Shown here: positions 1-25,976 of the stretch, one piece after another | Layout of the letters: every line of letters starts with the position of its first letter | Numbering within the stretch: the stretch's first letter is position 1 | IMG/VR virus record: IMGVR_UViG_2529293141_000017 | Coordinates: 1 to 25,976 of that record | From: a virus | Taxonomy: Duplodnaviria; Heunggongvirae; Uroviricota; Caudoviricetes | Strand: one strand, 5' to 3' | Length of the DNA stretch: 25,976 nt | The notes under the pieces: model-generated | Seen by the model: only the letters and a program-made list of their open reading frames with translations | What the model was told of the DNA's origin: nothing | The model's database searches: none | Position numbers and translations under genes: made by a program

Positions 1-918
1 GAAACCCGCAATGAAATCACGCAGACGGTCAGTAAAACTCTGGAAGACCAGAGTGCCACCATACAGCAGATACAGCGGGTGCAGACAGACACAAATAACG
101 ACCTGGCTGCGCTGTACATGCTGAAGGTGCAGAAAACAAAAAACGGCATTCCGTATGTTGCCGGTATAGGTGCGGGGATTGAGGATGCTGATGGCCAGCC
201 CCTGAGCAATATACTGCTGCAGGCGGACCGTATCGCGATGATTAACCCGGAGAACGGCAACAGCACGCCGCTGTTTGTGGCGCAGGGGAATCAGCTGTTC
301 ATGAACGATGTGTTCCTGAAGCGACTGTTTGCAGTGAGCATCACCTCGTCCGGCAATCCCCCGACGTTCTCCCTGACGCCGGAGGGCAGGCTGACGGCCC
401 GCAATGCGGACATCAGCGGACATATCAGTGCGAACTCGGGCACGCTCAATAATGTCGTGATAGCGGAGAACTGTACGATAAATGGCACGCTGAAAGCGGA
501 GAACATTATTGGTGATCTTGTGAAATGTGCAGGGGTGGCTTTTCCGGTGGATGGTAGTTACCTTGCGAACGGTACACGAACGCTGACGGTGTATGACGAT
601 CACAGCTTTGACCGGCAGATTATAATCCCGCCGATAATCTATGTCGGGTCAAAACAGGAATCCCGCACCAGTAATGACATCTGGACAGAGTGCTTCCTGC
701 ATGTTGATCAGAACGGACGCCGGATTTATTCAGGCAGGTCAGTGACAGAGCCGGGAATTTTCAGCGGGATCATCGATATGCCAGCCGGTCATGGTCATAT
801 CACCCTGAGTTTTACCGTAAGTTCACGACGTCAGAACGGGAGTTTTGGCAGTTCACGTATCAGTAACCTTCAGGCGATAGTGGTGAAGAAAAACAGCGCG
901 GGGATCAGTATCCGCTGA
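1..918 (+). CDS. J: Phage tail tip / host-specificity protein J, C-terminal part (5' end outside window)
   Basis: Open frame from base 1 with no stop until 918; it sits immediately upstream of the side-tail-fibre gene, as in lambda. The product assignment is from reading the translation, not from a search. Confidence 0.7.
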
Positions 919-1116
919 ACATCGCGCCCCGGGATTGCCGGAAGGAGACAAAAACCGTACAGTATGCGCGGGTGCCTTTGGCTGATGGCCGGAGGGAACA
1001 CCTGAAGGCCGGAAAGACGAAGGCCCCGGACAAACATTCATGTTTAACCCGAGGCCTGACGTTCTTCCTTCAGCAAGAAGAAGGTTAGCGCCTCTCCGTA
1101 AAAGGAGCAAGCGTTT

Positions 1117-1251
1117 ATGTCGCAAAAACCGTTAAAAACCACCGTGATTTGTATCACGGTAGTGCTCATTATCTGGATCACCCACAGTTCACTGTGCGAG
1201 TTCCGGTTCCGGATAGCGGGGCGCGGAGATTGCGGCGTTCTTACAGTGTAA
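1117..1251 (+). CDS. Hok/Gef-family-like small membrane peptide (44 aa), possibly truncated
   Basis: Own translation MSQKPLKTTVICITVVLIIWITHSSLCEFRFRIAGRGDCGVLTV: an N-terminal hydrophobic helix followed by SLCEFRFR, matching the Hok/RelF core (KSLCEIRYR). AAGGAG sits 6 nt upstream of the ATG. The C-terminus diverges from Hok. Confidence 0.3.
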   Translation: MSQKPLKTTVICITVVLIIWITHSSLCEFRFRIAGRGDCGVLTV

Positions 1252-1353
1252 GCAGTAAGAAACCGTGGCGGGGGAGAATATCCCCCGCCGACCGGTTGCT
1301 GAGGGTGGTCAGCCGGATGGCACCGTTTTAACACCAACAAACCACAAATTTTA

Positions 1354-1387
1354 CCGCAGGCCGGGAAACCGGTACTGCGGTTTTTTT
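1354..1387 (+). terminator. Rho-independent terminator-like hairpin immediately upstream of stf
   Basis: CCGCAGG ... CTGCGG stem with a nested CCGG pair, followed by T7, then GGGGG and the ATG at 1401. Confidence 0.5.
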
Positions 1388-1400
1388 ATGGGGGAAATCC

Positions 1401-2801
1401 ATGACAGTCAGAATATCGGGTGTGCTGAAGGATGGTACGGGAAAACCGGTACCGGGATGCACGATAGAGCTGAAAGCGCGCCGCACAACGGAGACGGTGA
1501 TTGTCACCACGGTGGCGTATGGTCAGCCGGGGGAAACCGGCAGTTACAGTATGGATGTTGAGCCGGGTCTGTACCGGGTGACGCTGAACACGGAAGGGTA
1601 CGCGCCGTCATATGTGGGTGACATTCTGGTGAAGGCGGATTCTGCACCGGGAACGCTGAATAAATTTCTGATGGACCTGGAGGACGCACAGTATTACCCG
1701 AAAGCCCTTGCAGAGCTGGAAGCGGTGGCAGCGGAAATCCTGAAACGTGCAGAAGCGTCAGCGGCCAGTGCGGAGGAGGCAAAAAAACGGGCAGAGAATG
1801 CGCGGGGACCGAAGGGGGATAAGGGGGACACCGGGCCGCAGGGTATTCCCGGGCCAAAAGGCGATACCCGCGAGCGGGGGCCAAAGGGTGAGCGTGGTGA
1901 GACAGGACCACAGGGGCTTCAGGGTGTGAAAGGTGAACGGGGAGAGAAGGGCGAAAAAGGCGAGCCGGGAGGGCCGGATGCGACGACGGCACAGAAGGGA
2001 ATTGTGCAGTTAAGCAGCACAACGGACAGTGATGATGAAACGAAGGCAGCCACCCCGAAAGCGGTGAAAGCGGCAATGGACAAAGCGGACGGATGCCTGG
2101 AGAAAGCGAAAAACGGTGACGATATCCCGGATAAGGTGAAGTTTCTGAACACCGTGGGGGCAGCCAGAGTATACGGGCGGGACATTCATACGGGGGCCGG
2201 TGAATGGACCACGAGTGAGTTTGTCGCCTGGCTGAAAGAAAAAGGGGCATTTGACCAGCCTTACTGGATGATGAAGGCATCACTGCTTGCGGAATTTAAT
2301 AAGGTCATCACGGATGTCGGACCGGGAAAACTCAATCTGGGAGGCTGCGCCATTGAGGTGATGGGGACGTATAACGCAGCCATAGTCCGGGTCACCATCG
2401 GCGAATACGGTGGCGATGGTTTTCTGAACGGCACGGTCTGTACCTGTACAGTTTATGGAGACACACAACGTTTTCACTGGCGGGTGGATTACAGCACAAA
2501 AAACAAGCCCACAACAGCAAGCCTGACAGTAAATGGCTGGGAGCGTGATGAAGTAACCGGTCGTTTGCGGCAATGGGGCAGTATTGAGGTAAGTGAGGAT
2601 GATGGTAAGCTTATGACACAGCACTCTATCCGTTTTCCTGTCGCTTTTCCGGTTGCTGCTCTGAATGCTCAGGTGTCTGCAGTGGGAGACCCCAACGCCA
2701 TTAAGATGTATACCCTGTCGAATCCGTCATTAGTGTCTGTGACTCTGATAACAGTCAGGGGATGCTACGGCAAGTTTTCATGGGAAGCGATCGGATACTG
2801 A
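1401..2801 (+). CDS. stf: Side tail fibre protein (lambda Stf-like) with an internal collagen-like Gly-X-Y repeat region
   Basis: The N-terminus MTVRISGVLKDGTGKPV..CTIELKARR parallels lambda Stf (MAVKISGVLKDGTGKPV), and KGIVQLSSTTDS..ATPKAVKAAMD matches the conserved fibre motif. About 58 residues of G-X-Y repeats lie at nt 1806-1980. Confidence 0.85.
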   Translation: MTVRISGVLKDGTGKPVPGCTIELKARRTTETVIVTTVAYGQPGETGSYSMDVEPGLYRVTLNTEGYAPSYVGDILVKADSAPGTLNKFLMDLEDAQYYPKALAELEAVAAEILKRAEASAASAEEAKKRAENARGPKGDKGDTGPQGIPGPKGDTRERGPKGERGETGPQGLQGVKGERGEKGEKGEPGGPDATTAQKGIVQLSSTTDSDDETKAATPKAVKAAMDKADGCLEKAKNGDDIPDKVKFLNTVGAARVYGRDIHTGAGEWTTSEFVAWLKEKGAFDQPYWMMKASLLAEFNKVITDVGPGKLNLGGCAIEVMGTYNAAIVRVTIGEYGGDGFLNGTVCTCTVYGDTQRFHWRVDYSTKNKPTTASLTVNGWERDEVTGRLRQWGSIEVSEDDGKLMTQHSIRFPVAFPVAALNAQVSAVGDPNAIKMYTLSNPSLVSVTLITVRGCYGKFSWEAIGY

Positions 2802-2810
2802 GGGCATTGT

Positions 2811-3035
2811 ATGGAACAGTATGTTTTTTCACCGTCAGAGAATATGTTCTATCCCCTGTCCCTGCGGCCGGTTTATGAGGCAGCAGGGCGCTGGCCGGAA
2901 GACGGTATTGTGGTGGATTATGTGGTGTATAAAGTCTTTGCAGCGGATGCTGCACCGGCAGGTATGAAGCGGGGCGTCGGTGCGGAAAAAATGCCGGTCT
3001 GGGTGCCGGTATCGGAGGAGGGCACGGAAACATGA
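2811..3035 (+). CDS. Tail fibre assembly protein-like, N-terminal-type fragment (74 aa)
   Basis: The N-terminus MEQYVFSPSENMFYP...AGRWPEDG resembles the N-terminal motif of tail fibre assembly chaperones. It is too short for a full Tfa and its stop overlaps the next start (ATGA). Confidence 0.4.
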   Translation: MEQYVFSPSENMFYPLSLRPVYEAAGRWPEDGIVVDYVVYKVFAADAAPAGMKRGVGAEKMPVWVPVSEEGTET

Positions 3036-3304
3036 TGCATATCAGAAATTTTTCGTATTACACCCCGGCGGAGCCGGATGTTGCAGGCGCGATGTACCTG
3101 AAGTCTGAGGATGGTCAGGACTGGTATGAGTGTCAGGCGTTGTTTTCGCCGGAGACGCTGAAGGTGGTGTATGACAGCCGGGGTGTGATTACGGGATACG
3201 GTAAGGACACTGCGTTACTGTGGCCGGTGAACCAGAGTGTGGCAGAAGTGCCGGATACCCCGGAGAACAGGAAAATTGACCTGAGCGGGCGCTGGGGGTT
3301 TTGA
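3032..3304 (+). CDS. tfa: Tail fibre assembly protein (Mu U / P2 G-like), N-terminal part; frame broken at a T4 run
   Basis: SEDGQDWYE...ETLKVVYD...VAEVPD...DLSGRWGF parallels P2 G / Mu U up to the W-x-F motif and then stops. The continuation DGEKI... lies in the -1 frame (see findings). Confidence 0.55.
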   Translation: MMHIRNFSYYTPAEPDVAGAMYLKSEDGQDWYECQALFSPETLKVVYDSRGVITGYGKDTALLWPVNQSVAEVPDTPENRKIDLSGRWGF

Positions 3305-3350
3305 CGGGGAGAAAATCACGGACCTGCTGACCGCGGAGAAAGCGCGAGGG

Positions 3351-3707
3351 ATGAAGGGCGATGAAATTAACGCCTGGCGTAATGCGATGGAAGCGGCGAA
3401 CTACACGTTTGAGCACAATGGGCGTAAATGGGACTACGGGAAGTCAACGCAGACGCGTCTTGAGCCATCGGTGGCGGCGGCGAAAGCGGGGAAACTGCCG
3501 GAGGCGTTTTTCTGGACGGATGCGGAAAACAATGATGTGCCGGTGACAGCAGAAGAGCTTATTGCGCTGAGTGAAGCGGCAGAGCAGGCGATGTTCACTA
3601 AAGGGATGGAAATCCACATTCGCCAGCGCACCATGAAGAAGGACCTGGAATCGCTGAGCAGTGCGGATGAGATCCTGGCATACAGGGTTGGCTGGGCACA
3701 GGAATAA
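3351..3707 (+). CDS. tfa: Downstream part of the same tail fibre assembly gene (or a separate 118-aa chaperone-domain ORF)
   Basis: The frame is open from 3285 and reads ...FDGEKITDLL..., completing the W-G-F-D-G motif of the upstream ORF. ATG 3351 has only a poor Shine-Dalgarno. Confidence 0.45.
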   Translation: MKGDEINAWRNAMEAANYTFEHNGRKWDYGKSTQTRLEPSVAAAKAGKLPEAFFWTDAENNDVPVTAEELIALSEAAEQAMFTKGMEIHIRQRTMKKDLESLSSADEILAYRVGWAQE

Positions 3708-3870
3708 CAGACAAAAAGATGGGGGACCATCACCTCCCCCATGAACTGCGTTGATTATGTCATTATTGTGAAGATATACACTATGCCGGGTAAATAGTGC
3801 CACGGAAAAGTTAATTCCGGAAGTGACGGAACTCTCATTTTTCGCGCATCCTGTTGATATGGATGATTTT

Positions 3871-4200
3871 TCAGATTTCCGGAAGTCCGTATTTTGCCCG
3901 GGCGCGGTTGCATGCTTCATTTGCGATGCCATTTTCTCCGGACATTGCGAATTCCCGGCACGTGGACGGACGGTTTTTGTAAACAGAGCAATATGCGTTT
4001 TTACCCGGAGTTCCCGCCAGAGCGACACATCGGGGATTTTTCTGACTGGTGCCGCGCATACAGCGATGAAAGGGGGATATTTGCTCAGTGAGACTGACCG
4101 GAACCTTTCCGCCAGCATCGTCAGCTTCTGCCCAGTAAAAAGAGACGCGGAAAAATGCACAACAGGCACCACACGTCATGCATGGATTCGGATTGTTCAT
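3871..4200 (-). CDS. YkgJ-family Cys-cluster (CxxCxxCC) zinc/iron-chelating protein, prophage moron
   Basis: [12 protein letters not shown]...RCMRGT...PRCVALAG...[14 protein letters not shown] fits the YkgJ-type pattern. Start chosen at MNNPNPC; an alternative in-frame ATG lies at 4257. Confidence 0.5.
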
Positions 4201-4299
4201 TTTTATACTATTTGTTGTTTTTTCAGCGATCAGATCAAAGGACGCTGAAAAAAACATTCTCCAAAATTAAATTATAACTATTTGATTTTATGGATAGAG

Positions 4300-4331
4300 G
4301 CATGCTTTTTACGCAAAAGTAAAAAGCATGC
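4300..4331. other. Perfect 13-bp-stem hairpin (GCATGCTTTTTAC / GTAAAAAGCATGC) between the prophage end and the potB stop
   Basis: Exact inverted repeat with a 6-nt loop, about 35 bp beyond the potB stop codon. Confidence 0.5.
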
Positions 4332-4364
4332 CAAATTTGCTATTAACTCTTTGAATATTCAGCA

Positions 4365-5228
4365 CTAATCATCTATTTCGGTTGCCTTCTTATTCAGCAA
4401 ACGAGAAGCGCGCCAGTAAACCAGCAACATCAGGCCCATTACGATAGTCAGCGTAATGCTGGTAGCTGCACCAAACGGCCAGTCACGAATATTAAGGAAC
4501 TGGACCTTGATGACGTTACCGATCAGCAGGTTTTTCGCACCGCCCATCAGGTCGGATACATAGAACAGGCCCATCGCTGGCAGCATCACCAGCAGACATC
4601 CGGCAATAATTCCCGGCATCGTCAGTGGAATAATGATACGGATAAAAGTCTGTAACTTGCTGGCACCGAGATCGCGCGCCGCCTCAAGCAACGGCTTATC
4701 CAGTTTTTCGATACTGGAGTACAGCGGCATCACCATAAACGGCAGCAGAATGTAAACCAGACCGATAATCACCGCACTGGGCGTGAACATGATACGGATT
4801 GGTGTGTCGATAACGCCCAGCCAGAGCAAAAACTCGTTGAGATAGCCTTTGGTGCTGAGGAAAATTTTCAGCCCGTAGATACGAATTAATGAGTTGGTCC
4901 AGAACGGAACAATCAGCAGAAACAGCAGCAGCGGACGCACCTTGTGTGGCAACTTCGCCAGAAACCAGGCAAACGGGTAGCCCAGCACCAGGCAGGCGAG
5001 GGTGGCGATCAGCGCCATATTCAGCGAGTGCAATAGCACTTCAAAATAGAGCGGATCGAGCAGACGCGTGTAGTTATCCAGCGTAAAGACCATTTTGACA
5101 AAACTGGCGTCGTCGCGGGTCAAAAAGCTGGTGCCAATGATCATCAGGTTGGGCAGAAAGACAAACAACACAAGCCAACCGACAATAGTGACAATCACTA
5201 CATTCTGGAACTTACTTGTGTTCTTCAT
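4365..5228 (-). CDS. potB: Spermidine/putrescine ABC transporter permease PotB
   Basis: 287-aa multi-TM permease with the EAARDLGA signature. Its start overlaps the potA stop, as in the potABCD operon. Confidence 0.93.
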
Positions 5229-6348
5229 CAGCCAGTACGACCTCCCAGCTTTCTACCCAATTAATGGCCATTTTTTGGTCGAGAGAGTGGTCAAAGTCAG
5301 GATCGTCTTCATTGAAGAATTCGCTGACCATCACCATCTTGCCATTTTCCAGTTCAACAACCGACTCCAGCGTCATGCCTTTGTAGTTACGCTCGCGAAC
5401 GTAACCAATCAGCCCTTCAGCGTGGTTGTCGTCGTTAATCTCTTCAACACGTAAGTCTTCCGGGCGCAGCAGAACATGCAGTTTTTGCCCCGGTTCAACG
5501 GCGAAGTTAACGTAGATATTACATTCGCGGCCTTCAACGTTGGCGCGTACGCGCTGCTCGTCTAGACGTTCGATGACAGTGGCGTTAAACATATTGATTT
5601 CGCCAATGAAGCCGGCAACAAACAGGTTTTTCGGCTCTTCGTAGATTTCACGCGGCGTGCCGTCTTGCTCAATGCGACCATCGCGCATCACCACAATCCT
5701 GTCTGACATGGTGAGTGCTTCTTCCTGGTCGTGAGTCACAAAGACGAATGTAATGCCAAGCTTACGCTGTAACGCTTTCAGCTCGTTCTGCATTTGCTTA
5801 CGCAGTTTGTAATCCAGCGCTGAGAGCGACTCATCCAGCAACAACAGACGAGGCTTGTTAACCACCGCGCGAGCAATGGCGACGCGTTGCTGTTGACCAC
5901 CAGAGAGCTGATGCGGTTTGCGTTGAGCGAAGGTTTCCAACTGCACCATCCGCAGGGCTTCCATCACGCGGGGCGTAATTTCAGCAGCGGGGGTTTTTTG
6001 CATGCGCAACCCAAAGGCCACATTTTCGAACACGGTCATGTGGGGGAAAAGTGCGTAGCTTTGGAAAACAGTGTTCACATAGCGGTTTTCCGCCGGAACG
6101 TGGGTGATGTCCTCGTTATCCAGCATGATGCGTCCGGAATCAACAGTTTCCAGACCTGCAATCAGGCGAAGAACGGTTGTTTTACCGCAGCCAGAAGGGC
6201 CAAGCAGCGTGAGGAACTCGCCATTGTTGATAGTCAGATCCAGCTGGGGAATGACCTCTTTACCATCAAAGCATTTGCGAATTCCCGCCAATTGCACCAG
6301 CGGTGAAAGCGAACTCGGTTGTTTATTCAATTTTTTACTCTGTCCCAT
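5212..6348 (-). CDS. potA: Spermidine/putrescine ABC transporter ATP-binding protein PotA
   Basis: 378 aa with Walker [13 protein letters not shown] signature LSGGQQQR and Walker B LLLDE. Confidence 0.96.
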
Positions 6349-6597
6349 GTAAACGCAACGGATGGCTTACCGATGCGGGGTTTGTGGTTAACCACCTTGG
6401 TGACTCTTAATGAGGGCGGTAATTCTACGGCAAACCGCTTGAATCGCCAATCTTTGTTGTGAATTACTGGCTTAGCTTTATATTCATTAAGGTAATGCTG
6501 ATAAATATTCCCGCTTGCAGGGGTAAAAGTGACCTGACGCAATATTTGTCTTTTCTTGCTTCTTAATAATGTTGTCACAAAAAGTGAGGGTGACTAC

Positions 6598-7824
6598 ATG
6601 GATAAACTACTTGAGCGATTTTTGAACTACGTGTCTCTGGATACCCAATCAAAAGCAGGGGTGAGACAGGTTCCCAGCACGGAAGGCCAATGGAAGTTAT
6701 TGCATCTGCTGAAAGAGCAGCTCGAAGAGATGGGGCTTATCAATGTGACCTTAAGTGAGAAGGGCACTTTGATGGCGACGTTACCGGCTAACGTCCCTGG
6801 CGATATCCCGGCGATTGGCTTTATTTCTCATGTGGATACCTCACCGGATTGCAGCGGCAAAAATGTGAATCCGCAAATTGTTGAAAACTATCGCGGTGGC
6901 GATATTGCGCTGGGTATCGGCGATGAAGTTTTATCACCGGTTATGTTCCCGGTGCTGCATCAGCTACTGGGTCAGACGCTGATTACCACCGATGGTAAAA
7001 CCTTGTTAGGTGCCGATGACAAAGCAGGTATTGCAGAAATCATGACCGCGCTGGCGGTATTGCAACAGAAAAAAATTCCGCATGGTGATATTCGCGTCGC
7101 CTTTACCCCGGATGAAGAAGTGGGCAAAGGGGCGAAACATTTTGATGTTGACGCCTTCGATGCCCGCTGGGCTTACACTGTTGATGGTGGTGGCGTAGGC
7201 GAACTGGAGTTTGAAAACTTCAACGCCGCGTCGGTCAATATCAAAATTGTCGGTAACAATGTTCATCCGGGCACGGCGAAAGGAGTGATGGTAAATGCGC
7301 TGTCGCTGGCGGCACGTATTCATGCGGAAGTTCCGGCGGATGAAAGCCCGGAAATGACAGAAGGCTATGAAGGTTTCTATCATCTGGCGAGCATGAAAGG
7401 CACCGTTGAACGGGCCGATATGCACTACATCATCCGTGATTTCGACCGTAAACAGTTTGAAGCGCGTAAACGTAAAATGATGGAGATCGCCAAAAAAGTG
7501 GGCAAAGGGTTACATCCTGATTGCTACATTGAACTGGTGATTGAAGACAGTTACTACAATATGCGCGAGAAAGTGGTTGAGCATCCGCATATTCTCGATA
7601 TCGCCCAGCAGGCGATGCGCGATTGCGATATTGAACCGGAACTGAAACCGATCCGCGGTGGTACCGACGGCGCGCAGTTGTCGTTTATGGGATTACCGTG
7701 CCCGAACCTGTTCACTGGCGGTTACAACTATCATGGTAAGCATGAGTTTGTGACTCTGGAAGGTATGGAAAAAGCGGTGCAGGTGATCGTCCGTATTGCC
7801 GAGTTAACGGCGCAACGGAAGTAA
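6598..7824 (+). CDS. pepT: Peptidase T (tripeptide aminopeptidase)
   Basis: 408 aa starting [21 protein letters not shown]; GAGGG Shine-Dalgarno upstream. The longer ORF start at 6556 is rejected. Confidence 0.93.
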
Positions 7825-7833
7825 GCGAAAAGG

Positions 7834-7856
7834 GATGCGGCATGTGATGCCGCATC
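7834..7856. terminator. Bidirectional terminator hairpin between convergent pepT and roxA
   Basis: GATGCGGCAT gtg ATGCCGCATC, a 10-bp perfect stem. Confidence 0.5.
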
Positions 7857-7872
7857 CGGCTTAAATCCAAAC

Positions 7873-8994
7873 TTACCCTTCGAAGAACCAATACCCGCTA
7901 TTGACCAGCGCCGCGAGCATCGCGAGGAATGACGGATCTTCCAGCGCATCGCCAAAATTCTCCGCAGTCAGCGCAATGTTGCTGGCGAGTGCATCCAGTG
8001 CCGGACGGTGCGGGGAATCGATCTTCTCACCATTGGCATACACGTCGTCGCCAATGCGCAATACGCGCAGACCACCCAGGCGCACCAGCACTTCACCTTG
8101 TTTCAGCGCATCGTAGATTTCATCCGGCTGATAAGGCGGCTCTGGCGGCGCGATATCCAGTTCATGACGTGACTGGGATATAAACTCGCCAAACCATTGC
8201 TTAAAGTGTTCCGGCTGGTTGATCAATTCGAGCATCATCTCACGCAGTTTATCCATCTCTTGCGGCAGAACATCCGCAGGATGAGCGCGAGGTGGAACAT
8301 CCGGATCGCTGTAGTAGTTGCCGCCCAGTTCACGTTGCAGCACATAATCGGCAAATCCACTAATCAGTTCCCGCGTATTTGGCGCGCGAAAGCCCACGGA
8401 ATAGTTCATCGCATTTTCCAGCGCGTAGCCTTCATGCGGGAATCCTGGCGGAATATAAAGAATATCACCAGGCTCCAGCTCTTCATCGATGATGGCTTCG
8501 AACGGATCGACCTGTAACAGATCCGGATGTGGGCAGTGCTGTTTCATTTGCAGCTTTTCGCCCACTCGCCAGCGACGACGTCCGGTACCCTGAATGATAA
8601 ACACGTCGTACTGATCGAGATGCGGACCGACGCCGCCGCCGGGTACAGAAAAAGAAATCATCAGATCATCAATACGCCAGTCCGGTAGTTCACGGAACGG
8701 TCGCATCAGCGCGGCGGTCGGCTCATGCCAGTGGTTCACTGCCTGTACCAGTAATGACCAGTTGGTTTCACCGAGATGATCGTAGCTTTCGAACGGGCCG
8801 TGGCTGACCTGCCATTTGCCATCCTGGTGACTGACCAGTCGACTGTCAACTTCGCTTTCCATCGCCAGACCCGCCAACTCGTCTGGAGAGATCGGGTCAA
8901 TAAAATTATTAAAGCCGCGTTTTAACACCACCGGGCGTTTCTGCCAGTGACGTTCAAGAAAATCGGGCCAGTTAAGAGTGAGTTGGTATTCCAT
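7873..8994 (-). CDS. roxA: Ribosomal protein uL16 arginine hydroxylase (YcfD/RoxA, JmjC/cupin family)
   Basis: 373 aa from MEYQLTLNWPDFLERHWQKRP, in conserved synteny with pepT. Confidence 0.9.
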   Translation of the reverse strand: MEYQLTLNWPDFLERHWQKRPVVLKRGFNNFIDPISPDELAGLAMESEVDSRLVSHQDGKWQVSHGPFESYDHLGETNWSLLVQAVNHWHEPTAALMRPFRELPDWRIDDLMISFSVPGGGVGPHLDQYDVFIIQGTGRRRWRVGEKLQMKQHCPHPDLLQVDPFEAIIDEELEPGDILYIPPGFPHEGYALENAMNYSVGFRAPNTRELISGFADYVLQRELGGNYYSDPDVPPRAHPADVLPQEMDKLREMMLELINQPEHFKQWFGEFISQSRHELDIAPPEPPYQPDEIYDALKQGEVLVRLGGLRVLRIGDDVYANGEKIDSPHRPALDALASNIALTAENFGDALEDPSFLAMLAALVNSGYWFFEG

Positions 8995-9195
8995 GTTAAG
9001 CATCCACAGGCTGGTATCTGCAACCGATTATAACGGATGCTTAACGTAATGCGTGAAGTATGGACATATTTTATCAATTAGTGTTTTTTGCCGTTTCATA
9101 ATGTTTCAGGTTGTGCATTATGTTTTTGATTATAAACAGATTTGTGATTTTTCTTGTTCCAGCTTGTTTCACGTTGTAGCCCTTTGTGCAACGAT

Positions 9196-9221
9196 CGGTG
9201 TAGTTAATGGTGTAGTTAATT
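9196..9221. repeat. Candidate attL core (CGGTGTAGTTAATGGTGTAGTTAATT)
   Basis: Direct repeat of 24410-24435; lies immediately 5' of the int start. Confidence 0.55.
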
Positions 9222-9242
9222 GTGATGACCGGATTCAAAATT

Positions 9243-10472
9243 ATGAGCAGAGCACTTAACAAACTGAGCGATACACAGCTGAGGAAAATCAACGGCACAC
9301 CCGCCCAAAAAACAGCCTTTCTTAATGACGGTGGAAACCTGAGCGTCAGGCATTCAACCAGTGGCCTTTTAACCTGGTATTTCACTTACAGGGCCGGAAC
9401 GGGAAGGGGGGCACCACCGGAACGCATTAAGCTGGGAAATTATCCTGATCTGAGCCTGAAATCAGCCAGGGAAAAAGCCGCCCAGTGTCGCGCATGGCTG
9501 GCAGAGGGGAAAAATCCACGTCATGAAATGAATTACACCGTACAGGAAGCGTTAAAGCCGGTAACGGTTGGCGATGCGCTCACCTACTGGCTTGAGTCGT
9601 ACGCAAAGGAAAACCGTGTGGATTATGACCCACTGAAAAAGCGGCTAAATAATCACGTAATACAGCACATTGGCCCTATGCCGCTGGATAAATGCGAGCT
9701 ACGGCACTGGCTGACCTGTTTTGATCGGGTGGCAAAGAAAGCCCCTGTTTCCGCCGGGTTCCTGCTACAGACATGCAAGCAGGCGCTTAAGTTCTGCAGG
9801 AAGCGGCGCTATGCAATCAGCAACGTTCTTGATGATATGAGTGTGGCGGACGTTGGGAAAAAACCGGATATAAGTGAGCGTGTCTTAAGTAACAAAGAAC
9901 TTGGCGAATTATTGCAGGCACTGGACAAAAAAATATTTTCCCCTTACTACGTCGCACTAATCCGCCTCCTGATTGTTTTCGGATGCCGGACAGTAGAACT
10001 GAGGTTATCGGAGATCGGCGAGTGGGATTTTACCGAAATGCTCTGGACCGTTCCGAAGGAGCACAGCAAAACGAAGGTAGCCATATTCCGGCCCATACCG
10101 GAAGCGATACTGCCGTTCGTCACGCAGCTGGTGGAGCAGAACAGGCACACGGGCTTATTGCTGGGGGAAGTGAAACAGGAAACCAGCGTATCGCAGTACG
10201 GCAGATTGGTGCACAGGAGGCTTAAACACCCTCACTGGTCACTGCATGACATCCGGCGCACCTTTACAACCATGCTGAACGATTTAGGCGTTGATCCTCA
10301 CGTCGTGGAGCAGCTTACAGGCCACCAGATGCCAGGAATGCAACGCGTGTACAACCATTCCCGCTATATTGATGCGAAACGCAATGCGCTTGATATGTGG
10401 GTGGAGCGGTTGGAGATACTGGCGGGAACACATGAAAACGTAACCACGCTACCAGTAACCAGAATAAAATAA
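9243..10472 (+). CDS. int: Tyrosine integrase (P4-type)
   Basis: N-terminal LSDTQLRKI...NDGGNLSV...WYFTYR arm-binding-like region, and a C-terminal catalytic region with HDIRRTF and a terminal RY...H. Alternative ATG at 9222. Confidence 0.88.
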   Translation: MSRALNKLSDTQLRKINGTPAQKTAFLNDGGNLSVRHSTSGLLTWYFTYRAGTGRGAPPERIKLGNYPDLSLKSAREKAAQCRAWLAEGKNPRHEMNYTVQEALKPVTVGDALTYWLESYAKENRVDYDPLKKRLNNHVIQHIGPMPLDKCELRHWLTCFDRVAKKAPVSAGFLLQTCKQALKFCRKRRYAISNVLDDMSVADVGKKPDISERVLSNKELGELLQALDKKIFSPYYVALIRLLIVFGCRTVELRLSEIGEWDFTEMLWTVPKEHSKTKVAIFRPIPEAILPFVTQLVEQNRHTGLLLGEVKQETSVSQYGRLVHRRLKHPHWSLHDIRRTFTTMLNDLGVDPHVVEQLTGHQMPGMQRVYNHSRYIDAKRNALDMWVERLEILAGTHENVTTLPVTRIK

Positions 10473-10846
10473 TTTTTTTCGTGTTTTTTCAGTATGCGCA
10501 TACTGGATAAGTGCACAGATACAACGTGAAACAATGTGCAATAACGTGACACAATCACGAACAAGAGGCCAAAAAGAATACAGATTTATAAGTTACTGAT
10601 TTTTAATGCTCAGCTGGTTTTTTATACATTAGTGAATTACGCGTTAAAGCGTGCGAAAAAAGGCATAAAACAAGATTTTATGCCTTTGTATTAACATGAA
10701 TTTAAATGATTTTATCCTGATTATTCCTCTTTCTGTAAACCATGCGACACCAACATTTGCCAACTCTGAATCATCCTGACACAATCAGACACATCCCAAC
10801 GCAATAGAACACGAAATAACTCTTTAAGAAACGAAAGGGGGCAATA

Positions 10847-11035
10847 GTGTTAAGCACTGATCGGTTTATACGTGAAAAAGAATGCGAAAAGCTAACAGGC
10901 CTTAGCCGCTCATGCCGCTACCGCCTGGAAAAGGCCGGACAATTCCCATCACGTCGTAAACTTGGCGGGCGTTCTGTTGGCTGGTCTTTATCTGAGGTTT
11001 TGGCCTGGAAGGATAGCTGCAAGGCAGTTCACTAA
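10847..11035 (+). CDS. alpA: AlpA-family (MerR/Xis-like) transcriptional regulator
   Basis: 62 aa with LTGLSRS..YRL...FP..RKLGGRSVGW, matching the AlpA pattern. GTG start with an AAGGGGG Shine-Dalgarno. Confidence 0.75.
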   Translation: MLSTDRFIREKECEKLTGLSRSCRYRLEKAGQFPSRRKLGGRSVGWSLSEVLAWKDSCKAVH

Positions 11036-11215
11036 AAAGACTGGCGGCACACAGCCACCACCAATCCATTATTGACCGATACCGGGATCTCGGTATCGGG
11101 AATAAACGCCATAATACTGAGGTATAACCATGATGAAATATACGCCCGTACAGGGGCGGGGATTCGTTCGCCCTGGTGAATCTGAAAAGCCATGCTATAG
11201 GGTATTTTCAGGCAT

Positions 11216-11243
11216 AAAAAAAGCGGTCCCGATATGGAACCGC
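11216..11243 (-). terminator. Rho-independent terminator for the minus-strand repressor cassette
   Basis: On the minus strand: GGCGGTTCC atatc GGGACCGC followed by T7. Confidence 0.45.
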
Positions 11244-11311
11244 CTTTCTGAACAATTAACCCGCTGCGCCGTATGTGTCAACAATCATAAGCCCGAACAT
11301 GATAACCGTGA

Positions 11312-11515
11312 TCAGGCTGGTGGGCAATTACCTTGCTTGTTGGGGCCGTATTGTGCTGCCATTTTCATCCGTTCAGAACGTGAATATTTTTTTAGAAACT
11401 CATCAAGGACAAAAGCGCATGGAGCGAATCTTTCTGATTCATGCTCGAGCGCCATATTTTCGTGCTCTCTGTTCGTTTTTTGCGATGGTGTATTGGTTGA
11501 TTCTTTATTGGTCAT
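11312..11515 (-). CDS. Hypothetical small protein (67 aa), second gene of repressor cassette A
   Basis: Paralogue of 12028-12255: shared MTN start and a conserved C-terminal F-x-L-D/E-x-F-x-K-Y-x-R motif. It is followed by a terminator. Confidence 0.45.
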   Translation of the reverse strand: MTNKESTNTPSQKTNREHENMALEHESERFAPCAFVLDEFLKKYSRSERMKMAAQYGPNKQGNCPPA

Positions 11516-11572
11516 TGTGTGTACCTGTAAAGCAATGCGCCGTAGTACCTCACGCCACGGCGCTGATAGTAA

Positions 11573-11752
11573 TTATTCTGATTCTTTGGCCTTGCGGCGC
11601 TGGCGGCGTTTGATCTCGCCTTTTGCTGCCGTAACTAGAAATCCGGCGGTACTTTCGCCAGGTTCTTTAAGTTGCTCAATATCGGTCATTACCTCATGCG
11701 GGATTCTGACCGTTGTCATTTGTGATTTTGCGTTCTTTGCACCTGTTGCCAT
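11573..11752 (-). CDS. Ribbon-helix-helix DNA-binding protein (59 aa), candidate island repressor, copy A
   Basis: Own translation MATGAKNAKSQMTTVRIPHEVMTDIEQLKEPGESTAGFLVTAAKGEIKRRQRRKAKESE, with a beta-strand / helix / helix pattern. AGGAGA Shine-Dalgarno 7 nt upstream. Divergent from a plus-strand promoter and operators. Confidence 0.55.
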   Translation of the reverse strand: MATGAKNAKSQMTTVRIPHEVMTDIEQLKEPGESTAGFLVTAAKGEIKRRQRRKAKESE

Positions 11753-11771
11753 TTCTGGTTCTCCTGATAAT

Positions 11772-11864
11772 CGGTGTATTTCAGTATACGCAAAAAAAAG
11801 ATAAAAAAAGTCTTGCGGTGTATTTCACCTGAATGTAGATTTAAAAATGAAGGTGAAATACACC
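11772..11864. promoter_or_regulatory. Operator/promoter region A: GGTGTATTTCACC in three copies, two forming a perfect 13-bp inverted pair
   Basis: 11817-11829 and 11852-11864 are exact reverse complements; a third direct copy lies at 11772-11783. The region sits between divergent genes. Confidence 0.45.
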
Positions 11865-11938
11865 CAAAACAACAACGCCCCGCAGTGATGGGAACACATA
11901 CGGGGCGTCTAACCAAACCATTAATTGAGGTAACGATT

Positions 11939-12010
11939 ATGGCTATAAAAGAGCATAGCTTACTCTTTATACACACACAAACGCCCCGGAAACGGAATAA
12001 TCCGTTTCAT
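11939..12010 (+). pseudogene. Truncated 5' remnant of an Icd-like gene (paralogue of 12685-12879)
   Basis: MAIKEHSLLFIHTQT... shares the M-x-x-x-H-x-x-x-L-x-HTQT start with 12685, then loses similarity where cassette B begins. Confidence 0.35.
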
Positions 12011-12027
12011 AGTTCGGTTTTGTGCAC

Positions 12028-12255
12028 TCATCCTGGCGGTCGGTTTTTGCCGGATTTAAGCCGCCGTGGGTATTTATCGACAAAATCTTCAAGGGCAAAT
12101 TTTTCTGGTGGCACTAAGCGCGGCGCTGGTGGTGGTATTTTTGTTCTGGTTAGTTCTTCCTCAACTCTGGCGCAGGCTTCTGACTGCCTTTGCCGGATGA
12201 TTTCATCATCTTGCGTTTGCGTGTCTTGTATTGGTGATAGTGTGTTGTTGGTCAT
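12028..12255 (-). CDS. Hypothetical small protein (75 aa), second gene of repressor cassette B
   Basis: Paralogue of 11312-11515, same position in the cassette. Confidence 0.5.
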   Translation of the reverse strand: MTNNTLSPIQDTQTQDDEIIRQRQSEACARVEEELTRTKIPPPAPRLVPPEKFALEDFVDKYPRRLKSGKNRPPG

Positions 12256-12312
12256 GATACTGCCCTGTAAAGCAATGCGCCGTAGTACCTCACACCACGG
12301 CGCTGATAGTGA

Positions 12313-12492
12313 TTATTCTGATTCTTTGGCCTTGCGACGCTGGCGGTATTCAACTTCCCGCTTTAATGCAGCTGTAACAAACTGCCCTGTACTTTCGCCG
12401 GGCATTTTTACCGCCTCAACATTGTTCATAACTTCATGTGGAACCCTTGCCGCAACTGTTTGTGATTTTGCGTTTACTGCTTTTGTCGCCAT
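12313..12492 (-). CDS. Ribbon-helix-helix DNA-binding protein (59 aa), candidate island repressor, copy B
   Basis: MATKAVNAKSQTVAARVPHEVMNNVEAVKMPGESTGQFVTAALKREV.... GAGGGG Shine-Dalgarno upstream. Divergent from the replication operon. Confidence 0.6.
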   Translation of the reverse strand: MATKAVNAKSQTVAARVPHEVMNNVEAVKMPGESTGQFVTAALKREVEYRQRRKAKESE

Positions 12493-12542
12493 GTTGAGCA
12501 CCCCTCATAAAAAACAAATGCAGTATGCAGGAAAAAAAACAA

Positions 12543-12594
12543 GTGTTCAACACTTGACGTGTTTAACACCTCGATTTAAATTGGTGTTCAACAC
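12543..12594. promoter_or_regulatory. Operator/promoter region B: three GTGTT(C/T)AACAC palindromes overlapping a TTGACG-N17-TAAATT promoter
   Basis: Palindromes at 12543, 12559 and 12584 bracket the -35 and -10 of the plus-strand promoter feeding 12685 onward. Confidence 0.5.
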
Positions 12595-12684
12595 CTTATT
12601 TAGGCAAGGTGTAGAAACGACGAAACCCCGCACTGTAGGAGCAGTAACGGGGCTTCTAACCAACAACGTAAACGAGGAGCCGTT

Positions 12685-12879
12685 ATGGTTGCCGTAAATC
12701 ATATACCACACCTTGTACACACACAAACGGCCTTTGTGTGGCGTTTTCTGGCACTGAGTGCCGGAGAATCTCAAATCATCCACGTAACCGCCTGGACGGA
12801 ACGCGAAGCGCGTAACCTTTGCCCGTCCGGTTGTGTTGCTGTATTTGCCGCCCGTATTCGCCAGGGGGTAGGCTTATGA
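12685..12879 (+). CDS. Small protein, possibly Icd-like (host cell division inhibitor family); first gene of the early operon
   Basis: 64 aa with a GAGGAG Shine-Dalgarno. The motif FVWRFLALS...TEREAR...FAARI resembles Icd-like proteins of P4-type elements, from memory only. Confidence 0.5.
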   Translation: MVAVNHIPHLVHTQTAFVWRFLALSAGESQIIHVTAWTEREARNLCPSGCVAVFAARIRQGVGL

Positions 12880-13109
12880 GCCAGGAAATCACACTACAAC
12901 AGGCAGCAGAACGCGCCCACCAAATCGAAGTTATTTGCGCACTGGCAGAGGATTACCCTGGCATGATGACCGACAGCGAATCAGGGGCAATCATCGGCTT
13001 ACTTAAACGCCTTAGCGGTGAGGTCTGCGTATTCCTGAGCGATGAACAGGAAAGAAGAACGCTTATTTCTAACGAAAAAAAATGCGGAGGGGTACACCAT
13101 GTGCAATAA
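12876..13109 (+). CDS. Hypothetical protein (77 aa)
   Basis: ATG overlaps the upstream stop (ATGA); GGGGGT Shine-Dalgarno; translationally coupled. Confidence 0.5.
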   Translation: MSQEITLQQAAERAHQIEVICALAEDYPGMMTDSESGAIIGLLKRLSGEVCVFLSDEQERRTLISNEKKCGGVHHVQ

Positions 13110-13341
13110 CATCCGTCCGGACGCAGCCGCCGCCGCACTCACTACGCTGATGCACGCGCTTATTGATATTGAATGCACGGCAGAGCTTGCACAAAAGGAA
13201 GAACGGGAGGAATACACATTGTTCGCCCTGGAATGTATCCGATACACCGCCACGCGGTCGCTGAATGACGCTAAAAATATTCTTGTTGCAGATTGTGAAA
13301 ATGGGGGGGGGTTATGCGTGATGATCGTTTTAATTCCCTGA
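13099..13341 (+). CDS. Hypothetical protein (80 aa) with a G9 tract near its 3' end
   Basis: GGAGGGG Shine-Dalgarno before ATG 13099; overlaps the neighbouring genes. Confidence 0.45.
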   Translation: MCNNIRPDAAAAALTTLMHALIDIECTAELAQKEEREEYTLFALECIRYTATRSLNDAKNILVADCENGGGLCVMIVLIP

Positions 13342-13547
13342 AACAAGAATTTTCCGGCGTTCCTGATGATGCGGCTGATGCGCTTTCGTCAATGCCAGAA
13401 CTTATTAGAGCGGCTTTTTTCTTACTTTCCACGAGAGAATATAAATCAACGGGGCTTGATGTACTGAATATCGCCGCCGATTATGCGGAATATGTGGCAG
13501 AGGCGCGTTACAGAAGAAAATTTCCTGAGGATGTAAGCCATGCGTGA
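13314..13547 (+). CDS. Hypothetical protein (77 aa)
   Basis: ATG directly after the G9 tract, which serves as its Shine-Dalgarno; operon context. Confidence 0.5.
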   Translation: MRDDRFNSLKQEFSGVPDDAADALSSMPELIRAAFFLLSTREYKSTGLDVLNIAADYAEYVAEARYRRKFPEDVSHA

Positions 13548-13773
13548 TATTTACCACGAAACAACAGAACGCGTATTTCTTGCACTTTCTCACAGTGAAA
13601 ACATGCTGGAAATATTGCGCATATGGCTTGAAACACTTGGCGACAATGAACGCGACAAACAAAAATCAAGAATTGTCACGGCATTAATAACGCTTCTTGA
13701 GCCTGTAATAATGGAACTACAAGAAATAGAGACATTGCACGACAGATATAACGAACAGCACACCGGAGAATAA
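13540..13773 (+). CDS. Hypothetical protein (77 aa)
   Basis: Start overlaps the upstream stop (ATGCGTGA); operon context. Confidence 0.5.
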   Translation: MRDIYHETTERVFLALSHSENMLEILRIWLETLGDNERDKQKSRIVTALITLLEPVIMELQEIETLHDRYNEQHTGE

Positions 13774-13778
13774 AAATA

Positions 13779-14078
13779 ATGAAACTTAAATATTCTGGCT
13801 TAACTGCCAGTGGCAACACTCACCCTAAATTTACGCGCGGTGATATTTACCGCGACCAGTACGGCGGTACGGTAATGATTAAGGGCGTGGCGGGACGGTG
13901 CGTAACTTACCGCCGTGAAGGTTACGAATATGATTGCGTGATGCCTGTTTATCAGTTCCGGCGTGATTTTTCTCTGGTACAGACCGCGCCGCATAACGTG
14001 CCCACCAGCAGGGAGAAAGCACGCGCCAATATTCAGAAGATGAAAAACATGATTAACGGATTCAGGGGCAAGAAATGA
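13779..14078 (+). CDS. Hypothetical protein (99 aa), translationally coupled to the helicase gene
   Basis: Stop overlaps the helicase ATG (ATGA). Confidence 0.55.
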   Translation: MKLKYSGLTASGNTHPKFTRGDIYRDQYGGTVMIKGVAGRCVTYRREGYEYDCVMPVYQFRRDFSLVQTAPHNVPTSREKARANIQKMKNMINGFRGKK

Positions 14079-15472
14079 AAAGCGCACCGAACTTAAAAAA
14101 ACAGCCTTACGACAAGATGACCGAAGTCATCATTTTTGCGGGTAGTGATGCGTGGGCACATGCGAAACAGTGGCAGGAACAGGACGGGCGACTGGCTGGC
14201 GATAATGTGCCTCCCATTGTGCTGGCTGATGATCAACTGGATGAACTGGCAGACCTGAGAATCATCGACGAGGGGCGCTATTGTGTCCGGCTGTACAAGG
14301 CAGGCCACATCAGGCCATCAAATATTAATGCCATTGCGCACAAGCTGGCGGCGGCGGGCGTAACTGATGCGAATTATTACCCCGAAGGGATACACAGCCA
14401 GAAGCGGGAGAACTGGCGCGAATATCTGGAACGGGAGCGGGGGAAAAAGCCAGGGGAAGAACACCACCAGCGAAAAACCACGCTACCGATGAGCGTTGGA
14501 TCTGCCGGATACGACACGCAATTAGATTACGTGGTAAAGGGGATTATTCCGGCATCGTCGCTTTGCAGCATATACGGGGCGAGCGGTTCCTATAAATCAT
14601 TCCTTGCGGGTTCGTGGGCGTGTCACGTTTCCACGGGCCGCCAGTGGGGAGGCCGCAGGGTGGCGCATGGCGCTGTTCTCTATGTGGTTGGTGAAGGCGG
14701 TATCGGCGTTCCGCGTCGTGTAAAAGCCTGGGAGGTTGTGCACGGTGAGCAGGTGAAAAATCTGTATCTGGTAAACCGTCCCATCTTTCCGGCGGTCCCG
14801 CTTGATGTTGATGAAATGGTTATCGCTGCCCGTCAGGTGGAGCGGGAAACGGGTAAACCTGTACGCATGATTATTCTGGATACGCTGGCGCGTTGCTTTG
14901 GTGGGAATGATGAAAATGATTCCCGTGATATGGGGGCGTTTATCCGTGGTTGTGACGAACTGAAACGACGCACAGGGGCCACGGTGCTGGTGGTTCACCA
15001 TTCCGGCAAGGATGAGACGAAAGGCGCGCGCGGTTCCAGTGCATTTCGTGCATCACTGGATGCTGAATACCGGATACGCAGGGAGGACGCAGGAAGCGAA
15101 GCGCTGGTTATCTCATGCACCAAAATGAAGGACGCGGAGGAACTCAAAGAAGCCGCATATGACTTACGCGTGGTGGAGCTGTTTACCGACGCTGACGGGG
15201 AGTTAATCACGTCGCTGGTGGTGGTGGATAAGCCGCGCCCTCCCGTTGAACTGGAGCGCATCGAGGAGGCAGGCAACAAGACGGAAAACCATACCGCACT
15301 ATGGGGGTGCATCCGTTCACGCACACAGAACGGCGACAAGTGCACGATCCCGCTGTTACGTGATGACATGAAACGGCTTGGGTATGACGTGAAAAATATG
15401 CGGCGATGGTTAGCCAAACTGGAAAAAGACGCCGTGATTTACATTGATGGTGATGATGTAGGACCACTGTAA
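14075..15472 (+). CDS. Replicative ATPase/helicase (RecA-fold, RepA/AAA_25-like) with an N-terminal domain of unknown role
   Basis: Walker A GASGSYKS, Walker B-like ILDTLARCFGG, and VVHHSGKD...GARGSSA motifs. Confidence 0.8.
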   Translation: MKSAPNLKKQPYDKMTEVIIFAGSDAWAHAKQWQEQDGRLAGDNVPPIVLADDQLDELADLRIIDEGRYCVRLYKAGHIRPSNINAIAHKLAAAGVTDANYYPEGIHSQKRENWREYLERERGKKPGEEHHQRKTTLPMSVGSAGYDTQLDYVVKGIIPASSLCSIYGASGSYKSFLAGSWACHVSTGRQWGGRRVAHGAVLYVVGEGGIGVPRRVKAWEVVHGEQVKNLYLVNRPIFPAVPLDVDEMVIAARQVERETGKPVRMIILDTLARCFGGNDENDSRDMGAFIRGCDELKRRTGATVLVVHHSGKDETKGARGSSAFRASLDAEYRIRREDAGSEALVISCTKMKDAEELKEAAYDLRVVELFTDADGELITSLVVVDKPRPPVELERIEEAGNKTENHTALWGCIRSRTQNGDKCTIPLLRDDMKRLGYDVKNMRRWLAKLEKDAVIYIDGDDVGPL

Positions 15473-15672
15473 AAAGTGAGTAGCAAAAGTGAGTAATGAT
15501 GAGGTTTTTACAAAATATTAACACGATTACTCACTTTCTCACCTGTATACATGCTCAAAAGTGAGGAGTAAAAAAATCATTATGAAACATACACATAAAG
15601 CATCAAAAAATATCAAGTGAGACGAAGCGAGACGCTTTAAAAAGTGAGGTGTAAAAGTGAGCATGAGTGAGG
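15473..15672. repeat. Iteron array (AAAGTGAG, at least 7 direct and 1-2 inverted copies) with an AT-rich spacer: candidate island replication origin
   Basis: Copies at 15473, 15486, 15530 (inverted), 15558, 15615, 15641 and 15654, immediately 3' of the helicase gene. Confidence 0.55.
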
Positions 15673-15926
15673 AGATAACCAAAATGCGCAGAGACAGAAC
15701 AGGGCCGAAATATAAAGCGTTAGACATGACAGAGCACGCCTTAAAGGTGGCAATCAGGGTAATAGACCGCCACGCGGGGGAAGGATACGCGAAAGCACAT
15801 CCCGAACTGATAAGCGCATTCATGACCACGACGGCGGCAAATTTTGCCACGCTGACAGAGCGGGAGATTGCCGAAGCGGAACAGGTAACAACCATCAACG
15901 TTAAAACCGGAGAGGTGGAATCATGA
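15663..15926 (+). CDS. Hypothetical protein (87 aa)
   Basis: ORF begins inside the last iterons; its stop overlaps the next ATG. Confidence 0.4.
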   Translation: MSEEITKMRRDRTGPKYKALDMTEHALKVAIRVIDRHAGEGYAKAHPELISAFMTTTAANFATLTEREIAEAEQVTTINVKTGEVES

Positions 15927-16228
15927 GCGAACCAAAATTTGGTGAAAAATTTTACAAGCACAACGGACGGATCACGATTCTGCAAATAAGCGCAGCTACA
16001 CCAGGCTGGTGGGTTGAAACAGACGAAGGATCCTCACCCGTGGCATCATGGGCGCTTTGTGTGCTTAGTTACCCTGACCGCGATGTGTATCAGGATATTC
16101 TGCCTGTGATATCCACTGACAAAGGCATGAAACCCGTAGACATCAAAAACATGGGGTTTCAGTGCGTAATGCTCACTGAAAAAATGATGGAAGAGATGAA
16201 AAAGAACAATGCCGGATCGCTTCACTGA
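15923..16228 (+). CDS. Hypothetical protein (101 aa)
   Basis: Coupled ORF upstream of ssb. Confidence 0.5.
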   Translation: MSEPKFGEKFYKHNGRITILQISAATPGWWVETDEGSSPVASWALCVLSYPDRDVYQDILPVISTDKGMKPVDIKNMGFQCVMLTEKMMEEMKKNNAGSLH

Positions 16229-16237
16229 GGTGGCAAT

Positions 16238-16648
16238 ATGACAGCACAAATTGCAGCTTACGGGCGGCTGGTGGACGACCCGCAGGTAAAACAGAGCAGC
16301 AAGGGCACACCGATGACTCTGGCGCGTATGGCGGTATCGTTGCCATGCAGCCAGGCACATGACGGACAGGCGACGTTATGGTTATCGGTTATCGCATTTG
16401 GCAAACAGGCCGATTTCCTGGCTAAACATCAAAAAGGCGATGTTGCCAGCGTATCCGGCACGATGCAGGTAAGCCAGTGGACCGGACAGAACGGGGAAAC
16501 GCGGCGGGGGTATCAGGTTATTGCAGACAGCGTAATCAGTGCCCGCGCGGCACGTCCAGGCGGGAACAGACGCAAAACCACAGGCACACAGGGTAATCAG
16601 CCACCAGCGGGAGGCGATGACCCTTACGGTGACGGTATTCCGTTCTGA
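16238..16648 (+). CDS. ssb: Single-stranded DNA-binding protein
   Basis: OB-fold-like N-terminal region, a Gly/Pro/Gln-rich linker, and an acidic C-terminal tip DDPYGDGIPF (compare DDDIPF of SSB). Confidence 0.8.
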   Translation: MTAQIAAYGRLVDDPQVKQSSKGTPMTLARMAVSLPCSQAHDGQATLWLSVIAFGKQADFLAKHQKGDVASVSGTMQVSQWTGQNGETRRGYQVIADSVISARAARPGGNRRKTTGTQGNQPPAGGDDPYGDGIPF

Positions 16649-16658
16649 GGGGGTGACG

Positions 16659-16907
16659 ATGGTACATGACCGCATAGCGGAGGAACTCGAGGCAAAAGGC
16701 TTTTACCGGAGGGCGTCGGCGCGATGGGGTGAAGTCATGCAACTGGTGGAGACAGACAAGGAACGGCATCAGGTTACGATGCGACGGCTGGAATGTTCCA
16801 GGAAGGCACAGAGGCCACCGGAGCCGCCAACGGAGAACTACGCAGACCTGAGAAATGCAGTAAATCGCACTTACGCAGACATGGGGCTGAGCAAATTAGC
16901 AGAGTAG
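16659..16907 (+). CDS. PerC-family-like transcriptional regulator (82 aa)
   Basis: MVHDRIAEELEAKGFYRRASARWGEVM resembles the PerC/Pch N-terminal motif; GAGGGGG Shine-Dalgarno. Confidence 0.5.
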   Translation: MVHDRIAEELEAKGFYRRASARWGEVMQLVETDKERHQVTMRRLECSRKAQRPPEPPTENYADLRNAVNRTYADMGLSKLAE

Positions 16908-17173
16908 GAATATCAGAACCACACCATACAGCCGGAGCAATCCGGCTTTTTGTTATTTTTTGTAAATTATTTGTTCGTGGTTGTTCCACGTTGTTCACTG
17001 AGCGGATCGGCATATTTTACCCGAACTGAATCATGATTATTCTCGCCCGTGGTGCCAGGACGCTGGGGCCACTTTCCCGCCTGTTAATGTGCTCGCCAAT
17101 ATTCATTACCAGGCGGGAAAACGATCGGTGCGATTGCTGATTTCCTTATGAAAAACGGTTGAGTGTTTGCCGC

Positions 17174-17211
17174 GTCCTGGAGTTCCTTACTTAACCCCAG
17201 GACTTTTTTTT
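17174..17211 (+). terminator. Terminator-like hairpin plus T8 ending 1 nt before the major capsid ATG
   Basis: GTCCTGG ... CCAGGAC stem followed by TTTTTTTT and then ATG 17212. Confidence 0.45.
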
Positions 17212-18369
17212 ATGCCGAGAATAATCGAATTACGCCAGCAGAAAACCGCCATTAAAAATCAGATGCGCGACATGCTGGAGAACGCTGAAAAAGAAAACCG
17301 CAGTCTTAACGATGCTGAGGGCGCAAAATTTGACGAATTACGCGCTAAAGCTGAATCCCTCGATAAAGACATTTCCCGCCTTGAAGCCATTGCAGACGAA
17401 GAGCGCAGCAAGCCAGGTAAAAGCAGTCAGACCACTGACCCCGCAGAACTACGAAACTACATTCTGACGGGTGAAACCCGCGCATTAAGTACAGGCGTTC
17501 CCGCTGATGGTGGTTATACCGTTATCCCCGAACTGAACACCGAAATCATGCGAATGCTGACGGATGAATCCACCATGCGCCGCATCTGTACCGTGAAGAA
17601 AATCAGCAGCAACGAGTTTAAGCAGCTTGTTTCCGCTGGCGGTGCGACCGTTAACCACGGTGAAGAGGGTAAGGCACGCGAACAGACCAGCACCCCGCAG
17701 ATTAACGAGGTGAGCATTAAGCTGTATCCGGTCTATGCGTACCCGCGCACCACACAGGAAATCGTGGATTTTTCCGATGTGGACATCCTTTCATGGCTGA
17801 CGGGTGAGATTGGCGACACCTTCACGGAAACCGAAGAAAGCGATCTGGTTGTGGGCGACGGTGACAAAAAAGCAAAAGGTTTTTTATCCGTACCCCGTGC
17901 AGAGAAGAACGACAAAGAGCGTGATTTTGGTACGTTGCAGGTAATTAAACCTTCCGAATCTCTGGCGTGGACATCTGCGGACCCGTTGATCGACCTGAAA
18001 TTTGCATTACGTAAAAAATACCGCAAAAACGCGGTCTGGGTGGTTAACTCCACGACGGCGGCAAAACTTCAGAAGGTGAAGAACGCGAACGGTGATTACA
18101 TCTGGCGCGACCGTTTACAGGCGGGTGATCCTGATACGTTGCTGGGCCTTCCGGTCGAATATCTGGAGTTTATGCCTGATAACGTTATTGCCCTGGGTGA
18201 CTTCAAACGCGGTTACTACATTGTTGATCACGAAACAGGTGTTCGCACCAGACCGGACAACCTCACAGAGCCGGGCTTCATCAAAATTTTCACGCAGAAA
18301 TATTTAGGCGGTGGCGTGGTGGATTCGAACGCGATCAAGATTCTGGAACTGCCACAGGACGACGATTAA
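17212..18369 (+). CDS. Major capsid protein (HK97 fold)
   Basis: Coiled-coil delta-domain-like N-terminus, ~385 aa, followed by a prohead protease gene. The TTG at 17167 is rejected because it would read through the hairpin. Confidence 0.88.
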   Translation: MPRIIELRQQKTAIKNQMRDMLENAEKENRSLNDAEGAKFDELRAKAESLDKDISRLEAIADEERSKPGKSSQTTDPAELRNYILTGETRALSTGVPADGGYTVIPELNTEIMRMLTDESTMRRICTVKKISSNEFKQLVSAGGATVNHGEEGKAREQTSTPQINEVSIKLYPVYAYPRTTQEIVDFSDVDILSWLTGEIGDTFTETEESDLVVGDGDKKAKGFLSVPRAEKNDKERDFGTLQVIKPSESLAWTSADPLIDLKFALRKKYRKNAVWVVNSTTAAKLQKVKNANGDYIWRDRLQAGDPDTLLGLPVEYLEFMPDNVIALGDFKRGYYIVDHETGVRTRPDNLTEPGFIKIFTQKYLGGGVVDSNAIKILELPQDDD

Positions 18370-18423
18370 CAGCATACAGAAGGGGCTTAAAAGCCCCTTT
18401 AGTGTTTTATGGGTGAAAAAATT

Positions 18424-18981
18424 ATGAAGAGTATGGAAATCCGGTCATCGGAAATCACCACCAGCGGAGCCGGTACGCTGACGGGCTACGTTGTTCGCTG
18501 GGATAAGCTTTCAGAACTGTTATGGGGTGAGTTTTACGAAAAATTCCAGCGGGGAGCGTTTACTGAATGGCTTGCAGCGGGTAATGACGTTCGCGGCCTG
18601 TATGAGCATGACCACAGTATGTTACTGGGGCGTACCCGTTCCGGCACGCTGAAACTGGAAGAGGACGAAACAGGGTTACGCTTTGAACTGACCCCACCGG
18701 ATACCAGCACAGGGCGGGACGTTATCGAACTGGTTAAACGTGGTGATATATCCGGCATGAGCTTTGGCTTTCGTTCCCGTAAGGATGTATGGGATACCAC
18801 AACAGATCCATGCGTGCGCACCGTGCTGGTGGCGGAACTGTACGAAATTACCGTTACATCCGTTCCGGCTTACCCTGATTCCGGCGTGGAGCTGGCCCGC
18901 CGTTCCCTGTATGAGCAGCACCCCGAAAAAATGCCGCGTGCGGATAATCGCCGCTGGTGGGTGGATTTAGCGGGGGTGTGA
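18424..18981 (+). CDS. Prohead maturation protease (HK97-family)
   Basis: Position between capsid and portal genes, and size. Alternative ATG at 18409. Confidence 0.8.
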   Translation: MKSMEIRSSEITTSGAGTLTGYVVRWDKLSELLWGEFYEKFQRGAFTEWLAAGNDVRGLYEHDHSMLLGRTRSGTLKLEEDETGLRFELTPPDTSTGRDVIELVKRGDISGMSFGFRSRKDVWDTTTDPCVRTVLVAELYEITVTSVPAYPDSGVELARRSLYEQHPEKMPRADNRRWWVDLAGV

Positions 18982-18982
18982 T

Positions 18983-20194
18983 ATGTGGCCTTTCAGAAGA
19001 AAAAAAGAGCAGCGCAGCATGACGCTTGATGAATTTATGGCGCTGGCTGGCACATCGAACACGGGGGCGGGTGAGTACGTATCATCGGGGACAGCGGAAT
19101 CACTGCCCGCCGTCATGAACGCCGTCACGGTCATCTCTGAGGCGGTGGCTACCATGCCGTGTTACCTGTACCTGGTACGCAATGAGAAGGGGAAGGAGGC
19201 CCGCGAGTGGCTTGATTCTCATCCGGTCGATCACATCCTCAACGAGCGCCCGAACGCATGGCAAACCCCCTACCAGTTTAAGCGAATGATGATCCGCCAC
19301 TGCCTGTTAAACGGTAATGCTTATGCGGTGATTCAGTGGGGGCGTGATGGTTTTCCGGCGGCTTTACATCCTTACCCGCCGCAGTCGGTGAACGTGGAGC
19401 AGACAGGCGAACACAACTGGCGCTACTGCATCACTGACGCCTACACCGGAAACACCCGCAACTATTTACCGTGGGAAGTACTTCACCTTCGTTACTCCAC
19501 GGATGACGGCTTTATGGGGCGCTCACCTGTAACCATCTGCCGCGAATCGCTGGGGCTTGGGCTGGCCCAACAACGCCACGGCGCGAGCGTGATGCGTGAT
19601 GGCATGATGGCGGCAGGGGTTATCACGTCAGGCGAATGGCTGGACGGCGTGAAGGGCAAACAGGCATTAGCCGCACTGGAACGCTACAAAGGGGCCAGAA
19701 ACGCCGGAAAAACGCCCATCCTTGAAGGGGGGATGAGCTATCAGCAGCTGGGCATGAGTAATCAGGATGCTGAATGGCTGGCCTCCCGTCGCTTCACCAT
19801 TGAAGACATCGCCCGAATGTTCAACGTCTCGCCGATTTTTTTGCAGGAATACAGCAACAGCACCTACAGCAATTTCAGCGAGGCAAGCCGCGCATTTCTC
19901 ACCATGACGATGCGCCCGTGGCTGGCGAACTTTGAGCAGCAGATAAAAAACGCCCTGCTGGTGGCCTCGCCTGTACCTGGTATCCGGTATCAGGTGGAGT
20001 TTGACAGCGCGGACCTGTTACGGGCCACACCTGGCGAACGCTTTGCCACCTATGAGCGCGGCATCAAATCCGGCGTTATGTGCCCGAACGAAGCCCGCGA
20101 ACGTGAAGGACTGTCACCGCGTGATGGTGGTGATGAGTTCAGTCAGGCATGGAAACAGGAAGTAAAAATCAGCGAGGGAGAAAAACCGGAATGA
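18983..20194 (+). CDS. Portal protein
   Basis: 403 aa immediately downstream of the protease, with a GGGGG Shine-Dalgarno. Confidence 0.88.
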   Translation: MWPFRRKKEQRSMTLDEFMALAGTSNTGAGEYVSSGTAESLPAVMNAVTVISEAVATMPCYLYLVRNEKGKEAREWLDSHPVDHILNERPNAWQTPYQFKRMMIRHCLLNGNAYAVIQWGRDGFPAALHPYPPQSVNVEQTGEHNWRYCITDAYTGNTRNYLPWEVLHLRYSTDDGFMGRSPVTICRESLGLGLAQQRHGASVMRDGMMAAGVITSGEWLDGVKGKQALAALERYKGARNAGKTPILEGGMSYQQLGMSNQDAEWLASRRFTIEDIARMFNVSPIFLQEYSNSTYSNFSEASRAFLTMTMRPWLANFEQQIKNALLVASPVPGIRYQVEFDSADLLRATPGERFATYERGIKSGVMCPNEAREREGLSPRDGGDEFSQAWKQEVKISEGEKPE

Positions 20195-20529
20195 ACATAG
20201 GGCGACTGCGTGACAGGATAACGATTCAGACCCTGAAACAGACCAGAGCCATGACGGGCGAAATACTCGAAACGTGGGAGGACGGTCACACACTCTGGGC
20301 AAGCGTGAACATGATCAGCAGCAAGGAGGCCATTTCATCGGGCGCAGAGCTGGCGATTGGTACCGTAAGGATCTGGATACGGTACCGGAAGGACATCAAC
20401 GCCACCAGCCGGATAAAGGTCAGTACGGGGCCGCTGGCGGGGCGTGTACTGAATATCATCGGGCAGCCGTTGCCGGATGTCGCCAGGACACGCCTTGAAA
20501 TTCTTTGTCGTGAGGGCGCGGAAAAATGA
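20191..20529 (+). CDS. Head-tail adaptor / head closure protein
   Basis: Small coupled ORF after the portal gene (ATGA overlap); the longer start at 20149 is rejected. Confidence 0.55.
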   Translation: MNIGRLRDRITIQTLKQTRAMTGEILETWEDGHTLWASVNMISSKEAISSGAELAIGTVRIWIRYRKDINATSRIKVSTGPLAGRVLNIIGQPLPDVARTRLEILCREGAEK

Positions 20530-20822
20530 CAGAAGAACTTATCACCCTGGAAGAAGTGAAACTCCATTGCCGTATCGATGGAGACGAGGAAGACCAGTTA
20601 ATCAGCGGATACATTGCCGCATCGCTTGAGGCGTGCCAGATACACATAGGCAGGCGCTTTGATGACGGGCTGGAGTTCACGCCAGCCATAAAGATTGGCT
20701 GCATGATGTTTATCGCTCACCTGTATGAGAATCGCCAGATTGTCGCGGATAACGCAAAAACACGCGTACCCATGACGATTGGCGCACTCTGGACGGCTTA
20801 CCGTGATGTGGGGGTGTACTGA
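20526..20822 (+). CDS. Head-tail connector (gp6-like)
   Basis: 98 aa, coupled, in the typical position. Confidence 0.55.
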   Translation: MTEELITLEEVKLHCRIDGDEEDQLISGYIAASLEACQIHIGRRFDDGLEFTPAIKIGCMMFIAHLYENRQIVADNAKTRVPMTIGALWTAYRDVGVY

Positions 20823-21262
20823 TGCCGTGGCAACCATTAAGACGATGCACAGAACCAGGCTGTAACAGGCGCGTTAAATCCGGCAAGTGTGAAGAGCACA
20901 GGCGGGCGGCATGGCGTGCAGAGGATGCCAGACGAGGACACCGCCGCGCGCGTGGATATTCCAGACAGTGGGACAAATACCGCGCCATGTATCTGAGTAA
21001 AAACCCGTTATGCGTGCGATGCCTTGAGAAGGGGATATATACGCCCGCCGTGGTGGTGGATCACATTATCCCGATTAATGGCGGTGATGATGTTCTCTTC
21101 TGGCCCGAATGGAACCATCAACCATTGTGTCAGGCGTGTCATAACCAGAAAACGAAATGGCTTGATCCGGCAACAAAAAGCAAGCGTGCCGCAGGTGGAT
21201 TTCGTGAAGAGGAAGAACGGGCCGCTAACCGCAATAACTGGATGTATGACGCTGATGAATGA
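20822..21262 (+). CDS. HNH endonuclease (terminase-associated)
   Basis: Cys-rich N-terminus and DHIIP...N.QPLC..CHN.KT HNH motif; located just upstream of terS. Confidence 0.85.
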   Translation: MPWQPLRRCTEPGCNRRVKSGKCEEHRRAAWRAEDARRGHRRARGYSRQWDKYRAMYLSKNPLCVRCLEKGIYTPAVVVDHIIPINGGDDVLFWPEWNHQPLCQACHNQKTKWLDPATKSKRAAGGFREEEERAANRNNWMYDADE

Positions 21263-21431
21263 GCGGGAACAAAACCGCCTTATCCGTGGACTTATAAGGC
21301 AGCGTGACGCATGGAAGACACAGGAAACAGGGCATAAAGATAAAGCGTCAGGACGTGCAGAACGCATCACAGCGAAGCGATTAACCGACCGTGACCGCGA
21401 GGTTATGGAATGTTTCCGCAATCGCTGGTGA
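21255..21431 (+). CDS. Candidate small basic protein (58 aa) overlapping the HNH stop
   Basis: Own translation MNEREQNRLIRGLIRQRDAWKTQETGHKDKASGRAERITAKRLTDRDREVMECFRNRW; the ATG overlaps the HNH stop by 8 nt. Confidence 0.3.
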   Translation: MNEREQNRLIRGLIRQRDAWKTQETGHKDKASGRAERITAKRLTDRDREVMECFRNRW

Positions 21432-21552
21432 TGCTGTATGACGGGGTGGGGGGGCGTTTTCAGGACAAACCCGACCCCGCCGGGCACCGAACGCCTCCTC
21501 AAATTTTTATGCACGGGAATTTTTTGAAAAATAATCTGGCGAAAAAATAAGC

Positions 21553-21909
21553 ATGGCAAGACCACCGAAAGCCCCCGCCTACCTGGATGATATCGCCGTG
21601 AAGCAGTGGCGGGAAAAATCGCGGCAGCTTGCGGAACGGGGTGACCTGACCCCCGCCGACTGGAGTAATCTGGAACTGTATTGCGTCAATTACTCGATAT
21701 ACCGGAAAGCCGTCGCAGACCTTGCGGCGCGCGGGTTCAGCATTGTTAACAGTCAGGGCGGAGAGAGCAGAAACCCCGCATTAAGCGCGAAATCCGACGC
21801 GGAAAGAGTGATGATAAAAATGGCCTCCTTGCTCGGTTTTGACCCGATAAGCCGCCGTAAAAATCCACCGGAAACAGAAGAAGAGGACGAGCTTGACCGC
21901 CTGGAATAA
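21553..21909 (+). CDS. terS: Terminase small subunit (P27-family-like)
   Basis: MARPPKAPAYLDD... N-terminus; overlaps the terL start. Confidence 0.75.
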   Translation: MARPPKAPAYLDDIAVKQWREKSRQLAERGDLTPADWSNLELYCVNYSIYRKAVADLAARGFSIVNSQGGESRNPALSAKSDAERVMIKMASLLGFDPISRRKNPPETEEEDELDRLE

Positions 21910-23554
21910 GTACGCAGAAGACGTAAAAACGGGCAAAATTCCGGCCTGTAAACGGCTGAAACAGGCCGTTAAACGGTACTTTTCGGACCTTGAAAGCCCC
22001 CTTTACACGTTCGATCGTGAGGTTGTGGAGCGGTTTATTGCCTTTTCCAGGGTGTGCCCGCACGTAAAAGGGCCGATGCGTGGCAGACCCATTGAGCTGG
22101 AGCCGTGGCAGCAGTTCGCCTTTGCGTGCATCCTCGGCTTTAAGGTTAAGGCCACCGGACGGCGCAAATACACGAGCGCCTTTATCGAAGTGCCGCGCAA
22201 AAATGCGAAATCCACGACCGCCGCGATTCTGGCTAACTGGTTTCTGATTATGGAGAACGGGCAGCAGGATATTTACACCGCAGCGGTGAGCCGTGACCAG
22301 GCGCGGATCGTTTTTGATGATGCGCGTCAGATGTGCCTTTTATCCCGACCGTTACGCAGGCGGGTGAATATTCAGGCCCACAAGGTGATGCACCCGAAAA
22401 GCAACAGCCTGTTAAAGCCGCTGGCAGCAAAAGCGGCAACCATCGAGGGAACAAACCCCAGCCTTTCCATCGTGGACGAATACCACCTACACCCCGATAA
22501 CGGCGTTTATTCCGCGCTTGAGCTGGGGATGGGCGCACGTCCCGAAGGGCTGTTATTTGCCATTACCACATCGGGCAGTAACGTCGTTTCAACCTGTAAA
22601 CAGCACTATGATTATTGCTGCCAGATCCTGGACGGCGAAGAGGTCAACGATTCAATTTTTGTGCTGATTTACGAGCTGGACGACGAAAACGAGGTTGATG
22701 ATCCGGCGATGTGGATAAAGGCTAACCCTAACATCGATGTTTCCGTGGATCGTGAAAAACTGGCCTCAACCATCCAGAAAGCGCGGGGTATTCCGTCGCA
22801 ATGGGTGGAGATGATGACAAAGCGATTTAATATCTGGTGCCAGGGGGCTACCCCGTGGATGGGTAACGGCGCATGGGCTGAGTGTGCCGGAACGTTCACG
22901 GAGGAAGATTTACACGGGCAGGAGTGTTACGCGGGGCTGGACTTATCATCAACCAGCGATATTTCCAGCGTGTGCTATGCCTTTCCGGTCGGTAAAAATA
23001 TCATGCTGGTTTCCCGTCATTATCTGCCGGAGTTCCAGCTACAGAACCCCGCCAATAAAAACCGCGCTGTCTATCGCCAGTGGGCTAAAGCGGGCTGGAT
23101 ACGCACAACGCCAGGTGACTGCATTGATTACGACCGGATCAGAGATGACATCATGCAGGATGCGGAGAAATTTAATATCAGGCTGGTGGGCTTTGATACG
23201 TGGAACGCCACGCATCTCAGGACGCAATTACAGGGGGCTGGTTTTGAGGTGGAGCCGTTCCCGCAAACCTACCTCAGATTCAGTCCGGCGGCGAAATCGT
23301 TCGAAGTTTTTGTTAACCGCAGGGTGATTGTGCATCGTGGCGATCCGGTGTTGTCCTGGTCGATGAGTAACGTCGTGATGCAGAGTGACGCGAACGCCAA
23401 TATCAAGCCGAACAAGAAAAAATCACCGAACAAGATAGACCCGAGCGTGGCGGCGCTGATGGCGTTTGGTACATTCCAGGCAGAGCATGAGGATTTTGCT
23501 TTTGATATAAGCGACAGCCACCGCCAGAAACTGGAAGAATTTAGCGGGGTGTAA
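21893..23554 (+). CDS. terL: Terminase large subunit
   Basis: 553 aa with ATPase motifs (VPRKNAKST; LSIVDEYH) and a nuclease-like C-terminal region. Confidence 0.9.
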   Translation: MTAWNKYAEDVKTGKIPACKRLKQAVKRYFSDLESPLYTFDREVVERFIAFSRVCPHVKGPMRGRPIELEPWQQFAFACILGFKVKATGRRKYTSAFIEVPRKNAKSTTAAILANWFLIMENGQQDIYTAAVSRDQARIVFDDARQMCLLSRPLRRRVNIQAHKVMHPKSNSLLKPLAAKAATIEGTNPSLSIVDEYHLHPDNGVYSALELGMGARPEGLLFAITTSGSNVVSTCKQHYDYCCQILDGEEVNDSIFVLIYELDDENEVDDPAMWIKANPNIDVSVDREKLASTIQKARGIPSQWVEMMTKRFNIWCQGATPWMGNGAWAECAGTFTEEDLHGQECYAGLDLSSTSDISSVCYAFPVGKNIMLVSRHYLPEFQLQNPANKNRAVYRQWAKAGWIRTTPGDCIDYDRIRDDIMQDAEKFNIRLVGFDTWNATHLRTQLQGAGFEVEPFPQTYLRFSPAAKSFEVFVNRRVIVHRGDPVLSWSMSNVVMQSDANANIKPNKKKSPNKIDPSVAALMAFGTFQAEHEDFAFDISDSHRQKLEEFSGV

Positions 23555-23567
23555 TGAGGTCAGCAGC

Positions 23568-23849
23568 ATGACAGAAGCCGAAATACTGCGATTAATCCGC
23601 CGCGTCTCTGGAATCAGCCAGCAGGCTGACGAACAGACCACGCAGCCGGACAGCGTGACAGCCGAAAATTATGCGCGTGTTGTTGCTGAGGTGATGCGCC
23701 GTGATGGTATCCAGCTTAATGATGCGGATATGCGCGACATACGGATCCGCGTTCTGGAAATGCTGGCCTACAATCGCCGCGTTGAACTGTATCGGGAGAA
23801 GGAGAAAATCACGTACCACTGGAAGAAGCCGGAGCGGTTACGGCGGTAA
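23568..23849 (+). CDS. Hypothetical protein (93 aa), last gene of the packaging operon
   Basis: GAGG Shine-Dalgarno; followed by a terminator at 24052. Confidence 0.5.
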   Translation: MTEAEILRLIRRVSGISQQADEQTTQPDSVTAENYARVVAEVMRRDGIQLNDADMRDIRIRVLEMLAYNRRVELYREKEKITYHWKKPERLRR

Positions 23850-23963
23850 CTTGTTGATTAAAAGGCGGCTCAATTCTGAGCTGGGTAGCTGACGGCGGTA
23901 ACTGTTTTATATTCCCGATAGCGCAAAAATGCGCGGTCGGGCAGAATGACCACCACCTCAATC

Positions 23964-23998
23964 GTGACGGAGAGTGACAACCAGTGACACACCGTGAC
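23964..23998. repeat. Four GTGAC motifs phased at exactly 10 bp: candidate protein-binding array
   Basis: GTGAC at 23964, 23974, 23984 and 23994. Confidence 0.5.
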
Positions 23999-24051
23999 AA
24001 AAAGACGGTTTAACCGTTCATTAAAAATCGACGTGATTTTGTGCTATCAGG

Positions 24052-24075
24052 ATGACGTGGCCAACGTCATTTTTT
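24052..24075 (+). terminator. Rho-independent terminator
   Basis: ATGACGT ggcca ACGTCAT followed by a T-run. Confidence 0.5.
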
Positions 24076-24107
24076 AGCGAAAAATTCTGATTAAGGTCAC
24101 TGGCTGA

Positions 24108-24233
24108 ATGGTCATAATGACCACGCAGACCATCGAGGCAACCATAGCGATCATCGTTACGGTTGGAGCTTTTCCGCCATTGGTGGAAAAGGTGCACATC
24201 TGGATCATCATTACGGTGATCAAGGGTATGTAA
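24108..24233 (+). CDS. Candidate 41-aa hydrophobic peptide
   Basis: Own translation MVIMTTQTIEATIAIIVTVGAFPPLVEKVHIWIIITVIKGM. Weak Shine-Dalgarno; not in the provided ORF track because it is under 60 aa. Confidence 0.2.
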   Translation: MVIMTTQTIEATIAIIVTVGAFPPLVEKVHIWIIITVIKGM

Positions 24234-24409
24234 AACCCACCAGCCTGATTAAATGTTAACCGGAAAAAAAATCCGGTAGCCCCGTTATGGGGATCCCCAT
24301 ATCGACATTAACGCCCCTCATGAATTGGTGCGCTTCCCCCTGGAAAGATTACCCGCCTGTATATTTCTTGTGTCTATTTGTTCCACGTTGTTTCATACAG
24401 TGCACCGAA

Positions 24410-24435
24410 CGGTGTAGTTAATGGTGTAGTCAATT
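24410..24435. repeat. Candidate attR core (CGGTGTAGTTAATGGTGTAGTCAATT)
   Basis: 25/26 identical to 9196-9221, in direct orientation. Confidence 0.55.
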
Positions 24436-24515
24436 TGCGATTTTTGGCACTTTTTCAATGATAATTGTTTAATTAAATCAATGACTTGACCTGGTGTGGT
24501 GATAAAAGGACATAT

Positions 24516-25976
24516 TTATTCATCTTTCGGCGCAGAATGCTGGCGACCAAAAATCACCTCCATCCGCGCACCGCCCAGCATGCTCTCTCCGGCGACGATT
24601 TTACCCTCATATTGCTCGGTGATTTCGCGGGCTACCGCCAGCCCTACACCTTGCCCAGGGCGTAAAGTATCAACCCGTTGACCACGGTCGAAAATGACCT
24701 CTCGCTTGCTTAATGGAATACCGGGGCCATCATCCTCGACCACAATATAGAGATGCTCGTCGGTTTGCCTTGCAGAAATTTCGACAAACTCGAGGCAATA
24801 TTTACAGGCATTATCCAGCACGTTGCCCATCACCTCGACAAAATCGTTCTGCTCACCGACAAAGCTGATCTCTGGCGAAATATCGAGAGAGATATTGACC
24901 CCTTTGCGTTGATACACTTTGTTCAGCGCTGAGGTGAGATTGTCCAGCAGTGGGGCGACCGGATGCAGCTCGCGGCTGAGCAATGTCCCGCCGCGCATAC
25001 TGGCACGATGCAGGTAGTAGCCAATTTGCTGTGAAATGCGGCTGATTTGCTCCAGCATTACCGGCTCAGCATCACTGACGCTCATCTTTTCACTACGCAG
25101 AGAACGCAGCGTACTTTGCAGCACCGCCAGTGGCGTTTTCAGACTATGGGTCAGGTCGGTGAGCGTCGTACGGTATTTGTCGTAACGTTCGCGTTCACTT
25201 TTTAACAATCGGTTCAGGTTTCGTACCAGACTGGTCAGTTCTCGCGTTGTGGCTGGATTGAGCAATTCGCGGTTATGTTCTTCCAGTTCGCGGACTTCTT
25301 TTGCCAGGGCTTCGATGGGGCGTAAACTCCACCAGGCGGCGACCCACAGCAGCGGGATCACTAACAGCAGATTGGCTGAGAGCACATAGATAAACCAGCT
25401 CCAGACCATATAGGAACTTTTTAGCTCCACCGGAATGGTATCCACCACCACAATGGTTAATTTTGGCATCCGCGATGTTGCCGGGTAGACGTTTACTGCC
25501 ACCGAGTGGGTCATCTCCGCGTCGTCATCATCTTCCCGCACTTCCTGCAACTGTTGCTGTATCGAATGATCTCCACTCAGCAAGAGGCTGGTATCGTTAA
25601 CATCCGCTTCAATTTCATGAAAACCATTCGATTTCAGCCAGTCAGGCTGGATCATCTTCATCAGCCAGGGCACGTCACGTTGCGCCCATAAAAGCTGCCC
25701 GTTCTCATCATAAATTAGCGTCATGGTGGGGCTTTGCTTGTCGATATTTTCGGGTAACTCGACATGCAACTTATTGTTTTCCCACTTCGCAAGGGTATAG
25801 AACAGATTGCTCTCGCCACGTAACAGCCGAAACGTAGTTTTATCGAAACTGACGCTATAACCGATCAGCGCGACCATTCCGTAGGCAAGCGAAAGCACCA
25901 GTACTACCGCTGCCGTTGCCAACAGAAAACGTACCCGCAGCGAGAGCGGGAAAAAAAGACGCAGTAATTTTTTCAT
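24516..25976 (-). CDS. phoQ: Sensor histidine kinase PhoQ
   Basis: 486 aa starting [25 protein letters not shown]..., with a periplasmic sensor region, HAMP and a HisKA/ATPase core; the start lies at the window edge. Confidence 0.96.

Follow-up and report, generated by a model that had tools for sequence, protein, structure and literature searches.

Phase-variable poly-G/C tracts are known from Neisseria, Haemophilus and Campylobacter, and homopolymer contingency loci have recently been reported in the coliphages T2 and T4 (10.1101/2025.10.21.683753). The locus described here, a run of nine G at the junction of two small genes, resembles these systems in that it is a coding G run of at least 7 nt. 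Its length changes in 1-2 nt steps between near-identical genomes, as slipped-strand mispairing predicts, and the reading frame follows the length. It differs from classical contingency loci in its setting, a putative phage satellite of mismatch-repair-proficient E. coli. It also lies at a gene junction, where it is predicted to double as a Shine-Dalgarno (SD) sequence, and it has no obvious OFF frame, since its three frames give a fusion, separate proteins or a 9-aa tail.

Two other described arrangements are close. Coupled overlapping genes of the ATGnnTGA type in phage operons are exactly matched by the states with 8 or 11 G (ATGCGTGA). Unlike in those genes, the predicted SD is here a mutable homopolymer, so that the geometry of the coupling can vary; with the nine G of the window, the upstream gene stops 25 nt beyond the start of the downstream one. 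The frame transitions collected by GeneTack (PMC3711429) likewise involve adjacent co-directional genes that are fused or split depending on the genome, with some copies annotated as frameshifted. Those cases reflect a one-off mutation, whereas the toggle here appears recurrent and reversible, acts through a single homopolymer and, on one allele, has hundreds to thousands of contigs in each state.

The closest described element is the cf-PICI EcCIEDL933, which agrees in gene set and, at ~15 kb, in size; O157:H7 genomes hold a homologous junction with seven G and fused genes. By definition, cf-PICIs combine PICI-type int, alpA and rep genes with their own packaging module in ~15 kb, without tail genes (10.1101/2022.09.08.507074). 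In a second report, a gene downstream of alpA is described as variable between cf-PICIs and of unknown function (10.1101/2025.02.11.637232). Text searches of these two papers gave no passage on the run or on the small ORFs, and a literature search returned no paper linking PICIs with homopolymeric tracts.

The stretch analysed, hereafter the window, is 25,976 nt of viral DNA (IMG/VR record IMGVR_UViG_2529293141_000017). A mobile element of ~15 kb is inserted in it between roxA/ycfD and phoQ, with ~14.3 kb from integrase to TerL (Table 1). Pfam matches after the SSB gene give a packaging module of HK97-type capsid, prohead protease, portal, head completion protein, HNH, TerS and TerL. Judged from its genes alone, the element has the gene set and size of a cf-PICI. 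Four small overlapping ORFs (ORF0, ORF-A, ORF-B and ORF-C) lie between the Icd-like gene and DUF4222, and their setting places ORF-A and ORF-B in the predicted early operon of a capsid-forming PICI like EcCIEDL933. No Rfam match was found in 10400-14200.

Table 1. Features of the window around the G run and in the surrounding element.
Feature	Position	Strand	Remarks
roxA/ycfD	7873-9003		Borders the insertion
cf-PICI-type phage satellite	9222-23554	+	Predicted from Pfam matches and RefSeq annotation of relatives
Tyrosine integrase	9222-10472		First gene of the element
AlpA	10847-11035		After the integrase; then the Icd-like gene
ORF0	12876-13109	+	77 aa; phrog_1478; overlaps the ORF-A start
ORF-A	13099-13341	+	80 aa in the G9 state; phrog_5146 match
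G9 homopolymer	13303-13311	+	Last Gly codons of ORF-A and predicted Shine-Dalgarno region of ORF-B
ORF-B	13314-13547	+	77 aa, own ATG; phrog_24341 match; equals the C-terminal half of fused phrog_2512
TGA inside ATGCGTGA	13319-13321	+	ORF-A stop in the G8/G11 state; out of frame in the window
TGA used by ORF-A in the G9 state	13339-13341	+	25 nt inside ORF-B
ORF-C	13540-13773	+	77 aa; phrog_2196; coupled to ORF-B via the ATGCGTGA overlap
DUF4222	13779-14078		Downstream of ORF-C
AAA_25/RepA-type helicase	14075-15472		Then SSB
phoQ	24516-25976		Borders the insertion

The run reads GGGGGGGGG and lies inside the 3' end of ORF-A, as the initial annotation had placed it. The final codons of ORF-A are GAA AAT GGG GGG GGG TTA TGC GTG ATG ATC GTT TTA ATT CCC TGA, and 2 nt separate the end of the run from the ATG of ORF-B. 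A homopolymer scan of the window found no other run of at least 9 nt, the next longest being A8 and T8 runs and one G7. A G9 or C9 is expected 0.28 times per window. Because 17 of 100 dinucleotide shuffles also hold at least one, the existence of the G9 is by itself statistically unremarkable; its significance comes from comparison with relatives. The G7 lies at 21448-21454, between the HNH and TerS genes, and is a G6 in the two related loci with matching flanks, a small sample.

Each added or removed G shifts the frame in which ORF-A leaves the run, giving three states. When the number of G is 1 modulo 3 (G7, G10, G13), ORF-A reads through into ORF-B (...ENGG(G)VMRDD...) and an A-B fusion of ~144-154 aa results. 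When it is 2 modulo 3 (G8, G11), ORF-A ends in ...ENGGGYA*, its stop being the TGA of ATGCGTGA, which overlaps the ORF-B start. When it is 0 modulo 3 (G12 and the window's G9), ORF-A ends in ...ENGGGLCVMIVLIP* and gains 9 codons (LCVMIVLIP). The ATGCGTGA overlap of the G8/G11 state recurs at 13540-13547, where it joins ORF-B to ORF-C; both of these proteins start with MRD.

The first three E. coli relatives already differed. NCTC9112 has G7 and one 148-aa CDS in RefSeq, ST130 has G8 and two CDSs with an 8-nt overlap, and JNEC-KY202 has G12 and a 'frameshifted' pseudogene. These three forms of RefSeq annotation bear out the earlier expectation that tract length would alter the C-terminus of the upstream protein. 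For loci with G9 or G12, PGAP calls one 'frameshifted' pseudogene in some genomes (L002, 1759-2210; L100, 1312-1757) and two hypothetical proteins in others. One E. coli locus is thus annotated as one gene, two genes or a pseudogene by its G count alone. Since the annotation depends on the count, pipelines and pangenomes will split the locus into several 'gene families', and PHROGs already lists the fusion and each of its two halves as families of their own.

Tract length was then compared more widely across related isolates, as the initial annotation had proposed, and it varies. A flank-only pattern scan of IMG/VR, together with the first three E. coli loci and the window, gave 93 junctions: 24 with G7, 35 with G8, 18 with G9, 4 with G10, 2 with G11, 1 with G12 and 9 with interrupted tracts. 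The interrupted tracts are GGGGGTGG (three), GGGGTGGG (two), G8TGG (one) and GGGGAG7 (three). In the other 84 of the 93 islands, which are otherwise divergent and mosaic, the run is uninterrupted. A second sample was a 60-row spread from 889 matching complete E. coli genomes. It was used in place of counts by BLAST identity bands, which were dropped as confounded by partial matches. It held G7 in 18 rows, G8 in 12, G9 in 11, G10 in 1, G11 in 1 and an interrupted tract in 1; in the other 16 rows ORF-B is preceded by a different gene. All O157:H7 and O145 genomes sampled here belong to the G7 class.

A census by exact-sequence look-up among ~15 billion proteins extended these counts (Table 2). 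Each query fixes the ORF-A allele, and for fused states the count covers only those ORF-B alleles that were used as queries. Homologous islands range from 5 to 13 G overall, and tracts of 6 or fewer are rare on both ORF-A alleles. The length distributions are unimodal and show no periodicity of 3 bases. Each of the three frames is common, and none is being purged.

Table 2. Contigs encoding each state of the junction, by ORF-A allele.
Tract	State	Window's ORF-A allele	Second allele
G5	Separate	0	11
G6	Tailed	0	5
G7	Fused	156	258
G8	Separate	925	at least 1000
G9	Tailed	298 (the window's exact 80-aa product)	at least 1000
G10	Fused	63	162
G11	Separate	61	47
G12	Tailed	9	8
G13	Fused	2	0

Comparison of close relatives suggests that the tract changes recently. 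Two islands (L023 and L067) differ by 8 mismatches over 6801 nt (99.87% identity), and the single 1-nt gap between them matches G10 versus G9. Another pair (L048 and L060) differs by 19 mismatches over 6836 nt (99.69% identity), and the single 2-nt gap matches G7 versus G9. The slipped-strand length changes predicted from the window are therefore seen both as the G5-G13 range in homologous islands and as the sole indel in two near-identical pairs. Length is heritable: islands with identical ±600-nt flanks share the same tract length in 10 of 10 pairs, and with any flank difference tract identity falls to a background of ~0.25-0.33. The hints on switching within a clone are mixed, as length is randomised at ~1% flank divergence or less, yet the sampled O157:H7 genomes are uniformly G7.

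The variation is specific to this run. Four other homopolymers in the same loci are nearly invariant in length: A8 at 13075, A7 at 14095, T7 at 10473 and T6 at 13415. As in phase-variable homopolymers, the tract has at least 7 nt, is polymorphic in length between constant flanks and changes the frame.

The A8 run (13075-13082) lies within the 3' end of ORF0, just 5' of the ORF-A start, and among 20 IMG/VR loci whose flanks match it is A8 in 19 and A7 in 1. Relatives whose junction reads NEKNAEGYMCNK, which implies one A fewer and a 3-nt deletion, encode ORF0-A-B triple fusions of 220-221 aa (P0003, and P0008 on 52 contigs).

A homopolymer of this length may also be miscalled, and the window's G9 could in truth be G8, or G7 or G10. 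Two observations point that way. Relative to Nissle 1917, EcN_Sk lacks one base in each of three homopolymers within 3 kb, the G run among them, and PGAP labels G9/G12 copies 'frameshifted'. Against it, the exact 80-aa G9 product of the window is found on 298 independent contigs and that of the second allele on at least 1000, many from short-read surveillance assemblies. G9 is present in 18 of 93 islands, and tract length is consistent among islands with identical flanks. A miscall in the window is thus very improbable. Because each state is carried by hundreds to thousands of contigs, artefact is excluded as a general explanation.

The suspicion of a sequencing-error hotspot, raised with the first description of the run, fails for the window's G9 and holds for some long-read assemblies such as EcN_Sk. 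Part of the tract variation in closed genomes would accordingly appear to be artefact. The EcN_Sk assembly (L098, NZ_CP172017.1) differs from Nissle 1917 (L097, NZ_CP171242.1) by G5 to G4, A8 to A7 and G8 to G7 and is otherwise identical within these 3 kb. This suggests that the three deletions are uncorrected long-read assembly errors. In RefSeq they give rise to a 'fused' CDS that is spurious and to an Icd-like pseudogene with a frameshift. The G8 of Nissle 1917 against the G7 of EcN_Sk was rejected as a case of within-strain instability in view of the two other homopolymer deletions in 3 kb. A comparison of O111:H8 strains with G8 and G9 was also rejected, as the tracts lie in different islands that are not comparable. 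The G run can in this respect serve to flag homopolymer errors in long-read assemblies.

Distant relatives support the proposal that the run serves as the SD of ORF-B. A search for contigs encoding the proteins gave two distant loci and a scan of genome contigs gave one Shigella locus; profile and single-protein scans of viral contigs for distant homologues returned nothing useful. At the equivalent junctions the distant relatives carry a canonical GGAGG SD, caGGAGGTGGGGcATG and tcGGAGGGctggtcATG. In these loci caGGAGGTGGGGc and then ATG follow the ORF-A homologue, and tcGGAGGGctggtc and then ATG precede the ORF-B homologue. Their starts and stops overlap in the same manner as in the G8/G11 state. 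The run is G-rich, sits where the homologues have their SD and, by computation, pairs with the anti-SD at a usable spacing.

Pairing with the anti-SD was computed against the 3' end of 16S rRNA, with a minimum of 4 nt required between the duplex and the AUG. The predicted energy is -2.0 kcal/mol for G5, -4.3 for G6, -7.8 for G7, -8.9 for G8, -10.0 for G9 and -10.8 for G10, with a plateau beyond. This steep modelled rise from G5 to G9 fits a natural floor at G7. Together with the GGAGG at the same place in distant relatives, the predicted pairing supports the Shine-Dalgarno reading.

ORF-B has a similar leader where it follows a different gene. In islands with ORF-B behind an unrelated 121-aa gene, the junction reads cagGGGGGG(G)taaac and then ATG, and G6 versus G7 changes the upstream C-terminus from QGGKHA* to QGG*. 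A putative G-run SD of variable length thus appears to accompany ORF-B in this second context as well. JE86-ST05, EcPF14 and O111:H8 8E (L093 ~688-700, L094 and L095) show this arrangement, with cagGGGGGG(G)taaacATGCGTGA before ORF-B.

A hairpin that would sequester the SD, formed by the G run and UUCCC at 13334-13338, was considered and dropped. Its predicted energy of -12.1 kcal/mol is not significant (z = -1.33), and the two segments show no sequence variation for covariation.

The G9 state could also be a site of programmed recoding, in which -1 frameshifting on G GGG GGG or transcriptional slippage would yield the A-B fusion next to the separate proteins at a set ratio. ORF-B does lie in the -1 frame relative to ORF-A in this state. 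The run matches the X XXY YYZ pattern, if only formally, and the fused protein forms a family with many members. Recoding sites keep their length and frame among homologues, however, whereas all three frames are common here. Downstream structure is not significant (13312-13400, 89 nt, -20.2 kcal/mol, z = -0.54). All-G heptamers are poor shift sites, and slippage by E. coli RNA polymerase is documented mainly on A/T runs. We regard recoding as most improbable.

The observed part of the case consists of the length variation, its coding consequences and the run sitting at the position of the relatives' SD. On balance we favour the reading that the G9 is a genuine, heritable, slippage-prone ribosome-binding-site tract whose drift is tolerated, and consider this probable. 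Replication slippage would add or remove G, and each step would shift the exit of ORF-A among the three states. The core of ORF-A would be made in every state. ORF-B would be expressed in all of them too, either from its own ATG behind the G-rich SD or within the fusion, where it makes up the C-terminal half, and in G8/G11 the ORF-A stop would be coupled to the ORF-B start. The switch between fused, separate and overlapping genes thus probably leaves both genes on. Since the core and ORF-B would be made in every state, length would alter their tethering, the tail of A and the strength of the ribosome-binding site, not the presence of either protein.

Drift from G7 to about G10 would be largely tolerated under this reading. 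Tracts below 7 would be selected against, as ORF-B would lose a usable SD. The SD role would account, without any adaptive value of the length changes, for both the persistence of the run and the rarity of short tracts, which should be mutationally stable.

The same data may be read as an adaptive contingency locus. The run would then be kept for its mutability, producing satellite subpopulations with A and B fused, separate or tailed and with varied ORF-B dosage, as a bet-hedge in the encounter with helper phages or host defences. Several findings are in keeping with this. The run is uninterrupted in 84 of 93 divergent, mosaic islands, all three frames occur at high frequency, and stable tracts of at most 6 G are rare even though such lengths are expected to be mutationally absorbing. 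The alternative upstream module also has a variable G6/G7 run before ORF-B. T2 and T4 offer a precedent for contingency loci in coliphages (10.1101/2025.10.21.683753), and the region downstream of alpA is noted to vary between cf-PICIs (10.1101/2025.02.11.637232).

The low number of interrupted tracts (9 of 93) and the near-absence of short ones could also reflect selection for mutability and not for ribosome binding. Neither ORF-A nor ORF-B has a true OFF state, however, and the length distribution resembles unconstrained stepwise drift above a floor imposed by the ribosome-binding site. G7 appears stable across the O157:H7 genomes sampled, a point against both readings. The SD role explains the persistence of the run equally well. 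We therefore hold an adaptive contingency role to be possible but doubtful. A more specific form of it, in which slipping among G7-G10 would continuously yield fused, separate and tailed cf-PICI subpopulations with graded ORF-B dosage and so diversify the response to, or interference with, helper phages, we consider unlikely. If true, this would be the first bet-hedging switch based on an SSR known from a PICI, and one that toggles fusion and fission, not ON and OFF.

The junction is a well-populated natural fusion/fission toggle at a homopolymer that is predicted to double as a ribosome-binding site, and it sits in a phage-satellite family under active study. Should its states differ in phenotype, contingency-locus bet-hedging would extend from bacteria and virulent phages to satellites.

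The two proteins give few clues to function. In the G9 state ORF-A consists of a 68-aa core, GGG and the frame-dependent tail LCVMIVLIP. The exact ORF-B protein of the window is found on at least 1000 contigs, and in other islands ORF-B sits behind a different upstream gene. The fused A-B form corresponds to phrog_2512 (154 aa), while A alone and B alone form separate PHROGs; all matched PHROG families are annotated as of unknown function. Neither ORF has a Pfam match, and the family profile matched none of the PDB sequences. At 50% identity the family has only 42 representatives among 1.84 billion proteins. An AF2 model of the fused form is all-helical and of low confidence (pLDDT 56, pTM 0.43), with a disordered linker at 69-96. 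ORF0, ORF-A, ORF-B and ORF-C (72-80 aa) are all predicted to be helical and may be distant paralogues.

Around the junction, at ~13290-13375, islands hardly differ in nucleotide sequence over the final ~25 nt of ORF-A and the initial ~60 nt of ORF-B; this invariance is partly biased, as the search pattern itself fixed 9+13 nt. Elsewhere in ORF-A, and in the C-terminal half of ORF-B, the sequences form distinct allelic types. The pattern resembles that of a recombination joint at which modules have been shuffled.

Upstream of the four small ORFs, the window holds a diverged tandem duplication (11505-11629 and 12245-12369) with a 125-nt core, 82% identity and a spacing of 740 nt. It covers two small minus-strand ORFs (11573-11752 and 12313-12501) homologous to genes annotated as YlcI/YnfO family in relatives. 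The duplication also covers Icd-like remnants, and RefSeq relatives have partial Icd-like pseudogenes there.

Follow-up and report, generated by a model that had tools for sequence, protein, structure and literature searches.

The gene for a putative helicase in the DNA analyzed here is followed directly by an array of short repeats, which raises the question of what this array does and which protein reads it. The window (the whole stretch of DNA that was analyzed, 25,976 bp in length) is E. coli chromosome carrying a phage satellite, a capsid-forming phage-inducible chromosomal island (cf-PICI) of the EcCIEDL933 type, integrated between roxA and phoQ. We consider it highly probable, on the basis of sequence comparisons, that positions 15473-15671 are the vegetative replication origin of this ~15.2-kb island and that the gene upstream encodes its self-loading initiator-helicase. 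The boundaries of the island and the genes most relevant to this reading are as follows.

9196..9216, + strand: attL, a 21-nt direct repeat, CGGTGTAGTTAATGGTGTAGT, the longest exact repeat common to both island flanks
24410..24430, + strand: attR, the second copy of the 21-nt repeat, at the right end of the island
9222..10472, + strand: tyrosine integrase, 416 aa
13779..14078, + strand: DUF4222 protein (Pfam DUF4222, E=2e-23), whose stop overlaps the helicase start codon (ATGA)
14075..15472, + strand: putative initiator-helicase, 465 aa (Pfam AAA_25, E=8e-44; whole-length match to phrog_2850, function unknown)
16238..16648, + strand: island single-strand DNA-binding protein (SSB; Pfam SSB, E=3e-16)

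Genes of the island run in the order integrase, small regulators, DUF4222, helicase, array, two small ORFs, SSB, and a PerC homologue, and the SSB gene downstream of the array is conserved in many relatives. The packaging and capsid genes comprise those for a major capsid protein, prohead protease, portal, head closure and connector proteins, HNH, TerS, and TerL, and the island is without tail or lysis genes according to Pfam and the RefSeq annotation of a 99.5%-identical island. It thus has the features by which a cf-PICI is recognized: a size of ~15 kb, att repeats, an integrase, a regulator, a replication module, and its own capsid and terminase set. The gene set is the one described for cf-PICIs (10.1101/2022.09.08.507074), in a paper that leaves the origin untreated, and the EDL933 element in the supplement of PMC6092414 has the same integrase length and island size. 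Neither Pfam nor the annotation revealed a primase domain or gene in the island. Of 5,426 complete E. coli genomes, 1,738 contain helicase-origin segments related to this one, and in 444 of these, coverage of the query reaches 80% or more. A nucleotide search of a phage collection gave no match, and a protein search of the same collection returned only distant helicases with at most 52% identity.

The helicase ORF ends at 15472 (TAA), and the first iteron starts at the next base. The original prediction had counted at least seven direct copies of the repeat. This number holds for the 6-nt core AGTGAG, which is present in 15473-15671 as seven direct copies (15616 and 15666 are added to the octamer set) and one inverted copy, but not for the exact octamer AAAGTGAG, of which the + strand carries five (15473, 15486, 15558, 15641, and 15654). 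Inverted copies had also been foreseen and are indeed present: one is exact (15530-15537), and two are found when one mismatch is allowed. Under this relaxed condition, AAGTGAG occurs eight times in direct orientation (15474, 15487, 15559, 15615, 15625, 15642, 15655, and 15665) and twice inverted (15530 and 15538). A further, degenerate copy, GATGAGG, lies at ~15497-15503, a position where relatives show a full copy.

Likewise, the copies sit around an AT-rich stretch within ~200 bp of the helicase stop, as had been proposed for 15473-15671. The G+C content is 27-32% across 15460-15640 versus 55-60% in the genes on either side, and it reaches its regional minimum of 26.7% at 15560-15619. A 49-nt block at 15635-15683 is 71% identical to 15467-15515, with an offset of 168 bp, and the outer iteron sets are thus one duplicated block. 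Searches with the octamer and the core found this one iteron cluster in the island.

The array region is AT-rich and purine-skewed, and in an intergenic spacer of such composition, copies of an A-rich, purine-rich word could cluster by chance. Such an explanation is scarcely credible, however, and we regard it as refuted by sequence shuffling and by positional conservation. Six of the seven copies of AAAGTGAG in the window are confined to 189 bp, and the seventh (6581) is the only one in the remaining 25.8 kb. In dinucleotide-preserving shuffles of the whole window, the octamer occurs on average 0.69 times and at most three times, and none of 100 shuffles holds seven or more copies. Moreover, the positions of the copies are kept in relatives that have a different word.

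When copies with one mismatch and the neighboring elements are included, the array and the start of the next gene can be divided into the following parts.

15474..15503, + strand: left outer iteron set, with AAGTGAG at 15474 and 15487 and a degenerate third copy at ~15497-15503; the spacing is 10-13 bp, and relatives have three full copies
15530..15544, - strand: inverted iteron pair, CTCACTT (15530-15536) and CTCACCT (15538-15544)
15543..15551, no strand: non-iteron box CTGTATACA, with the palindrome TGTATACA at 15544-15551, located between the inner iterons, inverted on its left and direct on its right
15559..15565, + strand: inner direct iteron AAGTGAG, divergent from the inverted pair, with 29 bp between the starts
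15566..15613, no strand: AT-rich stretch of 48 bp, a candidate DNA-unwinding element; relatives are AT-rich at the same place
15615..15671, + strand: right iteron set, with AAGTGAG at 15615, AAGCGAG at 15625, AAGTGAG at 15642 and 15655, and GAGTGAG at 15665
15663..15926, + strand: first gene after the array, phrog_1231 family (RefSeq annotation of an identical stretch; phrog_1231 E=4e-51, profile match from residue 6 onward)

Read from the stop codon, the array therefore consists of three direct iterons, a 25-bp AT-rich spacer, two inverted iterons, the TGTATACA box, one direct iteron, 48 bp of AT-rich DNA, and five direct iterons. Six sites lie to the left of 15566-15613 and five to the right, giving ~11 in total. 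On the left, the inverted copies at 15530 and 15538 face the direct copy at 15559, and all five on the right are direct. The arrangement of two iteron sets around an AT-rich stretch recurs in every allele class of the relatives, as does an inverted copy at approximately +58 from the stop codon, and the inner direct iteron is kept at +85 to +89.

The last iterons had been predicted to overlap the start of the ORF at 15663. This is correct if the RefSeq start, which corresponds to ATG 15663 in the window, is used, since the last core (15666-15671) then falls in codons 2-3. The caveat is an alternative start at ATG 15681, which has a good Shine-Dalgarno sequence, GAGGAG (15668-15673), that is part of the last iteron. 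The start codon of the post-array gene in relatives aligns to ATA 15675 of the window. With either start, the last iteron would double as a ribosome-binding or start region for the next gene.

This arrangement bears on the possibility that the repeats are operators that time the expression of the downstream genes (15663 onward), bound by the helicase or another regulator, and that there is no origin here. The overlap of the last iterons with the start and Shine-Dalgarno region of the next gene would suit such a role, as would the absence of any terminator between the two genes in a scan of 15300-15800, which places the array inside an operon. Furthermore, the iterons of many plasmids also act in autoregulation. 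Nevertheless, the same scan found no + strand sigma-70-like promoter; its only promoter-like hit was weak, on the minus strand, and no better than chance. With eleven sites distributed over 200 bp around an AT-rich core and a conserved TATA-type box, the layout is one of an origin and not of an operator, and the downstream gene differs among relatives while the array is constant. We therefore judge operators without an origin to be unlikely, and a side role in regulation would be compatible with origin function.

Simple consensus patterns for DnaA boxes (at most one mismatch), IHF, Fis, and GATC gave no match in 15400-15750. An Rfam scan of the window found nothing in the array; elsewhere in the window, a sok RNA is matched at 970-1128. 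A tRNA search of the window found none. Folding of the array as single-stranded DNA yields a 12-bp hairpin that pairs iteron 2 with an inverted iteron (z = -2.2). We rejected a structured-RNA or hairpin reading, as this hairpin follows from the inverted iterons and could not account for the way in which unpaired direct copies change in concert, described below. A small ORF within the AT-rich stretch (ATG 15583, 12 codons) was likewise rejected as coding, as it is not conserved in relatives.

The protein encoded immediately upstream has three domains: an N-terminal domain (aa 1-122), a RepA/AAA_25 core of RecA fold (aa 146-314), and a predicted C-terminal winged helix (aa 404-465). The core gives a weak match (E=0.004) to the hexameric helicase RepA of RSF1010 (1g8y). 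Searches of the protein for SF3 and primase domains found neither. The AlphaFold2 model of the full-length protein is poor (pLDDT 62), and the N- and C-terminal domains are modeled with confidence on their own. Because the full-length model is poor, Foldseek searches with it gave weak RecA-fold matches only (Rad51, RadA, and KaiC). Residues 378-465 modeled alone reach a pLDDT of ~85 over helices 404-419, 425-434, and 439-451 and a beta hairpin (455-458/461-464). The predicted winged helix most resembles Orc/Cdc6-type and transcription-factor winged helices. Its coding region is as follows.

15284..15469, + strand: winged-helix coding region, aa 404-465, with the recognition helix at aa 439-451

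With the C-terminal domain as the sole query, a word-index protein search gave fragments only. An exhaustive HMMER search found the same C-terminal domain behind AAA_25 cores whose N-terminal modules vary, being a Zn-ribbon plus Toprim primase, DnaB-N, or none.

We then compared the array with those of related elements. For one set, 80 loci were collected with one genome per species, and the 260 bp past each stop codon were scanned. The layout is kept in most of ~95 loci across Enterobacterales and is found from Xenorhabdus to Pectobacterium, Serratia, Morganella, Pantoea, Kosakonia, and Klebsiella. Nearly all relatives examined have their first iterons within ~12 bp of the stop codon, and in the few cases where no array is seen, the gene is truncated or frameshifted or the contig ends. 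In four E. coli relatives the copy positions are kept, and three of the four carry AAAGTGGG rather than AAAGTGAG in all copies. Among 13 E. coli-type origins, positions are likewise constant, and all copies switch jointly between GTGAG and GTGGG. The iteron columns of these 13 origins are more conserved than the spacers, although only moderately so (0.74 vs 0.65, or 0.85 vs 0.73 with purines merged). A box of the form (G/A/C)TATA(C/T)A lies at +56 to +81 past the stop codon in 59 of 82 related loci, independently of iteron class, and in none of 82 control segments from inside the gene. In addition, a Klebsiella cf-PICI with the same layout has been deposited as a 16,971-bp circular “plasmid” record, which fits an episomal replicating form without proving it.

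The match between iteron class and the motif at the start of the recognition helix was tabulated for 82 loci from many genera and for two Enterobacter loci with the R-K-G-F motif, as follows.

K-N-[FM]-x-R-W: iteron GTGAG(G) (GTGAG/TGAGG), 29 of 32 loci
K-H-[FL]: iteron GTGGG(G)A, 9 of 13 loci
R-K-H-F: iteron TGGGGGC, 2 loci, counted among the 13 K-H loci
K-K-F: iteron TGGGGGAA (TGGGGG), 28 of 29 loci
R-K-S-F: iteron TGCGGC, 8 of 8 loci
R-K-G-F: iteron TGCG(C/G), both Enterobacter loci fetched

Because several genera (Kluyvera, Kosakonia, Pantoea, and Rosenbergiella) hold more than one iteron class, the class follows the protein and not the host. Minimal pairs exist in E. coli: P0004 (K-H-F) has 6+2 copies of GTGGG, and P0050, which has K-N-F in an otherwise identical winged helix, has 6+2 copies of GTGAG and zero of GTGGG. 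Two more islands (P0007 and P0030) show the same pattern of N or H with GTGAG or GTGGG. The variable residue in the protein studied here is Asn441, encoded by AAT at 15395-15397, and a change from Asn to His would take one base (AAT to CAT, at 15395). The pairing of Asn with A, and of His or Lys with G, would be chemically sensible.

These counts must be read with some care. Codon 441 is only ~75 bp from the first iteron, and part of the covariation could therefore be neighboring-sequence linkage. Many loci are also of common ancestry (for example, L089 and L091 have one origin, and L092 and L095 have a common right half), so the independent events are far fewer than the loci. Finally, two K-N-F islands (L093 and L095) have mixed GTGAG/GTGGG arrays, which point either to loose specificity or to recent recombinants. 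With this in mind, we tentatively suggest, as a possibility that we rate somewhat below even, that the iteron read by the helicase is set by one residue at the start of the recognition helix, which is Asn441 in this protein and, among relatives, His, Lys, or an R-K-S/G insertion. Were this true, the change of AAT to CAT together with a concerted change of ~11 iterons would create a new replicon specificity. Hybrid origins (L093 and L095) and tandem origins (L009) would let the helicase of one satellite fire the origin of another, and a RecA-fold self-loading initiator-helicase family would have a simple recognition code. No paper describing such a residue-iteron code was found in the literature searched. 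The avoidance of cross-talk between co-resident islands, which we considered as a driver of iteron diversification, is not supported, given that several genomes (Xenorhabdus and Pectobacterium) have two or three islands of the same iteron class.

Linkage and hybrid arrays also bear on whether something other than the C-terminal domain of the helicase reads the array, such as the DUF4222 protein, the small protein encoded downstream, or a factor from the host or helper phage. The residue-441 covariation could reflect the closeness of the codon to the array, and hybrid arrays do occur with K-N-F proteins. Sibling islands, however, argue against the first of these candidates. These islands have in common with the present one the DUF4222 gene, the N-terminal 122 aa of Rep, and the downstream SSB gene. 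Their Rep is of the D5_N/SF3 type (“DNA primase family”), and the first 122 residues of our helicase are 63% identical to its N terminus. In the same gap they carry wholly unrelated iterons, CTGTCTACC / GGTAGA. An identical DUF4222 protein (WP_000770163.1) precedes a helicase-type Rep in one island (L003) and a primase-type Rep in another (L007), and it accompanies both GTGGG and GGTAGA iterons. Because the identical protein accompanies unrelated iteron sets, the DUF4222 protein is not the iteron reader.

The gene 3' of the array also varies among relatives (a phrog_1231 ORF, ProQ, or a 257-aa ORF), and the helicase gene is the sole gene that always adjoins such an array. A host factor would leave unexplained the presence of at least five iteron classes within single genera, and any other reader must contend with minimal pairs whose winged helices differ solely by N or H at the predicted start of the recognition helix. 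A reader other than the C-terminal domain of the helicase is thus very unlikely. We favor the helicase itself, and the comparison shows that its motor, predicted DNA-binding domain, and probable origin travel as one exchangeable cassette behind a common N-terminal domain.

The exchange of arrays also speaks to a role for the repeats as a site of packaging (cos/pac) or of recombination. With HNH-TerS-TerL the island packages its own DNA, and terminase binding sites can be marked by short repeats. Yet terS (21553) is 6 kb away, and the array lies directly after the helicase gene. Furthermore, exchange of the array goes with the Rep type rather than the packaging module, in that three islands with differing capsid and terminase modules (L002, L003, and L004) have the same kind of array. 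A recombination site fares no better, as the att repeats are elsewhere (9196 and 24410). We consider either role highly improbable.

Overall, the origin reading is supported because nonrandom repeats cluster around the G+C minimum, because the iterons change in concert and track the winged-helix allele, and because a change of Rep gene brings with it a change of the entire array. The candidate island origin that had been proposed from the letters of the sequence therefore gains support from its layout, the island gene set, the predicted winged helix, the covariation, and the Rep-linked array swap.

From the gene layout, we infer that initiation would begin with transcription of the island operon after induction, when the 465-aa protein would be made with the DUF4222 protein. 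The C-terminal winged helix may then bind the 7-9-bp iterons, A-A-G-T-G-A-G-(G), and the fold prediction and covariation suggest that Asn441, at the start of the recognition helix, would read the A at core position 4. The ~11 sites, whose layout is directly visible in the DNA, would gather many subunits to the left and right of the AT-rich stretch. The analogy with SaPI Rep and P4 alpha suggests that the RecA-fold core would form rings, melt the AT-rich DNA without DnaA, and load itself. The island SSB would then coat the single strands, and host primase and polymerase would carry out synthesis. Host DnaG is the likely primer source because the island has no primase domain or gene.

The literature searched contained no binding or replication experiment on this replicon, no paper on this helicase type or its iterons, and no paper pairing EcCIEDL933 with “origin of replication.” The matter is of some consequence, in that cf-PICIs are widespread satellites that move virulence and defense genes among enterobacteria, and their amplification precedes packaging. 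Knowing the origin and its reader would provide a 200-bp cis element and one protein with which to build or block such replicons, and the origin class could serve as a marker for typing islands by replication specificity. The comparison also yields a concrete prediction, which is that residue 441 should correspond to iteron base 4.

How does this candidate origin compare with known systems? It had been placed at the usual position of a satellite origin, and this agrees well with the published design of PICI origins (PMC6092414, PMC9371898). Fillol-Salom et al. 2018 (PMC6092414), who tested the pri-rep-ori region of EcCICFT073, found that the rep-ori segment can drive the replication of a plasmid in E. 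coli; the same study refers to P4 alpha and the ori site cognate to it. Gram-negative PICI origins (PMC6092414) and the present array share an E. coli host, a location 3' of the initiator gene, and two sets of short iterons flanking an AT-rich stretch. Unlike the P4-alpha-like SF3 pri-rep of EcCICFT073 (PMC6092414), however, the protein here has a RecA-fold RepA/AAA_25 core and no primase domain, and its iterons are unrelated.

In SaPIs, as summarized by Qiao et al. 2022 (PMC9371898), the Rep helicase loads itself and binds 5-6-nt iterons through its C-terminal winged helix, and the SaPI ori has 6-12 copies just past the rep ORF with an AT-rich center and needs no DnaA or loader (PMC9371898). 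The SaPI iterons are opposed on both sides of the AT region, whereas the inverted copies here are found only at the central left. The motors differ as well: SaPI Reps are SF3/SF6 (AAA+) motors that move 3'-5', and the core here is RecA-fold and like RSF1010 RepA. No sequence similarity between the SaPI origins or Reps and this replicon could be detected.

P4, another enterobacterial satellite, has octamer iterons that are bound by the C-terminal domain of its initiator-helicase, and its replication is independent of DnaA. P4 alpha combines a primase with an SF3 helicase, and P4 replication depends on crr, a second region required in cis at a distance of several kb. In contrast, the present island has no primase or SF3 domain and no second iteron cluster. 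As its motor is RecA-fold (RepA/DnaB-like) and not SF3/SF6, strand polarity and primase recruitment should differ from those of SaPI Reps and P4 alpha.

Among solved structures, RSF1010 RepA (1g8y) is the nearest relative of the ATPase core. Both proteins belong to Pfam AAA_25, and the match is weak (E=0.004) and confined to the core. Members of the RSF1010 RepA family move 5'-3', and this direction is hence expected for the helicase described here. In IncQ plasmids, a separate protein, RepC, recognizes the origin at 20-bp iterons, and RepB' primes at ssi sites. The island has no RepC- or RepB-like gene, and its predicted origin-binding domain is instead fused to the helicase. Classical iteron plasmids have iterons of 17-22 bp, DnaA boxes, often IHF sites, and an initiator that is not a helicase. 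F, R6K, pPS10, and P1 share with the present system direct initiator-site repeats beside an AT-rich stretch and a winged-helix initiator (here predicted). Nonetheless, the iterons here are 7-9 bp, there is no match to a DnaA box or IHF site, and the protein encoded next to them is a helicase. The resemblance to the winged helices of archaeal Orc1/Cdc6 and eukaryotic ORC is at the level of fold only (9-12% identity), and generic winged-helix transcription factors (Fur, RosR, and MecI) score nearly as high. The ATPase of Orc1/Cdc6 and ORC is AAA+, whereas that of the helicase is RecA-fold.

The principle of the origin design itself is already published for PICIs and SaPIs, and the gain in this respect is incremental. 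What appears to be new is the fusion of a winged helix to a RecA-fold motor, the match of one residue with one base, and the conserved TATA-type box.

Two related loci carry hybrid versions of the candidate iteron origin, L093 (positions 2108-2320) and L095 (positions 2102-2320), which come from E. albertii/E. coli and Salmonella-type contigs. The helicases of both loci have the K-N-F recognition-helix motif. In the L093 origin, the left half holds GTGAG iterons and GTGGG predominates in the right half, and the L095 origin combines a mixed left half with a right half of GTGGG and ATGGG. The right half of the L095 origin is also nearly identical to that of L092, an island whose helicase carries K-H-F. 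This near-identity, taken together with the hybrid arrays, indicates that these origins recombine internally.

A different arrangement is present in Xenorhabdus beddingii (L009:4020-4320), where a second array of a different specificity class lies immediately 3' of a complete GTGAGG-type origin. The second array contains AAAGTGGGG, AATGGGG, GGTGGGG, and an inverted CCCCACTTT, plus the same conserved TATA-type box, CTGTATAT. This array resembles a second origin in tandem, one that a K-H-type helicase of another island could use.

The iterons of four loci (L010, L024, L031, and L086, from Xenorhabdus and a metagenome-assembled genome) form a sub-class, AAATGAGGAA, in which A replaces G as the first core base and the helicase keeps K-N-F. 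The end of helix 3 and the wing (…KLENDGLITRN…NQRNDD) are distinct and common to all four helicases, a hint of a second specificity contact.

Three positions are relevant to the start of the first gene 3' of the candidate origin. The RefSeq start is the ATG at 15663, and the position that aligns with the start codon of homologues is an ATA in the window (15675). A better Shine-Dalgarno sequence, GAGGAG (15668-15673), precedes the ATG at 15681 and is formed by the last iteron.

One related record, CP018459.1 (Klebsiella pneumoniae pKp_Goe_795-4, used whole as L096), was deposited as a circular, non-mobilizable plasmid of 16,971 bp. It carries the cf-PICI genes for integrase, helicase, capsid, and terminase as well as the origin, and one of its coding sequences is annotated as “tail tape measure protein.” This record probably represents an island in its excised, episomal state.

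Elsewhere in the window, one segment (11061-13259) diverges from the island of strain 25-07338 (L001), and the remainder of the island is 96-99.5% identical. The features of this segment, which is an ordinary mosaic region of such islands, and one site outside the island are as follows.

11061-13259: HTH regulator, two YlcI/YnfO-family genes, and an Icd-like gene
11489-11606 and 12227-12346: 120-nt internal repeat, copies 88% identical
970-1128: sok antitoxin RNA of the hok/sok type I toxin-antitoxin system (Rfam, 62.9 bits versus a gathering threshold of 59)

The sok site lies outside the island, and the counterpart region of L001 has the RefSeq T3SS effector genes espW, DUF1076, and WxxxE.

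A 563-aa E. coli homologue of the helicase (P0001) has a winged helix that ends inside the recognition helix (…TKHLKRWLA), and a segment matching Pfam PF02924 is fused to this cut-off domain. The fusion probably reflects a deletion in a decayed island, one that took out the origin together with downstream genes.

In the helicase of the window, residues 1-122 (14075-14440) share 63% identity with the N-terminal part of the D5_N/SF3 Rep that sibling islands encode (L006:1376-1750). Apart from this N-terminal domain, which also matches part of phrog_864 (“DNA primase”), that Rep is not homologous to the RecA-fold helicase. A DUF4222 gene always precedes the gene carrying the domain, which appears to be an adaptor shared by the two protein types.

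Follow-up and report, generated by a model that had tools for sequence, protein, structure and literature searches.

Homologues of PerC in Gram-negative PICIs have been noted by several papers, and published work on PerC/Pch and PICIs includes that of Fillol-Salom et al. A 2025 ISME J study of the PICI EcCIMP1 calls PerC-family regulators common in Gram-negative PICIs and aligns the PerC genes of EcCIMP1, EcCICFT073 and EcCIEDL933 (PMC11773190). The Sakai element Sp7 is identical to CP-933C or O-island 51 (PMC3378721) and to EcCIEDL933, the prototype capsid-forming PICI or cf-PICI (bioRxiv 10.1101/2022.09.08.507074). Its PerC-family gene is pchE, which Andreozzi and Uhlich described as a group-3 perC homologue (PMC6265319, PMC7369912). 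The pchE gene shows basal expression without induction, followed by a drop on SOS induction (PMC6265319), and RACE mapped a polycistronic ECs1586-ssb-pchE transcript in O157 (PMC7369912).

The members that activate the LEE regulon are EPEC PerC and the group-1 proteins PchA/B/C. Group-1 Pch activates LEE1 only by relieving the silencing imposed by H-NS, StpA, Hha and YdgT, with displacement of H-NS (Fukui et al., PMC4764244). The group-3 protein PchE is reported to have little effect on LEE (PMC6265319). When overexpressed, PchE reduces csgD/curli, eae and lpfA1 expression, lowers stpA and increases flhDC/fliC expression and motility (PMC6265319, PMC7369912), while ler is raised more than 2-fold (PMC7369912). 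According to the part of PMC11773190 that cites Porter 2005, the PerC-like proteins of EcCIEDL933 and EcCICFT073 have no effect on a LEE1-lacZ fusion. The PerC-like protein of EcCIMP1 itself represses LEE1 (PMC11773190).

We analyzed a PerC-like ORF in a 25,976-nt stretch of viral DNA (the window), which a preliminary description had assigned to the PerC family from an N-terminal motif. The ORF is intact, beginning with ATG and comprising 82 codons plus a stop, and its protein begins MVHDRIAEELEAKGFYRRASARWGEV. A profile search against the family returned a strong match to Pfam PF06069 (PerC; E=1e-35, 122.3 bits versus a gathering score of 22.6), aligning protein residues 1-78 with profile positions 1-77 of 90, and the protein also matches PHROG 994 (phrog_994, E=1.6e-38). 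The N-terminal motif is indeed present. The nine columns that are invariant when 25 members covering 32-81% identity are aligned (M1, D4, L10, E11, R17, R18, A19, R22 and W23) are all kept in the window protein, as are the nearly invariant A7, E8, G14, C46, M75 and G76. The protein contains the family's N-terminal core, M-x-x-D-x-x-A-E-x-L-E-x-x-G-x-[YW]-R-R-A-x-x-R-W, together with the Cys near position 46, and fits the family's size of about 80-100 aa. Most members end with a C-terminal M-G-[IL]...(F/W)-R-x-Y tail; the window protein keeps M75-G76-L77 and ends in ...SKLAE, lacking the (F/W)R-x-Y motif. The missing motif lies outside the matched part of PF06069, and family membership is therefore unaffected. 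The profile match, together with a Sakai PchE counterpart that is 80% identical and occupies the corresponding locus, bears out the PerC-like assignment, and the ORF is a genuine PerC-family small regulator, a variant of pchE.

RefSeq annotates the same DNA, where it occurs in E. coli chromosomes, as a 'PerC family transcriptional regulator' (WP_000233314.1). DNA at least 80% identical to the gene is present in 769 of 5426 complete E. coli genomes, and the window allele is at least 99% identical in 28 complete genomes. An in-frame GTG at 16539, which would give a 122-aa protein, was rejected as the true start: it overlaps ssb, all homologues begin with MVHD or MI.D, and the RefSeq start is at 16659. 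A tblastn search against 50,697 phage records yielded only two weak matches (31-40% identity), indicating that the PchE type is essentially absent among sequenced phages.

Comparison with the described systems identifies the gene more closely. The window protein is 80% identical to Sakai PchE (ECs_1588, 90 aa; E=9e-51), with three differences in residues 1-57 and a diverged C-terminal tail that is 8 residues shorter. High identity to ECs_1588 is combined with synteny with Sakai Sp7 between roxA (ycfD) and phoQ, which makes the gene a group-3 Pch (PchE) orthologue. The two islands share the roxA/phoQ site, the ssb-perC-capsid order, the terminator and a capsid leader that is ~99% identical. They differ in the end of the regulator (...MGLSKLAE at 82 aa in the window; ...MGIDGVSDEIWRNYPDS at 90 aa in PchE), in the absence of ECs1589 from the window island, and in the RepA-type helicase that takes the place of the Sakai primase. 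The match to the PerC of EcCICFT073 (WP_000233305.1) is nearly complete, at 81 of 82 residues, and extends to the hyp-ssb-perC cassette, the terminator and the insertion site. Beyond the terminator these two elements part: the CFT073 perC gene has an unrelated leader and precedes a capsid-like gene, a head decoration gene and small ORFs, whereas the window perC precedes a complete capsid and terminase operon. The region 3′ of perC in EcCICFT073 holds c1503, the Rpp redirecting-packaging gene. The window gene is a pchE allele, specifically the allele carried by the PICI EcCICFT073, and one and the same gene goes under the name PchE as an EHEC regulator and 'PerC' in PICIs.

More distant relatives share less. 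EPEC PerC and EHEC PchA/B/C (group 1) have the same PF06069 domain, small size and D-x-x-A-E-x-L-E-x-x-G-x-[YW]-R-R-A-x-x-R-W N-terminal core, while plasmid-borne PerC-family genes are less than 60% identical in 214 of 217 matching plasmid records, the comparison being made with those records as a group. The carriers of group-1 genes are lambdoid prophages and the EAF plasmid rather than PICIs. The E. coli MP1 element EcCIMP1 likewise has a PerC-family gene, EcCIMP1_025, within an int-alpA-primase PICI; its authors put the identity of its product to the EcCIEDL933 and EcCICFT073 proteins at ~40% and showed that it represses LEE1-lux in Citrobacter rodentium (PMC11773190). The preliminary description had also noted that PerC/Pch-family proteins activate virulence regulons. 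That statement stands for EPEC PerC and group-1 PchA/B/C and fails for group 3, which is reported, within the cited part of the literature, to lack LEE1 activation.

The gene lies literally between ssb and the capsid operon, as first described, within an island at ~9.2-24 kb of the window that has roxA and phoQ as its neighbors, an arrangement shared with Sakai Sp7 and CFT073 (Table 1). The island carries int, alpA, a replication gene and its own set of genes from capsid to TerL, spans ~15 kb and occupies the EcCIEDL933/Sp7 site. Its capsid operon is of the HK97 type, and no tail or lysis families were found among the island ORFs by Pfam. The host element is therefore a capsid-forming PICI of the EcCIEDL933/Sp7/OI-51 type. 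The Shine-Dalgarno position is consistent with co-transcription of perC with ssb, and its overlap with the ssb stop codon suggests that perC is translationally coupled to ssb. The two small hypothetical genes that open the cassette have no Pfam match.

Table 1. Positions of the perC gene, its neighbors and associated sequence features in the window.
Feature	Position	Strand	Description or basis
Island left half	9222-15472	+	Pfam
Tyrosine integrase	9222-10472	+	Pfam
AlpA	10847-11035	+	Pfam
DUF4222 / RgdR homologue	13779-14078	+	Pfam; 81% identical to Sakai ECs1581
RepA-like AAA_25 helicase, 465 aa	14075-15472	+	Pfam
Two small hypothetical genes opening the ssb-perC cassette	15657/15663-15926 and 15923-16228 (together 15657-16228)	+	ORFs, RefSeq CDSs
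ssb, directly 5′ of perC	16238-16648	+	PF00436 SSB, E=3.3e-16; RefSeq annotation
perC Shine-Dalgarno GAGGGGG	16647-16653	+	Overlaps ssb stop codon; sequence read directly
perC/pchE-type gene	16659-16907	+	82-aa PerC-family small regulator (group 3, EcCICFT073 allele), predicted helical
Intrinsic terminator ending the ssb-perC cassette	16930-16957 (hairpin 16930-16947)	+	Terminator scan
Structured capsid-operon leader	16958-17211	+	Sequence; ~99% identical to Sakai
TTTTGTAAATTAT box	16958-16970	+	Leader sequence
Three 10-bp direct repeats with GTTGTTC	16970-16999	+	Leader sequence
10-bp inverted repeat TTCCCGCCTG/CAGGCGGGAA	17074-17083 / 17110-17119	+	Leader sequence
Hairpin GTCCTGG/CCAGGAC plus T8, abutting capsid ATG	17174-17203	+	Leader sequence
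Capsid gene	17212-18369	+	PF05065 Phage_capsid, E=2e-61
cf-PICI capsid/packaging operon	17212-23554	+	Capsid, S78 protease, portal, head completion, connector, HNH, TerS, TerL; Pfam match for 8 of 8

Several further observations concern the island's left half and its surroundings. A gap of 29-34% GC at 15450-15650 separates the helicase gene from the hyp-hyp-ssb-perC cassette and is probably the island's ori, the cassette's promoter region or both; the O157 pchE transcript start maps within the equivalent gap. The Sakai counterpart of the DUF4222 gene at 13779-14078 is ECs1581, or RgdR, which has been published as a positive regulator of LEE/T3S and motility. With the RgdR homologue and PerC, the island has two small regulators with reported host cross-talk. 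The replication gene has been swapped: the 465-aa RepA/AAA_25 helicase of the window stands where Sakai Sp7 (L002:5601-7733) and EcCICFT073 (L004:8242-9996) have larger primase-type proteins, a difference that is further evidence for module shuffling inside the island family. RefSeq genomes that are 100% identical over 15600-18400 show a ~1 kb offset relative to the window between roxA/int and the helicase gene (9000-15600, compared with the reference locus L001), so that the left half of the window island is unlike that of those genomes. The left half also holds unknown ORFs, including between AlpA and the DUF4222 gene, and ORFs of 224 and 307 aa at 11130-12697 lack a Pfam match. Outside the island, by analogy with L001, positions 1-4250 of the window appear to carry T3SS effector genes (NleG-family, EspW, DUF1076) of a neighboring prophage beside potAB; such genes, if present, would indicate an attaching-and-effacing or STEC-type host strain.

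The cassette ends at an intrinsic terminator with a 7-bp stem (AGCCGGA/TCCGGCT), a 4-nt loop and a T-run. In DNA alignments, the window follows CFT073 up to the perC hairpin and then follows Sakai (~99% identity). This switch shows that the island is a mosaic and that the terminator is a module junction: the terminator hairpin is a point at which classical and capsid-forming PICIs freely exchange the cassette by recombination. In Sakai, pchE and the capsid gene are separated by an extra 74-aa ORF, ECs1589, which has a copy of the hairpin on each side (L002:9046-9700), whereas the window island lacks it (16907-16950). ECs1589 has no match in Pfam. Six of seven divergent cf-PICIs have a homologue of it upstream of the capsid gene, and its association with the capsid module is therefore closer than that of PerC.

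Downstream of the junction, the capsid-operon leader is highly structured (RNA folding energy of -80.3 kcal/mol, z=-4.2), and the capsid ATG has no Shine-Dalgarno sequence. A simple sigma-70 scan of the 304-bp region between perC and the capsid gene, in itself weak evidence, found no promoter-like site, and an Rfam search of 15300-17400 returned no family. The terminator-like hairpin just before the capsid ATG may point to control of the late operon by attenuation or antitermination. When the CFT073 and window leaders 3′ of the terminator were aligned for a shared PerC target, no common sequence was found.

Family membership, allele identity, genomic context and operon layout are established in this analysis; the mode of action was approached through structure prediction. 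An AlphaFold2 model built with 28 homologues (mean pLDDT 84.5) places helices at residues 5-13, 16-27, 33-51 and, after a Pro-rich linker, 61-74. The protein is predicted to be wholly helical: three helices form a TPR-like N-domain, the Pro-rich linker follows, and one helix lies at the C-terminus. The prediction contains no recognizable DNA-binding fold or helix-turn-helix. A profile search of PDB sequences returned nothing at E<=10, and a BFVD fold search returned nothing at E<=0.001. The predicted N-domain superposes on a phage ANR protein with weak statistics, and residues 7-52 match the ANR model NCBIfam NF033650 below its cutoff (17.7 versus 32 bits, E=0.0024). The same model is matched at E<=0.1 by 24 of 25 diverse PerC members (best 3e-7), which indicates distant relatedness and not membership. 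ANR proteins such as Aar are small, three-helix proteins without a DNA-binding domain that bind regulators and H-NS (PMC11773190). The window protein resembles them in its small helical N-domain, in the weak profile likeness over residues 7-52 and in predicted structure, and differs in scoring under the cutoff and in adding the Pro-rich linker and C-terminal helix.

A helical fold without a helix-turn-helix, combined with distant ANR relatedness, suggests that the protein works by contacting other proteins, probably H-NS-type complexes. Adding the Pch/H-NS precedent, a small adaptor becomes likelier than a sequence-specific DNA-binding activator, and an adaptor acting on silencers or transcription factors is the most likely mechanism suggested by the model and by analogy, here for an allele without the (F/W)R-x-Y motif. 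In the mechanism that we propose, PerC would be produced as the last gene of a hyp-hyp-ssb-perC cassette that stops at the intrinsic terminator of a cf-PICI. It would then act in trans by contacting nucleoid-associated silencing complexes (H-NS/StpA/Hha) or transcription factors, re-tuning host transcription at many loci without reading a specific operator. The window allele may share the outputs of PchE, with csgD/curli and other adhesins repressed and flhDC/flagella induced. Cross-talk with host loci, one of two roles raised in the preliminary description alongside regulation of the island's late genes, is documented for the orthologue PchE under overexpression (PMC7369912), and for the window allele we infer it. 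Taken as a whole, we favor with moderate confidence the explanation that this is an EcCICFT073-type group-3 PerC, carried by a cf-PICI, that acts through protein contacts on host transcription.

The gene's position could instead mean, in line with the preliminary description, that PerC is the island's own late activator, expressed from the end of the early/replication cassette and switching on the capsid/packaging promoter downstream. The window island, Sakai Sp7 and the classical PICI EcCICFT073 all have PerC directly 5′ of the morphogenesis or hijacking module, and a PerC ORF is found 246-697 bp 5′ of the capsid gene in all 37 IMG/VR contigs of E. coli-type cf-PICIs with at least 659 bp upstream of that gene. 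A leader without a sigma-70-like promoter would fit an activator-dependent promoter, the cf-PICI study mutated packaging genes only, and at 13 loci in other Enterobacterales PerC stands at the end of an int-alpA-(DUF4222)-primase-(ssb) array, followed by a variable helper-exploitation module. However, of seven divergent cf-PICI loci, which show 66-70% capsid identity and carry DUF4222 and a primase or helicase on the upstream side, six have no ssb or PerC within 6 kb and yet retain the capsid operon, and the PerC-less loci still have the TTTTGTAAATTAT box or a close variant 5′ of the capsid gene, at a similar distance from its ATG. The same allele (81/82) precedes leaders in CFT073 and in the window island that cannot be aligned, an intrinsic terminator separates perC from the leader, the predicted fold lacks a DNA-binding domain, pchE is expressed uninduced and falls on SOS induction, and the master activator established for Gram-negative PICIs is AlpA. 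We consider a late-activator role quite unlikely, and these sequence comparisons do not support PerC as an essential late-gene activator of the island. A role aimed at the helper phage is very unlikely. PerC would then modulate helper transcription, for example of tail genes, in a manner like P4 Delta, or would interfere with the helper; helper tail genes are all that a cf-PICI needs from its helper. Conservation of the gene at the boundary of the helper-exploitation module, in satellites of many genera including plant-associated ones, argues for a satellite-related role, and to our knowledge the LEE of A/E pathogens is not expected in Erwinia, Pantoea or Lonsdalea. Nevertheless, c1503 alone among the genes downstream of the EcCICFT073 ori blocked lambda, pchE expression needs no helper and declines on SOS induction, and most divergent cf-PICIs do without PerC.

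The ANR relationship raises a different reading of the protein itself, whereby PerC is an ANR-like anti-activator or repressor that inactivates AraC-family or other activators, as Aar does, with a net anti-virulence effect and not anti-silencing. We regard it as rather unlikely, even though the profile matches across 24 of 25 family members are consistent, if weak, the three-helix N-domain resembles the phage ANR protein, and adhesins and csgD are repressed by PchE. In the same direction, EcCIMP1_025 silences LEE1 in a dose-dependent manner and its authors propose an ANR-type function (PMC11773190). Against it, the ANR match stays under the NCBIfam cutoff while the PerC profile match is very strong, PchE also activates (flhDC, fliC and, more than 2-fold, ler), and the island has no AraC-family partner gene nearby. 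It is highly improbable that the window allele is a decayed or neutral passenger whose C-terminus was replaced by recombination at the module junction, with loss of regulation. Its last ~7 codons diverge from PchE, the protein is 8 residues shorter and has no (F/W)R-x-Y tail, and the near-identical CFT073 protein is described as having no LEE1 effect in the cited part of the EcCIMP1 report. Yet the reading frame is unbroken and has a good ribosome-binding site, the allele is at least 99% conserved in 28 complete genomes and present in CFT073, all nine invariant family positions are kept, and the PF06069 match covers positions 1-77 of 90.

The relatives outside the cf-PICIs extend the comparison. 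The 13 loci come from 10 genera, those listed being Escherichia albertii, E. ruysiae, Atlantibacter, Enterobacter, Kluyvera, Shimwellia, Lonsdalea, Pantoea, Chimaeribacter and Erwinia, and were collected with the pattern LEA[KR]G[LF][YW]RRA, which biases them toward PchE-like members. In the Erwinia, Pantoea, Lonsdalea, Chimaeribacter and Enterobacter satellites, the ORFs after PerC are one that is lipoprotein-like, one of 109 aa, one for a large tape-measure protein and one for a DUF5681 protein (L021:11190-15199, L008, L015, L018 and L019); the L021 copy, the only one scanned, matches tape-measure family PF20155 at E=4e-57. These loci represent an int-alpA-primase satellite type with its own tape-measure gene. 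At all 13 loci, including those of plant-associated Erwinia, Pantoea and Lonsdalea, the PerC gene is the last early gene before the variable module. It is possible, though we put it forward only tentatively, that PchE-type PerC is part of an ancestral satellite backbone with a satellite-intrinsic primary job, and that regulation of LEE, curli and flagella is a secondary exaptation. Such a job could be, for example, relieving or re-shaping the H-NS silencing of island or helper DNA, or setting host physiology for transfer. We found no published experiments on perC in the PICI life cycle.

Between the RefSeq annotation and the pchE and PICI literature, the family assignment, the PICI location and the host cross-talk were already known. 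The finding itself adds nothing new in this respect, as the gene is annotated, its orthologue pchE has been studied and PICI PerC has been discussed; the remaining novelty is the possible role of a PerC-type protein in the satellite life cycle, as a component of an Enterobacterales satellite backbone. The presence of PchE in a mobile satellite that makes its own capsids gives this regulator of curli, flagella and adhesion a route of high-frequency spread between strains.

Follow-up and report, generated by a model that had tools for sequence, protein, structure and literature searches.

A candidate terminator/antiterminator leader RNA at the head of the packaging operon of an Escherichia coli capsid-forming PICI

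Gene organization of the island

The DNA analysed here (the window) is a stretch of 25,976 nucleotides, and it holds an E. coli capsid-forming PICI (cf-PICI) resembling EcCIEDL933. Its genes, as assigned by Pfam, follow the order int, alpA, RepA helicase, SSB and perC, and then capsid, protease, portal, connectors, HNH, TerS and TerL. Both the int/alpA/rep set and the set from capsid to TerL are present, and tail and lysis genes are absent. This layout matches that published for EcCIEDL933 (10.1101/2022.09.08.507074). In EcCICFT073, the activator of the PICI cycle is AlpA (PMC6092414). The packaging operon begins with the capsid gene, and the features that lie between this gene and perC are collected in Table 1. 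A sequence-only reading of the same DNA had placed the capsid start codon at ATG 17212; RefSeq uses the same start, and homologues of the capsid protein align from residue 1 on.

Table 1 Position of genes, predicted signals and RNA elements at the entry to the packaging operon (coordinates of the window)
Feature	Position	Strand	Description
alpA	10847–11035	+	62 aa, PF05930 (Pfam, E = 5e-18); activator of the island
perC	16659–16907	+	PerC-family regulator, PF06069 (Pfam, E = 1e-35); start confirmed by RefSeq; last gene of the upstream operon
Post-perC intrinsic terminator	16930–16955	+	From terminator scan: 7-bp stem, 5 GC pairs, T-rich tail
Phased repeat array	16959–16996		TTGTAA (16959–16964) and three TTGTTC (16971–16976, 16981–16986, 16991–16996); 10-bp spacing
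Predicted −35, TTTACC	17016–17021	+	Geometry homologous with relatives
Predicted −10, TATTCT	17038–17043	+	Invariant in 49 distinct E. coli-type sequences
Hairpin 1	17049–17072	+	Outer stem 17049–17052/17069–17072; inner CCAG 17055–17058/CUGG 17063–17066; loop GACG 17059–17062
Candidate antiterminator segment, CCAGGACGC	17055–17063	+	Within hairpin 1; 9-nt perfect complement of 17172–17180
Hairpin 2	17073–17120	+	Arms 17073–17089/17104–17120, 17 nt, 94% complementary
Linker	17123–17172	+	Two small predicted hairpins (17123–17142, 17156–17172) in the minimum-free-energy fold
Putative antiterminator partner, GCGUCCUGG	17172–17180	+	5′ arm of terminator; invariant in 49/49 distinct E. coli-type sequences
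Terminator hairpin (hairpin 3)	17174–17203	+	ΔG −14.1 kcal/mol; GTCCTGG 17174–17180 pairs with CCAGGAC 17197–17203
AGGA, sole SD-like element	17199–17202	+	9 nt before AUG, within terminator 3′ arm; putative SD
T8 tract	17204–17211	+	0 nt after the stem; U-rich, directly upstream of the start codon
HK97-type major capsid gene	17212–18369	+	PF05065 (Pfam, E = 1.8e-61); RefSeq start; first gene of the packaging operon
Second terminator-like hairpin	18379–18400	+	From terminator scan: 9-bp stem; between capsid and protease genes

Promoter region of the packaging operon

The sequence supports a role of the post-perC terminator in insulating the capsid operon from transcription that arrives from upstream. 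Such a terminator was found in those examined islands whose upstream gene is co-directional, and sequence conservation between islands starts at this element. The repeat array that follows probably consists of binding sites for a regulator, by inference a protein of the AlpA/RDF type. The repeat motif has 13 matches in the window against 2.9 expected, and paralogous arrays are located at 9144–9178 and 24358–24392, with an inverted one at 10520–10564. For the repeat arrays of islands outside E. coli, no matches were obtained near their own int/alpA genes at the chosen threshold, with the exception of one in Erwinia, and the link between AlpA and the repeats is a proposed one.

A weak sigma-70-type promoter is predicted downstream of the array, with transcription starting at about 17049–17051. 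Its geometry is kept in 68 related sequences, which have a −35 element of the form TTTAC(N) or TTTTCT, a TAnnnT −10 element and about 5 nt between the latter and hairpin 1; the spacer between −35 and −10 is 16 nt long in 64 of them. The −10 elements of relatives (TATCTT, TATGTT or TATATT) are placed identically relative to hairpin 1. The spacer (17022–17037) is variable in sequence, and no conserved −10-like element is found after the predicted start. This homology-supported promoter (TTTACC/16/TATTCT) replaced a first guess, in which the third TTGTTC repeat served as −35 and TATTTT at 17013–17018 as −10.

Two other candidates in this region were rejected. An 11-nt perfect complementarity between 17035–17045 and codons 2–5 lies upstream of the predicted start, and its natural variants are uncompensated. 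A leader peptide was considered for an ORF of 35 codons at 17033–17140, but part of this ORF precedes the predicted start, its third codon positions carry no bias and some alleles contain a frameshift in it; in the other leader types, an ATG is missing from this place.

Fold and conservation of the leader RNA

The terminator hairpin and the T-run are the 3′ end of a conserved, structured leader, of a predicted length of about 162 nt, that precedes the packaging operon. The sequence 17049–17214 folds at −65.3 kcal/mol as compared with −44.6 ± 3.6 kcal/mol for shuffled sequences (z = −5.75), and 0 of 200 shuffles were as good; its minus strand gives z = −3.9. Hairpin 1, which the sequence-only reading had missed, is paired in 94% of cells among 42 distinct sequences, with three inner pairs changed on both sides and with G–U variants. 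The same reading had described a large hairpin with arms at 17065–17074 and 17101–17110. A large hairpin does exist, but these arms do not pair, and the true arms are those of hairpin 2 in Table 1. Both the sequence and the architecture of hairpin 2 vary among relatives, in which its place is taken by another long hairpin or by a three-way junction that carries two hairpins with pentaloops, and sub-hairpin 2b covaries (CUGC/GCAG, CGGA/UCCG, CUGA/UCAG and CGGU/ACCG). RNAalifold on a MAFFT alignment gave only a partial consensus, with hairpin 2 misaligning. An A-rich run in the linker (17151–17155) can pair with the U-tract.

No Rfam 15 family matched the leader (17049–17214) at gathering or permissive thresholds. 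The sole sub-threshold match, to a miRNA model on hairpin 2, scores 16.8 bits, where the gathering score is 245, and is attributed to chance; the type-B leader gave chance-level matches only. Nucleotide diversity is 0.045 in the leader (0.021 in hairpin 1, 0.034 in the terminator and 0.067 in the linker, its most variable part) against 0.084 at third codon positions of the capsid gene. These values, an invariant terminator 5′ arm and common 3′-arm variants that preserve pairing suggest that the leader is under purifying selection.

Terminator hairpin and the capsid start codon

The stem of hairpin 3 is composed of 7 bp, followed by an A/C mismatch, three more pairs and an 8-nt loop. It had been described before as a hairpin with T8 at 17174–17211 that ends 1 nt before the capsid ATG; hairpin and T-run are real, but the gap to ATG 17212 is 0 nt. 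A simple terminator scan did not list this hairpin, presumably because its loop, without the pairing beyond the mismatch, exceeds the 3–8 nt limit of the scan. T8 is the minor allele: T7 occurs in 38 of the 49 distinct E. coli-type sequences, and all 49 have either T7 or T8. Because of this indel, the in-frame TTG at 17167 is excluded as the true start codon. Common variants of the 3′ arm keep or add pairs (17197 C>U produces a G–U pair and 17196 C>U an A–U pair), and in the diverged lineage of L061 and L079 the loop differs and the stem is longer (GUCCUGGUG/CAUCAGGAC). The element therefore has, in its sequence, what characterizes an intrinsic terminator, namely a stable GC-rich stem-loop, an adjoining U-run and a stem kept in evolution. 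It is hardly credible that hairpins and T-run are a chance arrangement without any function beyond spacing. The length of the T-run does vary, and a few natural variants (L019, L044) have a broken stem; the stem-breaking variants are singletons, however, and the folding z-score, the purifying selection and the covariation across genera described below all speak against chance.

Because a promoter would not fit between the T-run and the ATG, capsid transcripts must pass the hairpin and the T-run, and the predicted promoter lies upstream of all hairpins. The earlier proposal that capsid expression needs read-through is upheld in this respect: neither a promoter downstream of the hairpins nor another start codon with a normal ribosome-binding site was found. 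The same proposal held that the capsid gene has no recognisable ribosome-binding site, and this is largely correct. The best anti-SD duplex within 25 nt upstream of the gene, formed by AGGA, has −4.0 kcal/mol, as compared with −9.7 to −12.5 kcal/mol for perC, alpA, portal and HNH; no strong SD is present, and AGGA is buried in the terminator stem. A weak or absent SD is found throughout the capsid family, including leaders that have no terminator.

A long-range helix that would compete with the terminator

The segment CCAGGACGC of hairpin 1 is perfectly complementary to GCGUCCUGG in the 5′ arm of the terminator. When the upstream leader was shuffled, a 9-nt complement to this arm arose in 11 of 5000 cases; this shuffle control is not a probability. 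The duplex between 17055–17063 and 17172–17180 has −17.1 kcal/mol against −11.3 kcal/mol for the terminator stem. In purely thermodynamic terms, a transcript ending at 17181 has −52.1 kcal/mol in the antiterminator fold and −50.9 kcal/mol in the fold with hairpin 1 closed, and for ends between 17181 and 17190 the antiterminator fold is the minimum by only about 1.2 kcal/mol. Once the 3′ arm has been made (ends 17203–17211), hairpin 1 plus terminator is favoured by 9–10 kcal/mol, again in thermodynamic terms only.

The helix between the loop of hairpin 1 and the distal strand is paired in 96% of cells in 42 distinct leaders of several sequence types, as compared with 27–67% when the strands are slid. 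The flanking pair 17–36 of this helix is UA, CG or GC depending on the lineage, with G–U variants, and the two single-side changes within GACG:CGUC are both wobble-compatible. The CGUC within GCGUCCUGG is invariant in all 42 sequences, whatever the leader type. Relatives from Citrobacter, Salmonella, Morganella, Proteus and Erwinia, whose leaders have no U-tract, show covariation at the GACG:CGUC contact and in its flanks; this covariation comes from only about five lineages and hence from few independent events. Matching changes could also be produced by two inverted copies of a DNA operator, but the G–U variants argue for RNA. As in attenuators, the leader has an alternative helix that overlaps the terminator 5′ arm, covaries and, in thermodynamic terms, competes with the other fold at the decision point. 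As to a sensor, neither a leader peptide signature nor an Rfam aptamer was found in the leader, and a protein or another ligand may have this role.

The most likely determinant of read-through is a bistable, cis-acting RNA, and we assign a probability of roughly 0.55 to a cis-acting terminator/antiterminator leader RNA that sets the output of the capsid operon. The predicted promoter downstream of the repeat array, probably bound by an island regulator, would start transcription at hairpin 1. The leader would end in the intrinsic terminator, whose U-tract touches the capsid AUG and whose 3′ arm would hide the sole SD-like sequence. By pairing with the 5′ arm of the terminator, the segment held in hairpin 1 would act as a built-in antiterminator. 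While the polymerase is between the terminator arms, the two folds would be nearly equal in energy, so that only a fraction of the transcripts would read through, exposing AGGA and the U-tract to ribosomes, and the remainder would end as an RNA of about 160 nt. The leader would in this way set, and could tune, the output of the operon in cis. Hairpin 1, which is made first in transcription, could also simply win, resulting in efficient termination. The sequence itself shows the anatomy and conservation of the leader, the covariation of hairpin 1 and of the long-range helix, and the energetics; we infer the start of transcription, its termination, the balance between the folds and any factor shifting this balance.

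Trans-acting factors

The sequence-only reading had proposed that antitermination is provided by a helper phage, AlpA or PerC. Such a trans-acting antiterminator is less likely, because capsids, according to published work, are made without a helper phage. The leader instead contains a candidate cis antiterminator helix. Capsid production without a helper fits a leaky attenuator set in cis; the EcCIEDL933 capsids for purification came from an alpA-overexpressing strain.

In processive antitermination, a Q/N-type factor of the helper, AlpA or PerC would modify the polymerase while it is at the promoter, enabling it to disregard the T-run terminator. The arrangement of an own promoter, a short non-coding leader and a bypassable terminator before late genes is shared with the lambdoid late operon (lambda PR′–6S RNA–tR′ with Q) and with AlpA–tB at the alpB locus of P. 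aeruginosa, where the terminator is also located immediately upstream of the first gene (PMC7969949). In contrast to these systems, the island encodes no Q-like or 21Q-fold antiterminator and has a cis antiterminator helix, and the name AlpA is a coincidence of nomenclature. The Pseudomonas antiterminator AlpA is a larger protein with eight helices, contact residues up to H142 and a 21Q-like fold (PMC9371919), whereas the island AlpA, with its 62 residues, is a winged-helix protein of PF05930. In a PDB sequence search with the island AlpA, 8c3t ('AlpA family phage regulatory protein') was the sole hit, and chains of the Pseudomonas AlpA were absent. The idea that the two proteins are homologous thus failed on size, fold and PDB search.

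The gene directly upstream, perC, could likewise provide such a factor, and a PerC homologue tracks the leader type: 57 of the 58 loci with the E. coli leader type encode one in the 1.2 kb upstream, as compared with 0 of 77 loci with the U-tract-less type, an association confounded by common descent of the SSB–perC block. However, Pch/PerC proteins have been reported as H-NS anti-silencers that bind AT-rich DNA, that is, with a role at the promoter level (PMC4764244). The repeat array that adjoins the promoter recurs at other regulatory sites of the island, but its repeats lie upstream of the −35 element (about −54 to −90), whereas elements that bind Q or AlpA are placed between −35 and −10. 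The late operon of the classical PICI EcCICFT073 is entered in a similar way, through perC, a terminator, a promoter and a strong hairpin with a T-run (T6) before the first late gene. In that case, unlike here, the promoter (TTGCTC/16/TATAAT) is embedded in the hairpin and its own transcripts do not contain the full stem; the first late gene has a good SD, and hairpin 1 and the long-range helix are absent. We regard processive antitermination as quite unlikely.

Relatives without a terminator

Most relatives have the same leader core but no terminator. In the U-tract-less types, the CGUC strand pairs within a hairpin that ends 3–4 nt before the AUG, and the long-range contact would compete with the upper stem of this AUG-proximal hairpin. 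Because the contact is kept in these relatives, its ancestral role cannot be antitermination. A structured leader is altogether absent from the Xenorhabdus and Gilliamella islands and from variant L109.

The contact could act on translation in these leader types by opening the hairpin near the AUG. Extended to the island studied here, this would make the leader a mainly translational element: the hairpin would mask the weak SD and the start region, the U-tract would be a landing site for S1, there would be hardly any termination, and ribosome access would be controlled by the long-range helix, as would be needed in the relatives. The position of AGGA within the terminator 3′ arm and the lack of a good SD across the capsid family, even in terminator-less leaders, are consistent with this. 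Established precedents are U-rich leaders that enhance translation through S1 and the rpsA leader, which lacks an SD; in them, a highly expressed gene without an SD is preceded by hairpins and U/A-rich single strands. The leader studied here resembles them in layout but has no sequence relationship to them, and its U-tract is also a terminator tail. Moreover, a hairpin of −14 kcal/mol followed immediately by 7–8 U is a standard intrinsic terminator, and the length of the U-tract is conserved in all 49 variants. A mainly translational element is thus unlikely, and roles in translation and in termination are not mutually exclusive.

Short transcripts terminated before the late genes of Shiga-toxin phages have been reported to act in trans. 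The terminated leader could similarly be the product itself, a trans-acting small RNA of about 160 nt with an Hfq-type hairpin and U-tail, with capsid expression as a side effect of read-through. Conservation of the leader exceeds that of synonymous sites, its 3′ module is typical of Hfq-binding RNAs, and in some related islands an RNA-binding protein with a ProQ/FinO domain is encoded immediately upstream. However, the leader core of most relatives is terminator-less, so that no discrete RNA would be made there; a literature search on CP-933C and small RNAs gave nothing. We regard this explanation as very improbable.

Many relatives share a leader of about 150 nt that combines a 5′ hairpin and the long-range helix with a three-way junction bearing two conserved pentaloops. 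Such a fold may suggest that capsid-forming satellites have a structured cis-regulatory RNA of a new class, specific to them, that senses a signal and flips between OFF and ON states, although we hold this to be doubtful. The signal would be a protein, such as unassembled capsid or portal, or a small molecule of cellular or phage origin. The OFF state would correspond to the terminator or to a closed start region, and the switch would decide the time at which, or the cells in which, capsids without tails are made. The E. coli-type leader was not found in the phage database, and the other leader type occurs in only three of its records; the best of these is an induced 'phage' of 16.5 kb, which has the size of a cf-PICI.

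Comparison with known attenuators

The cis-acting terminator/antiterminator leader proposed here has the same logic as trp, pyrBI, T-box and riboswitch platforms, in which a leader terminator precedes the first gene and an upstream segment pairs with its 5′ arm. As in attenuators, the antiterminator segment is held in a local hairpin, which would serve as an anti-antiterminator, and the outcome would be kinetic and co-transcriptional. In contrast to them, the leader has no conserved leader peptide, no known ligand domain and no Rfam match. Its long-range contact is also found in terminator-less relatives, its U-tract abuts the start codon, and its SD-like element lies within the terminator.

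The put RNA of phage HK022 acts in cis through two adjacent stem-loops at the start of the transcript and makes the polymerase resistant to termination without any protein. The leader also has two 5′ stem-loops upstream of a terminator, a likeness in layout, and Rfam searches of the leader gave no put match. Unlike put, which needs no complementarity to a terminator arm, the leader has such complementarity, and its hairpin 2 is highly variable.

A literature search on EcCIEDL933 and CP-933C found nothing on the regulation of the packaging operon or on its leader. cf-PICIs move from one species to another by means of tail-less capsids, which are released and acquire phage tails afterwards. A conserved leader with the capacity to terminate or read through, and to mask or free the start region, is an obvious candidate for control of the packaging operon. 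If this is true, it would be an uncatalogued RNA motif across Enterobacterales, and a single long-range RNA contact could control transcription in one lineage but translation in others.

Downstream of the capsid gene

The protease gene had also been taken to lie behind a terminator without an SD. This was dropped; an alignment suggests that its true start is ATG 18424, with GGGTG upstream. The terminator-like hairpin at 18379–18400 probably attenuates the genes downstream. A GC-rich post-capsid hairpin is absent from the short spacer of the Xenorhabdus island L084 and is present at the same position in 8 of the 9 islands examined.

Organization of the island and its predicted promoter

[quoted passage not shown] Its left part is followed by a packaging operon in the order capsid, prohead protease, portal, head completion protein, connector, HNH, TerS and TerL. 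This gene order agrees with the published cf-PICI layout (10.1101/2022.09.08.507074), and the RefSeq annotation of identical DNA agrees as well, including the capsid start. At least 80% of a 1.2-kb query spanning the region is present in 353 of 5426 complete E. coli genomes.

Features of the window (coordinates in nucleotides)
Feature	Position	Remark
sok antitoxin RNA match	970-1128 (+)	Rfam RF01794, 62.9 bits, above gathering score
Possible att core	9062-71; 24508-17	GGACATATTT
Paralogous blocks, ~75 nt	9144-9221; 24358-24435; 10520-10564 (inverted)	island ends; inverted copy
Phased arrays in these blocks	9144-78; 24358-92; 10520-64 (inverted)	just upstream of int; island right end; between int and alpA
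int	9222-10472	left part of island
alpA	10847-11035	left part of island; PF05930
Direct repeat, 125 nt	11505-11629; 12245-12369	82% identity
Small paralogous ORFs, minus strand	11573-11752; 12313-12501	59 aa; 62 aa
RepA-family helicase gene	14075-15472	left part of island
Iteron-like repeats	15467-15683	AAAAGTGAG(G/T)AG, ~84 nt apart
SSB gene	16238-16648	left part of island
perC	16659-16907	left part of island
Terminator after perC	16930-55	clear
Phased repeat array	16959-96	TTGTAA, then TTGTTC x3 at 10-bp spacing
Predicted -35	17016-21	TTTACC, from relatives' geometry
Predicted -10	17038-43	TATTCT, invariant in 49 alleles
Hairpin 1	17049-72	
Antiterminator segment	17055-63	CCAGGACGC
Hairpin 2	17073-89 / 17104-20	
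Partner of antiterminator	17172-80	GCGUCCUGG
Terminator stem (hairpin 3)	17174-80 / 17197-17203	GTCCTGG : CCAGGAC, three more pairs past an A/C mismatch, -14.1 kcal/mol
AGGA	17199-17202	inside terminator 3' arm
T8	17204-11	directly after terminator stem
Capsid gene	17212-18369	packaging operon
Terminator-like hairpin	18379-18400	directly 3' of capsid gene
GTGAC(A) x4, 10-bp phase	23964-23995	3' of packaging operon

Conservation among islands with differing upstream modules starts exactly at the terminator after perC. The phased array beyond it has paralogues elsewhere in the island, and their distribution is identical in two other E. coli islands. We infer that AlpA binds these TTGTTC-type arrays, and the published activation by AlpA of its own promoter in EcCICFT073 (PMC6092414) fits. 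In relatives of other genera, the promoter geometry is conserved as a -35 element TTTAC(N) or TTTTCT, a TAnnnT hexamer, about 5 nt and then hairpin 1, with a 16-nt -35/-10 spacer in 64 of 68 sequences. Transcription is thus predicted from sequence to start near 17049-51, which gives a leader of about 162 nt. A generic promoter scan did not flag this promoter because just 8 of 12 consensus positions match.

Terminator-like element and capsid start region

The terminator-like element that the sequence-only reading placed directly before the capsid ATG is as described there, and its deduction that the capsid operon needs read-through is right. The large hairpin that it reported also exists, but its arms lie elsewhere (hairpin 2), since the coordinates first proposed do not pair, and hairpin 1 had been missed. 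A 166-nt stretch of the leader folds far better than its shuffles (z = -5.75; complement, z = -3.9). CCAGGAC is present twice, within hairpin 1 and as the terminator 3' arm.

The supposed lack of a ribosome-binding site largely holds: no canonical Shine-Dalgarno (SD) sequence was found upstream of the capsid gene, but a weak one, AGGA in the terminator 3' arm, had been overlooked. It gives the best anti-SD pairing there, -4.0 kcal/mol, compared with about -10 to -12.5 kcal/mol for several other island genes. The in-frame TTG at 17167 was ruled out as the capsid start because 38 of 49 distinct alleles carry T7 at the T-run. Some Salmonella homologues (P0013, P0021 and P0025 among them) and the gene at L085 8953 are entered as 403-aa proteins with an N-terminal extension of about 19 residues, which gene callers probably added in error because the SD is missing.

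A GC-rich hairpin also follows the capsid gene in 8 of 9 islands examined, and it probably keeps protease and portal expression below that of capsid. The protease is more likely to start at ATG 18424 than at the annotated 18409.

A leader RNA family with a long-range helix

Regions upstream of capsid homologues were gathered from genomes, IMG/VR, metagenomes and assemblies. About 60 loci have the E. coli type of leader (type A), among them a diverged lineage whose capsid is 69% identical; this type always ends in a hairpin, T7/T8 and ATG. A second group, from Citrobacter, Salmonella, Morganella, Proteus, Erwinia, Rosenbergiella, another E. coli island group and many metagenomic contigs, shares hairpin 1 with its outer stem, 4-bp inner stem and GACG loop. 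Its second element is long and very variable: some members have a single long hairpin there, others a three-way junction that bears two pentaloop hairpins and then GAAAAAG. The third hairpin of this group ends 3-4 nt before the AUG without a U-tract. The structured leader is absent from the Xenorhabdus and Gilliamella islands and from one other variant. Nearly all collected leaders lack a good SD; because the metagenomic cf-PICI L109 has an unrelated leader (~900-1200) in which the SD is a canonical AGGAG and the capsid start is TTG, the SD-less arrangement is not obligatory for this capsid family. No Rfam family matches the leader, even at permissive thresholds. Among 50,697 phage records, the E. 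coli type was found in none and the other type in just 3, of which the best is an induced "phage" whose size, 16.5 kb, is that of a cf-PICI.

The antiterminator segment CCAGGACGC, which spans the 5' arm of hairpin 1, its loop and one further base, is a perfect complement of GCGUCCUGG, which includes the terminator 5' arm. When the upstream leader was shuffled 5000 times, 11 of the shuffles yielded a complement of at least 9 nt to the terminator-arm region. Other leader types also have this contact: the GACG of the loop and the CGUC in the 5' strand of hairpin 3 are invariant at its centre, and the bases on either side covary (5'->3': type A, CCAG-GACG-C with G-CGUC-CUGG; common type, A-GACG-UGA with UCA-CGUC-U; another type, GACG-GGA with UCC-CGUC; Salmonella type, GACG-CGG with CCG-CGUC). 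When 42 distinct sequences are aligned without gaps, the helix is 96% paired, compared with 27-67% when slid, and one pair is U-A in 31 sequences, C-G in 7 and G-C in 4, although just about five lineages supply the covarying changes. The sole single-side changes in the core are loops GGCG (G-U) and GAUG (U-G). Hairpin 1 is 94% paired; three of its inner pairs have changed on both sides, and its outer stem includes G-U variants. In hairpin 2b, four pair combinations show covariation. The wobble variants, together with the plus strand folding more strongly, argue for the leader acting as RNA rather than as a DNA operator.

Among 49 distinct E. coli-type sequences, nucleotide diversity is 0.045 for the whole leader, 0.021 for hairpin 1 and 0.034 for the terminator; capsid third, first and second codon positions give 0.084, 0.026 and 0.018, respectively. 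The terminator 5' arm does not vary. The frequent 3'-arm variants, 17197 C>U and 17196 C>U, retain pairing or gain a pair; variants that break the stem are singletons.

Predicted balance between the two folds

When the transcript ends at 17181 or 17190, with the 5' arm of the terminator made and the 3' arm not, the antiterminator fold is the minimum, but the fold that keeps hairpin 1 closed is just ~1.2 kcal/mol less stable. When it ends at 17203-17211, the fold with hairpin 1 and the terminator is the more stable one by 9-10 kcal/mol. Therefore, the choice is kinetic and finely balanced. Partial termination is predicted, and small perturbations could shift the balance either way. AGGA and the U-tract would be single-stranded in the read-through fold, and AGGA would be paired in the terminator fold. 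In the types without a U-tract, CGU of CGUC pairs with ACG inside hairpin 3, and the long-range contact would open the hairpin adjoining the AUG. Across the types, the contact probably controls how accessible the start region is, with termination added in the E. coli lineage. Most probably, control is exerted in cis by a bistable leader RNA that belongs to an uncatalogued family; its start, termination and fold balance are all predictions.

Candidate trans-acting factors

The sequence-only reading had suggested that a helper phage, AlpA or PerC triggers antitermination. [quoted passage not shown] In that study, an alpA-overexpressing strain served to produce EcCIEDL933 capsids for purification. 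AlpA is also an improbable antitermination agent: the island protein, 62 aa, resembles the Pseudomonas antiterminator AlpA, which is larger and has eight helices in a 21Q-like fold (PMC7969949, PMC9371919), in name only. Homology of the two was rejected on size, fold and a PDB sequence search, in which the island AlpA had no match to the Pseudomonas protein.

PerC-family (Pch) proteins are reported to bind AT-rich DNA and to lift silencing by H-NS (PMC4764244), which makes PerC an unlikely antitermination agent; if relevant, it would act on the AT-rich promoter region and not on the terminator. Strikingly, 57 of 58 loci with a terminator-bearing leader have a PerC homologue no more than 1.2 kb upstream, compared with 0 of 77 loci of other types. 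This association is a lead only, as the SSB-perC block and the leader may be co-inherited. One E. coli cf-PICI group (L073/L074, 8958-9488) has a ProQ/FinO-domain RNA-binding protein directly upstream of the capsid leader, replacing perC.

In the classical PICI EcCICFT073 of E. coli CFT073 (L166), perC is likewise followed by a promoter and a hairpin/T-run at the late-gene entry. However, the promoter there, a near-consensus TTGCTC/16/TATAAT, is embedded in the hairpin (14 bp plus T6, 3075-3145). Read-through transcripts would carry the complete hairpin, and transcripts from the embedded promoter would lack its 5' part.

Other features of the window and of related islands

The sok match indicates a hok/sok-type toxin-antitoxin locus outside the island. 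One small minus-strand ORF overlaps each copy of the 125-nt repeat; both products end in ...RQRRKAKESE and are without a Pfam match. At the corresponding place after alpA, related islands have a minus-strand DUF3950 ORF. In a Xenorhabdus cf-PICI (L084, 7910-9881), the cargo between primase and capsid consists of a T6SS Hcp gene with DUF6402 and DUF6201 genes. The iteron-like repeats, directly 3' of the RepA-helicase gene, are probably the replication origin of the island. The ~75-nt blocks combine TTGTT(C) phased repeats with the 12-mer GGTGTAGTTAAT in two tandem copies. Because this 12-mer differs by integrase allele in other islands (GTGTGGTCAGTT, GGTGTAGTCACT and AGTGTGTATTGC), it is probably an arm-type site of the integrase.

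Follow-up and report, generated by a model that had tools for sequence, protein, structure and literature searches.

The DNA window analysed here, a stretch of 25,976 nt, almost certainly carries a capsid-forming phage-inducible chromosomal island (cf-PICI) that lies between roxA and phoQ and is an allele of the prototype EcCIEDL933. EcCIEDL933 was described in E. coli O157:H7 EDL933 (Alqurainy et al. 2022/23, bioRxiv 10.1101/2022.09.08.507074; He et al. 2025, bioRxiv 10.1101/2025.02.11.637232). The island has an intact set of eight head and packaging genes on the + strand, with the capsid ATG and the TerL stop codon as its exact limits (17212-23554), in the order major capsid, S78 protease, portal, head-closure protein (Hc1), gp6-like connector (Ad1), HNH endonuclease, P27-type TerS and TerL. 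Both the cf-PICI reading and this gene order, a hallmark of proteobacterial cf-PICIs, have already been published, and the novelty implied by an earlier note on this DNA is unsupported.

Table 1 Features of the island and its boundaries, with positions counted from the first base of the window
Feature	Position	Strand	Evidence
Left att-like repeat (attL region)	9147..9221	.	direct repeat D3 with 24361-24435, 77% over 75 nt
Tyrosine integrase	9243..10472	+	Arm-DNA-bind_3 plus Phage_integrase
AlpA-family regulator/excisionase, PICI induction switch	10847..11035	+	PF05930, E 5e-18; phrog_2790
RepA-family (AAA_25) replicative helicase	14075..15472	+	PF13481, E 8e-44
Iteron-like repeats AAAAGTGAG(G/T)NGTAAAA, three copies ~84 bp apart	15472..15656	.	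direct-repeat families D5, D6
SSB	16238..16648		replication module
PerC-family transcriptional activator, last gene before packaging operon	16659..16907	+	PF06069, E 3e-35
Intrinsic-terminator-like hairpin	16930..16947	+	AGCCGGAGCAATCCGGCT then TTTTTGTTATT
Major capsid protein, HK97 fold, 385 aa	17212..18369	+	Phage_capsid PF05065, E 2e-61; 99.7% identical to EDL933
Strong hairpin plus T-run	18379..18400	+	GAAGGGGCTTAAAAGCCCCTTT then AGTGTTTTAT; directly 3' of capsid gene
Prohead serine protease (S78, HK97 family)	18409..18981	+	Peptidase_S78 PF04586, E 7e-48; 97.4% identical to EDL933
Portal protein	18983..20194	+	Phage_portal PF04860, E 2.5e-90; 99.3% identical to EDL933
Head-closure protein Hc1	20191..20529	+	Phage_HCP PF05521, phrog_25; 100% identical to EDL933
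gp6-like head-tail connector/adaptor Ad1	20526..20822	+	PF05135, phrog_40; 100% identical to EDL933
HNH endonuclease	20822..21262	+	PF01844, phrog_144, E 8e-45; 99.3% identical to EDL933
Conserved small ORF (about 57-61 aa)	21246..21431	+	phrog_3173, E 9e-36; between HNH and TerS
Candidate cos region	21432..21552	.	conserved motif GACGGGGTGGGGGGGCGTTTTCAGGAC (21440-21466)
Small terminase TerS, P27 family	21553..21909	+	Terminase_4 PF05119, E 1e-23; 100% identical to EDL933
Large terminase TerL (ATPase plus nuclease)	21893..23554	+	PF03354 plus PF20441, phrog_9, E 6e-179; 98.2% identical to EDL933
Conserved 93-aa protein, last operon gene	23568..23849	+	phrog_1561, E 1.5e-55
Right att-like repeat (attR region)	24361..24435	.	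direct repeat D3; just upstream of phoQ stop

Boundaries and early region of the island

Size and gene criteria for cf-PICIs were taken from the Methods of He et al. 2025 and from Alqurainy et al. 2022. With about 15.3 kb, the island falls inside the size range of about 10-18 kb, and it is inserted in the E. coli chromosome between roxA (7873-9003, - strand) and phoQ (24516-25976, - strand). The left of the two bounding att-like repeats sits between roxA and int and holds a near-exact core, CGGTGTAGTTAATGGTGTAGTTAATT, at about 9196-9221; at the right repeat, the identity of the flank to E. coli restarts. An integrase gene is located at one end, alpA provides a regulation module of the PICI type, and the AAA_25 helicase, SSB and iteron-like repeats form a replication module of the island's own, whose replicase type is unlike that of the prototype. 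All eight packaging families were found, intact and in the published order. None of the remaining island ORFs matched a tail, holin or endolysin family in Pfam or PHROGs, and ten tail proteins of the helper phage HK106 compared to the island by tblastn gave nothing better than E = 0.13, in agreement with the earlier claim that no tail genes lie within the repeats. The tail genes of the window, at 79-3707, are outside the island.

The longest ORF of the integrase begins with GTG at 9222, and the RefSeq start of a homologous island (L001) corresponds to 9243; the protein is 99.8% identical to the copy in JNE120393 and 95% to that in EDL933. Induction of EcCIEDL933 requires alpA (bioRxiv 10.1101/2022.09.08.507074). 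The match of the helicase to EDL933 is confined to the N-terminal 122 aa (68%), as the EDL933 replicase is a DUF927 protein. Since the iteron-like repeats come directly after the helicase gene, they are the probable replication origin. The family match of the PerC-type activator begins at residue 41 of ORF 16539-16907, and the hairpin downstream of it divides the early region from the packaging genes. A consensus scan of the + strand detected no sigma-70-like promoter ahead of the capsid gene. About ten small island ORFs (59-101 aa) are without assigned function. ORFs 11130-11804 and 11774-12697 gave no family hits and lie antisense to small ORFs of the minus strand, among which three match PHROG families.

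The att arms carry a motif of 14 nt, TTGTTYCACGTTGT, with two copies at attL and one at attR. Another copy occurs just downstream of int, where other alleles have two to four, some of them 10 bp apart, and a perfect copy is found at 16981, 34 bp past the early-gene terminator and 230 bp before the capsid gene. All four E. coli alleles that were compared have the motif at these positions. It is conceivable, if rather unlikely, that one DNA-binding protein, AlpA or Int, directs excision and also switches on or anti-terminates the packaging operon; a single recognition element would then couple capsid production to excision.

The packaging module is intact and tightly coupled

The module ORFs were assigned with Pfam and PHROGs, each well over the curated cut-offs. 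[quoted passage not shown] The departure from the order typical of HK97-like phages, which the earlier note had stressed, is real, as HK106 runs TerS and TerL first, but not new. Tight coupling of the genes, also noted earlier, can be read directly from the sequence, with ATGA overlaps at portal/Hc1 and Hc1/Ad1, a TGATG overlap at Ad1/HNH, the junction TGA-T-ATG at protease/portal and an overlap of 17 nt between TerS and TerL. Every ORF of the module has one terminal stop and aligns without gaps over its full length to the EDL933 counterpart; the head genes are thus free of frameshifts and internal stops, as the earlier view of the module presupposed. TerL begins with TTG, the same start being used in RefSeq annotations of homologous islands.

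The capsid protein is identical in 384 of 385 residues to PDB 9GYI, the T=4 capsid of EcCIEDL933, for which maturation and structure have been published. Its N-terminal delta (scaffold) domain of about 92 aa is cut off at the STGVPAD motif (SxGxxAD) at residue 93. Next after 9GYI among solved capsids come those of the Rhodobacter capsulatus gene transfer agent (GTA; 6TB9/6TBA, E about 1e-46). The nearest 'phage' records by capsid (58-65% identity) are themselves elements of about 15-16.5 kb, and true phages reach at most 40%. Given this match to 9GYI and the 97-100% identity of the other module proteins to EDL933, the island would make its own small T=4 capsids, which would hold island DNA exclusively. 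The hairpin after the capsid gene is likely to act as an attenuator, setting the ratio of capsid to minor proteins; an annotated terminator occupies the same place in HK106.

Among the remaining proteins, the HNH endonuclease is the cofactor for HK97-type cos cleavage, and an HNH cofactor for cos packaging has been reported in the HK97-type phage group (published cf-PICI work). The same body of work found tail specificity to be set by Hc1 and Ad1, neither of which differs from EDL933.

Beyond the eight genes named in the earlier inventory, two small genes that it missed, at 21246-21431 and 23568-23849, are part of the module. The first is annotated in three of three E. coli alleles and, judging from the gene count with the capsid gene as 1786, is probably 'hypothetical gene 1792' of EcCIEDL933, mutation of which severely reduced transfer (published cf-PICI work). 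The region between HNH and terS that follows it is the probable cos site: its conserved motif directly adjoins the end of the genome in a related element, the linear deposited record of which (LR881103.1, 16.5 kb) begins at TerS and ends with ...GGGGTGGGGGAGGTTTTCAGGAC past HNH plus the small ORF. The second gene starts thirteen bases past the TerL stop, and its product is 100% identical to that of two alleles and 93.5% to that of EDL933. The module had been thought to end at a terminator, directly followed by the end of the island. Neither was found: a consensus scan detected no + strand terminator after TerL, where the sole structure is a non-canonical one at 23835-23913, then TTTTATATT (z = -1.8), and the island ends about 880 bp past TerL, that is, about 510 bp past the 93-aa gene.

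The island is closely related to EcCIEDL933

The EDL933 island has the identical roxA-phoQ site, size class, int/alpA layout and packaging gene order, and the block 16922-23858 is 97.6% identical to it at the DNA level. The two islands differ in the replication module, which is swapped (DUF927 replicase in EcCIEDL933, RepA/AAA_25 helicase here), in the set of small early genes that separates alpA from the replicase, and in the segment from the 93-aa gene to attR. A stretch of about 365 bp between the PerC and capsid genes of the O157 alleles EDL933 and F6321, both directly compared, is absent here; in EDL933, F6321 and JNE120393 it carries a hypothetical gene of 74 aa. The present variant occurs in other complete E. 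coli genomes at 97-99% identity. Of 5426 complete E. coli genomes, 413 (about 8%) carry at least 80% of the module. Across the module, dN/dS against EDL933 is 0.059 (131 synonymous, 28 non-synonymous differences), and the module genes are therefore under strong purifying selection.

Each gene of the EcCIEDL933 packaging module is needed for transfer of the island and dispensable for transfer of the helper. Transfer persists with helper capsid or terminase mutants and is lost with tape-measure or major-tail mutants, electron microscopy showed helper tails bearing small heads, and helper induction and tail dependence were demonstrated with HK106 (all bioRxiv 10.1101/2022.09.08.507074). Together with the near-identity of the module, these genetic and microscopic data support the capsid autonomy and helper-tail dependence claimed earlier, and by analogy the present island would be helper-induced and helper-tail-dependent.

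Alternative explanations

It is very improbable that the head genes are functionless relics of a decaying HK97-like prophage that lost its tail and lysis modules. Membership of the head and packaging genes in ordinary HK97-type families and the absence of tail genes would fit such a remnant; however, none of the nine genes is truncated or interrupted, dN/dS against the diverged allele is low, the gene order is unlike that of a truncated HK97 prophage, and the rest of the element is of the PICI type (int, alpA, replicase) and not lambdoid. In addition, the tail-less architecture recurs in the 413 complete genomes and in deposited 'phage' records of about 15-16.5 kb, and direct genetics on the near-identical element showed that the genes are needed for transfer. 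Intactness, dN/dS and transfer genetics agree with the earlier statement that this is more than a cryptic prophage. A complete HK97-like prophage was rejected as well, because tail and lysis families are missing from the island and its gene order is not that of HK106.

Even harder to credit is a complete miniature tailed phage with tail genes too diverged or too small for recognition. The small ORFs without assignment could be taken for such genes, but on the coding strand they reach at most about 101 aa and therefore cannot accommodate a tape-measure, tail-tube or tip module. Both longer ORFs lack family hits and are antisense, the HK106 tail proteins find no match, and transfer of the near-identical island is abolished by helper tail mutants. 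A GTA-like element packaging random host DNA into small heads, to which the capsid similarity to 6TB9/6TBA and the heads smaller than phage heads in both systems might point, is just as implausible in view of the integrase, att repeats, own replicase, cos-type HNH/TerS/TerL set and missing tail genes, the linear record of the related element with its ends at TerS and just after HNH and the small ORF, and published work that found island DNA exclusively in small heads.

Relation of the cf-PICI to other known systems

Classical Gram-negative PICIs (EcCICFT073, EcCIED1a) resemble the island in P4-like integrase, AlpA-dependent induction, own replicase, size (about 10-15 kb) and chromosomal att sites. 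They are without capsid, portal and TerL, and redirect helper packaging (Rpp) and use helper capsids, whereas the present island has the full set. Satellite phage P4 is likewise integrative, with a P4-like integrase, its own replicase and small heads on helper tails, but its heads are formed from helper P2 capsid protein via Sid and filled by the helper terminase, while the present island supplies its own capsid and terminase. The R. capsulatus GTA is similar in its HK97-family capsid protein of equal length and its small heads. This GTA has its own tail, is not known to have an integrase or att sites or to replicate autonomously, and packages random host DNA; the island, in contrast, combines int, att repeats and a replicase with a terminase set of the cos type and is free of tail genes.

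HK97-type siphoviruses, including HK106 (NC_019768), share the HK97-fold capsid with delta domain, S78 protease, portal, gp6/gp7 neck proteins, TerL and the terminator hairpin directly 3' of the capsid gene. Their capsids are T=7, compared to T=4 in the EcCIEDL933 structure. HK106 is arranged TerS-TerL-portal-protease-capsid-Ad1-Hc1 followed by tail genes, unlike the island with capsid-protease-portal-Hc1-Ad1-HNH-cos-TerS-TerL (cos as a predicted site) and neither tail nor lysis genes. Identity to HK106 is not significant for the capsid and amounts to 26% for portal, 27% for TerL and 22% for Ad1. Hc1 and HK106 gp7 are 47% identical over the full length, by far the closest helper match among the module proteins, and Hc1 would make the tail-docking surface.

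Proposed mechanism and implications

A helper phage of the HK97/HK106 type would activate the island through AlpA, upon which Int and the att repeats would mediate excision and the island's own helicase and origin its replication. The late operon would then give rise to the capsid protein with its own N-terminal scaffold domain, plus protease and portal, and the resulting small T=4 heads would have room for about 15 kb, too little for the helper genome of about 41 kb. TerS, TerL and HNH of the island would recognise and cut its cos, probably at 21432-21552, filling the small heads exclusively. The gp6-like connector and the head-closure protein would close the portal and offer a surface for docking of ready-made helper siphovirus tails, with the phage supplying tails and cell lysis. 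Head assembly, packaging from the own cos and the supply of tails and lysis by the phage have been shown experimentally for the near-identical EcCIEDL933, and because of the protein identity of 97-100% these steps would apply to the present copy as well. Replication by the own helicase and origin we only infer, since the replicase here is of the RepA/AAA_25 type and not DUF927.

cf-PICIs are satellites that have a complete head and packaging apparatus of their own and release DNA-filled heads without tails; these take tails from different phages, so that the islands cross species. All of this is already known from work on an element that hardly differs from the present island; what the window contributes is a further allele, with an exchanged replication module, of a family that about 8% of the complete E. 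coli genomes carry. The signature capsid-protease-portal-Hc1-Ad1-HNH-TerS-TerL in an int/alpA island of about 15 kb without tail or lysis genes identifies a cf-PICI, and in genome scans it is worth labelling automatically as such instead of being called new.

The island between roxA and phoQ is of the EcCIEDL933 type

The window is a segment of an E. coli-type chromosome, in which an island of about 15.3 kb sits between roxA and phoQ. The island is bordered by an att-like direct repeat of 75 nt, the two copies of which are 77% identical and share a near-exact core, CGGTGTAGTTAATGGTGTAGT. A tRNA scan found no tRNA gene in the window, so the att site of the island is not a tRNA. Searching 9000-24600 against Rfam at gathering thresholds gave no match.

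This island is also found in E. coli O157:H7 EDL933, again inserted between roxA and phoQ. Over the block 16922-23858, the DNA of the two copies is 97.6% identical, and identities for the individual products are 99.7% (capsid), 97.4% (protease), 99.3% (portal), 100% (Hc1), 100% (Ad1), 99.3% (HNH), 100% (TerS), 98.2% (TerL) and 93.5% (93-aa protein). The capsid protein matches 384 of 385 residues of PDB 9GYI, the capsid of EcCIEDL933 (He et al., bioRxiv 10.1101/2025.02.11.637232), which is the prototype of the capsid-forming PICIs (cf-PICIs; Alqurainy et al., bioRxiv 10.1101/2022.09.08.507074; He et al., bioRxiv 10.1101/2025.02.11.637232). EcCIEDL933 has a size of 15.4 kb, is induced via alpA by the helper phages HK106 and HK446, and requires the tape-measure and major-tail genes of the helper for its transfer (bioRxiv 10.1101/2022.09.08.507074). 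According to the published work on this element, its own capsid protein is cleaved at SxGxxAD and forms T=4 heads of about 47 nm, and its HNH, TerS and TerL proteins exclusively package EcCIEDL933 DNA. In the capsid protein of the window, the cleavage motif reads STGVPAD and lies at residue 93. The earlier note had proposed capsid autonomy together with tail dependence; this is right, and its observation as a whole is essentially right. As the element is an already characterised EcCIEDL933-type island, the finding is, however, already known.

Features of the island and its surroundings in the window
Feature	Position	Strand	Assignment or remark
Tip attachment protein J, C-terminus	79-918	+	separate lambdoid prophage
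Side tail fibre	1401-2801	+	separate lambdoid prophage
DUF4376 fibre assembly protein	3351-3707	+	separate lambdoid prophage
roxA	7873-9003	-	aligns at 99% or more to counterparts in E. coli complete genomes
att-like repeat, first copy	9147-9221		
TTGTTYCACGTTGT copies	9154, 9164, 16981, 24378	+	14-nt motif
TTGTTYCACGTTGT copy	10521	-	14-nt motif
RepA/AAA_25 helicase	14075-15472		
Early-gene terminator	16930-16947		
Major capsid	17212-18369	+	PF05065
S78 prohead protease	18409-18981	+	Pfam/PHROGs
Portal	18983-20194	+	Pfam/PHROGs
Head closure Hc1	20191-20529	+	Phage_HCP
gp6-like connector / Ad1	20526-20822	+	Pfam/PHROGs
HNH	20822-21262	+	Pfam/PHROGs
Conserved ORF, ~60 aa, between HNH and TerS	21246-21431	+	phrog_3173
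P27-type TerS	21553-21909	+	Pfam/PHROGs
TerL	21893-23554	+	ATPase and nuclease domains
Conserved gene, 93 aa	23568-23849	+	phrog_1561; starts 13 bases past TerL
att-like repeat, second copy (attR)	24361-24435		
phoQ	24516-25976	-	aligns at 99% or more to counterparts in E. coli complete genomes

The head/packaging module is intact and under purifying selection

The module had been placed at 17212-23554, which corresponds exactly to the stretch from the capsid ATG to the TerL stop. Pfam and PHROGs assigned all of its ORFs, at scores well in excess of the curated cut-offs. The proposed tight coupling can be read directly from the sequence, with ATGA at the portal/Hc1 and Hc1/Ad1 junctions and TGATG at Ad1/HNH; the protease and portal genes are separated by 1 nt, and TerS and TerL overlap by 17 nt. 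No inactivating frameshift or stop was found, as every module gene has a single terminal stop. Two conserved module genes, the 93-aa gene and the ORF of about 60 aa, had been missed.

The module had further been taken to end at a terminator, with the island ending right after it, and neither part held. The terminator scan revealed no canonical + strand terminator after TerL or the 93-aa gene, and folding of 23835-23960 yielded only a modest structure (23835-23913, z = -1.8). The attR copy is reached only at 24361-24435, so the island extends past the module; nothing remarkable was seen in the translation of the small ORF at 24021-24197 (-). The promoter scan detected no sigma-70-like promoter on the + strand ahead of the capsid gene. 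A strong hairpin followed by a T-run (18379-18400) is located inside the operon, immediately 3' of the capsid gene, and HK106 has an annotated terminator at the equivalent place. The hairpin probably sets the level at which capsid protein is made in excess of the minor proteins encoded downstream.

Across the nine module genes, comparison with the EDL933 allele gave a dN/dS of 0.059 (131 synonymous and 28 non-synonymous differences). At 80% or more of its length, the module occurs in 413 of 5426 complete E. coli genomes, and the whole island variant in 63 of the 5426. A decaying prophage remnant is therefore excluded: the purifying selection on the module, the recurrence of the tail-less layout in other genomes, the PICI-type backbone and the published genetics of EcCIEDL933 all stand against it. 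Among 50,697 phage records, only four had capsid matches above 40% identity, at 58-65%, namely two elements of about 15-16.5 kb deposited as phages, a fragment of 3.8 kb and a Klebsiella phage record of 106 kb.

The island holds no tail genes

The earlier note had reported no tail genes within the repeats. Correspondingly, Pfam and PHROGs detected no tail, holin or endolysin families among the remaining island ORFs, which encode an integrase, AlpA, small regulators and unknowns, DUF4222, a RepA-family helicase, an SSB and a PerC-family activator. Searching the island by tblastn with ten HK106 tail proteins also returned nothing, and none of the unassigned coding-strand ORFs exceeds about 101 aa. 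Both this shortage of coding space and the published mutants in helper tail genes exclude a mini-phage with hidden tail genes.

Two + strand ORFs, 11130-11804 (224 aa) and 11774-12697 (307 aa), were considered as hidden structural genes and rejected. They have no PHROG match, are Cys/Ser-rich, and look spurious because they lie opposite small minus-strand ORFs, three of which match a PHROG family. A 125-nt direct repeat in this region (11505-11629 and 12245-12369, 82% identical) stems from two paralogous small minus-strand phrog_949 genes (11573-11752 and 12313-12501); in the island copy of JNE120393 a single homologue is annotated, with the label YlcI/YnfO family. The related element LR881103.1 of about 16.5 kb, deposited as 'Escherichia phage vB_KppS-Ant', is one of the two phage-labelled elements with a capsid match, and in its slot after TerL (2036-4333) a 765-aa gene is labelled 'tail length tape measure protein'. 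Pfam does not support this label, which is therefore not evidence of tail genes in relatives; this gene is more likely accessory cargo than a tape measure, in a variable region that here holds only the 93-aa gene.

The tail genes at 79-3707 (+) are outside the att repeats of the island, about 5.4 kb away. They belong to a lambdoid prophage distinct from the island, whose right end they form directly upstream of potB/potA, and EDL933 also has a prophage at the equivalent position.

The early region differs from that of the prototype

The RepA/AAA_25 helicase is replaced in EDL933 by a DUF927 protein (7039-9171 in L004, the EDL933 copy), and the two replicases have only the first ~122 aa in common (68% identity), whereas the flanking DUF4222 and SSB genes are kept in both. 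Differences also extend to the small early genes and to the stretch from the 93-aa gene to attR. About 365 bp between the PerC and capsid genes are absent here (16886-16922 versus 10217-10617 of L002, one of the E. coli allele sequences) but present in the O157 alleles EDL933 and F6321, where they carry a 74-aa hypothetical gene (WP_001132080.1); a 74-aa hypothetical gene is likewise annotated at this place in JNE120393. These differences are ordinary PICI mosaicism; the island variant of the window occurs in several complete genomes at 97-99% identity. Directly 3' of the helicase gene, 15472-15656 carries AAAAGTGAG(G/T)NGTAAAA in three iteron-like copies at a spacing of about 84 bp, probably the replication origin of the island.

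The window has five copies of the motif TTGTTYCACGTTGT (0.32 expected by chance). They lie in both att arms, in the int-alpA spacer close behind int, and, as a single copy, shortly before the capsid gene, between the early-gene terminator and that gene. Its positions are kept in the window and three other E. coli alleles, the latter having two to four copies after int, some of them 10 bp apart. The motif probably represents an AlpA site or an arm-type site of Int, and may link excision and late-operon control.

Gene order, cos and the relation to the helper

The gene order is indeed atypical. In HK106, TerS and TerL come first, followed by portal, protease, capsid, Ad1, Hc1 and finally the tail genes. 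The module retains HNH-(cos)-TerS-TerL as neighbours, as in a circularised HK97-type genome; its portal-protease-capsid block is reversed with the strand unchanged, and so is its Ad1-Hc1 pair. Being neither an inversion nor a circular permutation, this counts as a true rearrangement, and LR881103.1 shares the gene order of the module. That linear record starts with TerS and ends past HNH and the small ORF, and its right end bears a conserved GGGGTGGGGG..TTTTCAGGAC motif, found in the window at 21440-21466. These ends and the motif place a putative cos within 21432-21552; the packaged DNA would then have the terminase genes at its left end and capsid-to-HNH at its right end. RcGTA capsids are the next best solved matches to the capsid, but a GTA-like agent is excluded by the integrase, att repeats and replicase, and by the cos-type terminase set and the fixed genome ends.

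A check proposed in the earlier note was whether the capsid protein is shorter than, or clusters apart from, those of helper phages. It is not shorter (385 versus 384 aa in HK106), but distinct in sequence, without a significant BLASTP match. Identities to HK106 are 26% for the portal, 27% for TerL, 38% over 81 aa for the protease and 22% for Ad1. Hc1 reaches 47% over its full length, compared to 0-38% for the other module proteins, and of all module proteins it varies most between the window and JNE120393 (92.9%; others 99-100%), a profile consistent with Hc1 as a tail-specificity determinant. In EcCIEDL933, two neck proteins decide which phage tails fit, as published, and the identity pattern agrees with this control of tail specificity. 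It fits heads that must avoid co-assembly with helper parts yet dock to helper tails.

Follow-up and report, generated by a model that had tools for sequence, protein, structure and literature searches.

Probable cos region between the HNH and terS genes of a capsid-forming PICI closely related to EcCIEDL933

The island and its packaging genes

The stretch of DNA analysed here (25,976 nucleotides; referred to as the window) carries an island of ∼15.4 kb (∼9072-24509) that sits between roxA and phoQ. In island-free E. coli genomes, the sequence equivalent to window positions 9000-9071 directly adjoins phoQ, and the core GGACATATTT is found at both island junctions (9062-9071 and 24510-24519). 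The flanking genes, the integration and regulatory genes at one end of the island, and the genes surrounding the region of interest are as follows.

7873-9003, minus strand: roxA, left neighbour of the island
9222-10472: Int, with Arm-DNA-bind_3 and Phage_integrase domains
10847-11035: AlpA (E=5e-18)
20822-21262, plus strand: HNH endonuclease of the HK97 gp74 type, which assists terminase in packaging (Pfam HNH, E=1.8e-8; phrog_144, E=8e-45)
21255-21431, plus strand: 58-aa basic protein, matching phrog_3173 end-to-end (E=6.6e-37)
21553-21909, plus strand: small terminase TerS of the P27 family (Terminase_4, E=1.3e-23; TIGR01558, E=1.9e-16)
21893-23554, plus strand: large terminase TerL of the HK97 type, with TerL_ATPase and TerL_nuclease domains
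24516-25976, minus strand: 3' end of phoQ, right neighbour of the island

The int and alpA genes at one island end are followed by a replication module, and the replication and other genes of the island encode a DUF4222 protein, an AAA_25 RepA-like helicase, SSB and PerC. The head and packaging set comprises the major capsid protein, prohead protease, portal, head completion protein, a gp6-like connector, HNH, TerS and TerL, each with a Pfam or PHROG match. No tail or lysis families were detected among the island ORFs scanned, which included part of the small unannotated ones. This order of genes, the island size (elements of the class span ∼10-18 kb) and the lack of a tail module and of lysis genes are those of capsid-forming PICIs (cf-PICIs). 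Judged by its gene layout, which is the defining character of the class, the element is a cf-PICI. Elements of this kind fill self-encoded capsids exclusively with their own DNA, and cross genera using borrowed phage tails.

The prototype cf-PICI, EcCIEDL933 of E. coli EDL933, shares the roxA-phoQ insertion site with the window island, and their packaging modules (window 16922-23858) are 97.6% identical. The cos region described below is near-identical in the two elements, the small ORF included: the HNH-terS gap differs by one G in a G-run, and two substitutions fall at the stop of the small ORF. The replication modules differ, with an AAA_25 RepA-like helicase in the window and a DUF927 primase in the EDL933 element. 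In published experiments, a helper phage induces EcCIEDL933, which then spreads in small capsids attached to tails of the helper; transfer of EcCIEDL933 depends on its own packaging genes, and packaging of satellite and helper is reported to be mutually exclusive (10.1101/2022.09.08.507074).

The packaging proteins were compared with those of characterized phages. The HNH protein is 39% identical to HK97 gp74 (E=2e-19) and 37% identical to SfV orf53, and its PDB match is 5H0M, an HNH endonuclease. A TerS-based search of phage records retrieved SfV, SfI, SfII, SfIV and ST64B; between the SfV and island TerS proteins, identity is 36% (E=4e-21), while comparison with HK97 gp1 detected no similarity. 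The sole PDB match of TerL was HK97 TerL (6Z6D, E=6.4e-42). The region between the HNH gene and terS, accompanied by an HK97-type TerL, has the gene setting of an HNH-dependent 3'-cos site.

The HNH gene ends with TGA at 21260-21262, and the ATG of the small ORF, at 21255, overlaps this stop as ATGAATGA. A sequence-only reading of this DNA had described a 58-aa basic ORF overlapping the HNH stop, and the coordinates, the overlap sequence and a calculated pI of 10.7 (16 K+R versus 10 D+E) bear this out. At this position, Klebsiella, Pluralibacter, Rosenbergiella, Winslowiella, Rahnella, Erwinia, Pantoea, Kosakonia, Pectobacterium, Proteus and Providencia elements encode homologues of 46-58 aa. 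A helix at the N-terminus is common to these proteins, as is the motif RDRE(L/V)xECFRNR at the C-terminus, and their arginine codons alternate between CGC and AGA. The dN/dS values of 0.06-0.28 obtained in eight pairwise comparisons indicate constraint at the protein level. The small ORF is a genuine, lineage-restricted gene. It is missing from the Xenorhabdus, Orbaceae and Pasteurellaceae relatives and from one Citrobacter element, and in elements that lack it the HNH gene ends ∼10-40 nt ahead of the conserved G-box described below. Its absence from several lineages argues that it is no core part of the cos machinery.

Searches for a function of the small protein gave no match to Pfam, NCBIfam or PDB profiles; PGAP annotates it as a hypothetical protein, and an exhaustive HMMER search of 1.84 billion proteins returned only 10 cluster representatives. 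The AlphaFold2 model consists of two helices with a disordered basic linker between them (pLDDT 75, pTM 0.35), and with such a pTM was too weak to serve as a query in a fold search. In published work, mutation of the EcCIEDL933 'hypothetical gene 1792' merely lowered transfer. This gene could be the small ORF or equally the 93-aa ORF located after terL (phrog_1561), RefSeq giving new locus tags only. At a guess, the small ORF encodes a putative, dispensable-looking accessory protein, perhaps with a role in packaging or regulation.

Conserved blocks in the HNH-terS gap

The gap between the small ORF and terS is 121 nt long (21432-21552), with the terS ATG at 21553. Four blocks can be distinguished in it.

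21443-21469, plus strand: G-box GGGGTGGGGGGGCG (21443-21456) together with TTTTCAGGACAAA, upstream of the predicted cut, at the predicted last-packaged end
21470-21485, plus strand: variable spacer, the least conserved part of the region
21486-21503, plus strand: C-rich box (C-box), conserved, the predicted cosN holding the predicted 10-nt 3' cohesive end
21504-21535, plus strand: A/T-tract block TTTTTATGCACGGGAATTTTTTGAAAAATAAT, the most conserved block, predicted TerS recognition site (cosB-like) at the predicted first-packaged end

Two motifs ahead of terS had been pointed out from the sequence alone. Both are present: the G-rich motif GGGGTGGGGGGGCG lies at 21443-21456 and the second, CCCGACCCCGCCGGGC, at 21470-21485, in the variable spacer. 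When the window was searched for the G-box consensus GGGGTGGGGG with at most one mismatch, one occurrence was found, compared to 1.81 expected from shuffled sequences. The composition of the G-run is therefore unexceptional within 26 kb, and the significance of the G-box derives from its conservation.

Conservation of the gap was assessed using loci gathered through TerS, 80 from IMG/VR and 80 from species-representative genomes. The sample included Klebsiella, Citrobacter, Enterobacter, Pectobacterium, Erwinia, Rahnella, Aeromonas, Xenorhabdus and Photorhabdus, as well as Proteus, Providencia, Gilliamella, Frischella and several Pasteurellaceae. A common plan was found 5' of terS. Its first half consists of the G-box GGGGTGGGGG, ∼6 bases, GACAAA and ∼15-20 variable bases; the second half consists of (A)ACCGCCCCCTCCT(C/T)AAATTTTTAYGCACGG, 2-3 bases, TTTTTTTGAAAATAA, a variable run and the ATG.

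The G-box is near-invariant among the 57 unique loci. Its distance to the T-tract (the TTTTTAYRC block) is 48-50 nt in all 57, compared to 34-66 nt between the TTTTTAYRC block and the terS ATG. The fixed spacing of G-box and T-tract, combined with a varying distance to the ATG, indicates one rigid module untied from the start codon. Relatives match the C-box/T-tract block of the window at 75-90% identity and its terS coding sequence at only 69-87%; the conservation of the noncoding module is thus equal to or above that of the flanking genes. The only variable stretch in the region is 21470-21483, which houses the second motif, and in Klebsiella, Aeromonas and Xenorhabdus the spacer is swapped for unrelated sequence. 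By sequence comparison, the module is conserved from Enterobacterales to Pasteurellaceae, in several families of Gammaproteobacteria.

Comparison with mapped cos ends and a particle-derived contig

When two run-off sequencing reads both stop so as to leave a gap between them, this is the signature of a 3' overhang. In the case of SfI, a relative of SfV, run-off sequencing of virion DNA compared with the prophage revealed such a gap of 10 nt, TGCCCGCCCC (PMC3636060). HK97 DNA carries a 10-nt 3' overhang; HK97 TerS binds positions +15 to +29, recognising a G beside an A-tract, and the gp74 HNH protein stimulates cleavage (PMC11331095, PMC9410871). The junctions of SfV and HK97 are given below, with the mapped overhang in inner brackets and the omitted bases as an ellipsis.

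SfV: GAGGGGAGGGGCGGG TCAAATCTCTGTGACCTGACGTCTTCCGGAC [TGCCCGCCCC] ATCGTTTTTTTATACCCGCGAAAAATG ... ATG
HK97: GGGCAGGGGGGGGG ATCAAATCTTCAAAACCTTTGCCCCAAATGAC [CGCCGCCAAA] (end of record) GTTTGAATTTAACGCTAACCCGATTTTTTTAG ... ATG

Nine junctions, among them those of the window, SfV, ST64B and HK97, were aligned with MAFFT and were collinear throughout, with G-runs at the equivalent relative position in HK97, SfV and ST64B. In this alignment, the SfI/SfV overhang TGCCCGCCCC corresponds to window positions 21488-21497, and the terminal CGCCGCCAAA of HK97 to 21489-21498, so that the two independent transfers agree within 1 nt. The HK97 TerS site at +15 to +29, CTAACCCGATTTTTT, aligns to ∼21512-21527; it was transferred by position only, because comparison of the window TerS with HK97 gp1 reveals no similarity. 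On this basis, the cut is predicted to lie, most likely, in the C-box, generating a 10-nt 3' cohesive end at ∼21488-21498 (CGAACGCCTCC). The placement derives from an alignment of low-complexity, C-rich sequence and may be several bases off, and is best read as 21486-21503 plus or minus a few bases.

The Shigella/Salmonella phages SfV, SfI and ST64B, which pair a P27-family TerS with an HNH protein, are complete temperate phages with the same gene order as the window (HNH, cos, terS, terL), and SfV encodes homologous TerS and HNH proteins with 36-37% identity to those of the island. Their junctions contain the G-box, C-rich box and T-tract in that order, as in the window, and the mapped 10-nt cohesive end of SfI, TGCCCGCCCC, falls inside the C-box (PMC3636060). 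The ST64B sequence CTGCCCGCCCCCTCGAATTTTTATACCCGCG resembles CACCCGCCCCCTCAAATTTTTTCGCACGG of a Klebsiella cf-PICI, C-box and T-tract being common to both. However, these phages lack a small ORF in the interval from HNH to cos, the window C-box (CGAACGCCTCC) is degenerate relative to theirs, and the T-tract/TerS-site sequence of the window differs from theirs, as would follow from each element having its own specificity. HK97, with a homologous TerL and an HNH protein 39% identical to that of the window, shows three features collinear with the window: a G-run that precedes the cut by ∼42 nt, the C-rich overhang CGCCGCCAAA and the TerS site CCCGATTTTTTT. It differs in its gp1 TerS, for which no relationship to the P27-family protein of the island was detected, and in the ∼320 nt separating HNH from cos, which contain an unrelated unannotated ORF. 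The cosQ-cosN-cosB region of lambda has the same order with respect to the direction of packaging (an element on the last-packaged side, the nicking site, and the small-terminase site by its gene), but lambda has 5' overhangs, does not need an HNH protein, and its terminase subunits and sequences are unrelated to those of the window.

Further evidence came from a sequence assembled from particle DNA. The record vB_KppS-Ant (LR881103, 16,548 bp) was obtained from K. pneumoniae DSM 30104 with a Nextera XT library and SPAdes assembly (PMC8006926). Its gene content was found to be that of the cf-PICI of this strain. A later preprint on a cf-PICI named KpCIDSM30104 reports cohesive ends for the DNA of that element (10.1101/2025.02.11.637232). 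The record ends with ...TTTTCAGGAC (in longer form, ...GGGGTGGGGGAGGTTTTCAGGAC) and starts with ACGAAAAGG..., 22 nt ahead of terS. In the integrated copy (K. pneumoniae ATCC 13883, L085), this end and start are 69 nt apart, and the missing sequence, GAACACGAGGGCGCCAGGCACCACCCGCCCCCTCAAATTTTTTCGCACGGTGATTTTTTTGAAAATAAA, includes the C-box. The G-box is kept intact on the right end of the contig, which is unbroken from terS through terL, the region after terL and the integrase to HNH.

Assembly from a circular or concatemeric template would keep all of the sequence, and in tagmentation libraries the last tens of bases of linear molecules are poorly sampled. Given this under-sampling of termini, the simplest reading of the 69-nt loss is that the physical ends lie within that interval. 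The vB_KppS-Ant contig stops 22-48 nt short of the predicted termini, and it locates the break to the 69-nt interval in a single assembly of one relative. Other records gave no information for or against the site: that of Klebsiella phage P12620-1 is a mosaic assembly from which no junction was obtained, and a scan of IMG/VR and metagenome contigs with AATTTTTAYGCACGG gave 239 matches, 95 of them with the full module and 0 ending at the site, the viral matches being mostly prophage predictions and the metagenome ones mostly chance occurrences.

The 121-nt gap separating the HNH gene and small ORF from terS is very probably the cos region of a cf-PICI closely related to EcCIEDL933. The sequence-only reading had proposed the HNH-terS region as a candidate cos, and this proposal gains support from the collinearity with HK97, SfV and ST64B, the types of the packaging proteins, the contig break in a relative and the conservation of the module. 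Of the two motifs singled out in that reading, neither is likely to be the cut, since the G-run is retained on the packaged contig and CCCGACCCCGCCGGGC is variable spacer.

An alternative is cleavage at these motifs, the G-run and CCCGACCCCG, which form a 10-nt inverted repeat (21442-21451 and 21470-21479). The repeat is 90% complementary, and the minimum-free-energy fold pairs the G-run with the C-rich sequence. Nevertheless, we regard a cut at this position as improbable: the C-rich arm, part of the variable spacer, is missing in Klebsiella, Aeromonas and many others, the G-box is intact on the right end of the vB_KppS-Ant contig, and in the alignment the mapped overhangs of SfI and HK97 fall 30-40 nt further downstream. 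A hairpin or cruciform by the G-run was likewise rejected, the predicted single-stranded DNA fold being no better than that of shuffled sequences (z=0.40) and the C-rich partner unconserved.

The conserved blocks might instead serve mainly as signals for terS-terL expression (a late promoter or operator, an anti-termination site or a translational element), a role that would be compatible with cos. An AT-rich block does lie close upstream of terS and contains the near-palindrome AATTTTTTGAAAAAT. Against this, a promoter scan of the gap gave a single match, on the opposite strand, with no sigma-70-like site on the plus (gene) strand, and the gap contains no terminator-like site, Rfam match or significant fold. 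The T-tract keeps a fixed distance from the G-box but lies 34-66 nt from the terS ATG, depending on the locus, and the same blocks flank the experimentally mapped cos ends of HK97 and SfI. Expression as the main function is accordingly very improbable.

Packaged ends at another place, such as the 23850-24050 that the sequence-only reading had suggested as its alternative, or headful (pac) packaging, are hardly conceivable. Direct repeats do occur in 23840-24000 (ACGGCGGTAACT twice and GTGACA four times), but they adjoin attR and are more easily explained as sites for a recombinase or regulator. The vB_KppS-Ant contig is contiguous from terS through terL, the downstream region and the integrase to HNH; the island TerL belongs to the HK97 cos type and an HNH partner is present, and cohesive ends have been reported for a cf-PICI (10.1101/2025.02.11.637232).

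Predicted working of the site and the G-box

With the cos region assigned to the HNH-terS gap, a packaging scheme can be proposed. Homology and published work on relatives suggest that the element very probably uses its own HNH, TerS and TerL, and that its DNA is cohesive-ended. Following helper-phage induction, the island would replicate as concatemers, as published studies of related elements indicate. The remaining steps are modelled on HK97, SfV and lambda. The P27-family TerS of the island would bind the A/T-tract/CACGG block at 21504-21535, immediately 3' of the cut. The HK97-type TerL, together with the gp74-like HNH protein, would then introduce staggered nicks in the C-rich box (21486-21503), leaving a 3' cohesive end of ∼10 nt at ∼21488-21498. 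Packaging would proceed from the terS side across the att junction, with HNH, the small ORF and the G-box entering last. The motor would reach the G-box (21443-21456) ∼35-45 bp, about four helical turns, before the next cut, and there the G-box may, speculatively, play a part in termination like that of lambda cosQ, or serve as a positioning or docking site for HNH and TerL.

Upstream of the predicted nicking site, at the predicted last-packaged end and at a conserved distance, the G-box occupies the position of a cosQ-like element. By analogy, it may be a cosQ-like or nuclease-docking element, and this is put forward as a candidate role. A broader proposal, that the G-box GGGGTGGGGG is an undescribed, universal third element of HNH-dependent 3'-cos sites, held rigidly about four helical turns upstream of the cut in HK97-like phages and in cf-PICIs ranging from Enterobacterales to Pasteurellaceae and acting in termination or HNH docking as a functional counterpart of lambda cosQ, and that the adjacent small protein is a lineage-specific cos-binding factor, is speculative and rather unlikely to hold. 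No discussion of the HK97 G-run was found in a literature search.

Sites and elements of the kinds described here are already known, and the working of such sites as currently understood is unchanged. In a literature search that was incomplete and carries limited weight, no paper was found mapping the cos site of a cf-PICI, EcCIEDL933 included. What is new is a near-nucleotide placement of cos for cf-PICIs, a three-part conserved cos architecture, and an upstream G-box at fixed spacing that is common to cf-PICIs, HK97, SfV and ST64B.

The analysis narrows the site to ∼21486-21535 and separates its shared parts, the G-box and the C-rich cut site, from a private TerS block. Since the former are common to helper-type phages and the TerS block differs, the TerS block is, speculatively, the probable basis of exclusive packaging. 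This division into shared and private parts offers a testable account of how satellite and helper packaging are kept exclusive. It also defines a minimal cos cassette usable for engineered cf-PICI-based DNA delivery, and a sequence signature for locating cos sites of cf-PICIs and of the HK97 type in genomes.

The predicted cos region and its variation in relatives

An inverted repeat (window 21457-21462 and 21525-21530, also 21514-21530) was found on either side of the predicted cut, with TTTTCA as one half and TGAAAA as the other. Both halves are conserved, the first lying 3' of the G-box (the conserved G-run element upstream of the cut) and the second inside the T-tract block, the predicted TerS site. 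Elements of the Xenorhabdus type carry TCAAAAA instead, and this corresponds to the other half of the palindromic TTTTTTTGAAAA block. These matches may reflect symmetric binding of a protein to the two sides of the predicted cosN.

The G-run of the G-box varies from 5 to 8 G among the E. coli relatives. An enlarged form, the tandem array GGGGTAGGGGTAGGGGTAGGGGTAGGGGTA with five GGGGTA units, was observed at ∼3850-3880 of a Xenorhabdus hominickii locus (L127), where it precedes terS by ∼120-150 nt. This array has G-tracts in sufficient number for an intramolecular G-quadruplex.

Related terS genes were also identified at 5-8 separate loci within single genomes. The same cos module (G-box, C-rich box and T-tract block) is present at most of these multi-copy loci, and is absent upstream of terS at a few of them, e.g., L105 and L149/L151.

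Comparison loci with related terS genes in single genomes
X. kozodoii: L097, L102, L105, L160, L161
X. innexi: L103, L123, L126, L128, L135
Pasteurellaceae bacterium Macca: L149-L156

Small ORFs near the packaging genes

Two small ORFs, one in the window and one in HK97, were noted close to the packaging genes:
Window 23568-23849: 93-aa ORF directly 3' of terL, matching phrog_1561 end to end (E=1.5e-55), with no known function
HK97 record 39393-39599 (L167 494-700): unannotated ORF of ∼67 codons between HNH and cos

The 93-aa ORF has a counterpart in EcCIEDL933, the prototype cf-PICI, in which loss of "hypothetical gene 1792" reduces transfer without abolishing it. This gene may be either the 93-aa ORF or else the 58-aa ORF located between HNH and cos. 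The HK97 ORF likewise overlaps the HNH stop (as ATGA); its product is acidic and its sequence is unrelated to that of the 58-aa ORF of the window.

Relationship to other cf-PICIs

The packaging module of EcCIEDL933 is 97.6% identical to that of the window, whereas the replication/accessory modules (window 11130-15472 versus L287 22170-26171) differ, with an AAA_25 RepA-like helicase in the window and a DUF927 primase at that place in EDL933. The similarity of the former and the dissimilarity of the latter indicate that cf-PICIs sharing one integration site exchange modules.

The record LR881103 (vB_KppS-Ant, L001) is named as an Escherichia phage in GenBank, and vB_KppS-Ant has been presented as a filamentous ssDNA prophage (PMC8006926). 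Its gene content (capsid, portal, HNH, TerS, TerL, integrase and primase) identifies it as the cf-PICI of K. pneumoniae DSM 30104 in its packaged form.

Repeats at the island ends

The stretch 23840-24000, adjoining attR, contains two copies of ACGGCGGTAACT (at 23840 and 23892, just 3' of the last island ORF) and four GTGACA repeats (at about 23964-23999). These repeats are probably the reason why the sequence-only reading named 23850-24050 as an alternative place for the packaged DNA ends; they look more like recombinase or regulator binding sites. The 36-nt imperfect direct repeat GTGCAACGATCGGTGTAGTTAATGGTGTAGTTAATT (9185-9221 and 24399-24435) is located ∼100 nt inward of each island end. 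Both island junctions (9062-9071 and 24510-24519) carry GGACATATTT, which overlaps the phoQ stop codon and is likely the crossover core of the island.

Follow-up and report, generated by a model that had tools for sequence, protein, structure and literature searches.

A phased GTGAC repeat array in the mosaic non-coding right end of a capsid-forming PICI

Introduction

EcCIEDL933 is a transfer-proficient capsid-forming PICI (cf-PICI) of 15.4 kb (10.1101/2022.09.08.507074). The flanks of the packaging module in such islands are variable and are expected to carry immune systems (10.1101/2025.02.11.637232). Replication of PICIs starts at an origin that consists of two sets of iterons around an AT-rich region, located directly 3' of the pri/rep gene (PMC6092414). 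In the lambda "inhibition phenotype", a plasmid with the iterons ITN3-4 and oop RNA excludes rep-lambda phages (PMC3349717).

Few descriptions exist of the non-coding ends of E. coli PICIs. One of them is found in the window, that is, the whole stretch of 25,976 nucleotides of viral DNA analyzed here. Judged by its site, gene order, and similarity, the island in the window is a 15.4-kb capsid-forming PICI and an allele of the O157 Sakai element Sp7/EcCIEDL933. The segment past its last packaging gene is the structured non-coding right end of this island. It contains four GTGAC motifs in exact 10-bp phase, for which a first-pass annotation had suggested binding by the integrase, the excisionase, or TerS.

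The explanation preferred here is held tentatively, at somewhat less than even confidence. It describes the right end as the mosaic end of a cf-PICI with an optional array cassette, which may be an iteron-like pad for a factor acting in trans.

The Island and Its Ends

The island is inserted between roxA and phoQ, at the phoQ stop codon. Its ends are 15.4 kb apart and can be placed by comparison with the empty site of K-12. Tail and lysis genes are absent, and the size satisfies the criterion of 10-18 kb for capsid-forming PICIs. In the near-identical record L001, the annotated genes are int, alpA, rep, capsid, protease, portal, connectors, HNH, TerS (P27 family), TerL, and orf93. Pfam matches in the island are AlpA, Terminase_4, integrase, and AAA_25, and the integrase carries an Arm-DNA-bind_3 domain. 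The replicase is a RepA-like helicase here and a primase in the close relative L001. Iterons of the PICI type (AAAAGTGAG) adjoin the helicase gene, at positions 15467-15683.

Prophage Sp7 of strain Sakai (15,461 bp) occupies the same site, and its TerS-TerL-orf93 region is 96% identical. The right end had been described from the outset as a structured distal segment that comes to lie beside attP and int in the excised circle. This place in the circle agrees with the positions of the cores and of int (Table 1).

Table 1. Features at the two ends of the island, in window coordinates.
Feature	Position	Strand	Remarks
attL core GGACATATTT	9062-9071		int start at 9222
Matching arm block	9147-9221	+	immediately precedes int (9222)
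orf93	23568-23849	+	93-aa helical protein; last gene of the late (packaging) operon
Two boundary units	23847-23960	+	each copies the orf93 3' end (…ACGGCGGTAAC + TNNTTGAT…), then a short hairpin
GTGAC(A) array	23964-23998	+	four units, exact 10-bp period; followed by an A-tract up to 24003
HP1 hairpin ACGGTTTAACCGT	24005-24017	-	travels with the array in related islands
Intrinsic terminator at the late-operon end	24050-24078	+	ATGACGT/ACGTCAT stem, T6
41-codon ORF	24108-24233	+	indel-prone stretch; internal hairpin 24164-24196
Palindrome GGTCATAATGACC	24110-24122		kept more widely than any other part of the variable region
Hairpin AACCGGAAAAAAAATCCGGT	24258-24277		outer attP arm
G4/C4 palindrome (inverted repeat including TGGGGATCCCCA)	24283-24304		outer attP arm
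attP arm block	24361-24435	+	75-nt direct repeat of 9147-9221, 77% identical
Phased TTGTKY array (TTGTTY, 10-bp)	24368-24393		within the attP arm block
Two tandem GGTGTAGTTAAT/GGTGTAGTCAAT repeats	24411-24434		candidate integrase arm-type sites
attR core GGACATATTT	24508-24517		overlaps phoQ stop codon 24516-24518; placed by the empty K-12 site and comparison with attL

A Mosaic Right End

Compared with about 60 related islands, the right end is a recombination mosaic of boundary repeats, an optional cassette, an indel-prone stretch, and the attP arm. The stretch past the last packaging gene can be regarded as a recombination hotspot made of repeated boundary units. The direct repeat seen here is 23827-23858 and 23879-23910, and the number of units in related islands ranges from none, with the array 8 nt past the orf93 stop, to about seven.

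The gene at this boundary, orf93, comes last in each of four PICI types. Its product is basic and helical, ends in an invariant C-terminus (WKKPERLRR), and matches phrog_1561, a group of unknown function. The family is narrow, with 37 representatives among 1.8 billion proteins, and a search of 185,579 species genomes found relatives outside E. coli in Shigella only. No correspondence could be established between orf93 and gene 1792 of EcCIEDL933, mutation of which lowers transfer.

The optional cassette is about 170 bp long and consists of the GTGAC array and two terminators placed back to back, HP1 on the minus strand and the intrinsic terminator. An array is present in 26 of 56 distinct regions downstream of orf93 and missing from the other 30. 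Array, HP1, and terminator occur together, except that islands of the L004 type are without HP1 and the terminator and that L194-L197 are without the terminator. The cassette is found in about 250 of 5,426 genomes, versus about 1,300 with orf93. Most islands have HP2, the palindrome, and the arm block; the hairpin at 24258-24277 and the G4/C4 palindrome occur with or without the GTGAC cassette. The segment has no match in 50,697 phage records and no Rfam family, even at E values up to 5. The only Rfam match in the window is sok, far from the segment.

A terminator had been proposed at 24052-24075, and it is indeed present there. Its stem is formed by positions 24052-24058 and 24064-24070, and the T6 run ends at 24075. 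The predicted stem of 7-10 bp with T6 after it identifies an intrinsic terminator. The predicted hairpin is strong: on the plus strand, a stretch of 136 nt that includes it folds with an energy of -36.6 kcal/mol (z = -2.4), and in related islands it is conserved, with changes in the loop only. A simple terminator scanner passed over this site and flagged the minus-strand hairpin at 24005-24017. HP1 looks like a minus-strand terminator because it is followed by CTTTTTG on that strand.

The perfect palindrome reported at 24289-24300 exists, as TGGGGATCCCCA, one base away at 24288-24299. Another palindrome, GGTCATAATGACC, has related copies that read GGTGATAATCACC or AATCATTATGATT, so its symmetry has been kept through two-sided changes.

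The indel-prone stretch contains a 41-codon ORF, which runs from ATG to TAA at the positions originally given. Small toxins like those of type I TA systems are expected to combine a conserved frame with a ribosome-binding site and an antisense RNA partner. The proposed resemblance of the ORF to a small hydrophobic toxin does not survive comparison, since related islands disrupt or replace the frame and neither a protein family nor an Rfam family is matched. In L003 and L005, positions 24126-24236 are replaced by 19 bp; the frame is shifted by 1 nt in L175, and larger indels are present in L136, L163, and L168. The sole candidate for a Shine-Dalgarno sequence is a weak AAGG 11 nt upstream, and searches of Pfam and PHROG with the 41-aa translation gave no matches. 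The ORF is probably fortuitous and not a gene. A hydrophobic ORF on the minus strand (MIAMVASMVCVVIMTIQPVTLIRIFR) was also considered and was rejected, as its ends vary between relatives.

The GTGAC Array

As had been observed, the four GTGAC motifs follow one another at exact 10-bp intervals, with starts at 23964, 23974, 23984, and 23994 on the plus strand. Within the 26 kb, the pattern GTGACN5GTGACN5GTGAC matches only at the array. Shuffled sequences contain on average 0.02 matches of this three-unit pattern, and none of 100 shuffles reached the two that are observed. The single word GTGAC is not enriched (48 observed versus 46 expected). The only part that the units have in common is GTGAC(A), and the spacers differ completely.

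Related islands have four or five units, and one variant is shorter by exactly one 10-bp unit. In array variants that were found without reference to the motif, all four variable sites lie in spacers (P ~0.03). Variants ascertained through the pattern give 11 of 11, which is a biased count. The array has been lost from L163 and L175, which keep the cassette, so selection on it is not strong. In all loci with an array, it lies in sense orientation between the orf93 stop and the first intrinsic terminator, where it would be transcribed as 3' UTR of the late operon. A search for a promoter over the array, by eye and with a scanner, gave no convincing -10 after any GTGACA taken as -35. We infer that the array consists of selected sites that face the same side of the helix and that a putative DNA-binding protein reads them.

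Alternatively, the array may be without present function, as the relic of a captured origin fragment or as a product of slippage in a recombination hotspot. The cassette is optional, as its genome counts show, the array has been lost from the retained cassettes of L163 and L175, and the region is a patchwork. Against this, identical cores with wholly different spacers are unlike the neutral decay of duplicates, the differences between variants avoid the cores, and homology to O-like genes ends at the repeats. An array of this kind is unlikely.

Recombination Sites

Arm-type sites are expected at a distance of about 50-250 bp from the crossover core, and each set is specific to its own integrase or excisionase. 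The block at 24361-24435 fits this spacing. It is repeated directly on the other side of the core, GGTGTAGTTAAT is present twice in each arm, and the distance from block to core in the excised circle is about 75-85 bp on either side. Such two-sided direct repeats, together with the arm-binding domain in the integrase, point to arm-type sites. The integrase arm sites are likely to be the two copies of GGTGTAGTTAAT beside the TTGTTY array. The earlier expectation of recombination arm sites in the segment was therefore right as to their presence and wrong as to their place, which is probably this block, partly past the end of the segment as first drawn, and not the GTGAC array. For the Sp7/EcCIEDL933 family, this gives the attP arm sites a likely location and sets them apart from an optional cassette with which they are easily confused.

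Winged-helix proteins of the Xis and Cox types bind sites arranged head to tail with a spacing of about 10 bp. The spacing of the GTGAC array fits this mode of binding. The array is also on the attP-proximal side of the island, and a unit in the int-alpA region, CGTGACACAA, resembles its units. It is nevertheless very unlikely to represent integrase arm-type or excisionase (AlpA/Xis) sites of attP. Some 510 bp separate the array from the core, which is flanked on either side by a block that is a better candidate. The array also occurs in islands at the clpS, yejO, and tqsA sites, and L004 carries it at another att site without the GGTGTAGTTAAT arm block. Conversely, Sp7 and a second PICI inserted at phoQ are without it. 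In the int-alpA region, the part that is repeated and invariant is ACAA/TTGT, not GTGAC.

Two motifs near int had been reported as related to the array. The first, GTGACACAATCA, is an exact match at 10546, and the second is CTGACACAATCA at 10776 instead of 10770. The GTGACACAATCA motif is no commoner than expected by chance (at least three matches in 38 of 100 shuffles), and its link to the array is superficial.

Packaging and Replication

Sites of the cos or TerS-binding type adjoin the cohesive-end cleavage site, lie upstream of terS, and are needed for packaging. In HK97-type genomes, for instance, cos is upstream of terS. The array lies downstream of TerL-orf93. Its position after these genes could still be taken to suggest a packaging signal, either a cosB or a pac site, bound by TerS or Rpp. 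In addition, GTGAAGGTGACACC occurs within the cosB of EcCICFT073 cos1 (PMC6739421), and one class of GTGAC arrays in viral contigs lies between TerL and the portal gene. Several observations make a packaging signal scarcely credible. HK97 TerS binds 15 bp downstream of cos (10.1101/2023.07.17.549218). The window has a G-rich cos-like region at about 21440-21500, and classical PICIs have cos elsewhere, upstream of rpp or orf93. Islands of three packaging types carry the array, and Sp7 is without it in spite of 96% identity in TerS-TerL-orf93. A lambda-type cos site was sought in the window and rejected, as no cosN was found within three mismatches.

The array differs from a PICI origin as well. 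It is 8.5 kb from the AAAAGTGAG iterons and is associated with two replicase types.

Array-bearing islands have either RepA-helicase or primase replicases, and their packaging modules are of the Rpp/lambda-cos, capsid-fusion, or TerS type. Since the array accompanies more than one type of integrase, replicase, and packaging module and is missing from islands that agree with this one in all three, and also from Sp7 with its identical att site, it does not appear to be an Int, AlpA, TerS, or Rep site required for the life cycle. The putative protein that reads it would be dispensable for excision, replication, and packaging of the island, with Sakai Sp7 taken as the counterpart of the experimentally studied EcCIEDL933.

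Readers Encoded by the Island, and RNA

A protein encoded by the island, either orf93 or an unrecognized regulator, could use the array as an operator or landing site and thereby influence termination or gene expression where the operon ends. In 35 of 35 loci orf93 lies upstream of the array, sometimes with only 8 nt between its stop and the array, and the protein is basic and helical. This adjacency could, however, reflect linkage at a recombination hotspot. Identical orf93 alleles are found both with and without an array, and Sp7 keeps orf93 without the array. Orf93 was also rejected as a recognizable DNA-binding protein: it matches no Pfam family, its two AlphaFold models have a pLDDT of only 68-69, and Foldseek against the PDB gave nothing below E = 0.5. 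Among the proteins of the islands, no cluster strictly tied to the array was found. The best associated cluster is a replicase allele, with 13 cases with the array and 6 without (p = 0.003). A reader of this kind has a small but real chance of being correct.

The cassette may instead act as RNA, in the form of a small 3'-UTR RNA with GUGAC repeats and a terminator hairpin. It might be antisense to the GUCAC region of phage O-like mRNAs or serve as a protein sponge. In agreement with this, the array always precedes the first intrinsic terminator in sense orientation, complementary repeats are present on the coding strand of phage initiator genes, and complementarity to one class of E. coli phages is perfect over 17 nt. 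The orientation would be fixed by linkage anyway, the exact 10-bp period points to helical phasing of DNA, and the segment has no Rfam match. A role as RNA is decidedly improbable.

A Possible Pad for a Phage Initiator

Under the preferred reading, the array would be accessory cargo in the 3' variable region of the satellite. By analogy with origins, it may be a landing pad of the iteron kind for a factor that is provided in trans, which is the tentative and weakest step. The best candidate for this factor would be a replication initiator of the O type from a lambdoid phage that shares the host and whose own origin iterons are GTGACA repeats at a spacing of 10-11 bp. Once the island is induced and amplified, the array could titrate or exploit the initiator of the phage.

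In phage genomes, most arrays of this kind are origin iterons within genes for O-like initiators. In IMG/VR, 52 of 74 sequence classes of arrays with four GTGACN5 units are contained in an opposite-strand ORF of 200 aa or more, and none in such an ORF on the same strand. In the largest class (27 contigs), the array is in the N-terminal part of the ORF, and a lambda P-like gene follows. This N-terminal part has about 85% DNA identity to genes annotated as "DNA replication protein O" in E. coli phages. Units 3-4 of the array in L003 and L005 (AGTGACACGCCGTGACA) are identical to iterons of this class over 17 nt, a match that is within reach of chance in about 240 comparisons. An enrichment of phased GTGAC arrays in viral contigs was considered and found unconvincing, with at least 119 arrays versus 106 and 45 for the control pentamers, the former being GTCAG.

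Like O-type iterons, the array has at least four direct repeats in helical phase. It is not embedded in an initiator gene with an AT-rich flank, and no O-like gene was found in the island. The AT-rich stretch is on the opposite side compared with arrays in phage initiator genes, which makes a functional origin unlikely. Derivation of the array from an O gene was rejected too, as tblastn similarity is limited to the repeats. HK106, a known helper of the prototype, was examined as a source of a GTGAC-binding initiator and rejected, as no GTGAC array was found in this phage.

A more specific proposal is that the cassette is a non-coding decoy that acts against phages or exploits them without any protein of its own, carried as cargo in the defense hotspot of the satellite. 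In the induced and amplified island, it would mimic iterons and soak up the O-type initiator of lambdoid phages with origins of GTGACA repeats, or it would yield a 3'-UTR RNA that pairs with the complementary repeats of their initiator mRNA. This is put forward as a long shot.

If the array does bind a phage replication initiator, it would represent a non-coding form of interference between satellite and phage, and non-coding cassettes would become cargo worth seeking in defense hotspots. If it does not, the cassette would be an ordinary terminator module of an operon end with an orphan binding site.

Comparison with Known Systems

The attP arms of lambda, with Int sites P1, P2, and P'1-3 and Xis sites X1, X1.5, and X2, resemble the block at 24361-24435 in having phased short direct repeats near the core. 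The GTGAC array differs from them in its distance from the core, its lack of linkage to integrase type, and its apparent dispensability.

Like cos1 and cos2 of EcCICFT073, which have an Rpp-specific cosB (PMC6739421), the array is a non-coding sequence near a PICI end. EcCICFT073 has lambda cosQ and cosN, whereas the window is without them and its array is downstream of orf93. Classical PICIs with sites of the cos1/cos2 type also carry orf93, followed by the GTGAC array.

The plasmid-borne inhibition of lambda described above (PMC3349717) likewise involves an iteron cluster and a short, terminator-bounded region on a high-copy replicon. It offers a possible route of interference with a phage dependent on the cognate initiator. 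The geometry differs, and the resemblance is one of analogy alone.

The iterons of O-like initiators, for instance in the E. coli phages Evi and Tritos, share with the array four to six copies of GTGAC(A), a spacing of 10-11 bp, and variable spacers. In the PICI, by contrast, the array is intergenic, its AT-rich flank is on the opposite side, and homology is confined to the repeats.

A close relative is Sp7/EcCIEDL933 (CP-933C). The two islands agree in their site at the phoQ end, their size of about 15.4 kb, their gene order from int to TerL-orf93, their att core, and their arm block. They differ between orf93 and the attP arm, where Sp7 has about seven boundary units without the GTGAC array, HP1, and terminator cassette, and the window has two boundary units and the cassette.

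Right end of a known satellite

The stretch between orf93 and phoQ does contain the features described, and its structure is genuine. It is the ordinary right end of a known satellite: a recombination hotspot and an attP arm. What is left over is mildly interesting, namely a selected, iteron-like array of GTGAC motifs in an optional cassette; the partner of this array may be the replication initiator of a phage.

Comparison with a near-identical E. coli record gives the order pepT-roxA, island, phoQ, and the empty K-12 site reveals the att core (Table). The island is about 15.4 kb long and carries, in order, int, alpA, small genes, replicase, SSB, major capsid, HK97 protease, portal, head closure, connector, HNH, TerS (P27 family), TerL and orf93, a gene for 93 aa. 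Sp7, a 15,461-bp prophage of O157 Sakai, has the same insertion place, and TerS-TerL-orf93 is 96% identical between the two. EcCIEDL933, the prototype of the capsid-forming phage satellites (cf-PICIs), is a 15.4-kb element with the same gene set (10.1101/2022.09.08.507074); that paper gives no description of its cos, att or distal regions. Thus, from the site and identity of Sp7 and the size and genes of EcCIEDL933, the segment belongs to a phage satellite of a known kind, of which it is the non-coding right end.

L001, the closest full-length relative, has a 584-aa primase-family protein (L001 6406-8456) where the window has a 465-aa RepA-like helicase (13779-15472). The two are near-identical in their packaging modules and right ends, and this shows module exchange inside the island.

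Features of the window and their positions
Feature	Position	Remark
sok antisense RNA match	970-1128 (+)	RF01794, 62.9 bits (gathering score 59)
att core GGACATATTT, left	9062-9071
75-nt repeat, left	9147-9221	immediately upstream of int
ACAA-N6 array	~10519-10568	five units, minus-strand orientation, by eye
224- and 307-aa ORFs	11130-12697	adjacent, between alpA and replication genes
125-nt repeat in these ORFs	11505-11629 / 12245-12369	82% identical
Helicase gene	14075-15472	RepA-like, AAA_25 domain
AAAAGTGAG iterons	15467-15683	2-3 sets, directly 3' of helicase gene
Hairpin AGCCGGAGCAATCCGGCTTTTT and TTGTTC array	16941-17040	hairpin precedes array
TTGTTC units	16971-16996	three, exactly 10 bp apart
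G-rich stretch GACGGGGTGGGGGGGCG...CCCGACCCCGCCGGGC	21440-21500	between HNH gene and terS
Boundary units	23827-23960	copy orf93 3' end
GTGAC motif starts	23964, 23974, 23984, 23994	10-bp period
HP1 hairpin	24005-24017	minus strand
Terminator	24052-24058 / 24064-24070	T-run to 24075
41-codon ORF	24108-24233
Palindrome GGTCATAATGACC	24110-24122
Hairpin	24164-24196
Hairpin	24258-24277
Palindrome TGGGGATCCCCA	24288-24299	within longer inverted repeat
75-nt repeat, right	24361-24435
att core GGACATATTT, right	24508-24517	overlaps phoQ stop codon

Several other parts of the window can be placed. The AAAAGTGAG iterons fit the published organisation of PICI origins. The G-rich stretch is a candidate for the island's HK97-type cos site, at the place expected for it. 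The 224- and 307-aa ORFs share a repeat, have no Pfam or PADLOC match and lie at a position that PICIs use for accessory or defence cargo. The sok match, upstream of pepT in the chromosomal flank, indicates a hok/sok-type toxin-antitoxin locus.

An optional cassette

Boundary units of about 50 bp fill the space between orf93 and the attP arm in 0 to about 7 copies. Each duplicates the last bases of orf93 (also at L205 4797-5250 and many IMG/VR loci), reading ...GGCG(C)GGTAAC YNNYTGATATTYYCG, and continues into a hairpin whose stem varies in sequence between units while pairing is kept. The units would be either recombination linkers or structured RNA.

The array, HP1 and the terminator form a cassette of about 170 bp. 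An orf93 gene followed by the array at the right end is common to quite different E. coli PICIs. L003, at clpS, has a protease-capsid fusion and a RepA helicase. L004, at yejO, has a DUF1441 gene in the rpp position, downstream of a cos-like site; it has no GGTGTAGTTAAT arm block, and the first of its five array units begins 8 nt after the stop codon. L005, at tqsA, has a capsid, decoration protein and TerS. In TerS-type PICIs (L005 8620-8680; L204 1940-2000) an inverted lambda-type cos, similar to cos2 of EcCICFT073, lies just upstream of orf93.

Eighty viral contigs found through orf93 alone, together with fetched E. coli loci, gave 56 distinct downstream regions, of which 26 have the array and 30 have none. 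Array, HP1 and terminator mostly travel together; L004-type islands are without HP1 and terminator, L194-L197 are without the terminator, and L163 and L175 keep HP1 and terminator beside a degenerate array remnant. The hairpin at 24258-24277, the palindrome TGGGGATCCCCA and the arm block are common to most islands. The cassette occurs in about 250 of 5,426 complete E. coli genomes, never on plasmids, and orf93 in about 1,300.

Sp7 has the same core, arm block and packaging genes as the window island and no cassette; seven boundary units occupy the gap. Another phoQ-site PICI, in O157 strain 9234, is also without it. EcCIEDL933 can be induced, and it replicates and is transferred at high frequency. 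Should Sp7 be its equivalent, as we infer, none of excision, replication and packaging can require the array. The earlier proposal of integrase arm, excisionase or TerS sites thus finds no support, as the cassette is absent from Sp7 and occurs at other att sites too.

Signs of selection on the array

The four GTGAC motifs lie exactly 10 bp apart, as the first-pass annotation described. A three-unit phased pattern occurs at this single place in 26 kb (shuffles: mean 0.02 matches, 0 of 100 with as many as observed); as a word, GTGAC is not enriched in the window. The units share GTGAC(A) only, and the spacers GGAGA, AACCA, ACACC and AAAAA are unrelated, so the array is unlike a set of decaying duplicates. 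All variable sites fall in spacers: 4/4 in variants collected independently of the motif (P about 0.03), and 11/11 once pattern-search variants, a set biased towards intact cores, are added. One variant lacks exactly one 10-bp unit and keeps the phase.

Core-sparing variation, phase-keeping unit loss and unrelated spacers are moderate evidence for a set of protein-binding sites on one helix face. The array may also act at the RNA level, as it always lies in a 3' UTR ahead of the first terminator.

Terminator, palindromes and a short ORF

The terminator folds strongly and stands where it was annotated. The palindrome TGGGGATCCCCA is also present, one base away from the 24289-24300 first assigned to it. 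The 41-codon ORF exists, and its proposed toxin function is unsupported. In L003 and L005, positions 24126-24236 are replaced by 19 bp; long variants carry a 1-nt frameshift (L175) or larger indels (L136, L163, L168) that alter the C-terminal half. Because the frame is broken in relatives, a weak AAGG, lying 11 nt upstream, is the sole candidate for ribosome binding and there are no family matches, the ORF is concluded to be probably fortuitous. Conservation is no better for a hydrophobic ORF on the opposite strand.

Here it is structure that is conserved. Every island examined retains the palindrome GGTCATAATGACC, with variants GGTGATAATCACC and AATCATTATGATT changing both halves together, and in the hairpin at 24164-24196 a stem G-T of the window is C-G in O157. 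In L003 the palindrome is present twice (about 5991-6003 and 6160-6172), with one copy on either side of the GTGAC cassette in the manner of direct repeats.

Probable recombination sites

The 75-nt direct repeats are 77% identical and, in the excised circle, lie on both sides of the core, about 75-85 bp away. Each contains two tandem GGTGTAGTTAAT-type repeats and a 10-bp-phased TTGTTY array. The integrase has an arm-DNA-binding domain, and these repeats and arrays are the best candidates for arm-type sites.

In EcCICFT073, AlpA is reported to activate its own promoter in the int-alpA region (PMC6092414). The window's ACAA-N6 array between int and alpA, with 10-bp spacing and of TTGTTY type on the minus strand, is a candidate AlpA site. 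The GTGACACAATCA motif that had been related to the GTGAC array is one unit of it. It is exact only at 10546; the second copy is CTGACACAATCA and lies at 10776, not 10770. Its frequency is no higher than chance. What stays constant in that array is ACAA/TTGT rather than GTGAC, and the link is therefore superficial.

Just upstream of the capsid operon, a terminator-like hairpin and the TTGTTC units look like an activator-dependent late promoter. No such array is found upstream of the capsid genes of L003-L005.

What may bind the array

None of the island protein clusters is strictly associated with the array, and islands that have it can share an identical orf93 allele with islands that do not. 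The sole family assignment of orf93 is a PHROG of unknown function, and its predicted fold is uninformative.

In a scan of 2.9 million viral contigs, GTGACN5 x4 was found at no fewer than 119 loci, which fall into 74 sequence classes. An opposite-strand ORF of at least 200 aa contains the array in 52 of these classes, and a same-strand ORF does so in none. In the largest class (27 contigs), the array sits in the N-terminal part of the ORF, which has about 85% DNA identity to E. coli phage genes annotated as replication protein O; a lambda P-like gene follows. Other classes share the N-terminal motif and a weak Phage_rep_org_N match. Most phased GTGAC arrays in phages are thus iterons of origins that lie within initiator genes.

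A separate class (CAAAAAAACGGTGACATTCAGTGACAAACGG..., 4 to 9 units; L101 6325-6360 and IMG/VR loci L008, L042, L075) lies between terminase large-subunit and portal genes in L101, a high-GC phage contig, and near the contig end in L008 and L042. In viral contigs, arrays of control pentamers come close to GTGAC arrays in number. Those of GTCAG (IMG/VR loci L215-L320) lie inside a long same-strand ORF in 23 of 63 classes and inside an opposite-strand one in none. This is the strand relation of GTCAC in initiator genes, and they may be the sign of a related group of origins that lie within genes.

Caveats for a comparison of the island array with such iterons are the number of control arrays, the case of HK106, a known helper of EcCIEDL933, which has no GTGAC array, and the finding that no homology of the island array to phage initiator genes goes beyond the repeats. 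The flanks of cf-PICI packaging modules have been described as variable, and immune systems are expected there (10.1101/2025.02.11.637232); plasmid-borne lambda iterons with oop RNA exclude rep-lambda phages (PMC3349717). On the whole the array is tentatively read as an accessory landing pad, iteron-like, where a factor supplied in trans would bind; a phage O-type initiator is a possible candidate.

Phage O-type origin iterons lie inside the initiator gene, and the AT-rich flank of the island array is on the other side. Like the island array, they consist of phased GTGAC(A) repeats, and units 3-4 of the L003 and L005 arrays share a 17-nt identity, which could be chance, with the iterons of an E. 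coli phage class.
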